From a virus (Duplodnaviria > Caudoviricetes): DNA of 52,845 bases. Shown here piece by piece: positions 1 to 52,845 of the stretch. Below the pieces are notes generated by a model. The model saw only the letters and a list, made by a program, of their open reading frames with translations, was not told the origin of the DNA and searched no databases. The position numbers and the translations under genes were made by a program. The stretch covers positions 1 through 52,845 of IMG/VR virus record IMGVR_UViG_3300025009_000138. One strand, 5' to 3'. How positions within the stretch are numbered: the stretch's first letter is position 1; each line of letters starts with the position of its first letter.

Positions 1-129
1 CCCCCATCCGCTTCGTTTATTGCAAGAGATTGTCCAGCAGCAGAAGGCTTCCACAATAACTTACGTATTTTGACTTGGCCTGTTGAGATAGCGGCGGCGG
101 TATCCAATGTCCATACATGCGAATCGTAT
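1..129. repeat. Terminal direct repeat (circular assembly overlap), copy 1
   Basis: 1-129 equals 52717-52845 except at position 3 (C vs A, synonymous Gly codon on the - strand). Confidence 0.95.
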
Positions 130-140
130 ACATTAGCCAT
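1..140 (-). CDS. 5' part of a 92-aa probable virion protein spanning the circular junction (continues to 52578)
   Basis: ATG at 140 gives MANVYDSHVWTLDTAAAISTGQVK..., in frame with the ORF ending at 52578. Confidence 0.8.
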   Translation of the reverse strand, partial: MANVYDSHVWTLDTAAAISTGQVKIRKLLWKPSAAGQSLAINEADG

Positions 141-375
141 TTACCTTCTCCTCTTTTACCGTGCTCTCTTCTTTACCTTTTTGAGCGTATTTCCACCCAA
201 GCGAGCCTAACAACATAACTATGTCAGTTGCACCAATTGCGGGGAGAGAACCAGAGCGAATAACAACACTAAACCATCCTATCATGTACACAAACACGAT
301 AAAAGTTACGACAACGCGCATTTGTGAACCATCGCCATTATTTTCAGTGAACACGCTCTTAACAAAAGCCCCCAT
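133..375 (-). CDS. Holin-like small membrane protein
   Basis: Two hydrophobic segments, charged C-tail, GGGGAG RBS before MGAFVK; lies next to lipoprotein genes. Confidence 0.55.
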   Translation of the reverse strand: MGAFVKSVFTENNGDGSQMRVVVTFIVFVYMIGWFSVVIRSGSLPAIGATDIVMLLGSLGWKYAQKGKEESTVKEEKVNG

Positions 376-422
376 TTTCTCCCCCTGCACTTATTGCAAC
401 CTAATTCGACTTGACGCCCTTA

Positions 423-659
423 CTATTTCACAAGCTCCTCTCCCTGCGTCGAACACCAAATGGCAACAATGGCCTGTGCCGCATCAAGCGTCCACCTGTA
501 CCGCTCGATCTGCTTTGCATTACCTGACACAACCGCCGCGTCATAAGCAACTTGAGCACTTGCAAGAGCCTTTTGCCCACTTGCACACTGAGTTGTCGAA
601 CACGCTGAAAGCCCTGCTACCAAAGCCAAGCACATTACCATACCTGCAATTCTTTTCAT
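423..659 (-). CDS. Lipoprotein (possible spanin-like or exclusion lipoprotein)
   Basis: MKR + hydrophobic stretch + lipobox LSAC. Confidence 0.65.
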   Translation of the reverse strand: MKRIAGMVMCLALVAGLSACSTTQCASGQKALASAQVAYDAAVVSGNAKQIERYRWTLDAAQAIVAIWCSTQGEELVK

Positions 660-805
660 TTAGATCCCCTTTCAATACAAATAAGTCTCTGAAAAGGCTC
701 CATAGGATTATGGGGCCACGAACACCCAAACAACAAAAACAATCCAATACCCGCCAAAACAAAGCAAGAGATAAAACGCTTCACAAGTCCTTTTCTCGTC
801 GCCAT
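656..805 (-). CDS. 49-aa lipoprotein (below ORF-track cutoff)
   Basis: MATRKGLVKRFISCFVLAGIGLFLLFGCSWPHNP...; lipobox LFGC, GAGGAG RBS, ATGA overlap with the next gene. Confidence 0.6.
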   Translation of the reverse strand: MATRKGLVKRFISCFVLAGIGLFLLFGCSWPHNPMEPFQRLICIERGSK

Positions 806-868
806 TCTCTCTCCTCTTAGAAAGAGTGAAGAGGATTATCCCTCTCCACCCTCACATCACGTTACGCT

Positions 869-1039
869 CTACACACCCGGAGGCTTCTTTGTCGGGCGAT
901 GAATCCCTCCACTATTCCCCGCGTTACCGAGTTTCTTGTTCGCGGTAGGACCAGGCAAGATCTTGCTCTTCACACCACTTTTCGCGCCTTCATTGTTCGA
1001 GCGCTCGCTATACGAAGCTTTTCCAACAGACTGAGACAT
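869..1039 (-). CDS. 56-aa basic Gly/Lys-rich hypothetical protein
   Basis: MSQSVGKASYSERSNNEGAKSGVKSK...; strong AGGAGGTG RBS. Confidence 0.6.
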   Translation of the reverse strand: MSQSVGKASYSERSNNEGAKSGVKSKILPGPTANKKLGNAGNSGGIHRPTKKPPGV

Positions 1040-1060
1040 GCTTATCACCTCCTTTCGTTT

Positions 1061-1246
1061 TCACTTTTTGAGTAATAAAACGACAAGATTCATGATTACC
1101 ACAATCAACGTCAACACTACCCCCGTCATGGTTTTAGTTGCCCTGTCCCTAAGTATGTTTATCACCTCCCATTGCTCCTTATCCGAGCGTTCCAATTGAT
1201 CCAAGGTTGCGCACACTTTTCCGTGTTCTGCACCGCAATTTGCCAC
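1061..1246 (-). CDS. Coiled-coil protein with C-terminal TM helix (XhlA/holin-like)
   Basis: GGAGGTG RBS; heptad-like segment followed by GVVLTLIVVIMNLVVLLLKK. Confidence 0.6.
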   Translation of the reverse strand: MANCGAEHGKVCATLDQLERSDKEQWEVINILRDRATKTMTGVVLTLIVVIMNLVVLLLKK

Positions 1247-1275
1247 TTATCACCTCCCTTCAATTACTTACTAAA

Positions 1276-1944
1276 TCAAACAGCTTCTTGTAACTCCAAA
1301 TCACGAATGCGTTTCTCAATGATATGAGGTGCAACACCAGTATTACGTAAATACGCCGCGAGTTGTAAGACTTCAGAAGATTTCTGTTGTTGCTTAGGGC
1401 GACGAGGGAGGAGAGCGATAGCTGAAGCGAGAGCGTCTATGATGTCCATTGTACGCGCAGTAGGAAAACCCTCAATCTCTTGTTTCAAATCGTCTAATCC
1501 ATCTCGCACCAACAAACGTCCGCTGTTTATGATAGGCTCAATACGAGTACGAATGCGAAATTCCTTATCCACTTTTGTTGATTGGTATACTGCTATGATT
1601 GCGGGATTGTTGAGTTGTTTACGCGCTTCCTCGCGCACACCTTCACCATATAACTCCTGTAAACCGTTTGCTTCTATGCCCATTATGCGCGGTTGCCAAG
1701 TTTCATAAGTGCGAATTATGCGATTGCAAAGAGATGTAGGAGAAATGCGCCCTGCCCATGCAGAGAGAACGAATACGCGCATGAGATAGTCTACACCGAT
1801 TATAACGATTGCTTGGCGTGCACCTTCAACGGAGCGACGATTCTTGAGTTTAGACGCGGCAAGATCTACAAAACCGTACTTATCAAGGTGGATAAGCTGA
1901 GTGTGCTTAGTATCAAGATCAATTTTAGGAGGATTCGTGCTCAT
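1276..1944 (-). CDS. terL: Terminase large subunit, RNase H-like nuclease domain as a separate ORF
   Basis: FVDLAAS, IVIIGVD, GIEANGLQ, FP...DIIDALA motifs; own GAGGAG RBS. Confidence 0.85.
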   Translation of the reverse strand: MSTNPPKIDLDTKHTQLIHLDKYGFVDLAASKLKNRRSVEGARQAIVIIGVDYLMRVFVLSAWAGRISPTSLCNRIIRTYETWQPRIMGIEANGLQELYGEGVREEARKQLNNPAIIAVYQSTKVDKEFRIRTRIEPIINSGRLLVRDGLDDLKQEIEGFPTARTMDIIDALASAIALLPRRPKQQQKSSEVLQLAAYLRNTGVAPHIIEKRIRDLELQEAV

Positions 1945-2195
1945 TTATTATCACTCCTCAAACCGTGCTCCAACCCCAATTTGTACCAGCGTACATCATG
2001 TTCCCGTAACTTACCTTTACACAACGAACACTCATATGTAGAATCAAACGGTCTATCAAAAGTGTCCACGAAATTGTGAGGACCAATACACCCGTTCAAT
2101 CTTTTGTTGTTCTCTACGACCTCTATATAGATATCATGTATAGCTTTTCTTGACACTCCAGAAGCTTTATGTAAAACATCAATGACATTCGCCAT
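1941..2195 (-). CDS. Small Cys/His protein between the terminase halves
   Basis: CxxxH and CxxC motifs; tightly coupled to both neighbours. Confidence 0.7.
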   Translation of the reverse strand: MANVIDVLHKASGVSRKAIHDIYIEVVENNKRLNGCIGPHNFVDTFDRPFDSTYECSLCKGKLREHDVRWYKLGLEHGLRSDNK

Positions 2196-2199
2196 TTAA

Positions 2200-3411
2200 C
2201 TAACTCCGAAAGCGAAAAAACTCCGAACGCCCTTTACTTAAATACGCATCTAACATGTGAGACGTTAATTTAGCTCCACGAGGCATACCAGAGCTGCCCA
2301 ATTCAGCATCTTCTACACTATTGAGAGACTCTTGTATCTTCATGTCCCTATCATCAAAAGCGAATATAATGTTCTGGTTATCGTCTATTTGGAACATGCG
2401 CACTTTAGACATGTCAAAGTCAACGAGAGCAGGATCGAATGCCTGATTCATGTAGATAAGGGGAAATAATGAACCAAATTGAGTGCGAAGTTCCTCTACC
2501 TTTTCAAGAGAATTATACTCAGGAAGAATAGGCACCATATTTCCGTCATTATCAGGCTCTACAATGCTGCGAATCATCCATTCAACAGTAGGATCGTTGT
2601 CTATGATGTATTGATACAAGTCATATACTGCCCAACGTGTGCCTATGATCCATTCGAGTGATTGTAAACCTGTACTTTCCTCGTATGACTCAAGCAATGC
2701 ACGAGAAGCGACGTGCCACTCAATAGCAGTTTCCATCACTGTTGGAGAACTACGGGCTTCGAGAGAGATTAGATCATCCTTGAGTATTACATTTGGACGA
2801 GCACCCGTGATTGCGCCTCCAACACCTATCGCCATCACTGTTGGTTCGGGATATTCCACCTTACGAGGGACTATCATCTCATTCTCGGACCACTTCTTGC
2901 TATCCCTGCGTGGATTATCCCAACAACGATGAGGCCAAAGAGTGCGAATGAGTTTGTTCGATTCAAATGCGGTTTCGATAACACGCACATGCTTTTGTGA
3001 ACGACCTACAGTCTCACACGCTAGGAGGATACGACATTCACTACCTTCCATGTTAGGAAAGTATATGTTCGTGTCCGGTGATTGTATTATGATGTGAACA
3101 GGAAGACAATGCGACACTACACTGGTCTTAAAATGCTCACGCGGAAGCAATAAGCCTTTACGATATGGAACGCGATTTTGTAAGAATTTACACACGGGAA
3201 GATGTAAACTTGGAGCTAACTTACGCCCCATGATCGACTTCCCGAAGAAGTACAAATCACGTTCCGCAGCTAAACGAAGAGTCTTAATAAAAGACCCATC
3301 GGGATATTCAGGAGCGCCCGCCTGGAAGGGGATGCCGGAGGGAGAGACACACACCTCCTCCCAGGTTTGTTGGGCGCTCATTTTATGTAAATCGGATAGT
3401 TTAATGCCCAT
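2200..3411 (-). CDS. terL: Terminase large subunit, ATPase domain as a separate ORF
   Basis: Walker A-like PREHFKTS, GGAITGAR, Walker B ILKDD, coupling motif IGTRW, YMNQ. Confidence 0.85.
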   Translation of the reverse strand: MGIKLSDLHKMSAQQTWEEVCVSPSGIPFQAGAPEYPDGSFIKTLRLAAERDLYFFGKSIMGRKLAPSLHLPVCKFLQNRVPYRKGLLLPREHFKTSVVSHCLPVHIIIQSPDTNIYFPNMEGSECRILLACETVGRSQKHVRVIETAFESNKLIRTLWPHRCWDNPRRDSKKWSENEMIVPRKVEYPEPTVMAIGVGGAITGARPNVILKDDLISLEARSSPTVMETAIEWHVASRALLESYEESTGLQSLEWIIGTRWAVYDLYQYIIDNDPTVEWMIRSIVEPDNDGNMVPILPEYNSLEKVEELRTQFGSLFPLIYMNQAFDPALVDFDMSKVRMFQIDDNQNIIFAFDDRDMKIQESLNSVEDAELGSSGMPRGAKLTSHMLDAYLSKGRSEFFRFRS

Positions 3412-3413
3412 CG

Positions 3414-4061
3414 TTAGTATTCACCCTCTCCTGTACGTTGGGCAAGTAGTTCTTCAAGGGATAACGCTTCATGTTGGGGCGGAAACGATACCAAACACGC
3501 TCCATCCCCTCCAAGAGCATCACTAACGTCACTAACCAAACTAGAACTATTATCATCACTTTGAGCATCACTAAACTCCACATCTAATACGTCCACACCA
3601 GCAGCACGAAATAACTCCGAGTGCCCTGCTTCCATCGCCGCTTTCAAGATATTCTCCATCAAAGGTGCTTCAATGGTAACGGAAGAGTGTATGTCAACTT
3701 GCGATTCGCGTGTGTGCTTAGGTGCATCCGGTGCGCGATCTAAGATATCTACCGCTGCTTGTCTTCTCACCGCTGGAGATATTTCAACATTTGAGTGTAT
3801 GCTCTGTAACGTGTTAAATGCTTCAATAGCTTCTTCGTTAAAGAGCTGCACTAATCTACTCACGGTGTTTGATGTTTTGTCGATGATTTGTTCAGAGAGT
3901 TGTTTGCGAAGGGAGTCTTGCAATAAGCGAAACTCAGGTTGAGTATTCCACTTATAGATAGTGGCAGGTGCGATATTAAGTGCGGCAGCCGTATTTGTGC
4001 AGTTATGTCCCTGTATAAGCATGTGTGCCGCGAGTCTTTGAATGTCTTTTATCTCTGACAC
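3414..4061 (-). CDS. terS: Probable terminase small subunit (N-terminal HTH)
   Basis: HTH TAAALNIAPATIYKW...F, RRQAAVDILDR motif, directly upstream of terL. Confidence 0.7.
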   Translation of the reverse strand: MSEIKDIQRLAAHMLIQGHNCTNTAAALNIAPATIYKWNTQPEFRLLQDSLRKQLSEQIIDKTSNTVSRLVQLFNEEAIEAFNTLQSIHSNVEISPAVRRQAAVDILDRAPDAPKHTRESQVDIHSSVTIEAPLMENILKAAMEAGHSELFRAAGVDVLDVEFSDAQSDDNSSSLVSDVSDALGGDGACLVSFPPQHEALSLEELLAQRTGEGEY

Positions 4062-4189
4062 AATAAATATCCAATATTTTCACGTTGTTAAGCCTCTTTT
4101 ACCCTAAAATTCAACAATTTCACACGATAAGGGAAACACAAAACATGATGTAAATCAAGAAAAAAGTGTGATAAAGTAAAAGATTTTGC

Positions 4190-4816
4190 TTATGTGGAGG
4201 GATTGAGGGGAGGAAGATCTGAAACACGAGATGCGGCTTGGCAATAGATATTCTTGAGAAGCTTGAGCTGCCTGATCGAAAGGTGCCCACGTTCCTTAAA
4301 CCCATACTCTCCAATCTCAAGCGACTCCACAAGCTCAGATTCTTTCGTTGTAAGCTCGCCATAAGGCATGTGCTCAAAGATCCACGCAACGAACAATCGA
4401 GGCTTTAAGGAGGCTTCTAGCTTCTGTAGATCCTGTAAGATGTTTTTGCGTACAAACGACACGGAGCGCATGAGGCACTTGTTCTGAAATAGGCAGTACA
4501 TGTACCAGTGTCCCATGTAACCAATATCGAACTCACAACATTGAGCTCCCTGGCAACGAGAAGGAACCCTAGCGTCCGGGTGGAGAGGAGGACGGGGAGG
4601 AGATGTATGGTCCGCATGGAAGGACAGATCCACCCCGGAGAAGCGCAAGTCCTTTAGATCGTTCCCCTCATCGTCATAGGTTGCGGGGTAATCCATGGGG
4701 ACTCGCGGGACTCCAGGCGTATGAGGAGTCTCAGGAGGTATGACGCGGGGCTTGCGCTCCTCTGGAGGGATACATTCAGTACCAGGGAAATCCTCCCAAT
4801 CAAAGCTACGCGCCAT
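4190..4816 (-). CDS. Hypothetical protein
   Basis: AGGAGG RBS; no motif recognised. Confidence 0.6.
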   Translation of the reverse strand: MARSFDWEDFPGTECIPPEERKPRVIPPETPHTPGVPRVPMDYPATYDDEGNDLKDLRFSGVDLSFHADHTSPPRPPLHPDARVPSRCQGAQCCEFDIGYMGHWYMYCLFQNKCLMRSVSFVRKNILQDLQKLEASLKPRLFVAWIFEHMPYGELTTKESELVESLEIGEYGFKERGHLSIRQLKLLKNIYCQAASRVSDLPPLNPST

Positions 4817-4850
4817 TCTACGTCCTCCTGAAAAATAGTGAAAAAAGTTC

Positions 4851-4880
4851 TTGCGTTTGAGATGTGGAGTGTGCTAAAGT
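4851..4880 (+). promoter_or_regulatory. Sigma70-like promoter, antisense to neighbouring genes
   Basis: TTGCGT-18-TAAAGT with TG extension; upstream GTGAAAAAAGT also precedes the 13606 promoter. Confidence 0.4.
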
Positions 4881-4918
4881 GTGCTCCGTCCGGCGGTAAA
4901 TTAGAATGCTCCCGCGAC

Positions 4919-5203
4919 TCACTCTCCTTTTTGCGCTATCATTGCGTTTTGATGGAGTTTTTCGCTCTTGTCTCGCGCTGGGAGCACAAAAATATAGGGC
5001 GATCTACCGGCGATATCGCATTCGATGCAGTACCAGTATTCAATTGGTTCGTTTGGAGCCTCATACCAGCCCCACCTAAGTAGCTTAGAGTAACATCGAG
5101 TGCAATGTGGTATGACAATTCCATTTGCAAGAATGCTCCAACGACGCGCTTTTCCTGCATCGACACTTAATAACCACCCCCTATGACCGTAAGGCAACCC
5201 CAT
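4919..5203 (-). CDS. Hypothetical protein with two CxxC motifs
   Basis: Likely start MGLPYG just after the recombinase stop, AAGGAG RBS. Confidence 0.5.
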   Translation of the reverse strand: MGLPYGHRGWLLSVDAGKARRWSILANGIVIPHCTRCYSKLLRWGWYEAPNEPIEYWYCIECDIAGRSPYIFVLPARDKSEKLHQNAMIAQKGE

Positions 5204-5204
5204 C

Positions 5205-5891
5205 TCACTTCTCCTTTTTCTTTCCGTACGTTCTCGTAATGTTCTGCACCACATCCGCCGTAAACGCTTTTCCACTTATTGTCTCGTATCCCTCCTTGTT
5301 AAGTTGGTCCGCTATTTGTTGGTATGTGCTCCCTTGTGTACGCAATTCCGCTATAAGTGCTACTACAGCAGGGTTAAGCTCTTTGTACCCCTTACGCCCT
5401 TCACATTTACCTGATTCGTTCGACTTCGCCTTTCGCTGCCGAGCGACTTTGAGCTTTTCCACGAGCATTGATTTGTCGAACTCAGCGACCGCTCCTAACA
5501 CCTGCCTGATGAACTTACGTGTAGGGTCGGTGGAGAGGAGGTCCGGGCCTTCAAGCGCCGATATGAGCCCTATGCCATGCTTCTGGAGATCTTTTATGAT
5601 CCCCTCTTGCACCATTAGATCTCGGGAGAGGCGGTCTAAGCGCTCGATGATGATGGTCTTGATTCCGTGACCGTTCTGCTCCAGGTCGTATAGAAGCTCC
5701 GCTAGAACTTGGCGCTCTTCTAAAGTACCCGAAACTCCCTCTTCTCTGTATTCGCGCTCGATGGAGATGTTATTGTGGGAGGCATATTCCTGGATGGCGG
5801 CGAGCTGGCGAGGAAAACCATCTCCAGATATTTGCCCGGCTCCACTTACCCTCATGTACGCGAATGCTTTCTTGATTCCCTTGTCTTCCAT
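5205..5891 (-). CDS. Serine recombinase (resolvase/invertase family) with short C-terminal DNA-binding domain
   Basis: Catalytic motif YMRVS, GVSGT, RLDRLSR; C-terminal YQQIADQLN..G; likely start MEDKGIKK downstream of a promoter. Confidence 0.9.
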   Translation of the reverse strand: MEDKGIKKAFAYMRVSGAGQISGDGFPRQLAAIQEYASHNNISIEREYREEGVSGTLEERQVLAELLYDLEQNGHGIKTIIIERLDRLSRDLMVQEGIIKDLQKHGIGLISALEGPDLLSTDPTRKFIRQVLGAVAEFDKSMLVEKLKVARQRKAKSNESGKCEGRKGYKELNPAVVALIAELRTQGSTYQQIADQLNKEGYETISGKAFTADVVQNITRTYGKKKEK

Positions 5892-5946
5892 CCTGGCTTC
5901 CACCCTAGCTCTCCTCTCTTTCTGCGCGTTCTTTTCTGTTACCTTC

Positions 5947-5995
5947 ATCATAACGTACTTTTTATGCTTGTCAACGGAAAAATACGTGTTAGAAT
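5947..5995. promoter_or_regulatory. Overlapping divergent sigma70 promoters
   Basis: - strand TTGACA(5974-5969)-16-TATGAT; + strand TTGTCA(5968-5973)-16-TAGAAT; the -35 boxes overlap. Confidence 0.6.
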
Positions 5996-6096
5996 GTGGA
6001 AAATGTAGAAAGTGGAGGAGGCGAGGAAAATGAGAAAGAGCGCGAAGAGAGTAGTAAAAATCACAATCTACACACTTTAACGAGGGAGGAAAGACT

Positions 6097-6474
6097 GTGC
6101 AAGATTTCACAAAGCAAAAAGAAGGGCCGGGAAGATTTTTGAGCGTGTCAGAGACGGAGACAGAAATTAACGCTCCGAACTCTGAAATCTTGGCGCTCAC
6201 AAGGAAAATCGTGGAGCAAAATGGCAAAGTGCTGGAGATGAATGAGAGATTGTTGGCCTTGCTCACATCTCCCTCATTTCTTGAGGATGACGAAGCGCTG
6301 GAATATTCCGGTAACACAGAAGACAGAATACGCGAAACATTAGAATGGTTACGCAACATCGGAAAAGAGGAAGTTGCAGAGATTCGATCACGAGAGGCGG
6401 CAGAGCAAATCATGAAAGAGATAGACAGACAAGCAACACCAACTTGGAATACAGAAATAAAGGAGGAACACTAA
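6097..6474 (+). CDS. Acidic helical hypothetical protein
   Basis: GTG start with GAGGGAGG RBS. Confidence 0.6.
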   Translation: MQDFTKQKEGPGRFLSVSETETEINAPNSEILALTRKIVEQNGKVLEMNERLLALLTSPSFLEDDEALEYSGNTEDRIRETLEWLRNIGKEEVAEIRSREAAEQIMKEIDRQATPTWNTEIKEEH

Positions 6475-6475
6475 A

Positions 6476-6538
6476 ATGGACGTTTGGACAATTCTCATGA
6501 TCGTGATTTTTGTGCTGTGCGTTCTCGGGGATAGCTAA
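6476..6538 (+). CDS. 20-aa hydrophobic micropeptide
   Basis: MDVWTILMIVIFVLCVLGDS; AAGGAGG RBS; 1 nt after the previous stop. Confidence 0.55.
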   Translation: MDVWTILMIVIFVLCVLGDS

Positions 6539-6594
6539 GTAGAGCTAGAACAGCACCACACACCAAAAACACGCAACATTTCTACACTTCCCAT

Positions 6595-6633
6595 GGAGCG
6601 GCTATTTCCCAGCGCTCCTTTTCTTTTTCTTTT
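6595..6633 (+). terminator. Intrinsic terminator
   Basis: GGAGCG...CGCTCC stem followed by a long T-rich tract. Confidence 0.6.
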
Positions 6634-6752
6634 CCGCAAATTCCATCAAATCTACTCCATTCGATCCAATCCTGCGCATTTATCCCTGATAATTCCTCCA
6701 AAACTCCCATATTCACTCCACACCTGCGCAAAAGTGCACTTTCTGAAAGTTC

Positions 6753-6876
6753 TAAGTTGCTGATTTTACTACATCAACTCTACACATACACCCCAATCAC
6801 ACTTGTAACATGTTGAATTCGTTACACGCATTCACTCTACACCACATCACACGTATAGGTTATTGAATTTGCTACA
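6753..6876. repeat. Three degenerate ~50-bp tandem units with IHF-site-like cores
   Basis: TAAGTTGCTGATTT (6753), TAACATGTTGAATT (6806), TAGGTTATTGAATT (6856), each followed shortly by TACA. Confidence 0.55.
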
Positions 6877-7160
6877 ATACAAGATGCTCAAAAATTTACT
6901 ACGCGCAAATTAGGGGACCTTCCGGTCATGTGTGAAAGCGCTTGGGGGGCTACCCCGGCCTTAATCTCACGTCTCCAGGACATTCGAGCGCTCACCTACC
7001 CTAGCCATCCCGATTCCCGCGCTGAGTATGTAATACAACACGCTACAGGCACCCCTCAAACACCCGCACGTGGATTTCTACAGAAAAGAACGTGCTCCAC
7101 TGCCAGGACCGAAAAAACGTTGCACGGGTAAGTTGTCGAATTCCTTATGCTTTCTCCAAC

Positions 7161-7541
7161 AAAACCGCACGTACTGTATCCTGTCGTATACTTTCCGACG
7201 GGCTTTCGTTTAACGCGATTTCAAAATCCGAAAGCCCTACAGTGTATATAGGCCGCGCCTGGAAAAATGTTAGGCAAGGCTCCGCCAGTTTCAAAAAAAC
7301 ATACCCCCGCCCGCCCACGCCATAGACACCAATCTAAGAGTTACATGAGAATGATAATGATTATTATTATGTGTGGATGTATATATATTATATATATTCT
7401 TTTCTTGTGCTCTGGCGTGGTCGCGGAAGGGTCCATGTTTTGCCCCTTACTCTATACATGAAAACAGAGTACCATTCAGATAGTTACGTGCTTTGTACCT
7501 TATACGGGAGGTGTACGAGAGCGTTTTGTGCGTGCGGTTTT
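7161..7541. other. Putative replication origin or packaging region
   Basis: Nested inverted repeats 7161-7171/7531-7541 and 7315-7322/7413-7420 around an AT-only palindrome at 7381-7397; C-rich to G-rich switch. Confidence 0.5.
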
Positions 7542-7666
7542 TGAGGAATTAGCATAGTAGATTCGGGTAGTTAGAGAATAAGCGTTTACAACACGTGGGG
7601 AAGTGTTATTTTAGGGAATACATTTTAGTGAGCGAGAAAACAGCGAACAGAAAAGGAGCACAAGAA

Positions 7667-8008
7667 ATGAGTCTGAACAGCAAGAACAGAATCAAGCAAG
7701 AGCTGTGTATTGCGACGGCAAGGAAAAGCGGGCATGTGCCGTGTTATGGAGCTGGGAGTATTTTGTGTCCCTCGTGTGAGCTTTACAAAGCACCTCCAAT
7801 CAAAACGAGAGCAGTGTACGGACTGGGGAAAAAGCTTAAAGCGCTTGGAGAGTCTCAGCTCGATCATGCCCTAAGAATCGTGTTGTTTGATTTGTATAAG
7901 CTGCGGGGAAAGTATGACCAGGATAGCAGATCAAAGCACGCGTGGCTTATTGAGCGAAAACATGAGCTAGAAGCCAAAATCGCCGCAAGAAATGCGAGAG
8001 GTAGGTAA
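7667..8008 (+). CDS. Basic hypothetical early protein with Cys cluster
   Basis: AAAGGAG RBS before MSLNSK. Confidence 0.6.
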   Translation: MSLNSKNRIKQELCIATARKSGHVPCYGAGSILCPSCELYKAPPIKTRAVYGLGKKLKALGESQLDHALRIVLFDLYKLRGKYDQDSRSKHAWLIERKHELEAKIAARNARGR

Positions 8009-8069
8009 AATAAAATAGACGATTTTAGTAAGTAGGGGAATTTGCTAGGAAAGTGTGTATAGAAAATGC

Positions 8070-8097
8070 TTGACATTAGGGGTGGAATGTTTAAAAT
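8070..8097 (+). promoter_or_regulatory. Sigma70 early promoter
   Basis: TTGACA-16-TAAAAT. Confidence 0.65.
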
Positions 8098-8144
8098 TAG
8101 TATACCATCAAGTATTTAATAATTGTTCTCGAATGGAGAGCGAA

Positions 8145-8333
8145 ATGAGAGAAGAAGGTTTACATACGTGGAAAGGGAAAGCGAAAGACTCTAAGGGATG
8201 TGAGTTTCCTTATGAGTGTTTCCAGATAACGGATTATATACACGGTCAAACTAAGCTGTATGTGTGTCCGTGGTGGCCGGAAGATAAGTTTAACACGCTG
8301 GGAGAATTGAAAGCGTTTGTGAGTGAGAAATAG
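8145..8333 (+). CDS. Hypothetical early protein
   Basis: GGAG RBS, MREEGLHTW start. Confidence 0.55.
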   Translation: MREEGLHTWKGKAKDSKGCEFPYECFQITDYIHGQTKLYVCPWWPEDKFNTLGELKAFVSEK

Positions 8334-8370
8334 AGCAAACGCGATAAACAACGAAAAGGGGGGTCAAAAA

Positions 8371-8682
8371 ATGACAAAGGAACAAGTAGAACAAACATAC
8401 GCAAGCTTAGTGAGTTTCGCTCGCTCCGGATTTTACGGAAAGATGAGCGCTAAGGAACAACGCGCTCGATTCGGTTTTGTCCTTTTTGGCAAGAAAACTA
8501 TTCAGCCCAAAACAGAATCGGACGGTAGCGTATGGTTTGACTTATACACAACTACATTAAGCGGTGATTATGATGTTATAGGTTACAACGTGCGACAATG
8601 TGTCAAGGCTATAGAAGACAAGATCAAGCTGGGACGCGGTTGTGGAATATCAAGAGACGTAATGCTGAATTGTGAAAAGTAA
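8371..8682 (+). CDS. Hypothetical early protein
   Basis: G-rich RBS, MTKEQVEQ start. Confidence 0.6.
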   Translation: MTKEQVEQTYASLVSFARSGFYGKMSAKEQRARFGFVLFGKKTIQPKTESDGSVWFDLYTTTLSGDYDVIGYNVRQCVKAIEDKIKLGRGCGISRDVMLNCEK

Positions 8683-8712
8683 CAATCACGATAAACATCG
8701 AAAGGGGAGAAC

Positions 8713-8925
8713 ATGAGCGAAAAAAGGGTACAAACACAAATCGAAATCGTAAACGAGCACATAGATGAAATGTTGTACAACATTGCGAACGCCACCAATA
8801 CCGAATGGCAACAAGTGTACAAATTTCAGGCTCTTTCCATGCTGCATTTGTCCATCAAGTTAGGAATCATCCCGGAAGAGGAAAGAAACACTTATCTTGG
8901 GCGCATTGTCAATGCCGTTTCCTAA
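8713..8925 (+). CDS. Hypothetical early protein
   Basis: AAGGGGAG RBS. Confidence 0.6.
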   Translation: MSEKRVQTQIEIVNEHIDEMLYNIANATNTEWQQVYKFQALSMLHLSIKLGIIPEEERNTYLGRIVNAVS

Positions 8926-9009
8926 TTTCCCCCTACGCTCTCTTAACCGGGAGCGCGGGGAGAAGGTAGGCGAAGCAGGCGACAACCGCAACAAAAAGGA
9001 GAAACTAAC

Positions 9010-9144
9010 ATGAGAACATTCCTATTCCTAAGTTATCTGTACTATCAAAGGGGATTACTTCGTTTTAACTATAAAAAAGTACCCGCATGGCTAGATGCTG
9101 CAATTGACAGGGTAGAATGTGTACTTGGATTTTGCGAAATATAA
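9010..9144 (+). CDS. 44-aa hypothetical protein (below ORF-track cutoff)
   Basis: MRTFLFLSYLYYQRGLLRFNYKKVPAWLDAAIDRVECVLGFCEI; AAGGAG RBS. Confidence 0.55.
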   Translation: MRTFLFLSYLYYQRGLLRFNYKKVPAWLDAAIDRVECVLGFCEI

Positions 9145-9159
9145 AAGGGGGGCGAACTC

Positions 9160-9738
9160 ATGAGCACACATCAAAACGCCGGAATCGACTACGGCATGGG
9201 GAGCACGAACATAGATCACGAAACCGGGATAAGGCATGGAGTTATCCCAGCGCACGCGGTAGGTGAGACGTGGTATGAGAGGAGTGTGGCACGATATGAA
9301 GAGCCTACTTGTTCCGAGTGTGGGAATGAAGTTGTGGAGTATGATGATGATAAGCACTCGGATTATGATTTGAGCACGATAGACGATTTTGTATGCGAAC
9401 AATGTAAGGGGAGTTACAAAGCGGATCACTGTTACCCAGACGAGCCTAATTCATTCTCGTATTTCGGTGATGGATATATCGCAGATCAAGAAGCTGGGAG
9501 TTATGCCACCAGTGACGACATTTTCATCACGAAATCACCCTATTTCACCTACGAGGCTTTTTGTTCGCCTTGCGCTCCTGGCGCGGGATATCTACTCGAT
9601 GCGATGGATGAGGATATGGGGATCAAGGCGTATTGCTTCGGGCACGATTGGTTTTGGGATACTGAGGCGAAACGTGCGCCTTATAACGTGTATAGCGTCG
9701 AAACGGGTGAGCTTGTGGAACCTGAGAAAGAGGAGTAA
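9160..9738 (+). CDS. Acidic early protein with zinc-ribbon motifs
   Basis: CSEC, CEQC, CSPCAPGAG. Confidence 0.7.
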   Translation: MSTHQNAGIDYGMGSTNIDHETGIRHGVIPAHAVGETWYERSVARYEEPTCSECGNEVVEYDDDKHSDYDLSTIDDFVCEQCKGSYKADHCYPDEPNSFSYFGDGYIADQEAGSYATSDDIFITKSPYFTYEAFCSPCAPGAGYLLDAMDEDMGIKAYCFGHDWFWDTEAKRAPYNVYSVETGELVEPEKEE

Positions 9739-9743
9739 CAAGC

Positions 9744-9821
9744 ATGTTTGCTCTTTACCTCTGCATGTTTTGGGCTCTTGGGCTGCTTGCGTCGGTTCTT
9801 GTGGCGCGGGCTTTGTTCTAA
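9744..9821 (+). CDS. 25-aa hydrophobic micropeptide
   Basis: MFALYLCMFWALGLLASVLVARALF; GAGGAG RBS. Confidence 0.5.
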   Translation: MFALYLCMFWALGLLASVLVARALF

Positions 9822-9847
9822 ACGCGGATAAAATGGGAGATTTAAAT

Positions 9848-10120
9848 ATGGGAGCACCGAAACCGTATAATGGACACCATTGTTGGAATTGCTGGAATGT
9901 GGCGCTGTGGATTAGCAACGATGAGGGACTATATAACTTGGCTGTGGAATATGTTCACAAGGTCAAGCGCGGGCGAATTGATAAGTACGGAAAAGAGCGG
10001 CCGTACACGTTCACGCGAGCGGCGTATGCGCTCCAAAGCATGTTACCCGAGAGAACACCCGACGGAGCGCGGTACACTATAAAGGCACTCACAAGCGCTC
10101 TGATTGGATTAGCGGAATAA
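9848..10120 (+). CDS. Phage early protein (YNG..WNVALWI.NDEGLY family)
   Basis: Motif recalled from phage hypotheticals; likely start MGAPKPYNG. Confidence 0.65.
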   Translation: MGAPKPYNGHHCWNCWNVALWISNDEGLYNLAVEYVHKVKRGRIDKYGKERPYTFTRAAYALQSMLPERTPDGARYTIKALTSALIGLAE

Positions 10121-10146
10121 ACTACTACCATAAAGGAGTAACGAAA

Positions 10147-10413
10147 ATGGCTAGATTTTATGCGGAAATCATAGGAATCGGGGGAAAAGCTACACATACT
10201 TCCACCAAGAATAGCGGAATGCGTGCTCATGTGCGTGGATGGGAGATTGGTGCTCGTGTAGTGATGTCTACACATGGATACGGTGCGGATGTTGTGGACG
10301 TTTGCACGGTGTACCTCACCAGCGGCAGCAATGGCGGAAAGAGCGATAAGTGTATATGGAGCGGCACGCGAGCGGATTTTGATGCGCTTGTGGGAGAAAG
10401 AAAAGAGGGGTGA
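10147..10413 (+). CDS. Hypothetical early protein
   Basis: AAAGGAG RBS. Confidence 0.65.
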   Translation: MARFYAEIIGIGGKATHTSTKNSGMRAHVRGWEIGARVVMSTHGYGADVVDVCTVYLTSGSNGGKSDKCIWSGTRADFDALVGERKEG

Positions 10414-10416
10414 AAT

Positions 10417-11127
10417 ATGGAAAAAGAAAAAGAAATGCGGATAGTATCACATATCCTGGAATATTGTGATACGCATGATATTGACATGGATTACTATACA
10501 GGTTGCGCTGAATGGGGATATGATGACCAACCCGTGTTAGCGGCAAACTGGAATGGCCCCGGAGTATATGAAGAAAACCACAAAGACTCTGAATGGGGAA
10601 TGCAACAATACAAGAACAAGCAAACACTCGAAAAACTCTCGCATATAATCGACAAAATGGAACACGTTTCGCTCGAATGGTCCGACGAATGGGCAGGTTG
10701 CGCTAACTGTGGAAAAGCTGTTCGTACTAGTCCAGATTCGTATTCCTGGCAAGCTTCGTGGGTATGGGCCTATGATAGTGAGATCGTATGTCGTGAATGC
10801 TGGGAAGGGGCGATAAACGACATTATCGAATTCTACCACAACAATTCACGTAAGGCTCTTCCCAGCGCTTTTGTCCCACTACTTGAAAAAGAGGGATTCA
10901 CGGGATGGCAAAAGGCAAAGGACGCGGAAACCGGGGAATGTACAGAGTATGAAACGGGTTTTCATGCGTATCAAAATGATAATCCGAAGGAAGTGTTCAA
11001 AGCGATCAAAGAGGAGTCGGCAAATTGGGAAATAGTGTTCGTGATAACCGGAGTCGGGCAATTTGACATTTCGTGGACTGCTTATGTGAGAAAAAACCTT
11101 GATAGTGAGGAAACCCAACAATTCTAG
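10417..11127 (+). CDS. Acidic Trp-rich early protein with CxxC pairs
   Basis: EWSDEW.CxxC, CREC, GQFD; good RBS. Confidence 0.7.
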   Translation: MEKEKEMRIVSHILEYCDTHDIDMDYYTGCAEWGYDDQPVLAANWNGPGVYEENHKDSEWGMQQYKNKQTLEKLSHIIDKMEHVSLEWSDEWAGCANCGKAVRTSPDSYSWQASWVWAYDSEIVCRECWEGAINDIIEFYHNNSRKALPSAFVPLLEKEGFTGWQKAKDAETGECTEYETGFHAYQNDNPKEVFKAIKEESANWEIVFVITGVGQFDISWTAYVRKNLDSEETQQF

Positions 11128-11212
11128 CCACTTGGAGCAGGCGTGCTATATATTGTAGCGCAGGAATAGAGCATATCTAGCACGCCTGCGGCAAGAGTGC
11201 AAGGGGGAAATT

Positions 11213-11422
11213 ATGAGAGGAAAAAGAATGCTTTACGTGAGCCAATATGGGAATATCTGGTACGCTTCAACGGTCGGGGAGCTTTGTGAAAAGCTGGGAT
11301 ACTCAGTAAAGTCGGCTCGACGCATGTATCGGGACAAGAAAAATGGTTCCAGCGTGCATGTGGGATACGTGATCGGTGGGTTTTGGTTAACAGCTTATGT
11401 GCCTTATGAAGGGAAAGCATAA
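11213..11422 (+). CDS. Small basic hypothetical protein
   Basis: G-rich RBS; MYRDKK.G..HVGYVIG. Confidence 0.6.
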   Translation: MRGKRMLYVSQYGNIWYASTVGELCEKLGYSVKSARRMYRDKKNGSSVHVGYVIGGFWLTAYVPYEGKA

Positions 11423-11423
11423 T

Positions 11424-11543
11424 ATGGAGCTGCTTTTACTCGTCGGACTTCCAGGAAGCGCCGTGCTTTATCTGGCAGGGAATCGAGTGCTTAGGTTCGT
11501 TGGCGCTTGTGGCTTGTTTGGAACGTGCGTGTTGTTATTGTAG
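11424..11543 (+). CDS. 39-aa hydrophobic micro-ORF
   Basis: MELLLLVGLPGSAVLYLAGNRVLRFVGACGLFGTCVLLL; fills the gap between two genes. Confidence 0.45.
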   Translation: MELLLLVGLPGSAVLYLAGNRVLRFVGACGLFGTCVLLL

Positions 11544-11559
11544 AATAGGAGTGTATGCA

Positions 11560-11772
11560 ATGGCTGAAAAACGTATCGTGTACTTACTCAAAGATAGGCA
11601 AGAGCGCTTTAATTTGAAACGTGCATGGTTTGTGAACGCATGGCGTTTAGTCGATAAAAACGGAAATGATGTTGTTCAACCTTGGGCCAACACAAAAGGC
11701 GAAGCACTCGAGACAGCCAAAGCGCTTGGTTTTCTTGTGCTAGGAATGTACAATCCGCCCCACATTCTATAG
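11560..11772 (+). CDS. Hypothetical protein
   Basis: AGGAG RBS before MAEKRIV. Confidence 0.55.
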   Translation: MAEKRIVYLLKDRQERFNLKRAWFVNAWRLVDKNGNDVVQPWANTKGEALETAKALGFLVLGMYNPPHIL

Positions 11773-11840
11773 CGCTCATTCGCCGTTTGCTTTTCATCGC
11801 GCTCGCTTCCACTAGGAGCGCTTTCCTTTGTCCTTTTCTT
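11771..11840 (+). terminator. Possible terminator closing the early cluster
   Basis: AGCGCTC...GAGCGCT arms followed by a T-rich tract. Confidence 0.35.
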
Positions 11841-12263
11841 GGCCGTTTTTCGTGCCTAGGAGGCATGTTCCATGATTACCTTAAATCTGTTACCATCCGC
11901 GTCAGCTCCAGCCCTAGAACCTTCAATAAGCACGTTCACGCCTGGATACCGCCAAGCGCTCAACGCCTTACGCCTCATCGGTCGTATCGCCCAGCTCCGG
12001 GCACTCGATAAACGCCGGGCAGCTCTCCCCTCGATCATCTCACAACACGTTCATATTCCAATCGAGGTCCAAGTTCTATCGAGCGCGCACGTATACTTAA
12101 CGGACCTAGATCCTATCCCACGCCCACCCTGCACGCGCCCGCGCCCCTCCATCATACGAAGAAGGAGAAAATCAATTGGTTGAGTTTTTTCTCGCAACAT
12201 TTCCAACAATTTCACATACTTAACACGCTATGAAAAAATCTTACATCTGCATTACGTTTTTTC

Positions 12264-12293
12264 TTGACTCGGCTTTGCTATACATGCTACGCT
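12264..12293 (+). promoter_or_regulatory. Sigma70-like promoter
   Basis: TTGACT-18-TACGCT with TG extension. Confidence 0.4.
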
Positions 12294-12395
12294 TCACAAT
12301 ACGGGAGGGAGAACCGCATAGCACTTCGTTTTGACCCTCCTCTTAATTGGTTGAGCGTTTTCTCGAAACTTTATAGAAACCTTGGAGCCTTCAAA

Positions 12396-12623
12396 ATGTC
12401 CAAAGCAAATGTAAATACCCAAACAAAGAATCCTCCTCTTCCACAACTCAAAGAGCCTACAATGAACTGGAGCACCCGCAATCTCTCCACGGATCTACAC
12501 AAGCGCATGGTAGTGCTCTCAGAAAGTCGCGGAATGAAGATGTACGCTCTCATGAACGCAGCGCTCAAGATCGGTCTACATGAAATCGAGCAAGGAGAGG
12601 GAAAAAAGGAGGTAGAAGAGTAA
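12396..12623 (+). CDS. Ribbon-helix-helix-like regulator
   Basis: WSTRNLSTDLHKRMVVLSESRGMKMYALMNAAL fits the Arc/CopG pattern. Confidence 0.55.
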   Translation: MSKANVNTQTKNPPLPQLKEPTMNWSTRNLSTDLHKRMVVLSESRGMKMYALMNAALKIGLHEIEQGEGKKEVEE

Positions 12624-13567
12624 TGGCACCCGCATTCCGTGTATCAAACAGCTCGCTTCAATGCTACTCTAAGTGCTTGACATGCGCACTCCTCAAGTAT
12701 GGTTTGTGCCTTTGTGTACCCGAGAAAGCTGCACCTCTTCTAGCGGGGAAAGCCGGACACGCTGGGCATGAACATTACTTCAAACACAATGGAGATGTTC
12801 AAGGGGCATTAGACGTGTTCCAGCGCTTATATATAGAATATAACATAGATAACGTCACCACGGAAGAACGCTTGAAATACGCGAATACAAGCATCATATT
12901 CGCCTACTACCTCGAAACACATCCACTTGAGAGCTTTCCCTTTATCACATTCCCTGAACTAATTGAAGTCACGCGGTTTGAAGCGTTGGACGACAATGGG
13001 GATTTCGTGTTTCATTCTGTGTTGGACATGATAGTACAAGAGCGTGCCACAGGAATGGTGAATGTGCTCGACCACAAATTCACACATCGCTTATCTGATT
13101 GGTGGCTCGGAAAGTGGAAGCTCTCTCCGCAGCTCACAGGATATATATGGAGCGCTAGGCGAGCCGTTCAGAATACGATAGTACATGGAGCATACATAAA
13201 CGCAATCGCTCAAGGGCTGCTCCCAGGAAGTACGAGAGATGCTAAATGCACGAAACACGGACGCAAGTACAGCGAGTGCCGCAAACACCACTCAGACTTT
13301 GCTCTCTTCACCAGCACACGCTCAGAGTATGCGCTGATAGAGTGGCGCAAGAGAGCAATCAATACTGCGAAAGCGTTCAAGTATCTTCTTGATAATTTCA
13401 GCACAGTAGATGCGCTTTACTACGTACCTATGGATGGACAAGAAAAAGATGCGTGTGTGTTTTGTGAATTTAATAAGTTTTGCGCTGCTGATCGACCGCG
13501 AGAGTGGATAGGCACTATATTGCAAACGCGCCCGGATATAACGAGTATGTATTTTGAGAATGGTTGA
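12623..13567 (+). CDS. PD-(D/E)XK Cas4/RecB-like exonuclease
   Basis: N-terminal Cys, LDMI..VLDHK, QLTGY, C-terminal CxxCxxxxxC. Confidence 0.8.
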   Translation: MAPAFRVSNSSLQCYSKCLTCALLKYGLCLCVPEKAAPLLAGKAGHAGHEHYFKHNGDVQGALDVFQRLYIEYNIDNVTTEERLKYANTSIIFAYYLETHPLESFPFITFPELIEVTRFEALDDNGDFVFHSVLDMIVQERATGMVNVLDHKFTHRLSDWWLGKWKLSPQLTGYIWSARRAVQNTIVHGAYINAIAQGLLPGSTRDAKCTKHGRKYSECRKHHSDFALFTSTRSEYALIEWRKRAINTAKAFKYLLDNFSTVDALYYVPMDGQEKDACVFCEFNKFCAADRPREWIGTILQTRPDITSMYFENG

Positions 13568-13605
13568 GAAAAGTGTGTGTGATGTGGCATAAGTGAAAAA
13601 AGTGC

Positions 13606-13634
13606 TTGACATTGTATGAATGCGTGTGTAACAT
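13606..13634 (+). promoter_or_regulatory. Sigma70 promoter
   Basis: TTGACA-17-TAACAT with an A-rich upstream element. Confidence 0.65.
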
Positions 13635-13698
13635 CCTAGTTAACATGGTGAGCATAGCAACAATCAGCCTTAACAACTAACACATCGGAGGGAGAACG

Positions 13699-14730
13699 AT
13701 GGCAATAGGTGACGGAAAGACATACGTGTTTTATCACTCAGCAGATTTGGATGGCTTGTGCTCTGGTGCAATCGCAAAGCACTTCATCCCACACGCTATC
13801 ATGATGCCTATTAACTACGGAGATGTGTTCCCTTGGCACATCCTCACGCCCAATGATGAAGTGCTGATGTTGGACTTCTCGCTCAGTCCCGCAGAGATGT
13901 TGCGTTTGGCTAACACGGTTGCGCTCTTTCATTGGATCGACCATCACGATACCGCTATCAGGTCCATCGAGCCCGTATTCCGTGACGCTGGTATGGTGTT
14001 GCTTGGATTGCGTAACAATGAACAGGAGCCCGCGAATAAGCGTGCAGCTTGTGAGCTTGCTTGGGAGTACATGGCACCCAGCAAAACTGGAAAGACTCCT
14101 ACACCCGCTGCCGTTACCCTCCTCGGTGCATATGACACGTGGCGTTATGTGGGCACGGAAGATGAGCAAGACGTGTGGGCGTTCCAACTTCGGATGCGCT
14201 TAGAAGAGCTGAACCCTGTGATGTGGGAGGATTGTAAGGATATGTGGTGTAGCCTTTTCACTCCTCCCGATCCTGAGCAACCTTGGGATGATTCGCCTTG
14301 GAGTCTTATCACTGAGGGATATATTCTCGCTCGCTTCGACCAGCAGCAGAAAATGAAGTACGCAAAGAGCTATGCGTTTGAGGCGGATTTCGTTACACCT
14401 TGCATAGATCCGAGTTGCTTATGTAGGATAGGATTTTCTTCCACTGTAAATTGCTCCGCACAACTTTACAAGGTGCTCGCCATCAACCTCGGCCACACCA
14501 ACTCCAAGATATTCGATAGCGTCCCGAACCGTGATCAATACGCTTTCTTCGTCTCTTTCGTCCGGCGCTCGGATGCACGTTGGAACGTGTCTCTCTACGG
14601 AAACCCTCCACACAGTGATGTACACGTAGGAGAAGTGGCGAAGTTGTTTGGAGGTGGTGGACACAAAGGCGCGGCAGGGTTTAACTGTACTACTGAAAAT
14701 CTTCTCTTTATTATAAGCACTAGAGACTAG
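13699..14730 (+). CDS. DHH/DHHA1 phosphoesterase (nanoRNase-like)
   Basis: YH.ADLDG, LDFS, WIDHH, GGGGHKGAAG. Confidence 0.88.
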   Translation: MAIGDGKTYVFYHSADLDGLCSGAIAKHFIPHAIMMPINYGDVFPWHILTPNDEVLMLDFSLSPAEMLRLANTVALFHWIDHHDTAIRSIEPVFRDAGMVLLGLRNNEQEPANKRAACELAWEYMAPSKTGKTPTPAAVTLLGAYDTWRYVGTEDEQDVWAFQLRMRLEELNPVMWEDCKDMWCSLFTPPDPEQPWDDSPWSLITEGYILARFDQQQKMKYAKSYAFEADFVTPCIDPSCLCRIGFSSTVNCSAQLYKVLAINLGHTNSKIFDSVPNRDQYAFFVSFVRRSDARWNVSLYGNPPHSDVHVGEVAKLFGGGGHKGAAGFNCTTENLLFIISTRD

Positions 14731-14741
14731 AGGGTAAAACC

Positions 14742-15098
14742 ATGAACTTGCGCCCAACAATCAACCCGCGTTTCCTCTGTCCACAACATCTCAACGGTGC
14801 TCACTATGAACACCACAAGCACGAGAAGAAGTGGACCGTGAAGAAGATGCACCCAGGAAAGTACCTGACCAATCATTGCTTCGAGCCGGCCAACTATAAA
14901 ACGAGACATGACGAGCTGGTGGCGGAAATGCTACGGCGTGGAGGGAACCACAACTCTCCCATTGAACAACCGGATTTCTCGTATTTGGAAGCGTGGGAGC
15001 GAGAATGGAAAGCTGATCCAGTTCAAGCGCGGCTTGCTCTTATGAACCGCTGTTGGGATTGTCGGCAAGCGATAATGCGCAATTGGACTATAAACTAA
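14742..15098 (+). CDS. denV: Pyrimidine-dimer DNA glycosylase/endonuclease V-like protein
   Basis: LCPQHL..AHYE and RHDELVAEMLRRG motifs. Confidence 0.7.
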   Translation: MNLRPTINPRFLCPQHLNGAHYEHHKHEKKWTVKKMHPGKYLTNHCFEPANYKTRHDELVAEMLRRGGNHNSPIEQPDFSYLEAWEREWKADPVQARLALMNRCWDCRQAIMRNWTIN

Positions 15099-15111
15099 CT
15101 TCACGCAAGAA

Positions 15112-15921
15112 ATGAAGGAGCACACATTGTCAGAATCGACACCTATAATATACCCACCTAAACACTGGCTCTTGTACTCAGACAGCGGCGCTGGTAAGTC
15201 CACCATGGCAGCAACATTCCCCAAACCCATGCTCGTGTGGATGTTTGATCCATTCGGTAAAGACGAACCTTACTTACGCGGCTCTCAAAGTGTAGGAGAT
15301 CTGCAAACATACCCGCTCAACATTGGAGGCATTGGAGAAGCGCAAATAGTATATCGCGACGTTCAACACGTAGATGGGCTCTTGCGTATCGAGTATTACC
15401 ATGACGTGAATATCAAGCAACCCACTGCGTACATGCGCTTTCAAACGCGCTTTGATACACTCTTCCCGAATGAGCTTACATGGTGGAAAACGGTAGCGCT
15501 TGACTCCATCACGTTCATGGAAAAACTCGCTCGTAAGTGGGACCAGTACGTGTTGAACCCCACCGCTAAAGATCCTCGTAAATGGTTCGGCGCGTCCACG
15601 GATTTGCTCGAAGAGATGTTGATGTTGCGCTTCGCCGGGCTCCCCATGAACGTGATAGCGATTGCGCACATTGACACCGAGAAAGATGATGTACATGGTT
15701 TACTTGTCAGAAACCCTTCTGCGCCTGGTAGATTACGGAGGGATCTATCCACGGCATACAGCGAGATTTACAGACTTTACATTGGAGACGATGGGAAAGG
15801 AGGGAAAGTACACGCGGCTCAAACACGGTCGGATAATTTGTTCAATGCACAGACGCATATTGACGCACCGAATCCGTGTTGGCCTACATATGAAGCGCTT
15901 TGGCAAAACTATGGAAAGTGA
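15112..15921 (+). CDS. AAA_24/Sak4-like ATPase
   Basis: YSDSGAGKST Walker A, VALDSIT Walker B, IAIAH; exonuclease-ATPase-SSB context. Confidence 0.8.
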   Translation: MKEHTLSESTPIIYPPKHWLLYSDSGAGKSTMAATFPKPMLVWMFDPFGKDEPYLRGSQSVGDLQTYPLNIGGIGEAQIVYRDVQHVDGLLRIEYYHDVNIKQPTAYMRFQTRFDTLFPNELTWWKTVALDSITFMEKLARKWDQYVLNPTAKDPRKWFGASTDLLEEMLMLRFAGLPMNVIAIAHIDTEKDDVHGLLVRNPSAPGRLRRDLSTAYSEIYRLYIGDDGKGGKVHAAQTRSDNLFNAQTHIDAPNPCWPTYEALWQNYGK

Positions 15922-15932
15922 AGGAGTTTAAA

Positions 15933-16154
15933 ATGGCTAGGGTAAAAGTTACACGTATAATACATTACGAAGGAGAAGAAGAATGGGTGGAACGTGTACT
16001 TGAACGCTCTTTACCTGACGGAGATCACTTGTTAGGAGGATCAAAAGGAACAATATTTATTCGCAGCATTAATGAATCAGAAGTACCTATAGGGTTACAA
16101 GATGTACGCATGTACGCTGCACACTTCCTAAAGATGGACGAAACCCCCGATTAA
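15933..16154 (+). CDS. Hypothetical protein
   Basis: AAGGAG RBS. Confidence 0.6.
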   Translation: MARVKVTRIIHYEGEEEWVERVLERSLPDGDHLLGGSKGTIFIRSINESEVPIGLQDVRMYAAHFLKMDETPD

Positions 16155-16172
16155 AGAAGGAGATACACAACA

Positions 16173-17183
16173 ATGAGCAACGGACAAGACAAACGAGTAA
16201 ATTGGAACGATATCCCGGACACAATGATGCTCCCCGCAGGCAAAATCCTCCTCCAGATCACGGAGATTGAAGAAGTTGTATCGGGCTCCGGGAAGCTCAT
16301 GTACAAGCACAAACTTACTGCATTCGAGCCCGCTGAAGTCGCTGGCATGATCCACTTCGAGAATTTTGTGATCGGTACGGATGATGACCCTCTCGCGGAC
16401 TCTCCCAACACTTGGAGAGCGAGCATCGGCGCTAAACGCATGAAGAACACGTACACCAAAGCGCGTGTGCCGTTCTCTGAGAGCATGTTCGCCACGATAG
16501 CGGCGGCTCGCGGAGCCATGTTCATCGGTAAGACCGTGGTGAAGAAGGACAACGACCCGAACAGCAGATACTTTGGGCAGGAGAGCACGAATATCACGAC
16601 ATGTTACGCGGTCGGTGAAGTGGTGCCTGCGTTGGAGGGGAATGCTCCGAGTGTCGGTGATGTTGGCACAAGTCCTGGATTGCCTACGATGCCAACTGCT
16701 CCCACAGCTCCCGCTCCTATACCCGCTGCTGCTCCCGGTCCTGCTCTTGCTCCCACGATAGCGGCTCCCGCACCGCCCGCACCCGTCGCTCCCCTTGTAG
16801 CGCCTGCCGCTCCGGTTAAGCAAATGACCGTGAAAGCGCAGGGCACGTATGAGCAGTACATCGGAGCCGGGTGGAACGATGCGCAGTTGATTGAGCACGG
16901 ATTTATGGAAATGGTGAATCCTACACCTGCTCCCGTTGTTGCGCCCGTGATGACGCCCGCGCCCGCGCCTCCTACAATGGCTCCTCCTGTACTTGCTCCA
17001 AGCTTGGCTCCGAGCCCCGCTACGCCTGTAGTGGCCGCTCCCACGGTAAACGCAGCTCCCACGGGAGAAGCATGTACCATGTGCCCGCTGTGCAAGACCG
17101 CGATTCCCAATTCGCAGTTCGCTATGCACGTGCCTGCGTGTAGCGCACAGAGAGCGGCGGCAGCAGCGAGTGGGTTGAAGTAA
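16173..17183 (+). CDS. SSB-like (DUF669-type) protein with Pro/Ala linker and C-terminal C2HC zinc finger
   Basis: N-terminal domain pattern and position; APAP repeats; CPLC-x11-H-x3-C. Confidence 0.6.
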   Translation: MSNGQDKRVNWNDIPDTMMLPAGKILLQITEIEEVVSGSGKLMYKHKLTAFEPAEVAGMIHFENFVIGTDDDPLADSPNTWRASIGAKRMKNTYTKARVPFSESMFATIAAARGAMFIGKTVVKKDNDPNSRYFGQESTNITTCYAVGEVVPALEGNAPSVGDVGTSPGLPTMPTAPTAPAPIPAAAPGPALAPTIAAPAPPAPVAPLVAPAAPVKQMTVKAQGTYEQYIGAGWNDAQLIEHGFMEMVNPTPAPVVAPVMTPAPAPPTMAPPVLAPSLAPSPATPVVAAPTVNAAPTGEACTMCPLCKTAIPNSQFAMHVPACSAQRAAAAASGLK

Positions 17184-17212
17184 TACATGACACATACGCA
17201 GGAGCACTTCAA

Positions 17213-18250
17213 ATGAGCATTGTACTCTGTAAAAACTGTTACACCACTCACTACGAACACACCCAGCACATCCCCTTCGCTGCTGTTCCTGCGTATGTGT
17301 TTTACCGCATCTGCACAATCTGTCAACGCATGCACGACGCAAAACAGTTCGAGATCGAAATAAATGGTGACATCCCTCCTCATATATGCTACGGTCTTGA
17401 CACTGACCCTGCTCGTATGCGTTTGGACTATGTTGGATGGGATAACTCACGCGGGGTTAAGGGATTTATATGTCGTGGGTGCGGGAAAGGGTATTGGTGT
17501 GACATTGATAAAATTCCCCGTGAACCTGGCGCACTAAGGGAGGTGGAGCCCGAAGAAGAGAAGTTGTTCGCTGAGATGTTTGGACAGCATAGAAGAAATG
17601 GCGGAATTGAAACGCTGGATAAGATAGAGCTTAAACGAAAAGGAGGAGAGAATGCGATGATAAGAGTGCGATACAACGAACAAACAGGACAGATGGAAAC
17701 GTATGATGATGGATTGGGAGACGCTTGTGTAACTCCTGCGCCTTCTCCATCACACACGTTCACCACAGTACCGCCCGGTGTTCCGATTCAAGAAGTGATG
17801 GCGGCTCCCACAAGTGTTGCACCTGTACCCGCGCCCGAACCTGCGCAAGAACAACCACTTCCAATCAAGGAAGACATCGCGCCTGAAATGCTCCACGCTG
17901 CTCGCCAAGTCCTGCAACAAGTTATCATGCTCACTGTAGGCATAGAAAAAGCTACCACGGCGCGGCAACAGATGAGAGACGCAATCGCTATCATGACGTG
18001 CCCGTACAGCGTGCGCGACTTGCTCACTCGTGGGGATGGCCCGCAAGATACCGTGGTCGTGGTGAGCGTGACAGGGGGTGAGACAGATTTGGAATACTAT
18101 CAAGTACACGGGCGTGTGTACTCTCCAAAAACAAAACGCTTGGGTAAGAAGGTGTTTCGGGTGTACACGCAAAAGTATCAATGGCGAATGCTCTCTGAGA
18201 AATACGAAGGAAAGTTGGAGGAAGTGACAGAGCAGCACGAGTATGGATAA
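17213..18250 (+). CDS. Cys-rich hypothetical protein with probable in-frame internal start at 17657
   Basis: Several CxxC motifs; AAAGGAGG precedes the internal ATG. Confidence 0.55.
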   Translation: MSIVLCKNCYTTHYEHTQHIPFAAVPAYVFYRICTICQRMHDAKQFEIEINGDIPPHICYGLDTDPARMRLDYVGWDNSRGVKGFICRGCGKGYWCDIDKIPREPGALREVEPEEEKLFAEMFGQHRRNGGIETLDKIELKRKGGENAMIRVRYNEQTGQMETYDDGLGDACVTPAPSPSHTFTTVPPGVPIQEVMAAPTSVAPVPAPEPAQEQPLPIKEDIAPEMLHAARQVLQQVIMLTVGIEKATTARQQMRDAIAIMTCPYSVRDLLTRGDGPQDTVVVVSVTGGETDLEYYQVHGRVYSPKTKRLGKKVFRVYTQKYQWRMLSEKYEGKLEEVTEQHEYG

Positions 18251-18270
18251 AATGGAGAACGGAGGGAGAA

Positions 18271-18627
18271 GTGTCCGAAAGTACCCAAAATAAAACGGAG
18301 ATGTTGTACTTGCGAGGTGTCGAATGCACCGTTCCAAGTTATGGGGAAGATCAAAGTGGGTATGTGGTACACGCAGATAGAGAAAAGGGTATCACTATTC
18401 ACAGTTTGGAAACTGATAGCCCTATTTTTTGTCTGAACAAGGAGCACATGTCACAAATGCGCTGTAAGGACAAGAATAGGATATATCACGAGTGCTTTAC
18501 TGAGATTGTAAAAGATGTGGAGAAAGGAGAAAAAATAAAAATTTACGTGTTCCATAAGCAGAAGGGGAGAATATCGCAGGCAGAATACAATCCGTTTCAT
18601 TCTTCTCAATCGTGTGCGTATAGATAG
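18271..18627 (+). CDS. Hypothetical protein
   Basis: GGAGG RBS, GTG start. Confidence 0.55.
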   Translation: MSESTQNKTEMLYLRGVECTVPSYGEDQSGYVVHADREKGITIHSLETDSPIFCLNKEHMSQMRCKDKNRIYHECFTEIVKDVEKGEKIKIYVFHKQKGRISQAEYNPFHSSQSCAYR

Positions 18628-18684
18628 CGCACAAAAACAACAACGCTTAACAATACACATCTACATTAGAAGGAGAACAAGACA

Positions 18685-19140
18685 ATGCAAATTGGCGAAA
18701 TCCAAAAAGGACTCGTACTTCCCCCCAAACCGGAGAATGTTGCTTTCGGTGCAACTCCCAAGTATCCGTTCGACGACATGGTGCCGGGCGATTCGCTTCC
18801 CATTACGCCCACCATCACCCTCCCGCAGACTGTTACGCTCCCGGGTGGCTTGGTGCAGCAGGTTCCCGGAGACACGGAAGCGGACATCAAGAAGAAGGTG
18901 AAAGCGCTCTATGTGAATGTGTGTAGTGCTGTCAAGAGGTACGCAAGAAAAGCGGAGAACGCCGCGAAGCGCTTTGAAGTGCGGAAGTTCTCAGATGGTG
19001 TGCGGGTGTGGCGTGTGGAGGATGTGCCCGTGGTTGTGGAAACGCCGCCTGCTCCTCCTGTTGCTCCTACTCCCGCCACCGCCGTGCCTCCCCCTCCCGC
19101 GCCGCCCACAGAGAGTGCGAAGGGAGGTAAGAAGAAGTAG
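18685..19140 (+). CDS. Small phage protein (KYPF..M..GDS...VRVWR family) with Pro-rich tail
   Basis: Recurrent phage motif; AAGGAG RBS. Confidence 0.65.
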   Translation: MQIGEIQKGLVLPPKPENVAFGATPKYPFDDMVPGDSLPITPTITLPQTVTLPGGLVQQVPGDTEADIKKKVKALYVNVCSAVKRYARKAENAAKRFEVRKFSDGVRVWRVEDVPVVVETPPAPPVAPTPATAVPPPPAPPTESAKGGKKK

Positions 19141-19235
19141 CCACGCAACACTACCAATTTTGATTATTGCCCGCAGATGTAAAGAGCAAAGAGTCTGTAA
19201 ATAACCCCTAAACGCTATGAAAGGAGGTGATAACA

Positions 19236-19292
19236 ATGAGAGATTCCCTGTGTTTGTTCTTAATGACCGCAACTGACGTTTATAAGAGATAG
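19236..19292 (+). CDS. 18-aa micro-ORF with a perfect Shine-Dalgarno
   Basis: AAAGGAGGTGA before MRDSLCLFLMTATDVYKR. Confidence 0.4.
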   Translation: MRDSLCLFLMTATDVYKR

Positions 19293-19338
19293 TCAGGGCA
19301 GTCGCCGGCATCATTGAGAAAAGTGTAGGAGCCTAAAA

Positions 19339-19452
19339 ATGAACGCCAAAAAACCGTGTATAAGGCACGAACCACTACCAGGACGCGCCGCCTTAATTGT
19401 CGGAGTCCTCACCGACCTCTATAAAAAGTCGTGTTTAGCTCAAGACGCTTGA
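19339..19452 (+). CDS. 37-aa micro-ORF
   Basis: AGGAG RBS; MNAKKPCIRHEPLPGR... Confidence 0.35.
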   Translation: MNAKKPCIRHEPLPGRAALIVGVLTDLYKKSCLAQDA

Positions 19453-19510
19453 AAAAGTAGCGTACACACATACAGCAAACGCGCACACTAGAAAGAAGAA
19501 TACGATAACA

Positions 19511-21319
19511 ATGACATCCTCCCGTGTATCACAACAACTCGCTTCAGTAAGTGCCGCTAGAATGGCTCGTCCCGTTCCCGCTGAAGGACCGCTCTCCGCA
19601 CGCATCGCAATAATTGGAGAAGCGCCTGGTAGAACTGAGCGGAACGTCATGCGCCCCTTTGTCGGAGCCTCCGGCAATCTCCTCAAGCGCATGTGGGCAG
19701 ATCCCTCCATAACAGCACTTGTCCCTACTCCGATACGCCGGGAGGATGTTTACATTGACAATTTCTGCCCGTGGCTACCCGAATCACGTCATATAGAATC
19801 CCTCTCGGAACAGGAGATGATAGAATGCCGCAACGCACTCCTAGAACGGCTTGCGCGTCTCTCTTCGCCCGTTGTGATTGTGCCCACAGGGAATTACGCT
19901 TGCTGGGCGCTCGTAGGGAAAGGGAATGTAAAGGGTGTGAAGCTCCCGAAGATGGACAAGGTAGGGATAACATCTCTTCGCGGCTCGATATATGCACTTC
20001 AGTTGAATGGGCGCGTGGTAAAAGTGATCCCTACGCTACATCCATCCGCCGTATTCAATCGAGGTTCGCGTAGTGTGGGCGCTACGAAAGGATCGTTGGA
20101 AAAGCGGAGTGTATGCGATTGGCGAAGGATAGCGATTGAGTCTCTTTATGAAGGATTCAACGAACCCAGGCGCATACATTGCGTTGATCCAATGGAACAA
20201 GAAGTAGCAGCGTTCTATAATCTTATGCGAGACAACCCTGAGTGCGCTTTCTCTGTAGACATTGAAAACCGTAAATCGCCAATATACATGGATTGTATCG
20301 GATTTGCGCATGATCCCTGCTGGAGCTTGACGATACGCTTAGACACTAAAAAGCACCGCGAAACGTTCAATCCTTGGGTACGCGCTATCCTCGATCTCCC
20401 AAACCCTAAGATATTTCAGAATGGCTTGTACGATAATTATTGGCTCCATCATCCTACATACAACATGCCTGTGCGCAACTACGCATGGGATATAATGTAC
20501 ATGCACCATTGCTTTGAGCCTGTAGATTCGCATGATTTAAACTACATCAGCTCAATTTACCTACCCTTTCACCAACACTGGAAGGACATGATTAAAGGAG
20601 ATGAGGATGGCGAAACTGGACTATCCTCATCGTATCATGCGGAAGATTTGGAAACCCGTTGGCGTTACAATGGCCTGGATTGTTGTATTACTCGTGAATT
20701 GCTTCCCTATCTTTATAATGACCTTGCTAACAATAGTAGTGGGGATAACATGCTTGGTTTGTATTTTGCTCACTACCAAGCGCTCTACGAACCCCTCATC
20801 GCAACCATGCTCCACGGAATCAGGATTGACGAAACACAACGAGCACGATTGTATGCGTCCGTCATTGACCAGTGCGTATGGCTCCGAGAACTCCTCACTA
20901 CATACGCTGGAGAAGACCTATACGCTAAGACAGATTTCAGCCGCACCAAGCTCCTGCGGTTGTTCCACGAAACGCTGGGACTTCCCACCAAAACGAAGAT
21001 GACCAAGAAAAAAGATGGAAGCAGAAGTCCCAGCGCTGCTCTCGACAACACAGCACTCGCTAAATACGCGCATCAGTACCCCGAGAAATGCGAAGAGATT
21101 GTATCCATGATCGTGCAGCACCGTGGGAAAGCGAAGCTCCTTACGTGGCTTGAGAAAGATAAGATAGATAAAGATGGGCGCGTGCGTTGTCAGTACACAA
21201 TGAATACGGAAGCTATGCGCTTGAGTAGCAAGTCGAATCCCATGCGCACAGGATACAATTTGCAGAATACAGATAGGGATATACGAGAGATGTATGTACC
21301 AGATATGTTTGATTATTAG
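19511..21319 (+). CDS. polA: Family A DNA polymerase N-part: family-4 UDG domain + 3'-5' exonuclease + thumb
   Basis: GEAPG, RPFVGASG, LHPS; DIE, QNGLYD, YNGLD; RLSS...NLQN; stops just before motif A. Confidence 0.9.
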   Translation: MTSSRVSQQLASVSAARMARPVPAEGPLSARIAIIGEAPGRTERNVMRPFVGASGNLLKRMWADPSITALVPTPIRREDVYIDNFCPWLPESRHIESLSEQEMIECRNALLERLARLSSPVVIVPTGNYACWALVGKGNVKGVKLPKMDKVGITSLRGSIYALQLNGRVVKVIPTLHPSAVFNRGSRSVGATKGSLEKRSVCDWRRIAIESLYEGFNEPRRIHCVDPMEQEVAAFYNLMRDNPECAFSVDIENRKSPIYMDCIGFAHDPCWSLTIRLDTKKHRETFNPWVRAILDLPNPKIFQNGLYDNYWLHHPTYNMPVRNYAWDIMYMHHCFEPVDSHDLNYISSIYLPFHQHWKDMIKGDEDGETGLSSSYHAEDLETRWRYNGLDCCITRELLPYLYNDLANNSSGDNMLGLYFAHYQALYEPLIATMLHGIRIDETQRARLYASVIDQCVWLRELLTTYAGEDLYAKTDFSRTKLLRLFHETLGLPTKTKMTKKKDGSRSPSAALDNTALAKYAHQYPEKCEEIVSMIVQHRGKAKLLTWLEKDKIDKDGRVRCQYTMNTEAMRLSSKSNPMRTGYNLQNTDRDIREMYVPDMFDY

Positions 21320-21325
21320 GAGGAG

Positions 21326-21547
21326 ATGAGCATGAAACTCACCAAAAAATATAAAGCAGACGTTGAGAAGGCTTTGCGATGCGCTGAGAAGGGTGAAGCG
21401 TATCATTGGCCTACTATTGCTGCAATTCTCGCGGATGAAATAAAGAGGTTAAGAAGAGAGCGAGATTCTACTTTGGTTGTTTGCCCTATTTGCTCCGGGG
21501 AAGGTTGTTCCTTTTGTGTTGTAGAAAATGAAGATATCACTGAATAA
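21326..21547 (+). CDS. Small protein with CxxC-x4-CxxC between the polymerase halves
   Basis: AGGAGG RBS; CPICSGEGCSFC. Confidence 0.65.
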   Translation: MSMKLTKKYKADVEKALRCAEKGEAYHWPTIAAILADEIKRLRRERDSTLVVCPICSGEGCSFCVVENEDITE

Positions 21548-21558
21548 GGCAACTTCTA

Positions 21559-22380
21559 ATGACTCTTCGCCCTGGAATATTCGTTGAAGTGGACTTATCT
21601 ATCGCTGAAGATCGTGTCTGTCGCATGTGGACTCGTGCGCCTCGCCAAATAGAGATAGCGCGTATGCACCCTTCACAGTTCGATGGGCACCGCTATAACG
21701 CATCTATGATCTTCAATAAGCAACAAGCGGACGTAACGAAAGAAGAACGTTTCTTGGGTAAAGTAGTCTCGCATGGAGCTGAGAGGGGAATGAGTGGGCA
21801 AAAGCTCTCTGATAAGCTCCTCGTAGATCATGACATAGTGATGTCCCCTAAGCAATGCCAGGCGCTTATCAATAAGTTCCTGCACGAGAACCACGAGATA
21901 AGAGACATCTTCTTTCCTGAAATACGCAATGAGATCATGATGAAGCGCGAACTCCGCAATCCATTTGGCGCTCGCTGGCGTGTTCCATATGGCACTCTTG
22001 ATGATGATATATACCGTCGTGCATACTCATTTCCGATGCAATCAAGTGTCGCTCAGATTATGAATCTATGGGGATTTCTACCTACATATCATTACCTCAA
22101 GTCTATGCGCAGTAAGATCAACTTGCAAAGGCACGATGCTATAATCGTTTCCTGTCACCCACACGAAGCATATGATGTAGCGTGCTTTATATTACGCAGC
22201 GTAGAGCGCCCTGTAGTATATCCAGGCGGAAATGAGATGATAATATGGGGAACGATAAAGATAGGGCGTAATGATAAAGAAGGATATGAGTGGAAATCTC
22301 TTCCCACACAAGCGCAGTTTGAGGAAGTGATGTGGAGCATTATTGAGAAGGATGACGAACGTTTAAGATTGGCTGCTTGA
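21559..22380 (+). CDS. polA: Family A DNA polymerase C-part (palm/fingers)
   Basis: Motif A DLSIAEDR, motif B RFLGKVVSHG, FPMQS, motif C RHD. Confidence 0.88.
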   Translation: MTLRPGIFVEVDLSIAEDRVCRMWTRAPRQIEIARMHPSQFDGHRYNASMIFNKQQADVTKEERFLGKVVSHGAERGMSGQKLSDKLLVDHDIVMSPKQCQALINKFLHENHEIRDIFFPEIRNEIMMKRELRNPFGARWRVPYGTLDDDIYRRAYSFPMQSSVAQIMNLWGFLPTYHYLKSMRSKINLQRHDAIIVSCHPHEAYDVACFILRSVERPVVYPGGNEMIIWGTIKIGRNDKEGYEWKSLPTQAQFEEVMWSIIEKDDERLRLAA

Positions 22381-22395
22381 AAGGAGCTTAACACA

Positions 22396-22602
22396 ATGTA
22401 CGAACAAGAAGAAGAATGTTGCCCTGGATATTACGTACCTGCACCTCCTAGCAAACACGACACATACGCATACTCGTTCGATTATAAGTGGTACGCTTCA
22501 ATCAACGGGCAACTTAAGCTTATCCCTGTGCAAGTGAGCAATCGAGAAGAAGCGTTAGAGCAAGCGCAAATTATGAATAAGGAGACGCATACAAATGGCT
22601 AA
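22396..22602 (+). CDS. Hypothetical protein
   Basis: AAGGAG RBS. Confidence 0.55.
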   Translation: MYEQEEECCPGYYVPAPPSKHDTYAYSFDYKWYASINGQLKLIPVQVSNREEALEQAQIMNKETHTNG

Positions 22603-22954
22603 TGATAAAGACATCCAAAAATTTCTCTCCACATTCCCTCCCGAAGTCCAAGCAATGATTCGGGACTTCTCTCGTTTGCGCATAGAGCACCAGGCACTCA
22701 TCCAAAAGCACAACGCTACATTTGCGCAGTATAAGTCTCTCCACGCTGCCATGATCGTGCTCTTGAAACGTGCTCCCGAACGCACCATCACCATACAGAA
22801 TGAAGACTTCGAGGGTATCTTGTTTGACGAGTACAACATTGCTTTGCACATGAACACTCTAACCAAAGATTTTGTGTTTAAACTGATTCATAAGAGCGAG
22901 ACGCCGGGCGTAGAGTTTGAGATGCCTGCAAGTGAGGGTGACGCGATACACTAA
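22595..22954 (+). CDS. Hypothetical protein
   Basis: AAGGAG RBS; overlaps the previous stop. Confidence 0.6.
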   Translation: MANDKDIQKFLSTFPPEVQAMIRDFSRLRIEHQALIQKHNATFAQYKSLHAAMIVLLKRAPERTITIQNEDFEGILFDEYNIALHMNTLTKDFVFKLIHKSETPGVEFEMPASEGDAIH

Positions 22955-22974
22955 TATATCAAGGAGCTTCTATA

Positions 22975-23157
22975 ATGAATGAACACGATTGGATCTATGA
23001 GCTGGCACGGAAGGCATACGAGGCATACTGTGAATCGACGGGATGGAAAAGCGCGATCACTGGCGCAGACCTTCCCCCATTTGATAACTGCCCCGGAGCT
23101 GTCAAGAAAGGTTGGGTTGCCGTTGCCGAGAAAATGCTTTGGGAGATTGGAAGATAA
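22975..23157 (+). CDS. Hypothetical protein
   Basis: AAGGAG RBS; ARKAYEAY...LP.F...W motif. Confidence 0.6.
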   Translation: MNEHDWIYELARKAYEAYCESTGWKSAITGADLPPFDNCPGAVKKGWVAVAEKMLWEIGR

Positions 23158-23492
23158 TGGCCCGCAAACCACGTTACCCTGAACGCCCTGCAACTCACGC
23201 CTGCGACGAGTGCGGCGAGATTAAACCCTTTGACGAGTACCACTTTCCTTATGGTAATCATAATATGTGGGGTCTTCGCTTTAAGTGTCGCGTATGCGTA
23301 GGAATCACGTACAGAGGACCGGCAGCAGCTAAAGAGGAGTCCCCACATAGGTATTGCAGGAAATGTGGTGCGCGGTTGTCTATATATAACACCACGAAAG
23401 AGTGTTGGAGTCATTCTGTAGAAGATAAGAAACAAAATGCTGAATGGACTCCTGTGTATCAACATGTTCCTAAATATGTTGCATTGATTTAG
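23157..23492 (+). CDS. Multi-CxxC zinc-finger protein
   Basis: CDEC, CRVC, CRKC; TAATG coupling. Confidence 0.6.
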   Translation: MARKPRYPERPATHACDECGEIKPFDEYHFPYGNHNMWGLRFKCRVCVGITYRGPAAAKEESPHRYCRKCGARLSIYNTTKECWSHSVEDKKQNAEWTPVYQHVPKYVALI

Positions 23493-23507
23493 TTTTAAGG
23501 ATCAGCC

Positions 23508-24152
23508 ATGTCTTATGTTCTTCTTGATTTGTTTTGTGGCGCGGGTGGTGCTGCTATGGGGTATCATCAAGCAGGATTTAATATAGTGGGTGTAGATAAT
23601 AAACCACAACCAAGATTTCCTTTTGCTTTTATACAAGCGGACGCAATAGAATTTTGTGCTCAATACGGTCACTTATTTCACGCTATTCACGCAAGTCCTC
23701 CTTGTCAAAGCTTTTCAACTTTAACGTCTTTGACAAGCACCAAGAAACATTTGAACCTCATTTCTCCTATGCGTGATGCTCTTAAACAGACAAAAGTACC
23801 TTACGTAATAGAGAACGTGACCACGGCTCCTTTATTAAATCCAATTATATTATGTGGAACCTCTTTTGGTTTGGAAACAATTAGACATCGTTTGTTTGAA
23901 TCGAACATTTTATTGTGCGCTCCTCCTAAATGTAAACACGATAACCTAACATTGTACTCAATTCTAACAAAGTCTTGTAGACGTGCCGGCGATCTTCGTG
24001 GTCCTTCTAGTCATGCTGTAGGTAAAAGAGTAATGCAAATCGATTGGATGACACAGCACGAATTGGGAGAAGCAATACCTCCAGCTTATACGAAATATAT
24101 TGGCAAGCAGCTAATGACCTATTTGAATAACAACAAGCACCTAAGTAAGTAA
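23508..24152 (+). CDS. C5-cytosine DNA methyltransferase (compact, orphan)
   Basis: DLFCGAGG, SPPCQ, ENV, R.R, GEAIPP. Confidence 0.9.
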   Translation: MSYVLLDLFCGAGGAAMGYHQAGFNIVGVDNKPQPRFPFAFIQADAIEFCAQYGHLFHAIHASPPCQSFSTLTSLTSTKKHLNLISPMRDALKQTKVPYVIENVTTAPLLNPIILCGTSFGLETIRHRLFESNILLCAPPKCKHDNLTLYSILTKSCRRAGDLRGPSSHAVGKRVMQIDWMTQHELGEAIPPAYTKYIGKQLMTYLNNNKHLSK

Positions 24153-24216
24153 TAATCTATTTTATACATACACTAACACACCACCCACAACATAATTCCT
24201 ATGGAGGGCACTGCGC

Positions 24217-25653
24217 GTGCATCTACCATTGAATAATATAGGATTACCCGTTCCGCCGTCTATTCCTATCTTATCGCCTCCACCTCCACCTCCATCTAAC
24301 GTGGCGGCTACGTACTATGCTAACGTCTCTAACCTATGTACACCTATACCTCCACCTCCTCCCTCTTATACGCACAGCATAGTAGAGCGCACCACAAATA
24401 TCATAGAACTATTCCTACACATGTACTGTTACGTGCCCGAGCAAACCCAAACACCCAAAAGCTATCTCTATTGGTCTGCGCTTACAATGATCGCCGCATC
24501 CGTACAAGACCGCTTCTATATAGAGAAATTCAAGTACAAACGCATCAAACCCAACATATATACCCTCCTCGTAGGACCGTCCGGTTTAGGAAAAGATTTC
24601 AGCATAGATATCCTCAAGCGCTACGTGGAACCTCACAACGACGTAGTGCGCTTGTATGATGGAAAGCTCACCCACGCATACTTTTGGGATTTCCTCGCGG
24701 ACAAAAAGAAGGGCTCCACCAAAAAGAACATCGAAAAAGCGGCTACCGCCCTCCTCATAACGCCCGAACTCAAGCATTCTCTCGGCTCCAAGGGGCAGCT
24801 CGCGGACGCTTTCATAGCCCAAATGACGGCGCTGTATGACAAGGAAGGGATAGCTAATGACGGCTCCCGCATGTGGGGAGGCTCGATCCTACGTGATCCC
24901 TGTATCACATGGATTGGCGGCACCACGCAAGAGTGGTTATTCGAGACAATCTCCCAGCAAGAGATCGCCGGTGGATATGCTGCCCGTGTAAATTGGATCG
25001 TGGAGGATTACGCTGTTGAGCGCATCCGCCCGGAGCCCGTGTACCCGCCCGATTTCGAGGAAGTGCATCAATACCTACTCGCCCGCATAACCGCTTTAGT
25101 ATATTCCCCCGGTTGCGAGATGCGCTTATCTCCAGAAGCCCGCGCCTGGCATAATGAGTGGATAAACGAGCGTGAGATCCCCGAGGATCAACTTATGCTT
25201 CCCACATTCCACCGTGAGCCCGTGCTTGTGTTGAAGCTTTCCATTTTATTTTGCCTCGCGGATGGAAAAACCTTTGAAATTTCTCAGGCGCATATCGAAC
25301 AAGCGACTAACTGTGTGGAAGAACTACGTATAACGCACTTACCCAAATTATTGTATGCTGCCGGACGCTCTCCACGCATGCTTGATATTACGCATGTGGA
25401 AGCGGTTTTACGAGGAGCCCCGGAGCACACTTTGGATAGAACGATGCTTCTACGCAGGGTACACTCACGAGGGATGGATAGCACGAGGTTGAGCGCTGCA
25501 CTTATGGATCTACAACAAGCCGGGATAGTGGAACAGAAAGTGATAAATAGGATACAAATGTTTACATGGAAAGAGACAGCGCGAGCGGAGAAGAGGCTTG
25601 CGAAGATGAAAAGGAAGAGTATTATTGGATTTGGAATAGGAGGAATTAAATAA
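24217..25653 (+). CDS. DUF3987-like P-loop helicase with polyproline N-terminus
   Basis: [25 protein letters not shown]; winged-helix-like C-terminus. Confidence 0.7.
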
Positions 25654-25654
25654 A

Positions 25655-25816
25655 ATGGAAAAAGAATATTATTGCTCATTTTGTGGTAAGTCAAATAAAG
25701 AAGTATTTGCGTTAATCACAGGGGAGAAAGATGTAAATATTTGTAGTGAATGTGTTTTTCTTTGTGTTCAACGCATTGGAGGATATGTGTTATCAAAAAA
25801 ACAAAAAACGTTGTAG
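25655..25816 (+). CDS. Stand-alone ClpX-type C4 zinc-finger protein (53 aa, not in ORF track)
   Basis: [16 protein letters not shown]...[11 protein letters not shown]; AGGAGG RBS. Confidence 0.8.
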
Positions 25817-25886
25817 AGGATGTGCAATTTGATAAGGATTAACGCCGGGACTTGCGAGGGTGTTGAAGAAATAGGAAGGGTCTGAG

Positions 25887-26573
25887 ATGCGATATTTAGG
25901 AGGTAAAATTAAGATAGGAAAACGTATAGGGGATGTTCTTAATGCAATTCCTTGCACGCTATATATAGAACCTTTTTGTGGTTCTTGTGGAGTATCTCAA
26001 CACATCACACATCCCTATAAAATTCTTAGCGACTATAACGCCTACTTGATAACGATGTGGAGAGCTTTGCAATTAGGTTGGCAACCTCCTGATAGAATAG
26101 ATGAGGATACTTATCAAAGATATAAGAACTCTCCCGTTGTAGAAGATCCTTTAACAGCTTTCATTGCTTTTGGATGTAGTTTTGCGGGTAAGTGGTTTGG
26201 AGGATATGCCAGAAGCGGTTCTCGTAACTATGCACAAAACGCTAGAAACAGTTTGCTTAAACGAATCAACAAACTAAAAAACGCAACATTCATATCCTTA
26301 AATTATGTAGAGTGGAGTTTCACTAAAGGCGCTCTTATCTATTGCGATCCTCCCTATAGAAACACAACACAATACGATGCTGTAGATTCTTTTGACTTCG
26401 ACTTATTTTGGGATCTTATGCGTTTATGGTCCCAACAAAACACTGTAATAATCTCCGAATATACAGCACCAAAAGATTTCAAATGTATCGCTCAATATCC
26501 AACACGTACAGACATGCACACAACAAACAAAGAAGACAATGCAAGAATAGAATGTCTATACGTGTTGGAATAA
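25887..26573 (+). CDS. N6-adenine DNA methyltransferase (Dam/D12 class)
   Basis: RYLGGK, EPFCGS, YCDPPY, ISEY. Confidence 0.9.
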   Translation: MRYLGGKIKIGKRIGDVLNAIPCTLYIEPFCGSCGVSQHITHPYKILSDYNAYLITMWRALQLGWQPPDRIDEDTYQRYKNSPVVEDPLTAFIAFGCSFAGKWFGGYARSGSRNYAQNARNSLLKRINKLKNATFISLNYVEWSFTKGALIYCDPPYRNTTQYDAVDSFDFDLFWDLMRLWSQQNTVIISEYTAPKDFKCIAQYPTRTDMHTTNKEDNARIECLYVLE

Positions 26574-26575
26574 TA

Positions 26576-28909
26576 CTAAGGACCAACAGGCATTCCCCCC
26601 TGCCCACCACCCAAGAGCCCTTGAGCACCCTGCGCTTGCTGTTGCATCATCATCTGCGCTGCTCTCGCCTGTTCCTGCTCCCGTTGCTTCTTCATCTCCG
26701 CAACTTTCCTAGGCGTGCCCAAGTAAAACTCCCCACCGTCCCGCGCCTCACTCATCTCCGCGATCCCCGCCGCCATCAAGTTCTGCACCGCCGTTACATA
26801 CCGACTGCTCGCCGGTCCCGCAAGCACTCCATCCAGCACGCCCTGAGCAAACTTGGGATTCCGAAACAACCGCCCGAGCCCGGCCGCACTCATCCCGATT
26901 GCCAACAACGACTTAGCGGCGCTCCCGGCCACTTCCGCATTCCCGCTGATCCCTGAAAACATCGCCGTCGCAAGCAACCCACTCTCCATCATCCGGGGCA
27001 CCATTCTATCCGTCATTTTAACGTCTGTGAGGTACGCGCCCGCATTGACCACCTTATTCCAAGTGTCCACGTCCTGTGCTCCAAAAAGCTTTAATTTGGA
27101 CGCTACAGGATACTTCTCGAAAGTCTTGACCGCTTGCACTGAATTGTAGGAGCCGGTCGCTTCAGTGAACGCGTCCGCCAGCATCAAATACCGCAACGGA
27201 GCTTTCACACCATCCTCAAAACTTGGGAGCTTTGCCGCGCCTTTGGGGGACAATCCTTCAAATCCACCCGTGCCCAACTTCCACACGCGCTCAAGTTGGT
27301 CAATAGCGTCCGGGAGTTTGCCAGGTTGCAACACGAACGCGCTCAACGCTGATGGATTGTTCTTCAGCTTGGTAACGATACTCTTTGCAAGCGCCTGCTC
27401 ATGCACACCCTTACTCACCGCGCTAAACGTTTCCGCAGTTGCAAACGCCGCCAACGCATCATCGCCCGCCTGCTGTTGAATTTCGTCATAAATTACATTG
27501 TTTATTTTGTCCGTTGCACCGCTCAACCCCTTGAACTTTCCTTGCTTACCTTTGCTCGCTTTGATCCCACTCACCACATCTCGTTTTGCTTGAATCAAAT
27601 CTTCGATAGGTATTTGCGGTAATTCTGCCCTTGATTCCGTTACACCTCGTTGCGCCCACTCCTCATCAAACTTCAATGCGTCAAGTTGCGTCTGCAATCT
27701 ATCTTCAAGCAATGTAGGCTTATTTACAGCGCCCGGCATGACACTTGTATTTTCACGTATTCCACGTAACTTACTCTCAAGCTCTGCGATTTGAGCACTA
27801 CGCGTTTCAGCCGACAACGGAGACTTCATATTCGCAGCATGTTTTACAGGACGCTCATTCAAGAAGTTCTCTGGCATGTACTTCTCAAGCGCCTTATACG
27901 CAGGACCAATCTCTTCTGTGTCCTTAAACTTAGACATTTCCACAAGTAATTCTCTAGCGTTTTCATAAGGCACCTTCACCTTCCCCGCATAATACCCTTC
28001 CGCCTTCTGATAAAACGCCGTCTTCGTTTGGTCGATCCACGCGTCCATTCCACCACTTATGATCCTACCCGAACTCTCCTCCGTCGGCCCAAGCAACATC
28101 GCCCGGATGGAGTTTCCCAGCGTAATTGCGTCCGTTTTTGCGCCCACACTCTCCATCATACCATCATACACTTCTCTAATCGCCGCAAGCTTGGTTGCGT
28201 TATCTTTCTGAAACAGCGCACTCTCCCGCGTACTCCCGCGCAAATATCCTCCCACAAATTTTGCAAGTGGTGACGCGTCCGGGCGCATATCAGGAGTAAG
28301 TTCCATTCCCTTACTCTTCAGCACTTCCCCAGCGCTCATACCCATTTCATCCAATGCGGTCAACGATTTGAACGAACTGTCCCTAAGCAATCCTCGTGCA
28401 AGCGCTCTCCCAGCTACCGGAGCAACCACCCCAAAAGCAGCATCCCAAGTCGCGGCACTCACACCATCCCGCACCATATCATCTAAACTCTTGGAATTGT
28501 CCAATCCTGACGCGCCGAACGTCCCCAGCCCTGTCACGGCGGCATTAGTTAGAACGCTTGCCACGGGTGCCAATTCCGGCCCTAGAAACGCAAACGCGCT
28601 TGGCGGTGCAGCGAGCCCAACCGCAAGAGGCAATCCGTATTGAAGAGCCATACTTGTAATTTGGTCCCGACGTTTTTGTGGCTGTTCAGCGACTTGAGCA
28701 GCTAACTGATCGGCGGCACCCGCTTGTATGGCACTTTTTAGTGCGTCCGGGAACACTTGCCCTTCACTCTGTATGCTCTCCATCGGCGGCACCTGCACTC
28801 CACTTGGATCAAAGCGCACGCTTGGCACCCCACTTTCATTGACGTTTATCTCCGCGCCCTTGGGAGCGTTCTTCAACAACTCCATTGCACCTTTAGGATC
28901 GAATGGCAT
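26576..28909 (-). CDS. Large internal virion/DNA ejection protein
   Basis: Ala/Gly-rich helical protein with hydrophobic segments, last gene of the late operon. Confidence 0.6.
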   Translation of the reverse strand: MPFDPKGAMELLKNAPKGAEINVNESGVPSVRFDPSGVQVPPMESIQSEGQVFPDALKSAIQAGAADQLAAQVAEQPQKRRDQITSMALQYGLPLAVGLAAPPSAFAFLGPELAPVASVLTNAAVTGLGTFGASGLDNSKSLDDMVRDGVSAATWDAAFGVVAPVAGRALARGLLRDSSFKSLTALDEMGMSAGEVLKSKGMELTPDMRPDASPLAKFVGGYLRGSTRESALFQKDNATKLAAIREVYDGMMESVGAKTDAITLGNSIRAMLLGPTEESSGRIISGGMDAWIDQTKTAFYQKAEGYYAGKVKVPYENARELLVEMSKFKDTEEIGPAYKALEKYMPENFLNERPVKHAANMKSPLSAETRSAQIAELESKLRGIRENTSVMPGAVNKPTLLEDRLQTQLDALKFDEEWAQRGVTESRAELPQIPIEDLIQAKRDVVSGIKASKGKQGKFKGLSGATDKINNVIYDEIQQQAGDDALAAFATAETFSAVSKGVHEQALAKSIVTKLKNNPSALSAFVLQPGKLPDAIDQLERVWKLGTGGFEGLSPKGAAKLPSFEDGVKAPLRYLMLADAFTEATGSYNSVQAVKTFEKYPVASKLKLFGAQDVDTWNKVVNAGAYLTDVKMTDRMVPRMMESGLLATAMFSGISGNAEVAGSAAKSLLAIGMSAAGLGRLFRNPKFAQGVLDGVLAGPASSRYVTAVQNLMAAGIAEMSEARDGGEFYLGTPRKVAEMKKQREQEQARAAQMMMQQQAQGAQGLLGGGQGGMPVGP

Positions 28910-28910
28910 T

Positions 28911-30890
28911 TTATTTTCCCTCCCCTACCACCTTCCACGATTTGATATCCAACTTTGGCCCACCAAGATACTCCGCAGATCCACCTTTTCCATCCGGGTA
29001 CACTTGTCCAATTTGCAATCCTGGATCTGCTTTCCGCGTCATTCCATCCGTTATGCCACCAGCACCCGCGCCACTACCCTGCAACGTTTCCAACAACGCA
29101 TTGGCTTTTTCAGCGGGCATCGCATTCACTTGATCCATTGTATACCCCGCCCTCTCCCACGCTCCCTTATTCGCTTTCGCCGCACCCTCGATGTAATCCT
29201 GAAACGCTCTCAAGTTTGTCAGATACTCAACAGGTTGCGAGCCCATCTTTGGTATCAACTTCTCGGCAATCTTGATTTCTCTATCACTGAGTTGCTTACC
29301 TCGCGTGTCGTACATGCTCTCTGTCAACTGCGCTGTCAAGTTACGCAACTCGATTCGATCCGGTTGTGCAAACGCATCAAAACTATCCCCCACTTCTCGC
29401 AAGAACTCCATCTTCCCGACCAACGCTATATCCTTGTTTATATGCTTTGCGAAGATACTCTTGATACGATCAATTCTATCAAGCACTTTTTGAGTAGCAC
29501 CAAGCTCCTTTACACCTTCTCCGGGGATCAGTCTACGCTTCTCCGCTTCTGTAGCTTTAACGATTCCCGCTTGCCTCTCCGCTTCGATCTGCGCAGGCGT
29601 TTTCATCTCTCCAGCACCGCCTGCTCCAGTGCTTACAGGCACAGTTTCGACTCTTGCCTCTTCCTGCTTCTTCCACCCGGCACCCGTAGCAGCTATTCCT
29701 TGTTGCTCAATCGGGGTATACGCAGTCTTCACGCCCGAGCCCACAATCTTGACCATCCCTGACATTGGATCATACGTGGTAGCAATACTCTGCCCCGTGG
29801 TTTCATCTTTGTCAATCTTATGTACAGGGTCCATCCCCGCCGCCTTCGCCCATTTCCCTGTTAGAAACTGGAGCTGTTGCGGTCCTTGCAATAGAGAAAA
29901 CGCCTGCGATTCCCTCTCATCCATCGTAGGCATCTTGAATTGCAAGTTCAACTTCGGAGAGCCCGAGCCCGCGTCCGTCACCGTGAACGTAGCCCCCATC
30001 GGAAGGTTGAGCGTAGGAGGCGCGAGGTGTACACCATTTCGTGTTGGTTGTTGCCCTTGTCCCTGGCCCATTGCCGCCAACACTTTACTTCGATACCCCG
30101 GTACATCATACGCCGCACCCTGGTCATTCACTCCCGTTGTGATCTTCGTATTCGGGTCCATCGTCTGCCAATAATTCGCAACACCTTCCGGCCCATGTCC
30201 CGCTTGAAGTAACTCATTTATACGCCACTTTGCCACCTTGTCTTCGTTCTCAGGAGTTTGCTTCAATACAACGCTATTACCTTGTGTCGCTCCCGTGTAC
30301 GCTTTCGATTCCATCTCCCACGTCTTAGGGCGAAATTGGTAGGCACCGTAACTATCCTCACCCATCTGACTTACCACGTTCTTACCACCGCTCGATTCTA
30401 CTTGTTTAATAGCGTTTGCGATGGACTCGGTGAGAGGGTGATATCCGGGCGTTCCTGCACTCGTTGGAGCTGCGTTTGCGCCTTTCATCGGAGCGCCCAA
30501 CGTCATCTGTTGTGCTTGTGCAGGTTGTGGTACTGCTTGTATCCCTGCATCCCCCATCTGAGGTTGCGCTTGTGTTTGTTGTCCTCCTACCCCTACACCC
30601 CCCACGACTCCTCCCACAAGCTGCCTCACAAAATCCTGTACACCCTTCCCATAATTCGCCTGCTCCTGCGCTTTCTTATACGTGTTCCTCCCATACCCTT
30701 CAATCAAAGGATCTCCATATTGCGCCCCCACATTCGCAAGCCACGTAGTCTGATCCGGCGTCAGATCCCCCTTCTTTATCATCTCATGCGCAGTCTTGAT
30801 GTGCTCTTGGCGTGTAGCGGTTTCCGCCGCTTGTTCATTCTGCTTCTTCAAAAGCATATTATGTATAAGCATTTCAATGATGCCTGCCAT
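28911..30890 (-). CDS. Ejection protein with lysozyme-like/lytic transglycosylase domain
   Basis: AIKQVESSG...GAYQFRPKTW...Y..KV; GGAGGTG RBS before MAGIIEM. Confidence 0.7.
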   Translation of the reverse strand: MAGIIEMLIHNMLLKKQNEQAAETATRQEHIKTAHEMIKKGDLTPDQTTWLANVGAQYGDPLIEGYGRNTYKKAQEQANYGKGVQDFVRQLVGGVVGGVGVGGQQTQAQPQMGDAGIQAVPQPAQAQQMTLGAPMKGANAAPTSAGTPGYHPLTESIANAIKQVESSGGKNVVSQMGEDSYGAYQFRPKTWEMESKAYTGATQGNSVVLKQTPENEDKVAKWRINELLQAGHGPEGVANYWQTMDPNTKITTGVNDQGAAYDVPGYRSKVLAAMGQGQGQQPTRNGVHLAPPTLNLPMGATFTVTDAGSGSPKLNLQFKMPTMDERESQAFSLLQGPQQLQFLTGKWAKAAGMDPVHKIDKDETTGQSIATTYDPMSGMVKIVGSGVKTAYTPIEQQGIAATGAGWKKQEEARVETVPVSTGAGGAGEMKTPAQIEAERQAGIVKATEAEKRRLIPGEGVKELGATQKVLDRIDRIKSIFAKHINKDIALVGKMEFLREVGDSFDAFAQPDRIELRNLTAQLTESMYDTRGKQLSDREIKIAEKLIPKMGSQPVEYLTNLRAFQDYIEGAAKANKGAWERAGYTMDQVNAMPAEKANALLETLQGSGAGAGGITDGMTRKADPGLQIGQVYPDGKGGSAEYLGGPKLDIKSWKVVGEGK

Positions 30891-30926
30891 ACTCAGCACC
30901 TCCAATCATTGTAGAACACTTTGCAC

Positions 30927-31736
30927 TTACACTACTTCCCCATTACCACGCACAAAACTCTCCACGGAAGCGCCCAGCCTATCAAACACCCACATCCACG
31001 CCGCAGTCAACGGAAGAAACATTATACCTATCCTACCCTGCCCATAATACCACTTTCCGAAACTTATCATGGGCATCGTCATGAACACGCGCACGGCACG
31101 CTTCCAAATACTCGACCTTCGCATCCTTGGTACAAGCACTTCGGACAACATACAATACCCTCTACGATTCTCCGCAGTTATCCTCTCTTCCCTGAACCTT
31201 CTCACTACAGGGTCAAGATACCCATCCTCCGCTTCCAGGAAGATAAAGCAACATATGTTAGATGCCCCCTGTACAACACTTCCACCGAAACCTTTACTTG
31301 ATCCATACCTACTCGCATCAGCCTGCGCGGAGTTTCCCAATCCCTGCATTGCCACGCTTTGCTGTCCCGTTAGAAAATTGGGGATTTGTTGTAACAACGT
31401 GCTCATGATGTTGGAGGGTATTGCCGCCGTTGTTTGATTTCCGCTCATCTCCGCTTGCGCTTTAACGTTCTGCCCATATGGAGTACCCCCCAAACCCGAA
31501 GAGGACAAATTATCTCCAATACTACGTAACGTATCACTCGTAGCTTTCTTGCTCTGTTCTGTGGCACTCTGTATGATTGGGATCTGCGCGGCAGGAGTCC
31601 CACCCTTCAAGTAATCCTGCAACATGCCCAAGTAACTCATGCGAGCAGGCTTACTCTCTTTCGCAAACGATTTTGCCAGATCTGCCATTGCATCACTGGA
31701 ACCACCAGCTCCACTTTTTCCTCCACCTCCACCCAT
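30927..31736 (-). CDS. Small ejection protein with Gly-rich N-terminus and CFI-box-CTERM-like C-terminus
   Basis: MGGGGGKSG; CCFIF...DPVVRRFRE...GY..LS..LV. Confidence 0.6.
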   Translation of the reverse strand: MGGGGGKSGAGGSSDAMADLAKSFAKESKPARMSYLGMLQDYLKGGTPAAQIPIIQSATEQSKKATSDTLRSIGDNLSSSGLGGTPYGQNVKAQAEMSGNQTTAAIPSNIMSTLLQQIPNFLTGQQSVAMQGLGNSAQADASRYGSSKGFGGSVVQGASNICCFIFLEAEDGYLDPVVRRFREERITAENRRGYCMLSEVLVPRMRRSSIWKRAVRVFMTMPMISFGKWYYGQGRIGIMFLPLTAAWMWVFDRLGASVESFVRGNGEVV

Positions 31737-31801
31737 TTCACACTCCTTTGCGTATTTATGTATTTATGTATAATTGTGTTTACACTTAAAGCCGTCTATT
31801 A

Positions 31802-32353
31802 CTATACTTGAATCTTAAAATCTGGTAAGTCCTCAATAAGATATCTATACTTACTCTTCTCAAGCACTACCACCCAAGCATCTTCTCCATCCCACAATCC
31901 AGGAATCTTACCCACCACATCATATCCCATATGCTTATGAGATTTTATCAACCTTTCCTGCTTCGTTATTCCAATGATCGTGCTCACGTACTTAAACACA
32001 TATGAATATATATACGACACCAAACGCGCCGCTGCTCGACTCTTCCTACAATCGCTCCTCACCCACAACGACACGCTAGGTAAAGACATAAACAAATCTA
32101 TCCACGCGACAACATACACTTCGCCCACCGAATCCAGCGCATACAACACAACATCTTGTTTACGCATCAACTCCATGAAAGCTCCTGGAGTATGTGCGTT
32201 TTTCAAAAATACCTTCTCCAAATCGCCATCCATACTCATCCTAGCCCACCATCTATAAAATAATAAATCCTCTTGTGTGGTGCGCTCATATGTGTACATT
32301 GTCAATTCGTCATCTAAAGGAATGGGCATTTGTAATCTCCATCTATTGCTCAA
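31802..32353 (-). CDS. GNAT-like acyltransferase
   Basis: SLWVRSDCRK, HKHMGYDVVGKIP; position typical before podophage ejection genes. Confidence 0.6.
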   Translation of the reverse strand: MSNRWRLQMPIPLDDELTMYTYERTTQEDLLFYRWWARMSMDGDLEKVFLKNAHTPGAFMELMRKQDVVLYALDSVGEVYVVAWIDLFMSLPSVSLWVRSDCRKSRAAARLVSYIYSYVFKYVSTIIGITKQERLIKSHKHMGYDVVGKIPGLWDGEDAWVVVLEKSKYRYLIEDLPDFKIQV

Positions 32354-32366
32354 CGCATTTAATACA

Positions 32367-34805
32367 TTAACACGGCCTCACATCATATTCCACTCCAAAC
32401 ATTTCCACTTGCGCCGTTAAACTCCCGTACAATCTAACACCCACATAATTACACACCAAATCAAGCGAAAGCTCGTGAATCATCCGACTCGCGCACACAA
32501 CACACGTACTCAACCTCACCACACCATCCAACAACACTTCCACATTTAATGCTTGCCCACCCGTATTAACGTCAATCAACACCCGATCCACCACAACTAA
32601 CTTATCGCTGCTCAAGCGTTCGTGTGCTACTTCCACATCAAACACAATCGCCTCTCCTCCATCATCCAACATTCCAACTTTATCAAAATCCCACACACCA
32701 TTTCCAACATCTCCACCCGCCACCGCTAAAACATCAACATCACTCTCATAATACAACGTTCCAAATCCGACTCCACACTCTCTCCAAGTACCGTTTGTCA
32801 TGTTATGCGCAAAAGTATTAACTCCATTCGATATTATATACTCGTCTCTTGCAAACGTCGCCGCAGTACCAACGAATGCGCTCAACCCTAATTCTGAAAT
32901 ACTCTCTCCTCGAAAAATCTTACTCAACGCATCGAAGCCCATTAAAGGCGCAGAAGCTCCGTTGAACAATCGCACTCCTCCCACCGCTTGATATGCTATT
33001 CCTTGTGGAGTACCTACAACAGTTCCAGGATACTTAGTTCCAGGCACCCCTTGCACTTCTCTATATAAATATGGATTGTTTCCATAAATCAAATAAACAC
33101 GCTCTTTGCTAAAAGCGTACAACGCGCCATTCCACAAACACAACATCTGTAGCGCATTATCGCTATCATTCGATACATTTACGAAACCCGTACAAGCTTC
33201 AGGGCGTCCGATTGGAGAATAATACACCCTCCCTCGTTTACCTGTTGCTTTCGATAACCAAAACAACGACGCATTATACGGACCAACTACAACACCAAAT
33301 GTAGCTTCGGGTTTGATATTATCTAGGGGTAACTCTTCCGTACCAAGCACCGTAGCACTGTCTCGACTGTCCAAGAAATACCCATCCGCTACGTCATCAT
33401 CAAAAGTAGTTGTACCATTTGCGACTTCTCCAGCTTTCCAAAACAATGCACCATTTCCTACAGTGCGCCATATCTCCACAAAATCAACCTGAGTATCCGC
33501 AGACACCGGCAAATTAGCGAGTGCCACAGGCTGTCTCTTAACATTTTTGAGCATAACAGCGGTACTATTAGGATTGCTTCGATGTCCAGTGGAGCTATTT
33601 TTGAATGTGATGTGATACTTATAATTCCCCAATAATCCAGCGCCACCAATCATGCGCAAATCGTCCAAATACACTACAGCACCGCCATTAGTATTAGTTT
33701 TAAACGTGAACTTGACCGCCTGCACATCGTCCCACCCATAGTTACCTTCGCCCTGGCGCTTAAACGTGTTCTTGGCAATGCGCATTCTCTTCCATCGGTT
33801 CTGTTCAGGAGGAAGTACACCCTGCTGTAATTTCTGCAACACGTTCTGGTATACACCGTTGTACGATCCGTCATATGTAGCACGCCGCGTATTAGGTGTT
33901 TGTGGTATGTCAGTTGATACAGCATCCACAGGGCGATAATTGGCTGTCGTATCTGCCTCAGTTTCCGGCGAATCCACTAACTCGTGATCCCCAAAACCCG
34001 CAACATCCTCCGCGCCCGTTTCAGTCTCTTCGTCTCTTGTATAGTTAAATTGTTGCGTGAACACATCAGCAGCGAAAGTTGTATTGCCCAACGAAAAGTC
34101 AAGCTGTACCATATCCAAATTGTCCGGGAAATCTACCCGAATCCAAAATGTTATGAAGTCCTCTTTTGTACTGTCATCAACCGCAGAGAACATGGACAAA
34201 TCAATGGTGTTGTTTTTCGTGCAATATCCTGTGACATTCTCCACGAGAGTACATTTCATTGAATTTGTGCCTTCGTGCTTGATAGTAGCTTCGTCCGCTA
34301 ATGTAACAGACGTACCAGCCCAAGCAGCAGCATTATCGAACGCTTCAATCGCTTTATATAACCGAGTACCTTTAGCCGCCGTGAATCCGTTTGAAGGAGG
34401 ATCAATCCCCCAATTGGACACCGCGCCTAACTTATCGACCTTGTACAAAGCCCCTCCACCACTTACGAACAAATAATCCTCTTTGTCTAAAGTAGGAGGC
34501 ATGGACGCGAAATATAGGGTAGCTCCAGATAATCCAGTTAAAACGCTTACACCATTACGATACAGAACTGTTCCTACTCCATGAAAGTCTGTTCCATTGA
34601 ACCTGTGCAAACTATGAGCAGGAGCGGTATATGTATACAACACTTCGCTACCGTTACGAGAGCGCATGGATTTAGTGCGTACTGCGTTTAATCCACACGC
34701 CCGGCGTAACTTATTAGGTTCGAGTACGTCAGGAGGACACGACACAGACAAACCACCATCAAAATCTCTTTTAGTAATGCGCGTAACACCATCTCTCTTG
34801 CTCAT
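32367..34805 (-). CDS. Tail nozzle/stabilisation protein (P22 gp10-like) with inserted beta-sandwich domains
   Basis: DFDGGL start, VYYSPIGRPE, beta-propeller-like repeats; insert ending VYLDDLRM. Confidence 0.7.
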   Translation of the reverse strand: MSKRDGVTRITKRDFDGGLSVSCPPDVLEPNKLRRACGLNAVRTKSMRSRNGSEVLYTYTAPAHSLHRFNGTDFHGVGTVLYRNGVSVLTGLSGATLYFASMPPTLDKEDYLFVSGGGALYKVDKLGAVSNWGIDPPSNGFTAAKGTRLYKAIEAFDNAAAWAGTSVTLADEATIKHEGTNSMKCTLVENVTGYCTKNNTIDLSMFSAVDDSTKEDFITFWIRVDFPDNLDMVQLDFSLGNTTFAADVFTQQFNYTRDEETETGAEDVAGFGDHELVDSPETEADTTANYRPVDAVSTDIPQTPNTRRATYDGSYNGVYQNVLQKLQQGVLPPEQNRWKRMRIAKNTFKRQGEGNYGWDDVQAVKFTFKTNTNGGAVVYLDDLRMIGGAGLLGNYKYHITFKNSSTGHRSNPNSTAVMLKNVKRQPVALANLPVSADTQVDFVEIWRTVGNGALFWKAGEVANGTTTFDDDVADGYFLDSRDSATVLGTEELPLDNIKPEATFGVVVGPYNASLFWLSKATGKRGRVYYSPIGRPEACTGFVNVSNDSDNALQMLCLWNGALYAFSKERVYLIYGNNPYLYREVQGVPGTKYPGTVVGTPQGIAYQAVGGVRLFNGASAPLMGFDALSKIFRGESISELGLSAFVGTAATFARDEYIISNGVNTFAHNMTNGTWRECGVGFGTLYYESDVDVLAVAGGDVGNGVWDFDKVGMLDDGGEAIVFDVEVAHERLSSDKLVVVDRVLIDVNTGGQALNVEVLLDGVVRLSTCVVCASRMIHELSLDLVCNYVGVRLYGSLTAQVEMFGVEYDVRPC

Positions 34806-34821
34806 ATCAATGTCGTCCTCT

Positions 34822-35580
34822 CTATGCAGTCCTTTTCCAAAAGTACACTACAATATAAGGAGGTAACTGATCTGTAGGCGTAGGGTCACTCGCCGGAACC
34901 GTGTTAAAAGACGCTGGATCGACTGGATGAGTATGTGTATCCGTTGCAACGGTCGTTCCTGCGCCTGCTTGAACCGCTACAGTAGCACTAGGAGCCCCAC
35001 TCACTGTACTAGGAACATCAATAGCATGAGCGTGCGTTTTAGCCCCACCTGTACCTTCCGCTATTCCAAAGTCTGGATCTGCCGCTAAATACCCTGCTAG
35101 CACACGCCCAGCACCAAACGCTGTCCACGTTCCATATTTCAAATACGTCGCTGGATTTGTGCCAGTAGTGTTTATCTCAATTGAGCCAATCGGCCTTTTG
35201 AGCAATCCAACAGCTTGTTGCACCAACTTATCAACCTGATCTAACGTGACATACTCATCACGCGCCACAGCTTTGTGTGACGCAACACGAAAATTGATAC
35301 GAGCCACTGAAGATCCGGTAGACCTATAAATGCTATGCTTCTTCAGCGCCCTACGTGTTACTATTTCATCGTCTGCTTTAAAGGCTCCAACATTACGCAG
35401 ACGTTTATTACCCATGTCAATATCCTTACCTTGCACAAAACTCAGCGCATCTGTTCCTTTTAACGCTGCTAACTCTGCGCTTATTTCTAAAAGCTGCCTG
35501 TTTAATTCAATAGTTAATTGTCGCAAGGAATTTATGGAATTATCAGAGGGAGGATTGATGTTGTAAAATTCTTTAGGCAT
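34822..35580 (-). CDS. Tail fibre-like protein with T4 gp10 C-terminal-like domain
   Basis: PIGSI....NPAT...GTW..FGAGRVL.G and LPPYIVVYFWKRTA. Confidence 0.75.
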   Translation of the reverse strand: MPKEFYNINPPSDNSINSLRQLTIELNRQLLEISAELAALKGTDALSFVQGKDIDMGNKRLRNVGAFKADDEIVTRRALKKHSIYRSTGSSVARINFRVASHKAVARDEYVTLDQVDKLVQQAVGLLKRPIGSIEINTTGTNPATYLKYGTWTAFGAGRVLAGYLAADPDFGIAEGTGGAKTHAHAIDVPSTVSGAPSATVAVQAGAGTTVATDTHTHPVDPASFNTVPASDPTPTDQLPPYIVVYFWKRTA

Positions 35581-35610
35581 TTTAAGGTCACCCCATATAC
35601 GCGATTACTC

Positions 35611-36243
35611 CTACTCCACCTTAAATTCAACACCAACATACGCATATAACCACTGCGCCAAAGCTAAGCACGCTTCCGCATACGTCTCGTCTTGCTTAGG
35701 GGAAGGACGCACAAACTCACGCCACAACACCTCATGCGCAATAGCCAGAGCTAACCAATCAGGGATAGTGTCCTCGTTATCCGCAAAGTTACTCGAAGCA
35801 TACAAAGCTGCACACGCATAATCAGGATAATCTTCTCCAAAGGGCGCACCGAATAGGAAAATGAAATCATCGCTGTTGTTCGTGGGCGTAGGGTACAATC
35901 GAAAAGTGTTAGGCTCCTTCTCTATAGCCAAGTCTACCCCATATACGCTAGGAGTCCCGGTTGCTGCCTTCCAGGTCTTTCCCTTAATGCTCTCCAACTC
36001 CTGCCACGTCGAACGACACAACTCTTTATCGTTGTAGAACACTGCAACAGGACGCACGCACTTATCGGGGAACACATACTCATTCGTACCTGCTACCATC
36101 GCAATCAATTCACAATCTATCAACACGTCTGCTTCTCGTGCAATACGGTCTATTGTCTCGTCATAGTACGTTCCAATAGTAGCCGCTTCTGCACGATTAC
36201 GAGAAAGCTCTTGAACGAGAGTAAGAATCTCAAGCTTTGTCAT
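35611..36243 (-). CDS. Head-tail adaptor-like protein 1
   Basis: AGTNEYVFP, GTPSVY, FRLYPTP, IPDW. Confidence 0.65.
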   Translation of the reverse strand: MTKLEILTLVQELSRNRAEAATIGTYYDETIDRIAREADVLIDCELIAMVAGTNEYVFPDKCVRPVAVFYNDKELCRSTWQELESIKGKTWKAATGTPSVYGVDLAIEKEPNTFRLYPTPTNNSDDFIFLFGAPFGEDYPDYACAALYASSNFADNEDTIPDWLALAIAHEVLWREFVRPSPKQDETYAEACLALAQWLYAYVGVEFKVE

Positions 36244-36805
36244 TTGCTTTTTCTCCCTCTCCACCGCCTATGTACTTCAGCGCGGCATAATTCCCGCCCC
36301 TCACACTCATCACCATCTCTGCAACGCGCAACACCTCGTGCATCTCGTCATCACCTACTTCCAACGCTGTACCATCCTCTTCCAACTTATTGCAGAGCTT
36401 ACTATACAATACGCTCACCGAATACGCGGTTGCTACTCCAGGCCAAATTATGAAGTGCGTTCTACCTATCTTTGACCACACACGCGCTGTAGTTCCTGTT
36501 TGTCGGAACCACCCGCTGCTCATGAGCCAAAGCTGCCTCCAATTCGCTAAATGTATCAAGCGTACTTCACTCTTCTCAATACGTACGATATCAATAGCGT
36601 TCGGGAAAGTGGTGCGTAAATCGTATATAATCTGATATGGAGACGTATTGAATGCTTCTTCCACGAGCACATACTGCTTACGAGCATTCACCATGCGTTG
36701 TGCTTTGCTCAAGACATCCAACATAAACACATCGCTGTGAGGTACGACTCCCTCTGTGCGGGTACGTTTACGAAGTAAGTCAATCCATTCATGCGCCTGG
36801 CTCAT
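36230..36805 (-). CDS. Head-tail adaptor-like protein 2
   Basis: Same layout (helix, YDL, W...G, FIIWP, V.Y); ATGA coupling. Confidence 0.55.
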   Translation of the reverse strand: MSQAHEWIDLLRKRTRTEGVVPHSDVFMLDVLSKAQRMVNARKQYVLVEEAFNTSPYQIIYDLRTTFPNAIDIVRIEKSEVRLIHLANWRQLWLMSSGWFRQTGTTARVWSKIGRTHFIIWPGVATAYSVSVLYSKLCNKLEEDGTALEVGDDEMHEVLRVAEMVMSVRGGNYAALKYIGGGEGEKANDKA

Positions 36806-37218
36806 ACTTTCATGTCCTCCCACACAACATTTTCAAGCGTGCGAATCACACCATGTACAGCCTCTTGAAACTCCTCTGGTTGCGCCCAGCGACATTCCGC
36901 AATGTGTTGAACACGAGCAAGCAACAATTCGCATACTTCATGAAAAGCGCTTTTGCGAACATTAACGACATCAATCTCCTCACCATCCCACGAAACAGCA
37001 AGCGTAATGACGGCAAGACGTGATGACATCTTATATGCTATACACGCCCTACAATCCCTCGTGTTGTCGTTGTCTTCGTGTAAAAAACGTACTTGCCATC
37101 CGTACAAGCCGAATCGTTTTAGCCAATAATTTGCTTCGTTCTTGAACCACTCAAAATGTTCTGCCGTTGTTACCTCTTTCTTCTCTTCTAATCCCCCATT
37201 ATTTATAGCCTCACTCAT
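36802..37218 (-). CDS. Zincin-like protein (HExxE variant)
   Basis: WLKRFGLYGW and AFHEVCELL. Confidence 0.5.
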   Translation of the reverse strand: MSEAINNGGLEEKKEVTTAEHFEWFKNEANYWLKRFGLYGWQVRFLHEDNDNTRDCRACIAYKMSSRLAVITLAVSWDGEEIDVVNVRKSAFHEVCELLLARVQHIAECRWAQPEEFQEAVHGVIRTLENVVWEDMKV

Positions 37219-38213
37219 GATAAGCTCTCCCATCCAGCTACAACGTGATCCCTAGCCGTCATTATATCCCTACCCCCACCCGACATATCCCTTATTGAAC
37301 CCAAAATAAACGCAATATCGTCCAACCCCCTATCACTCGCAATCGCCTGTTGTACATAATCATTCTTCCACATCGTATTTTGCCGCTGCGCCCAATTACT
37401 GTACATCGCCGCAGCTTCCAACTTCCCCGCATCCGCCATCATAACCGCTTTATGCTGATACGCATTCACCATCGCACCGTACTTCAACAGATCCACATCC
37501 AAGAACGCCGGAAAGTAATCCGTCAACTCCAACCGCGCAATGTCCTCCCAATACGTGTACGCAATAACTTCAACCTCTTTCGCGGGCGGGTATATCTCAA
37601 CAATACGGGCGGTTTTGCTTGTATCCATCCCAACTTCTACAACAATGCTACAATTTCCCCCAATCGCAGGCCGGGATGGATAACTCGCGTTCAATTGATC
37701 CAAGTGCATTCTTGTCAGAGGAGCCAACCTCCGCGTATGCACAAACTCCCCAAGCCACCTTGCACTAATTCCGAGCAAGTGATTCCGCTTAACGAGCTTG
37801 TATGTCCCACCCGCTGCTACGTCACTCTCTCCAAAACTACTCTTCAACGTCATGTTCGCGCCAACGATAGAATCCAATTCATACCACGCCGTTCTCGTGC
37901 GAAAGAACCACCCATCCACCACGAGAGAAAGCCCCACGGTGAACGCCGCAACCCACGCTGCTTGCGCTGTTGCATCACCTACAACAACAGCGCTTCCACG
38001 AGTCGCCATGATCGTACCAGCTTCAACATACGCAGGAAGAGTCAAATACCCAAGCTTCCGCGTTTGTCTGAACCTAGCTGTACGCACAAGCTCAACGTAC
38101 CGATCATAGATCCAATCAGCGGCAAGCAACATCTTATCACCGTTCTTCGCATCATACAAATTGGCGTCGAGCAACACTCTCTTGGCTACTTCTTCCACCG
38201 TGGCGCGAGGCAT
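37215..38213 (-). CDS. Head-tail adaptor-like protein 3 with inserted beta domain
   Basis: VEIYPPA...YTY, LLKYGA; insert GTIMATRGSAVVVG. Confidence 0.55.
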   Translation of the reverse strand: MPRATVEEVAKRVLLDANLYDAKNGDKMLLAADWIYDRYVELVRTARFRQTRKLGYLTLPAYVEAGTIMATRGSAVVVGDATAQAAWVAAFTVGLSLVVDGWFFRTRTAWYELDSIVGANMTLKSSFGESDVAAGGTYKLVKRNHLLGISARWLGEFVHTRRLAPLTRMHLDQLNASYPSRPAIGGNCSIVVEVGMDTSKTARIVEIYPPAKEVEVIAYTYWEDIARLELTDYFPAFLDVDLLKYGAMVNAYQHKAVMMADAGKLEAAAMYSNWAQRQNTMWKNDYVQQAIASDRGLDDIAFILGSIRDMSGGGRDIMTARDHVVAGWESLS

Positions 38214-38225
38214 GACATTTCCTCC

Positions 38226-38435
38226 CTAAGAAAAAATCTTACGCTGCCGAGTCGGTTTCATGGACGCTTTTTTTGGAAGCCCTTTTTCCGGCGTGCCCGC
38301 GAACTTCTCCAACGCTTGCATTGACATTTTGGACATCGCCGCTGCTGGTCCCTTCCCCGAAAGCGTCTTGCTCGCCTTCTTCGCTCCCATCGCTACTCCC
38401 GCCGCTTTCCTCTGCTGCTTCGATTTCGCTGGCAT
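38226..38435 (-). CDS. DUF3008-like small basic protein
   Basis: MPAKSKQQRKAAG.A...MS..LEKFA.T..KGLP; GGAGGTG RBS. Confidence 0.75.
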   Translation of the reverse strand: MPAKSKQQRKAAGVAMGAKKASKTLSGKGPAAAMSKMSMQALEKFAGTPEKGLPKKASMKPTRQRKIFS

Positions 38436-38559
38436 CGTTACATACACCTCCAATCATTTCACTCACCACGCGCACCGAGCACTTACCGCGTTCAGGCACG
38501 AAAATAGCACACTCAGCGGTACACTCAGTAAGCGCCCAAGGACACTTCATTCCAACCAT
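38239..38559 (-). CDS. Small Cys-rich protein overlapping the DUF3008 gene
   Basis: AAGGAGGT RBS; CP..C...C...C N-terminus. Confidence 0.45.
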   Translation of the reverse strand: MVGMKCPWALTECTAECAIFVPERGKCSVRVVSEMIGGVCNDASEIEAAEESGGSSDGSEEGEQDAFGEGTSSGDVQNVNASVGEVRGHAGKRASKKSVHETDSAA

Positions 38560-38599
38560 TACACATACCTCCTTTTCACTCTACATCCACTCACTCACT

Positions 38600-40456
38600 T
38601 TACGGCAAGTTCGCCCCAGCGATTGTAGCGCCGTCAGTCACACGCTGAAAGAGCATCGTAATCGTGGCGACACCTGCACCAGTACCCGCGTTATCGTCGC
38701 CATGGATGTACACAATCTTCCCTGGCTCCAAATACACAGGCAAGTAATCCGTGGTGCTGTCCTCTTCCGCGTTCCAAGAGACATTCGCACCAAGCCCAGC
38801 AGTCGCCTCCAAAATAATAGGCGCGGCAGCTCCCGTTTTACCTGCCGCATTATCCACGGAAAACTCAATGTTGGTAGGATTGGCGAGCCCCGTAGCGTCC
38901 GTATTAATGAACACGTTTACCAACACCAGCCCACCAGATGACGCACCCGTGATAGCGCCCGCGACTTGTGTATTGTTCGGAATGCTACTCGACGTGACAG
39001 AGGATGTTACCATCAAATACTCACCACTCTTACCCGCGTTCAAGTGCTCCAAGCGCTCAAACACAGAACCATCTCGATTCGACGCAACCGTGCCCGTATC
39101 CATCGCATTATCGGCGTCATTCACACCAATTGCGCCAAGCACAGAGGTTGCCGCGTCTACAGGAGTCGTACCGTTCGTACCCAACGCATCCACGAGCGAT
39201 TTACTGTCTGCGAGCTGCGTACCAAGCGCCGTACCGCCCGAAGCAACAAATCGCGCCAAAGATCCCGCAGTAGGATTTATCGGCAACGTAGCATCGCCAA
39301 TCGTGGTAGTATCTACAAGAATAGCAGCGATTTCCGTATCCAAAAAATCGTCAATCGTAGTAATCGCCGCATCTCGTGCAATACCCTCCGTGACGAGCTG
39401 TTTAATGTACGCCATGATGGTATCAGTGTTAGTGACAGCACCCGACGCCGCAGCATCCGTCAACGTACCCAACAAACTATCCGCTGGTACAATCTGTCCA
39501 CCTGTATCAATTCCACTTGAGTACAAGTTGCCCAAGCAATACATACTACCAGGATCAAGTGACGTGGCATACGCATTGGTGTACAAGCGGTTATCCACAA
39601 TCATACCTGTTGCCGTGCTTGTAAACTCAATCGCATGTTGCCCAGCAGTAGCGTTTGAGATAACGTTACGTGCAATGATCCAATCCAAATCCGCTTTATT
39701 AGACCAGATCCCCGACACCGCAAAGTTACCCCAAACGAAGTTATCGAGCACTTTCCATCCAACGTTTACACCCGTACCCGCTTCAAGAAAGTGATTCGTG
39801 AGGGATGTTGCGGCACCGTAATACGTACAGTTAATGATGGTGCCGTTATCCGCCCCACTCGCCAGATCAACTGCATCCAAAAACTCGAACGTGGCTGTGG
39901 TAGGTTTCGGGAAATCGCAGTTCTTCAACATGAAGTTATCCCCGCCAACCTCTACCGCAATGCCCTTCACGATATCGGAAATACCCGCGAGAAAGCGCAC
40001 ATTCTCAATCGTGACATTCGCGGCACCAACCGCAACCGTGGCATCCGTATCCGCAAACGTGAACGTGGGGCGATTCGCACCTTCTCCCAAGCCCACGATA
40101 CGCACACCCGCCACGTCTACATCAAAGCCATCCGCCGCCGTGAAGCTCTCCGCGTGCCCAGGCGCAACGAAAATGATGTCGCCATTACTCGCGGTACACC
40201 TTCCAATAGCATAGTCCAACGTGGCGAAGGGTTTATCATATGTTCCGTTATCCGCAGAGTCCCGCCGCGCCTCATGCCCGCTATCCACAAAGTACACATT
40301 CCCGGTAGTGGTATACTCCCCGCTGCCAATCTGAGGAGTACCAGCGGAAATCACCATGTCAAACGCTGTGGGTGCCGCGTACAACGCTGGAGTACCCAAC
40401 AGACATGCACACAACACACCGAGCCAAGCAACCTTCCAAACCCTAAGCTTCTTCAT
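38600..40456 (-). CDS. Beta-helix (pectin-lyase fold) protein with signal peptide
   Basis: YFVDS, PFATLDYAI, GDIIFVAPGH, NVTIENVRF; leader MKKLRVWK...ALYA. Confidence 0.75.
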   Translation of the reverse strand: MKKLRVWKVAWLGVLCACLLGTPALYAAPTAFDMVISAGTPQIGSGEYTTTGNVYFVDSGHEARRDSADNGTYDKPFATLDYAIGRCTASNGDIIFVAPGHAESFTAADGFDVDVAGVRIVGLGEGANRPTFTFADTDATVAVGAANVTIENVRFLAGISDIVKGIAVEVGGDNFMLKNCDFPKPTTATFEFLDAVDLASGADNGTIINCTYYGAATSLTNHFLEAGTGVNVGWKVLDNFVWGNFAVSGIWSNKADLDWIIARNVISNATAGQHAIEFTSTATGMIVDNRLYTNAYATSLDPGSMYCLGNLYSSGIDTGGQIVPADSLLGTLTDAAASGAVTNTDTIMAYIKQLVTEGIARDAAITTIDDFLDTEIAAILVDTTTIGDATLPINPTAGSLARFVASGGTALGTQLADSKSLVDALGTNGTTPVDAATSVLGAIGVNDADNAMDTGTVASNRDGSVFERLEHLNAGKSGEYLMVTSSVTSSSIPNNTQVAGAITGASSGGLVLVNVFINTDATGLANPTNIEFSVDNAAGKTGAAAPIILEATAGLGANVSWNAEEDSTTDYLPVYLEPGKIVYIHGDDNAGTGAGVATITMLFQRVTDGATIAGANLP

Positions 40457-40482
40457 GCGCTTACACCTCCTTTCTCAGGCGC

Positions 40483-41379
40483 TTAACCCGTGCTGCCGTA
40501 CACCCCACGAGGAGTAGCCACACCCTGGGTATGCCGCTGATACGCCGTCGCCACCGCGCTCTTCGTCCGGGGATCGTCAAAGCAATCGAAGATCGGATAG
40601 TCCCTCCACAAGAAGTTCAGGTCATGCTCCCCCTTCTCAGCGAGCGCGAACCATGCCGTCTGACTCGTGAAGTAGTGCCCGATGAACACTTTCAGATCCT
40701 CGTCCAGCAGCGCATTGATTTCATTTTGCGCCGTATAGGGCTTTCCACTCGAACCAAGGATTTCACGCGCCACGAACTTCTTGGCGTAGTGAATCGCAAT
40801 CATGGCAGGAGCCATTTGACGAGGCATGTTTCGCTCATCCGTCATGCCCTCGAAAGTGACGGTCATGTTCTGGAGTCCCGTGATACTGAGCCCGATTTCC
40901 GGGGAAGGACGATTCGCATACGTGGTAGCGTCGATACGAGCATGTGCTGTGTTGAAGAGCGTGCTCGCCGTAAAGCCTGCCGTAACCGAAGTGAAGCCAT
41001 TGTTCATCACAGAGAAAGCGTCCACTTCCTGACGATTCCGAGACGCCCGCGCAAGCCCCTTCACCATCTCCGCGAGTACGCCGTACAGCTCATCCCGCCA
41101 CGCTTCCCAGGAGATTTCCACCGCCAAGCCAAACGGAGTCGCTTCATACTGCTTCGTTCCGCCAATGAGAATTTCGTCCAGCGTAAACTGGCGCATTTCA
41201 TCCTTCGCTGGCATCGTACCCAGCCCTGACACTTGCTGATCGGTGACGGGGTTGTATTCCATTTCCGACACGTTGAAGATCATCGGGTGCTCAAGAGGAC
41301 GCTCCTTACCCGTTTCGTAGTACACTTTCCGCAGATCCGGCGCTATCAATGCCGCGATATACCCTCTGTTGATCGCCAT
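40483..41379 (-). CDS. Major capsid protein (HK97 fold, Mu gpT-like)
   Basis: 298 aa; GLGTMP..E, ISWEAWRDELYG, LFNTAH, NEINAL, TAWF, GVYGSTG. Confidence 0.85.
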   Translation of the reverse strand: MAINRGYIAALIAPDLRKVYYETGKERPLEHPMIFNVSEMEYNPVTDQQVSGLGTMPAKDEMRQFTLDEILIGGTKQYEATPFGLAVEISWEAWRDELYGVLAEMVKGLARASRNRQEVDAFSVMNNGFTSVTAGFTASTLFNTAHARIDATTYANRPSPEIGLSITGLQNMTVTFEGMTDERNMPRQMAPAMIAIHYAKKFVAREILGSSGKPYTAQNEINALLDEDLKVFIGHYFTSQTAWFALAEKGEHDLNFLWRDYPIFDCFDDPRTKSAVATAYQRHTQGVATPRGVYGSTG

Positions 41380-41447
41380 ACTCGCTAACCTTTCTTCTCC
41401 CCCCGGAAAAGTAGAACAAGTTCACAATACCTGCCGAAGCGTAACAA

Positions 41448-41942
41448 TTACGTGCGGCTGAAGATGGTGTAGTTCTCCTTGAACACAAACTTCACACGAC
41501 CGTTGAGCGTACCCACCGCGTCAATGAAATCGACGATGGTGACTTCGGGGGCGCTTGTGTCCGCCTTGTTGATGTACCAATTGAGCGTACTACCGTCCAC
41601 TTGCAAACCAAACGAAGAATACATATCCGTTTGCGCAATGACCGCTGATGCCGCACTTGCATGATGTACCTGCGCCTCGAAAACGACACCAGGCAAAGGA
41701 GGTACGAACTCCAACGATTGCCCGCGTGTGGTGTTCTTACCGTTTCTCTGCGCAACGCCCACGATTGTACCCGCCGCCATGTTCGCGGCACCCGTCACGA
41801 GATACCCAGCGCTTGAGCTTGCCCCACGCACAATAGGAGCACCCCTCTCAAACGTCTGACTCGCCCCTTCCAATCCCTTCAACATGGGAATGGAGGGGAG
41901 CCCAATCAACTCACTTACCTTGATGCTTTGCGTAACTGCCAT
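41448..41942 (-). CDS. Probable capsid decoration/cement protein
   Basis: Small beta-rich ORF (IVGVA, VVFEAQ) directly upstream of MCP. Confidence 0.6.
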   Translation of the reverse strand: MAVTQSIKVSELIGLPSIPMLKGLEGASQTFERGAPIVRGASSSAGYLVTGAANMAAGTIVGVAQRNGKNTTRGQSLEFVPPLPGVVFEAQVHHASAASAVIAQTDMYSSFGLQVDGSTLNWYINKADTSAPEVTIVDFIDAVGTLNGRVKFVFKENYTIFSRT

Positions 41943-41985
41943 TTTGCGTTACCTCCTTTGCTTATCCACGTTCTCTTCTTCTCAT

Positions 41986-42819
41986 TCAATACGTCACCAC
42001 TTGCACATTCTTACCGAACAAGTTGTCTCTATATTCTTCGTTCTCCGGTATCACCTCCTTCCATGTTTCGTCACCTATACGACGCGCGTGTGAAAGCCAT
42101 TCAAACATGATACGATTCTTAAGCCAGGGACGTTGTAGATGTTGCGGTTGTGGATGTGGAGCACGAAGCTCGAACATATCGTAGAATTGATCCTCAAAGT
42201 GCAGATCATCGTCATTTGGAATACCCCATTTAGAGGAGGGACACACCGCATCCATTTCTGTGCAACCCTTCTTCAAAAGCACCTTCCAACCAGCATCCGC
42301 GATACGCTCCTTCAGCAAAGCCTGTTCCACCAAACCCTTAACCTCCTGCCCTTCTTCCATACTCTGACAATAGAAAAACGCTGCATACCTTGCGCCTGTA
42401 TAATCGCGCCTATCCACACCAAGCTTACCATGCAAGTGCCCCACCCGACACAACATGCGCATTACAGGATACCACTGAAACAACGCCTTCACCGTGGGCA
42501 TAGTCACGACTACCTTATGACAGTATGTGCGGCAATACGCCGGGATGAACGAATGATCCATCAACACACTGAACAGCACATCCTTCCACAAATAACAATG
42601 CATATCCACGTTCACGTTCGGATGCGGCACGAATATCCAAGGACCGTCGAAGTAGCCCATAAGATTCTTTTGCTCAAACAGTCCTTCATCATTTATCGCC
42701 CACCCCTGCTGCATGAGTGTATGCACTCGATTCACCAAGTTACTGTTCCACCAAATACCCTTATCCCAACGTTCTTCAATGGACTTAGGTTTGAAGTTCG
42801 GAAAGTATTTCTCTAACAT
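41986..42819 (-). CDS. Hypothetical protein (CHKVVV...FFYC...KKGCTE)
   Basis: GGAGG RBS; no function assigned. Confidence 0.65.
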   Translation of the reverse strand: MLEKYFPNFKPKSIEERWDKGIWWNSNLVNRVHTLMQQGWAINDEGLFEQKNLMGYFDGPWIFVPHPNVNVDMHCYLWKDVLFSVLMDHSFIPAYCRTYCHKVVVTMPTVKALFQWYPVMRMLCRVGHLHGKLGVDRRDYTGARYAAFFYCQSMEEGQEVKGLVEQALLKERIADAGWKVLLKKGCTEMDAVCPSSKWGIPNDDDLHFEDQFYDMFELRAPHPQPQHLQRPWLKNRIMFEWLSHARRIGDETWKEVIPENEEYRDNLFGKNVQVVTY

Positions 42820-42850
42820 TCGCGTTCTCCCTCCGCGTTAAAGCGTCCTG

Positions 42851-43066
42851 TTAATCTACCACGTCCCAATCATCCGCAAACAAGTCCGACATTGAAGGCA
42901 CCCAAGGCACAATATCCCCTTGACTATTTTTAAGGCAAAGAATTTTCCTGCCAAAATCCTCACTATATCGCAACTCCGCATATTGATTAGGCCCATTCCA
43001 CCCACTTCGAGCAACCTTATTGCCACCCTTGAGATAGTTCAATGCTCCCTCAAACGAAAAAGACAT
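42851..43066 (-). CDS. tad2: DUF2829 / Thoeris anti-defence Tad2-like protein
   Basis: F..AL..LK.G.KVAR.GWNG and PWVPS.SDLFADDW. Confidence 0.85.
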   Translation of the reverse strand: MSFSFEGALNYLKGGNKVARSGWNGPNQYAELRYSEDFGRKILCLKNSQGDIVPWVPSMSDLFADDWDVVD

Positions 43067-43077
43067 AACACTCTCCT

Positions 43078-43857
43078 CTATTGCCCTACACCCAACCCAA
43101 GCACCGTCCCATCCTTCAACATCTTATCAAGCTGCTGTTGCGCCCCCATCCTCGCGTACAACTCCCTAGCACTCTCCTTGTACCCAGGCGCACGCTTTTG
43201 AATGAAAGCTATCCGATCTTCCGCTTGCTCCTCATCCAGCAACTTGATAGCGTTCCTCGTCTTGTTGTTTCGCTTGTTCTTCTCGTCCATCTCACGCACC
43301 GCATCCGTGGACTCCCCAGCTTGACGCGCACGCACCCATTCCTGATAACGTGCTTCCAACTCGCTACGATCCTTCAACCGGCGCATCAAGATAGTATCGC
43401 CCAACCGAATGTGCCCGTTCACATCAATCAACTCTTCCATCCCTCGCGCTTCAGGCATCGATCTGTCCACGATCTGCCACCCAATAGGCATAGGCCCGCG
43501 ATTGGTGCTCACCACAAGAGACTTGGACATATTGATCTGAAGCCCTCCATTGCCCGTGTACTCGTACTTGTAATCATACTCGTTCTGAGCATTCGGGATA
43601 GAAGAAGCGCTTGAAGCGAGCTGAAAACGAATCTCACGATCCGGTTCCAAAATACGCTCATCCACTTTGAACGCGCCTGTTTCGTTTGCAAGTGTCTCAG
43701 CGGCTTCTTCAAGAGTATCCTGACGTGCTCTCAACACTTCGTCTCGCTCGTGTCCGGGAGGAGGGAGCGCTGCTTCCGCCTGCTGTACGAGCGCATCATG
43801 ATTCTGATCCACGGTATCCACATCCAACAAACTCGGTTTCTTCTTTACGTCTGCCAT
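43078..43857 (-). CDS. Hypothetical head-module protein
   Basis: GAGGT RBS before MADVKKK; GWQIV...IRLGDTILMR. Confidence 0.6.
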   Translation of the reverse strand: MADVKKKPSLLDVDTVDQNHDALVQQAEAALPPPGHERDEVLRARQDTLEEAAETLANETGAFKVDERILEPDREIRFQLASSASSIPNAQNEYDYKYEYTGNGGLQINMSKSLVVSTNRGPMPIGWQIVDRSMPEARGMEELIDVNGHIRLGDTILMRRLKDRSELEARYQEWVRARQAGESTDAVREMDEKNKRNNKTRNAIKLLDEEQAEDRIAFIQKRAPGYKESARELYARMGAQQQLDKMLKDGTVLGLGVGQ

Positions 43858-43880
43858 GTTCTCTACCTCTCCCTCCTCTG

Positions 43881-44714
43881 TTAGTGCAAATATGCCTCGT
43901 GCTCTTTGCAATACTTCTCCCAGCTCTCGTACCCGCGATGACGCAGTTCATCTTCCACGGTGCGACCTTTATACCTCAACGCCTCAATTCCTTCTTTGCC
44001 CCACACATCTTCAGGCGTAGGAAGCTTTTTTGCGACTGCTTCATCATGCGCACTACGGAAAGCTTCACTCGCGTTCGTGTCTCCGGTGATCACACTCACT
44101 GTGGATTCCCGCAAAATCTTCTCGCGGTCAAGCTGCTGAATCTTCGCCAGATTCCTTCCGACCGCGATATCGTACGCTAGCTTCTGAGCGTCCGGAGAAA
44201 TCTGTGCAGCAGGCCCCATCTGCTGAAGCGCCGTGTCGATATCGTTCTTGAGGATATCGTAGTAGGGAAGCGTCGAGAGTTGTTGTTTCATGAGGCTTCC
44301 AATGGCTCCTACACCCGCCGTTTGGATCTGCTGAATATTCCCCAGCATCTCCCGACGCATACGCTCCTGATCCGCCTTGTGACGCTTCGAGATGATTGCG
44401 GCGGCTCCAGCTCCTCCATTCTCCACCGCTGCGTTATATTGCTCGTCTGTCACGTCCTCGATAGCGGGTAGCGTAGTAGTAGTGACGGTCTGCGCGGGTT
44501 GTTTTTCCGCACCCGGAGTCGCCACATTCGAGAGCGATTGAATCTGACTCATCAACGTGGTCTGGAACGCGCTGAATTGATCCATCGTGACGAACGTGGG
44601 CGTTGCAGGTGTTTGGGAATCGGCAAGCGTATCAGAAGGTTTTTGCTCCTCTACGCCCTGTGTCCCCGGATTCGTACTGCCTGCCAAGGTGTCTCTTTTC
44701 CTGCCGAAGAACAT
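43881..44714 (-). CDS. Probable scaffolding protein
   Basis: Helical, low-complexity N-terminus; lies between portal and capsid. Confidence 0.55.
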   Translation of the reverse strand: MFFGRKRDTLAGSTNPGTQGVEEQKPSDTLADSQTPATPTFVTMDQFSAFQTTLMSQIQSLSNVATPGAEKQPAQTVTTTTLPAIEDVTDEQYNAAVENGGAGAAAIISKRHKADQERMRREMLGNIQQIQTAGVGAIGSLMKQQLSTLPYYDILKNDIDTALQQMGPAAQISPDAQKLAYDIAVGRNLAKIQQLDREKILRESTVSVITGDTNASEAFRSAHDEAVAKKLPTPEDVWGKEGIEALRYKGRTVEDELRHRGYESWEKYCKEHEAYLH

Positions 44715-44937
44715 TTTGTCTCTCCTCTATCTCATTGATCTCTACAAAAGCTGCCAAGTCTCTTAACGCTTCCATCTTACCGTTTATCTGTAAAGCTTTG
44801 GCGTGAGACTCAACGATTACTTTATTCTGTTCTACCTGATACTGCAAGACACGATGCTCCAAGAACTTCTTGAAACTTCGCATTGCAACATCGTCCCTCT
44901 TCAAACACTCTAGCCACTCCAAATTTTCTGCATCCAC
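44632..44937 (-). CDS. Small helical protein downstream of portal
   Basis: Starts 3 nt after the portal stop; G..EALRDL motif. Confidence 0.55.
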   Translation of the reverse strand: MDAENLEWLECLKRDDVAMRSFKKFLEHRVLQYQVEQNKVIVESHAKALQINGKMEALRDLAAFVEINEIEERQNVLRQEKRHLGRQYESGDTGRRGAKTF

Positions 44938-44940
44938 ACT

Positions 44941-46914
44941 TTAATCTCCCTCTGTTGTAGTATTCTCGTTAGGTTCGCCACCATCTACTCCACCACCACC
45001 TAGCAAAGCACTCAAAGCTTCAGCAATACCTCCACCCTGCGCACCTTCTTCACCACCCTCCCCATTCCCTGCACCGACGCTCATACTTTGCACCATCTGC
45101 ACAAGCGACTGCAACACACCCTTATTCACTTGCAACGAATCGATTTCTTTATCCATCTCAATCACAAACGTTGCAGGATCGCGTATAGAGTCAAACGTCC
45201 TAAGCGCACGATCCACCAATTCACCCGTAGAGTGCGCAATCTTCTTGGCGACTTCCGCGACTTCTGGAGGTGTAGTAGGTTGCGCAGCGAGCATGATCAA
45301 CTCTACCGCACGCTGATAATACTGAGCGAGAGTGTTAAGCAATGCCATGTGATCTTGACGCTCCTGCATCTTATTCTGAGCAGCGCTTGTACTCGTCAAC
45401 TCCATTGGCACATTCTCGTCAAACTTGGGATCTGCGAGCATCATACACACACGCGCACCATCATCAGCACCTAGTACGTCAAGAATGTGCTGCATCACAC
45501 GTTGCTCACCTGCCATGATACGTTCTTGATAACGATAAAGTGCTTGCTTGACGGCGTTCCCTAAACACTTTCGCACGTCGTCAAATGCAGGAGTGAAGCG
45601 CTTGCTCACTTGTTGCATCATCGTAAGCGCTGTGATACCTGGAGTACGAGATCCCAATACCTGCGATGGACGAGGAGTGTTCATATCATTCACTCCAACA
45701 CGACGCTCACTCATACTAACCGTGGTTGCAAGAGCCTGCGCAACACCTGTATACTCACGCCCCATATCCGCTACTTCAACATCATTCTTAGGATCGGAAC
45801 AAAACGTTACTTTATTCGGGAAAATGCGCATATTCTCAGGCACGGAACCGTGTTTTGCGAAGTAATGCTTACAGTTGTTGATGATCGCCGCAAGTACCCA
45901 TTGATTGTACAACTCGGTAGCGCTCTCTTGAAACGGCTTAATCATTTCAAGTATTCCAATACCCCCGAATACGTGCGCCCTCTTTTGATAAAACATCTCC
46001 TCCACAGGGCGCCTATCATACGGATTGTACGAGAGCTTCAACACCTTTCGAGAGGTACGATCAAATACACAGAACAGATCCTCCGCAATCCCGTCTCCGT
46101 CAATATCAAAGAAAGGGTACACCTCAATGATTTCGTACAGATAATCATATCCTACACTTGAAGCAGCACGTCCTAGCGTTTCCCTTCTTTGCCGCACCCA
46201 ATCAATGTTGCCCGCTTTAGCAACGCGCTCGTTGTTATCTCCCAAGTCCCATTTATTCACCTTCGCTCTCCCCATCAACTCCTGTTCCGTCAACCAAAAG
46301 CGTATTCCTATCCATCGCATCTCCTGCAAGCTACGAGTGATGGACGGCGGACAAATCAAGTTCTCAATAGGCAACGAGCGAATCTTGGGACCAAATGACA
46401 ACACCTTCCGCGCTTTGTTCTTCTTCACAGTCTCCACAAACGGCACATACAACGCACCGCTACCAAGCTGAATATCGTCAAGAATGCTATCATCAGATGC
46501 TTGTCGTATATCCAACTCATTCGGCACCATCCAATCCACCCAACGCTGCATAGCTTTCTTGCTTTTCTCGGCATCCTCAGCGAGTAAATCAACCCCTTTA
46601 GGAACACTACGCACTGTAATGAAGGGATCTGCGCTGAAAATAGCGTCGATCATCTGCGCATACTGCACATCCGCGTAGATAGCCCCCAACGTAACCTCGA
46701 AATTTGGGGCATTCTCAATAGGCCAATCTTTGAACGGGAACTTTGGCACACCCTCATACAAGCGCATACACTCTCGCCACGTTTGCTCTAACACGTTACG
46801 AGAAGCGAAAGCATTTTCAATCTCTGTGGATATCCATTGCTCAAATTGTTGTATCGCGTCCTCACTAAAGGACGATACCACCGCTTTACTATGCACTTCT
46901 ACAATTTGTGCCAT
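44941..46914 (-). CDS. Portal protein (P22-like)
   Basis: 657 aa; W..C..LY.G, LGSG, DIDGDG, FGGIGI, T.TA, acidic tail. Confidence 0.85.
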   Translation of the reverse strand: MAQIVEVHSKAVVSSFSEDAIQQFEQWISTEIENAFASRNVLEQTWRECMRLYEGVPKFPFKDWPIENAPNFEVTLGAIYADVQYAQMIDAIFSADPFITVRSVPKGVDLLAEDAEKSKKAMQRWVDWMVPNELDIRQASDDSILDDIQLGSGALYVPFVETVKKNKARKVLSFGPKIRSLPIENLICPPSITRSLQEMRWIGIRFWLTEQELMGRAKVNKWDLGDNNERVAKAGNIDWVRQRRETLGRAASSVGYDYLYEIIEVYPFFDIDGDGIAEDLFCVFDRTSRKVLKLSYNPYDRRPVEEMFYQKRAHVFGGIGILEMIKPFQESATELYNQWVLAAIINNCKHYFAKHGSVPENMRIFPNKVTFCSDPKNDVEVADMGREYTGVAQALATTVSMSERRVGVNDMNTPRPSQVLGSRTPGITALTMMQQVSKRFTPAFDDVRKCLGNAVKQALYRYQERIMAGEQRVMQHILDVLGADDGARVCMMLADPKFDENVPMELTSTSAAQNKMQERQDHMALLNTLAQYYQRAVELIMLAAQPTTPPEVAEVAKKIAHSTGELVDRALRTFDSIRDPATFVIEMDKEIDSLQVNKGVLQSLVQMVQSMSVGAGNGEGGEEGAQGGGIAEALSALLGGGGVDGGEPNENTTTEGD

Positions 46915-46921
46915 TCTGACA

Positions 46922-47647
46922 TTATCCTTTATGAGTGTTACTTTTCGCTAATAGAGCATCCAGCGCTCGACGCTCTTCACTATTTTTTAGGTGCATCGGA
47001 GCCCACATGGCCACCCCGCCGAATTTGAGCCGCCGGATCTCCGCGATCTGACGCTCCATATTGGGCAACCACGCGGCATCTGATTTTCGCCACCTCGGAT
47101 CAGTGTGGGTAACGATGCCCATAAGCGTCTTCCTGAGTTTGACAGGCCCCAGGTTGTAGCGCTCCGCGAAGTCCGCGAAGTCCAGCCGCCCCTCTTCGCT
47201 CCGGTACAGCTCAGGGGAAACCAGATCACAGAACCGATACAACATGGAAACGGTCCCTGAGTCGTTGTTGACCGTGGCATTTCCAACCCAAACATGGACG
47301 AGCTTTCCAGGACACCGCACTCGAAACTTCTTGAGCGCCTGTTTCAACTTAGCAAACCGCTCGGGCGTCAAAGTCCCAAGCAAGATTTCGTCCAGACTCA
47401 CACCGTCGCACTCGCCCTGCGCTGCCGCGATCATGGCATTTCGGAGCACACCGTCCTCGTCAAGCATCGTGTTGGCGTAGACAGTATGGAGAATTTTCTT
47501 TCCCTGGTCGCGCCTGAATTTCTTCTGTGTATCACTTCCCTGAATAGGGAGAATCGTCACGATATCGACACTCTCCATGTCCCATGGCTCGGTAATCATG
47601 GGCTGTTGCTCGTACCTTTTGGGCCAGCAGTACGATAGGACTTGCAT
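46922..47647 (-). CDS. Possible TIM-barrel glycoside hydrolase-like protein
   Basis: DGVSLDE, DLVSPELY, FGGVAMW. Confidence 0.4.
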   Translation of the reverse strand: MQVLSYCWPKRYEQQPMITEPWDMESVDIVTILPIQGSDTQKKFRRDQGKKILHTVYANTMLDEDGVLRNAMIAAAQGECDGVSLDEILLGTLTPERFAKLKQALKKFRVRCPGKLVHVWVGNATVNNDSGTVSMLYRFCDLVSPELYRSEEGRLDFADFAERYNLGPVKLRKTLMGIVTHTDPRWRKSDAAWLPNMERQIAEIRRLKFGGVAMWAPMHLKNSEERRALDALLAKSNTHKG

Positions 47648-47657
47648 TCGATTCTCC

Positions 47658-49016
47658 TCAATTCATACTGACGTAGCGCATCCAGTCCCACAGTGAACTT
47701 ATGATTATGGGACGATGGGCCGGTGGAATGGTGTAGACTATTACGAGCTTGGGCCGGTTTTCTGCCGTTGCGTCGTCTGAGGTAGAAAACTGGTATGAAT
47801 CGTCTGTTTCTGTGTCAGCTTTTATAAGCCACCCATTCCCGAGATCTAATCCGAACTTTGTGGTGGGGGTAAGGGCGAAATTTTTAAACTCATTTAACGT
47901 TTCAGTTGACGAAAACGCCCGTGAGCCAATATCTGTTTGTTCGCAGTCGTCAGTATGAAATGCCCCAGCCGTTGACCAGTTACTTGCCGTGGCCCAAATA
48001 TTCCATGTCACTTCCGCTTCAACCCATGCCCTTTTCAACCGATAAACTCTAAACGTCCTGGCATTTGACGAGTAATCCGTAACGGCATAAAGGCTAAGTG
48101 TAGTAGACGATATGATAGCATTTGTGGGCAAAGTAGAGAGATCGAATTTAATAGCTGACCTATAAACTGTCGATCCAGTATTAAACTCTCCCACATGTAT
48201 GGTAGTTGCCGATCCATAATTAGTGCTCGGAGCAACATCCAAAAAAACAGCATCATACCCTGCCCCGTCCGGTTGAAGCGTCAATGTAGGATCGACCACA
48301 GGCCGATTCATTCCCGTGAGATCCGGTAGCGTGAACAGGATGTAATGCTGGCCGTCCACGCTCACAAACTGATTCGTGATCTTCCGAACATCTCCAGGAT
48401 TGGCAGCATCATAGGCTACGGGAGCCCGCAGAACCGACACGACTTTCTCTCCATCCTTGATGAGCGTCCCCGAGCGAGTAAGCCCTTGCAGCCCAACCGG
48501 AAAGGCGAATTGCCCATCCCTTGGGAGCCACCCACCAAGAAGCTCAATGTCCAGTTTCATGAAATGGCCGGCGTGAACGATGGAGAGAAGCGCGTTCGGG
48601 TTCGTCCATGTGAGTTTGTTGCCGGCTTTCGTTGGCCCGGTGAACGCCGGTTTGATCCACATACCAGAGGCGTTCTTTACGAGCGGAGCGCCAATCTCCA
48701 TGTACTTCGAGTCGTCACCCGGAATAGGGTATATTCGCCGCATTCCATCGGGCGCCATTTTAACTCTGAGCTTCGAGGTCGTAACGACGTTGGGAAATTC
48801 GGCATCTCCATCGCTCCAGGCCGTTGATATCCGCTGAAGCTTCCCTTGCGCGTCCTTGAAAGCAATAGGGGCACTGTGAATCGTGGTTCGATACTGACCG
48901 CCGCCAATCGCTTCCGTCTCCGAAAACTCACCGGATATCTCGGGAGCAGCTAGAACCGGAAAGGTGAGAAGCAGGCAGAAAAGAAATGCTAATCCGTGCG
49001 CGTAAACTCGAAACAT
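47658..49016 (-). CDS. Signal-peptide protein with DNRLRE/CBM96-like domain
   Basis: Leader ...FPVLA; VVDPT, TNYG, RSAIKFDLS, WVEAEVTWN, NGWLIK, RPKLVIVY. Confidence 0.75.
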   Translation of the reverse strand: MFRVYAHGLAFLFCLLLTFPVLAAPEISGEFSETEAIGGGQYRTTIHSAPIAFKDAQGKLQRISTAWSDGDAEFPNVVTTSKLRVKMAPDGMRRIYPIPGDDSKYMEIGAPLVKNASGMWIKPAFTGPTKAGNKLTWTNPNALLSIVHAGHFMKLDIELLGGWLPRDGQFAFPVGLQGLTRSGTLIKDGEKVVSVLRAPVAYDAANPGDVRKITNQFVSVDGQHYILFTLPDLTGMNRPVVDPTLTLQPDGAGYDAVFLDVAPSTNYGSATTIHVGEFNTGSTVYRSAIKFDLSTLPTNAIISSTTLSLYAVTDYSSNARTFRVYRLKRAWVEAEVTWNIWATASNWSTAGAFHTDDCEQTDIGSRAFSSTETLNEFKNFALTPTTKFGLDLGNGWLIKADTETDDSYQFSTSDDATAENRPKLVIVYTIPPAHRPIIISSLWDWMRYVSMN

Positions 49017-49606
49017 ACCGTCGCTCCTGTAATCGTTGCCGCCGCGTCCACGTTCACCACGTACCAGTCGCCCGCCGCGCCCGCCGCTTCGCCGGCATCG
49101 AAGCTCGTAATTTCAAAGTAGTTGTCTGCCGAAGCATCGGCTATGGCCGGTTCGGTTGCCGTGTCAAATGGGCTGTCGGCGTCGGTCAATGCTGCCAAGC
49201 CAGTGGTAGCCCCTGGAGCATCCACCCATATATCTATGGTCATCGAACCGACCACCGCATATGTCGTAAGGATGACCTTTGTCAACGTATGCGGGAACGT
49301 TACCTCGAAAGCCGTATTCCAGTGCGTCCCGGTAGAAATTGCGGCAACATAGTCCCCAACAGGAACACATGCCACCACGGAAGTCGTCGATGATGTAAGT
49401 TTGGCCACTGGCACCGATGCTGCCGTGAGGACCGACCCCTCCAGGGTATCGTTGTCCGTTCCGTCTCCGGCCACTCGATCAGGATCAAAGTCGTTGCTGG
49501 TAGCCGACTCAAAATCCGAGCTCGGCCCGATCTGGACAATGGTCGCGGAGAAACACGTTGAGGCAATAAGACTCAGGCAAAACAGGAACACCAATATTTT
49601 CTTCAT
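48989..49606 (-). CDS. Signal-peptide acidic beta-sandwich protein
   Basis: MKKILVFLFCLSLIASTCFS leader; AGGAG RBS. Confidence 0.65.
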   Translation of the reverse strand: MKKILVFLFCLSLIASTCFSATIVQIGPSSDFESATSNDFDPDRVAGDGTDNDTLEGSVLTAASVPVAKLTSSTTSVVACVPVGDYVAAISTGTHWNTAFEVTFPHTLTKVILTTYAVVGSMTIDIWVDAPGATTGLAALTDADSPFDTATEPAIADASADNYFEITSFDAGEAAGAAGDWYVVNVDAAATITGATVCFEFTRTD

Positions 49607-49631
49607 GTTCATTCTCTCCTTTGACATTACC

Positions 49632-52487
49632 TCAGTTCAAAACTGCCGCGAAAAAGTTCTGTGCAACCACATCCGCACCATTGGCACACTCGCCGGTAAA
49701 CTTAAGGGCCTTTGCTCCGCTTATCGCTTCCGTGGCCGCGATGCCCATATAGTTGGTATCGCCGTCTGCATTATGGAATGTGCCGTACATCATTTGCGTG
49801 GCCGCGCCAGTCACCAGGATAAATCCCCTAAACCACCAATCCCCTTCAGTGGTCGTTCCAGAGAGCAACGTAAAAGCCGTGGTCCCGAAGTACAATTTGA
49901 TCGTGTGGTTACCCGCCGTGCCGGTAACCGTGCCGGTTGCCTCGATATCAATCTTTGAATCCGTTTTGAGCATCGCCGCCGTAAGCGTCGTGGCAACCAT
50001 GAGGTTGTCTTCGCCGGTGCCAGAGCTTGGAACAGACGTCACGGATTTATACCAAGTCCTGCCGCCAATATACGACTTCTCCGCCAAGTTAGGCCGCAGT
50101 AGTCCGCCCGTAACCGTGGCGCTGCTCAGTGACCGATCAAGCGTGATCGAGCTCGGCTCCCCCGTCGTCGCCACTTCGCGGATGATGGCCCAATCCGTCG
50201 TTACGCCGGCCGCGTCAAGAAAATTGGCGGCGGCAAAGGCTCCATTTGCAACGGCCCCGTCCGTGTCGATCTGGATTGCCCTCCCAACCGTAAGCCCTTC
50301 CTTGGCCCCGGCACCATCCCCAGCAACAACGGACATTGTAAACTCACCGTTGGTAATAGTTCCTTCACTCCAGTCCTGTAGGGCGTCGGGTTGCACGTCT
50401 CCGGGCTCGACTCCATTAAGGTCAACGAGTGATCCCGAGCCGGGTTCGGTGGCTTGCCATCCAACTAACCCCCCGGAATTCGCCTTGGTCGGATCATCGT
50501 TTAGAAAGACGTGCCCCTTTGGAATGACTCTTGTGTAATTGGCCCCGTCTCCAGAACGATCAAGCGTAATTCCAGGGTGGAGATGGTCCTGAATGTCAAG
50601 CCTTGAAAGGACGGACTGAGACGCGATGTGAATTTGCTTTGTTACGGTGTCATAATCCAAATCAAGCTTTGGGAGTTTGTTCCCTCTGAACGTCCCGTCA
50701 GAAGGAGCACCGCTGAACTGAAACATATAGCCGACGTATGCCGGGGCCGTTGCGCCCTGGTAACTCAACAACTCGCAACCCTGAACATTGAGCGCCGTTG
50801 CATCTTTGAGGTATGCGATATATCGTTTGGACGAATATGAGAAATGCTGTCCGTAAAGGTTCAGTATAGTGGAATAATAACCGTCGCCATTGATTCGAAT
50901 ATGAGCATCCCCACCGTCCGAATCCCCATTCGATTCCCAATAATGAGAACCACCAATAATGGTCACCATCTGCCCAAATTGCGCGCTCAATCCATAGCCA
51001 GTGACCGGAGAGGAGTAGTTACCGGCGTATCTACCACAAAGCTCAATCCAGCAGTTTATCAGGCTGAGGTTGTCACCGTAATATTCCGCATAGATTCCGC
51101 CCACGTTACACGTACTGATTTTGCTGTTCTCTAGCGTTGTTCCATTCCACTTCCCATAGGTCTTCATCCCCCATTTTGCCGTCGAGATCGTGAGATCTCG
51201 AAGCTTGGCGTAATAGAGATCATTGGCGATGTAGATGCCGGTTCCAAAACCGATAATGCTTACGTTCTCAATTTTCGCAGACTTGGCGTTGTAGAAATTC
51301 AATCCCACCGTTAAAGGATTGGTCTCGTTGTCCGGCGTAGCGTCCCCAGTGGTGTACGGTCCCGAGAGTCGAATTCCGGTGATGGCCCCCGAGAAGTCCA
51401 GGTTGCTCCCGTCCCCGTTTCTGAAATCAATCGCTGTTCCTGTACCGGTGTATTTGATCTGCCCGCCACCCCCGCCAGTGACCGTATTGAACGTTCCAGT
51501 CTGTGAGCTGCCCACATGCCCACGAAGCCATATGGGATAGTTCGTTGTTCCGTTGTTCGGCCATATCAACGTGGAAGCGATCAACGAAACTCCATTATGA
51601 TCCAGAATGCCGCCCGTTGCAGGGAATGCGTCTAGGGCGCACTGCCAGGCGTTGGCGTCGTCTTCCGTTCCGCCAAAACCTGGCCCAAACATTTCAGGAT
51701 AAATCACAACAGGATCAGCGAACACCACTCCACCTGGTTGTGTACTAAATAACTGACGATTCTCGTATTTTACAGATGCGCCAAAAGTAAATGTTAAAAT
51801 GTTAGTGGATGTTGAAGTAAGTATAGCATTCGGAAGAGCGCTATACACCATTTTTGCTGGGACTGTTCTTGGAGCTGTGAGCGCTTCAGAACGAGCAAGA
51901 ACTATTTCAGATGCAGGAGGAGCATTAGCAATAGCACTCTCAAAAGATCCATACGCCTCTGTGGATACTACCCCACCAGACCTAAGATCCTCTACAGCAG
52001 TAATCGCCGCTCCACTCGTGTCCACACGCATTAAACGCACTGTGTAGGAAGGTGTTACAGGCTCGGCAGCACCCGCTACCATTTCAGCGAATACTATATG
52101 CGTTGCGCGTGTTACAGTAGCTCCTGCAATCGTTATTGTACGCGCTGAATCGTAGTCAGCGTACACATATGTACGAGTGGAGGCTGTGTACGTATGCGAA
52201 AAAGCATCCTTATATACGTAATATCCGCCAGGAAACGCAGTAAGCGCGGAGATTGTATGCGCAAGGGTACCGGATGTTGCGCCTATGCCTCCTTGAAGAG
52301 TGTATCCTGAATATTTCTTTTGAAAGCGTGCAGCATTCTCACCTTTAAGAAAAGCTTGCAGAGTGGTAAGGAATGTGGAGTCACTTACGGGGAGAGTATT
52401 AATTGTTTGAGTTGCGCCCCATATTAATGAAGCAGTTAGGAAGATTACAATGAAAGATTCTAGGATGCGCTGCCGCCATGTTTTCAC
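49632..52487 (-). CDS. Tailspike-like beta-helix protein with hydrophobic leader
   Basis: PEMFG..G.EDDANAWQCALDA pectate-lyase-3-like start, beta-helix repeats; N-domain ending ITAVEDLR. Confidence 0.75.
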   Translation of the reverse strand: MKTWRQRILESFIVIFLTASLIWGATQTINTLPVSDSTFLTTLQAFLKGENAARFQKKYSGYTLQGGIGATSGTLAHTISALTAFPGGYYVYKDAFSHTYTASTRTYVYADYDSARTITIAGATVTRATHIVFAEMVAGAAEPVTPSYTVRLMRVDTSGAAITAVEDLRSGGVVSTEAYGSFESAIANAPPASEIVLARSEALTAPRTVPAKMVYSALPNAILTSTSTNILTFTFGASVKYENRQLFSTQPGGVVFADPVVIYPEMFGPGFGGTEDDANAWQCALDAFPATGGILDHNGVSLIASTLIWPNNGTTNYPIWLRGHVGSSQTGTFNTVTGGGGGQIKYTGTGTAIDFRNGDGSNLDFSGAITGIRLSGPYTTGDATPDNETNPLTVGLNFYNAKSAKIENVSIIGFGTGIYIANDLYYAKLRDLTISTAKWGMKTYGKWNGTTLENSKISTCNVGGIYAEYYGDNLSLINCWIELCGRYAGNYSSPVTGYGLSAQFGQMVTIIGGSHYWESNGDSDGGDAHIRINGDGYYSTILNLYGQHFSYSSKRYIAYLKDATALNVQGCELLSYQGATAPAYVGYMFQFSGAPSDGTFRGNKLPKLDLDYDTVTKQIHIASQSVLSRLDIQDHLHPGITLDRSGDGANYTRVIPKGHVFLNDDPTKANSGGLVGWQATEPGSGSLVDLNGVEPGDVQPDALQDWSEGTITNGEFTMSVVAGDGAGAKEGLTVGRAIQIDTDGAVANGAFAAANFLDAAGVTTDWAIIREVATTGEPSSITLDRSLSSATVTGGLLRPNLAEKSYIGGRTWYKSVTSVPSSGTGEDNLMVATTLTAAMLKTDSKIDIEATGTVTGTAGNHTIKLYFGTTAFTLLSGTTTEGDWWFRGFILVTGAATQMMYGTFHNADGDTNYMGIAATEAISGAKALKFTGECANGADVVAQNFFAAVLN

Positions 52488-52577
52488 GTTATACCCTCCT
52501 CCTAAGTTTACTCATTATACGAAGCAAATTCTCCAAACAAGAATAAAAACAGTCACAGCGACACATACACAATAAAC

Positions 52578-52845
52578 TTACGCGAAGTAAACGTAGAGAT
52601 ACCCTCCCGCCGTCAACGTAGCAAGAGTTATTCCATCAAACCACTGACCCTCAACAAAATCAAGCTCTTGCTCACCAGCGGGCGCAGCAGCACTAGACGT
52701 AGCAGTCCAAATTTCTCCACCATCCGCTTCGTTTATTGCAAGAGATTGTCCAGCAGCAGAAGGCTTCCACAATAACTTACGTATTTTGACTTGGCCTGTT
52801 GAGATAGCGGCGGCGGTATCCAATGTCCATACATGCGAATCGTAT
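52578..52845 (-). CDS. 3' part of the 92-aa ORF starting at 140
   Basis: Frame is open to the window end and joins the left end. Confidence 0.8.
   Translation of the reverse strand, partial: YDSHVWTLDTAAAISTGQVKIRKLLWKPSAAGQSLAINEADGGEIWTATSSAAAPAGEQELDFVEGQWFDGITLATLTAGGYLYVYFA
52717..52845. repeat. Terminal direct repeat, copy 2
   Basis: Matches 1-129 with one mismatch. Confidence 0.95.

Follow-up and report, generated by a model that had tools for sequence, protein, structure and literature searches.

The textbook view is that tailed phages are built entirely inside the cytoplasm and that their spikes and fibres carry no signals for export. Why, then, should spike-like late proteins of a tailed phage begin with what look like Sec leaders? 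The question is raised by the window, a 52,845-nt stretch of DNA (positions 1 to 52,845 of IMG/VR record IMGVR_UViG_3300025009_000138; Duplodnaviria, Caudoviricetes) that belongs to an uncultured short-tailed phage. The first-pass annotation had listed four late genes with such leaders, and had proposed that their products either join particles at or after lysis or remodel the host surface. Here we find that the leaders are real and conserved and that they sit on proteins of receptor-binding or tailspike type; of the two proposals, action at the host surface is the one favoured by several results.

Leaders of the four genes and of their relatives

All four genes lie on the minus strand and begin where the first-pass annotation had placed them, with the leaders that it quoted and with an AGGAG-type Shine-Dalgarno sequence about 8 nt 5′ of each start. 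They encode a 618-aa beta-helix protein (38600..40456), a 452-aa DNRLRE/CBM96 protein (47658..49016), a 205-aa protein (48989..49606) and, from a GTG start, a 951-aa protein that resembles tailspikes and receptor-binding proteins (RBPs; 49632..52487), each of them putatively exported. The leaders comprise residues 1–27 of the 618-aa protein (predicted cut LYA/AP), 1–23 of the 452-aa protein (VLA/AP), 1–20 of the 205-aa protein (CFS/AT) and 1–24 of the 951-aa protein, in which the predicted cut falls after G24 and before ATQTINTLP and the leader-coding part takes up 24 codons (52416..52487, minus strand). Codons 2–45 of ORFs 49016 and 52487 hold no ATG, GTG or TTG. ORF 49606 has alternative start candidates at codons 5, 6 and 45 only, and those of ORF 40456, within the leader and at codons 34/35, lack a Shine-Dalgarno sequence. 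True starts downstream of the leaders were ruled out, since no Shine-Dalgarno-backed start codon follows any of the four.

Each leader runs from basic through hydrophobic to small residues, the order of the Sec/SPase I type. The net charge of the N-region before the core is +4 in the 618-aa, +1 in the 452-aa and +2 in both the 205-aa and the 951-aa protein. The core, as read from the sequences, is uncharged and 12–13 residues long, and the best 9-residue Kyte-Doolittle window of the four leaders scores 2.7–3.2. The RR of a Tat twin-arginine motif is absent from all four leaders. The residues at positions -3/-1 are L/A (618-aa), V/A (452-aa), C/S (205-aa) and I/G (951-aa). The L or I at -3 in two leaders is tolerated by SPase I, though not typical or ideal, and the 951-aa leader carries a Glu at position 10. 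Both features would suit a membrane anchor that stays uncleaved, or a hydrophobic segment that serves some other purpose, a reading that we hold very improbable and the least likely of those weighed here. Leaders of 20–27 aa with such short cores would hardly make a stable membrane span, the small -1 residue is conserved in divergent relatives (A, S or G throughout), and the leaderless relatives described below begin at or beside the predicted cut.

Leaders were called by a hand-made crude rule together with conservation among relatives. The rule flags seven of the 77 mechanically called ORFs in the window, namely the four studied here, two short ORFs (48 and 53 aa) that lack a Shine-Dalgarno sequence, and the N-terminal extension of a serine recombinase, the catalytic domain of which starts at residue 134.

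Counting the window's protein each time, leaders are present in 86 of 119 relatives in the 618-aa family, in all 15 members listed of the 951-aa N-terminal family, in 18 of 27 representatives of the 205-aa family (with a lipobox in two) and in 11 of 117 relatives in the DNRLRE family. In the 951-aa family the leaders of all 15 listed members end immediately before A/D/E-TQTIN. Two of the three findings by which the first-pass annotation would have seen its proposal refuted are thus contradicted: the true starts do not lie downstream, and the leader is kept in the window's clade of each family. Leaderless homologues exist (31 of 117 in the 618-aa family, 106 of 117 in the DNRLRE family and at least four paralogues in the 951-aa family) and form separate clades. 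In three families the leaderless relatives start at or adjoining the predicted cleavage site, and a removable leader module and cleavage there therefore fit.

On a tree of 104 DNRLRE relatives, leader state requires 3 changes, against 10–11 in ten of 200 shuffles; on the beta-helix tree (117 relatives) it requires 9, against 23–31 in 200 shuffles. On these trees leader state is inherited through deep divergence, with repeated gains or losses. Chance hydrophobic N-termini were ruled out by this clustering together with the conservation in relatives. Compared with the copy in relative L003, 16 of the 27 residues of the 618-aa leader are identical (counted by eye), whereas the whole protein is 94% identical; by this comparison the leader evolves faster than the remainder of the protein. 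Among close relatives, the beta-helix protein encoded next to the capsid gene occurs now with a leader, now without. In relative L067 it is leaderless and the four cassette proteins (see below) carry leaders, which rules out that every family member of a genome bears one.

Cysteine pairing was considered as a mark of export. Even cysteine counts occur in 45 of 86 leader-bearing and 20 of 31 leaderless members of the 618-aa family, and in 6 of 11 and 48 of 106, respectively, in the DNRLRE family. As parity is alike with and without a leader, the mark was rejected, and parity does not point to adaptation to an oxidising compartment. Judged by anatomy and conservation, all four leaders are of the Sec/SPase I type, and the proteins probably leave the cytoplasm, the site of particle assembly.

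Domain architecture and the predicted trimer

In the 951-aa protein the leader is followed by a helix (residues 34–58), a shoulder-like beta-sandwich (about 60–170), a beta-helix from residue 172 and a variable C-terminal part. Pfam places Beta_helix (PF13229) at residues 395–487, and the structure model (pLDDT 80) has a beta-helix fold. Residues 47–175 match attachment or 'shoulder' domains at Z scores of 6.1–7.5, all below 8 and in a range that may reflect a common arrangement only. The matches are the cyanophage A-1(L) tail fibre (7.5), Mtd (6.8), the lactococcal p2 and 1358 RBPs (6.6 and 6.5), the HFTV1 tail fibre (6.1) and TssK. Matches in BFVD are tail fibres and RBPs, nine of them at E<=0.001. 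Across 18 aligned family members the N-terminus is conserved over about 150 residues and the C-termini are variable or swapped, and the mature N-terminus is identical with and without a leader.

Three copies of residues 25–330 are predicted to form a homotrimer with a score of 0.89, against 0.00 for the best of three controls, a pass that may reflect likeness to RBP trimers, many of them solved. Among proteins of solved structure, 20 of 30 one-chain pairs and 1 of 23 single-chain proteins attain the mark for this score. Runs share at least 83% of contacts, and partner pLDDT is at least 86. The 951-aa protein is predicted to be a trimer; together with its shoulder-like domain, beta-helix and swappable C-terminus, this agrees with the tailspike architecture that the first-pass annotation had ascribed to it.

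The resemblance of the N-terminal region to attachment domains, the BFVD matches, the conserved N-terminus with variable C-termini, the mature N-terminus unchanged by the leader and the predicted trimer all speak for a docking route. Accessory receptor-binding trimers, formed by the 951-aa and perhaps the 618-aa protein, would be exported by Sec, trimmed by SPase I and folded in the periplasm. They would then join cytoplasm-built particles once the inner membrane is breached at lysis, tentatively an extracytoplasmic last step of assembly. Leaderless paralogues that occur as tandem pairs in the same slot before the portal (in L006, L014 and L072) also favour it. We consider such export-dependent virion maturation possible but doubtful. 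The shoulder Z scores are low, and residues 25–35 sit in the subunit interface of the trimer model, so the conserved N-terminus is explained without a virion dock. In addition, Pantoea stewartii WceF, described as an exported trimeric tailspike-like glycanase with a beta-helix, keeps a P22-type N-terminal head-binding domain without any virion (PMC7949094). In the literature searched, no export-then-dock route was found described for tail parts of a tailed phage.

The 618-aa gene lies directly after the gene for the major capsid protein (40483..41379, minus strand; PF25209), as had been noted, and starts 26 nt downstream of it. Its model shows a beta-helix (residues 50–320), a long helix (347–381) and a C-terminal beta-sandwich (480–605), so that the two beta-helix proteins first proposed are confirmed, the 618-aa protein by its model and the 951-aa protein by Pfam and model. 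The structure neighbours of the beta-helices are tailspikes, pectate and rhamnogalacturonan lyases and GH136, and Foldseek matches of the beta-helix body include the tail fibres of phage 7-7-1 (2.8e-9), Fri1 gp49 and Kp32gp38. A gene for a beta-helix protein follows the capsid gene in 15 of 55 related loci, and this conserved pairing would suit docking; against this, in relatives with capsid proteins that are 48–66% identical the protein in that position differs in leader state or gives way to unrelated ones.

The 452-aa protein consists of an N-terminal domain (24–260) and a DNRLRE domain (260–426). Its DNRLRE label is borne out by NF033679 (82.2 bits against a cut-off of 34), PF24517 (50.2 against 26) and PF06848 (51.2 against 33.9). 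The C-terminal domain of the 205-aa protein, about 125 aa long, is also found at the C-termini of larger proteins. From sequence and models, the four appear to be carbohydrate-type proteins (beta-helices, DNRLRE/CBM96) built from phage receptor-binding modules. PHROGs holds no family for three of them and, for the DNRLRE protein, a single one whose function is unknown. When solved structures were searched by sequence, no match had a meaningful E-value, and neither catalytic residues nor a substrate were identified for the four proteins.

Gene neighbourhood and proposed action

The 951-, 205- and 452-aa genes are placed between terminase and portal, in a variable cassette. A cassette of 1–4 leader-bearing proteins occupies the terminase-to-portal interval also in relatives L067–L071, in the complete relative G405 and in L057. 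The record carries a terminal direct repeat, in which positions 1..129 equal 52717–52845 at 128 of 129 positions, and the terminase block therefore adjoins the cassette. The cassette is preceded by a small conserved protein, p81 (52578..52845, minus strand), whose start codon lies past the end repeat, at about window position 140 on the minus strand; copies at the same place are 71–73% identical in L067 and L069 and 29% identical in L071. Farther along this flank, all on the minus strand, are an 80-aa holin-like candidate (133..375), whose putative function rests on two hydrophobic stretches seen by eye and which has a Shine-Dalgarno sequence, two predicted lipoproteins of 78 aa (423..659) and 49 aa (656..805) with lipoboxes GLSAC and LLFGC found by eye, and, just after the terminase nuclease gene, a 61-aa protein with a C-terminal membrane helix (1061..1246). 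Look-alikes of the latter, 91–92 aa long, stand at the same place in L067 and L069.

On the other flank, between cassette and portal, a leaderless 241-aa GH18-like TIM-barrel protein (46922..47647, minus strand) occupies a candidate endolysin slot. Its structure neighbours in the Atlas are GH18 clusters (TM 0.77–0.80), it has no Pfam match, and L071 holds an Amidase_2 gene in its slot. The downstream border of the cassette is the SU10-type portal (44941..46914, minus strand; PF23899, E 4.5e-21). The tail module has a fibre candidate of its own, a 252-aa protein (34822..35580, minus strand; Gp10_C, PF21939, E 3.3e-18) that matches PHROG tail and tail-fibre families and begins MPKEFY, without a leader.

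This arrangement bears on docking from both sides. That the only leaderless fibre candidate is short counts in favour of it. The cassette, however, varies in membership, stands among lysis-like genes and lies apart from the tail module. Searches with the 252-aa Gp10_C protein found it in one of five relatives' records, and so no conserved fibre hub for docking is evident.

The flanks would also suit exported lysis helpers, secreted early, that cleave an additional layer of the wall, such as a capsule, S-layer glycan or sheath, left by holin, endolysin and spanin. The cassette is embedded between lipoprotein and membrane-protein genes on one side and the GH18-like protein, or Amidase_2 in L071, on the other, and no endolysin or holin family was recognised among the window's proteins scanned. 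Export of phage lysis proteins is established, with Sec-exported and SAR endolysins represented by Lys44 of phage fOg44 and P1 Lyz (as reviewed in PMC6116005). We nevertheless regard such helpers as unlikely. Pfam and NCBIfam show no peptidoglycan-hydrolase domain in any of the four proteins, the modular RBP-like build with hypervariable C-termini suggests strain-specific glycan recognition rather than an all-purpose enzyme of lysis, and the 618-aa gene belongs to the head module, outside the lysis block.

Gaps of 5–28 nt or overlaps join the four genes to the portal, the capsid and neighbouring late genes; they are therefore late genes themselves, without room for promoters of their own. A consensus promoter scan, covering sigma-70-type sites that may not be those of the host, found none directly upstream of the four starts, and the only minus-strand terminator-like sites in the region lie inside coding sequences. 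The phage encodes a serine recombinase and is thus probably temperate, which would suit lysogenic-conversion morons, expressed from the prophage and altering the surface of the lysogen. Secreted morons inside late operons are established in lambda, with lom and bor. For the four genes here this role is very unlikely: promoter room and promoter-like sites are lacking directly upstream, and sister phages hold leaderless orthologues in the same slots.

The reading that we prefer, and would be as ready to see hold as fail, is that the four proteins are exported, glycan-active and directed at the host envelope late in infection. For these proteins we infer export, cleavage, a glycan substrate and a benefit as follows. 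They would be made late with cleavable Sec-type leaders, pass through the cytoplasmic membrane and lose the leader to signal peptidase I. The mature proteins would fold outside the cytoplasm, the 951-aa protein as a trimer, and bind or cut glycans of the infected cell's envelope, in the periplasm or at the cell surface. Receptors might thereby be destroyed or masked, and capsule or slime loosened, so that progeny could escape without re-adsorbing to debris and rivals would be kept out. Membership in the particle would not be required.

Several observations favour such host-surface action. The variable cassette that holds three of the genes belongs to a lysis-like block and not to the tail module, where a separate, leaderless fibre candidate is encoded. 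The neighbours of the cassette are two predicted lipoproteins, membrane proteins and the GH18-like protein (Amidase_2 in L071), and the capsid-adjacent beta-helix protein flips its leader state, being leaderless in L067. WceF offers a precedent for an exported tailspike-like glycanase that serves outside any virion. Counting against it, the conserved N-terminus, swapped C-termini and shoulder-like fold of the 951-aa protein form the pattern of a particle-bound RBP, and leaderless orthologues occupy the same slots in the sister phages L006, L014, L042 and L072. As these orthologues share the slots, exported and non-exported versions may perform one and the same task, which could be one in the virion.

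Comparison with known systems and the host

Known comparators are P22 gp9-type spikes, the RBPs of p2 and 1358, and the fibres of A-1(L) and Agrobacterium phage 7-7-1. The window's proteins share with known RBPs and tailspikes a trimeric build (predicted here), a shoulder-like N-terminal domain, a right-handed beta-helix, and C-termini that are swapped while the N-terminus stays conserved. Known RBPs and tailspikes are leaderless and assembled in the cytoplasm, whereas the window's proteins, known from their genes alone, have Sec-type leaders, and three of the genes stand between terminase and portal, among lysis-like genes.

Exported proteins of related kinds have been described in other settings. 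WceF, as characterised in the source cited above, has a Tat signal and is encoded by a bacterial gene in an exopolysaccharide cluster, in contrast to the Sec-type leaders and phage late genes of the window. With Lys44 and P1 Lyz the four proteins have in common that they are phage late proteins with host Sec signals, predicted here to be exported before lysis; the two endolysins, as the review presents them, are peptidoglycan hydrolases, and the window's four have no such domain. A viral NosD-like beta-helix protein, likewise predicted to have a signal peptide, was reported from alkane-oxidising enrichment cultures, where the authors weigh roles in adhesion, lysis and cell-cell contact (PMC13452462). 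It comes from a single contig, beside dockerin and S-layer genes (PMC13452462); leader-bearing and leaderless orthologue pairs, a cassette and an RBP shoulder domain belong to the window's proteins and are not part of the description given there. For Porphyromonas phage genes with SPase I signals, the authors favour a role in altering the envelope of the host (Matrishin et al. 2023, PMC10367356). In the account given there, the signals follow the Bacteroidetes Q rule and concern capsid, spanin and unknown genes, with no tail or receptor-binding parts named.

The chimeric fibre proteins of Bdellovibrio reportedly look like the tail fibres of phages and reach the cell surface by export. They are described as recognising other bacteria (PMC10769870), and are bacterial genes of the predator, whereas those of the window are late genes of a phage.

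In the window, export signals are found on an entire group of late proteins that are spike-like and sugar-binding, with leaderless twins in sister phages. If the secretion reading is true, phages would routinely secrete receptor-destroying or capsule-loosening enzymes before lysis, which would change views of release, halo formation, exclusion and biofilm spread. If docking is true, the outermost parts of the particle would be added outside the cytoplasm, a novel path of assembly. With a cultured host, both readings could be put to a direct test on the exact pairs of leader-bearing and leaderless orthologues.

Searches for cultured relatives with the 618-aa, 452-aa and portal proteins gave no useful one. 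The 618-aa search returned one record, an uncultured Caudoviricetes, the DNRLRE search two records of Bacillus phage SP-15 (E 8e-4), and the portal search one record at 23.6% identity. One syntenic relative of 49.5 kb lies in a MAG titled Dehalococcoidales, a bin that we treated as unproven. The portal was found in one of 401 genomes searched of that MAG's class, namely the same MAG, and on this ground Dehalococcoidales was not accepted as the host. The Amidase_2 gene of L071, the small lipoprotein genes and the leader lengths of 20–27 aa hint at a peptidoglycan-bearing, perhaps two-membrane host.

Leaders and their inheritance

The first-pass annotation had proposed Sec-type leaders on four minus-strand late proteins, and we found the ORFs and their N-termini as quoted: 40456..38600 (618 aa), 49016..47658 (452 aa), 49606..48989 (205 aa) and 52487..49632 (951 aa). 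It had also considered that the true starts might lie downstream of the leaders, which proved untenable. An AGGAG-type site is located about 8 nt upstream of each of the four start codons. Behind the leader there is no start codon at all in ORFs 49016 and 52487, and none with a ribosome-binding site in ORFs 40456 and 49606. A hand-made leader rule (charge, uncharged hydrophobic core, small residues at -1/-3) flagged 7 of 77 mechanically called ORFs, namely the four, two short ORFs without a ribosome-binding site and one N-terminal extension of the recombinase. By this rule, the leader anatomy is suggestive of signal peptides.

Leaders were counted in each family, the window's own proteins being included in all counts. 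They are present in 86 of the 119 beta-helix proteins of the 618-aa family with complete N-termini (from the best 120 of 245 matches), with one more recognized by eye. The N-terminal part of the 951-aa protein carries a leader in 15 of 15 cases (one by eye), and all stop just before a conserved A/D/E-TQTINTLP. The fractions were 18/27 for the 205-aa family, including two lipoprotein-type leaders, and 11/117 for the DNRLRE family, where one of the 11 is membrane-anchor-like. In three families, leaderless members begin, after the Met, at or within about 3 residues of the predicted cut column. Thus, the leader acts like a detachable N-terminal module, and the mature protein would start at the same point whether or not a leader is present.

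For trees that excluded the leader columns, 3 changes of leader state were needed among 104 DNRLRE proteins, compared with 10–11 in the ten shuffles printed of 200, and 9 changes among 117 beta-helix proteins, compared with 23–31 in 200 shuffles. Leader state, as read from sequence, is inherited yet switched repeatedly. The closest copy of the 618-aa protein (locus L003) has 94% identity over the whole protein but, counted by eye, matches at only 16 of the 27 leader positions; charge, core and cut pattern are nevertheless retained, as in real signal peptides. A cysteine-pair signal of export was negative in the 618-aa and DNRLRE families. Export is the simplest reading of such conserved, heritable and precisely placed leaders. 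That they instead stay on as uncleaved anchors is a narrower explanation, and the least probable of those considered.

The terminase-to-portal cassette

Along the minus strand and across the end repeat, the gene order is terminase nuclease, a protein of 61 aa whose membrane helix is C-terminal, a small basic protein, two predicted lipoproteins of 49 and 78 aa, an 80-aa membrane protein with two helices, the small conserved protein p81, the leader-bearing 951-, 205- and 452-aa proteins, a leaderless GH18-like protein and the portal. The five small genes between nuclease and p81 (133-1246, minus strand) are tightly packed, each with a ribosome-binding site. This block looks like a lysis or envelope block; scans of its five genes found no match to a known holin or spanin family. 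Structure neighbours in the Atlas (TM 0.77-0.80) mark the 241-aa leaderless protein (46922-47647, minus strand) as a GH18-like TIM barrel. Since the Amidase_2 endolysin of the related locus L071 occupies the same place, this protein may be an endolysin of an unusual kind. Two further narrow explanations, that the leader-bearing proteins are exported lysis helpers or that they are prophage-expressed morons, appear improbable and very improbable, respectively.

Related phages with the same cassette have portals 41-48% and capsid proteins 48-66% identical to the window's; genes in these loci were called with a simple ORF caller. Four leader-bearing proteins are found in the cassettes of L067, the complete relative G405 and L071, followed in L071 by the Amidase_2 gene. 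L068 and L069 have one each, and L057 at least two. In L006, L014 and L072, paralogues of the 951-aa N-terminal domain occupy the slot in tandem and lack leaders. The 618-aa gene lies 26 nt after the capsid gene; 15 of 55 related loci show a capsid-then-beta-helix pair, with the leader present or absent. In L067 the capsid-adjacent beta-helix is leaderless while the cassette proteins bear leaders; L069-L071 and G405 have, in its place, proteins without detectable similarity.

Wherever the 951-type N-terminal domain is leaderless, a small lipoprotein gene lies upstream, and none precedes the leader-bearing versions. It sits directly before the leaderless paralogue pairs, abutting or overlapping the first (L006 14603-14920; L014 17394-17780; L072 457-741). 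The p81 gene (window 52578-52845, spanning the end-repeat junction; L067 3367-3657; L069 2623-2913; L071 576-857) encodes a protein of about 92 aa that has no leader. Its identity is 71-73% with the copies in L067 and L069, as against about 48% for their portals, and only 29% with the one in L071.

Predicted folds and a proposed extracytoplasmic role

Residues 1-330 of the 951-aa protein were modelled (pLDDT 80) as the leader helix followed by another helix, a beta-sandwich (about 60-170) and, from 172 on, a beta-helix. The best structural neighbours of the sandwich are N-terminal attachment domains, among them those of the cyanophage A-1(L) tail fibre (Z 7.5) and Bordetella phage Mtd (6.8), followed by the lactococcal p2 and 1358 RBPs (6.6 and 6.5), the HFTV1 tail fibre (6.1) and TssK. 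With every Z score below 8, the modelled likeness is a coherent hint rather than proof. BFVD neighbours are also tail fibres and RBPs. In the family alignment (18 members), conservation covers the first 170 residues, and the remainder is swapped. A predicted trimer of residues 25-330 scored 0.89, compared with 0.00 for the best of 3 controls, and passed a mark attained by 20 of 30 solved one-chain pairs and by 1 of 23 solved single chains. Contacts agree between runs to at least 83%, with pLDDT of at least 86, and residues 25-35 lie within the interface. This pass may stem from likeness to solved RBP trimers.

In the 618-aa model (pLDDT 81), a beta-helix spanning residues 50-320 is followed by a helix of 35 residues and then by a sandwich at the C-terminus. 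Structure comparison places it among the tail fibres of phage 7-7-1, the spikes of Fri1 and Kp32, GH136, and rhamnogalacturonan and pectate lyases. After the beta-helix, at residues ~390-475, the family (window 38600-40456) has a repeated motif with the consensus SLA.F.A.GGT.LGT.LA.SKS.VDA.GT.GT...D.A; its copy number differs among relatives, and model confidence is low there (pLDDT 53-66). The 452-aa protein has a DNRLRE/CBM96 domain, and its N-terminal domain resembles those preceding CBM96 in bacterial and viral proteins. The C-terminal domain of the 205-aa protein is found again at the ends of larger proteins, of which most carry a leader.

As for the role after export, we infer that the proteins would act on envelope glycans without joining the particle, a reading to which we give about an even chance. 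The alternative, that exported proteins dock onto virions at lysis, draws real support from the shoulder-like fold of the 951-aa protein, the conserved-N/variable-C pattern and the leaderless orthologues in the same slots, and we consider it rather unlikely. We favour envelope-glycan action because the cassette is variable and sits with lysis-like genes, the tail module has a leaderless fibre candidate, the capsid-adjacent protein switches its predicted compartment among close relatives, and the modelled trimer interface would account for the conserved N-terminus. A precedent is WceF, an exported tailspike-like trimer which retains a phage head-binding-type domain with the virion absent (PMC7949094).

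A full-text literature search found no description of Sec leaders on fibres or spikes of tailed phages. The nearest cases, besides WceF, are a viral beta-helix protein of NosD type that bears a signal peptide (PMC13452462), signal peptides reported on non-tail genes of Porphyromonas phages (PMC10367356), and Sec-exported endolysins (PMC6116005). New from the window are, for three families, the exact junction of leader-bearing with leaderless orthologues, the repeated switching of leader state, the lysis-flanked cassette and the negative cysteine-pair result.

Genome layout and related loci

The record is a complete IMG/VR virus of 52,845 bases. Bases 1-129 match 52717-52845 in 128 of 129 places, which makes the map circular or terminally redundant; with the repeat counted singly, the unique genome is about 52,716 bases. 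The source class is linear without end repeats. The window encodes a serine recombinase, an HTH small-terminase candidate and a split large terminase; a replication block lies on the plus strand, and a long late operon on the minus strand includes an SU10-type portal and an HK97-type capsid protein. Further products are two adaptor-like proteins, a candidate tail fibre of 252 aa (Gp10_C) and, downstream, large proteins that lack leaders. No tRNA genes were found in the window, and the portal, 618-aa and DNRLRE queries recovered no useful cultured relative from the phage collection.

The terminase is split into ATPase and nuclease genes (1276-3411), as in all four relatives with this region seen, including L006 (6264-9470), L067 (20-2196) and G405 (40769-44832). 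The small ORFs between the two genes differ, and the one inserted in L067 is homologous to a 138-aa late protein of the window (36802-37218). A 49.5-kb contig, L057 (C36 of genome G001), is syntenic over the whole late operon; the MAG in which it is binned bears the title Dehalococcoidales. Of the 400 further genomes of that class that were searched, none has the portal, so the contig may be misbinned. A recurring feature of the lineage's late operons is a small, very basic protein of 50-75 aa, rich in Lys and Gly, encoded behind the terminase block and again behind the capsid-adjacent gene (window 869-1048 and 38226-38453; L067 2743-2895; L068 3625-4015).
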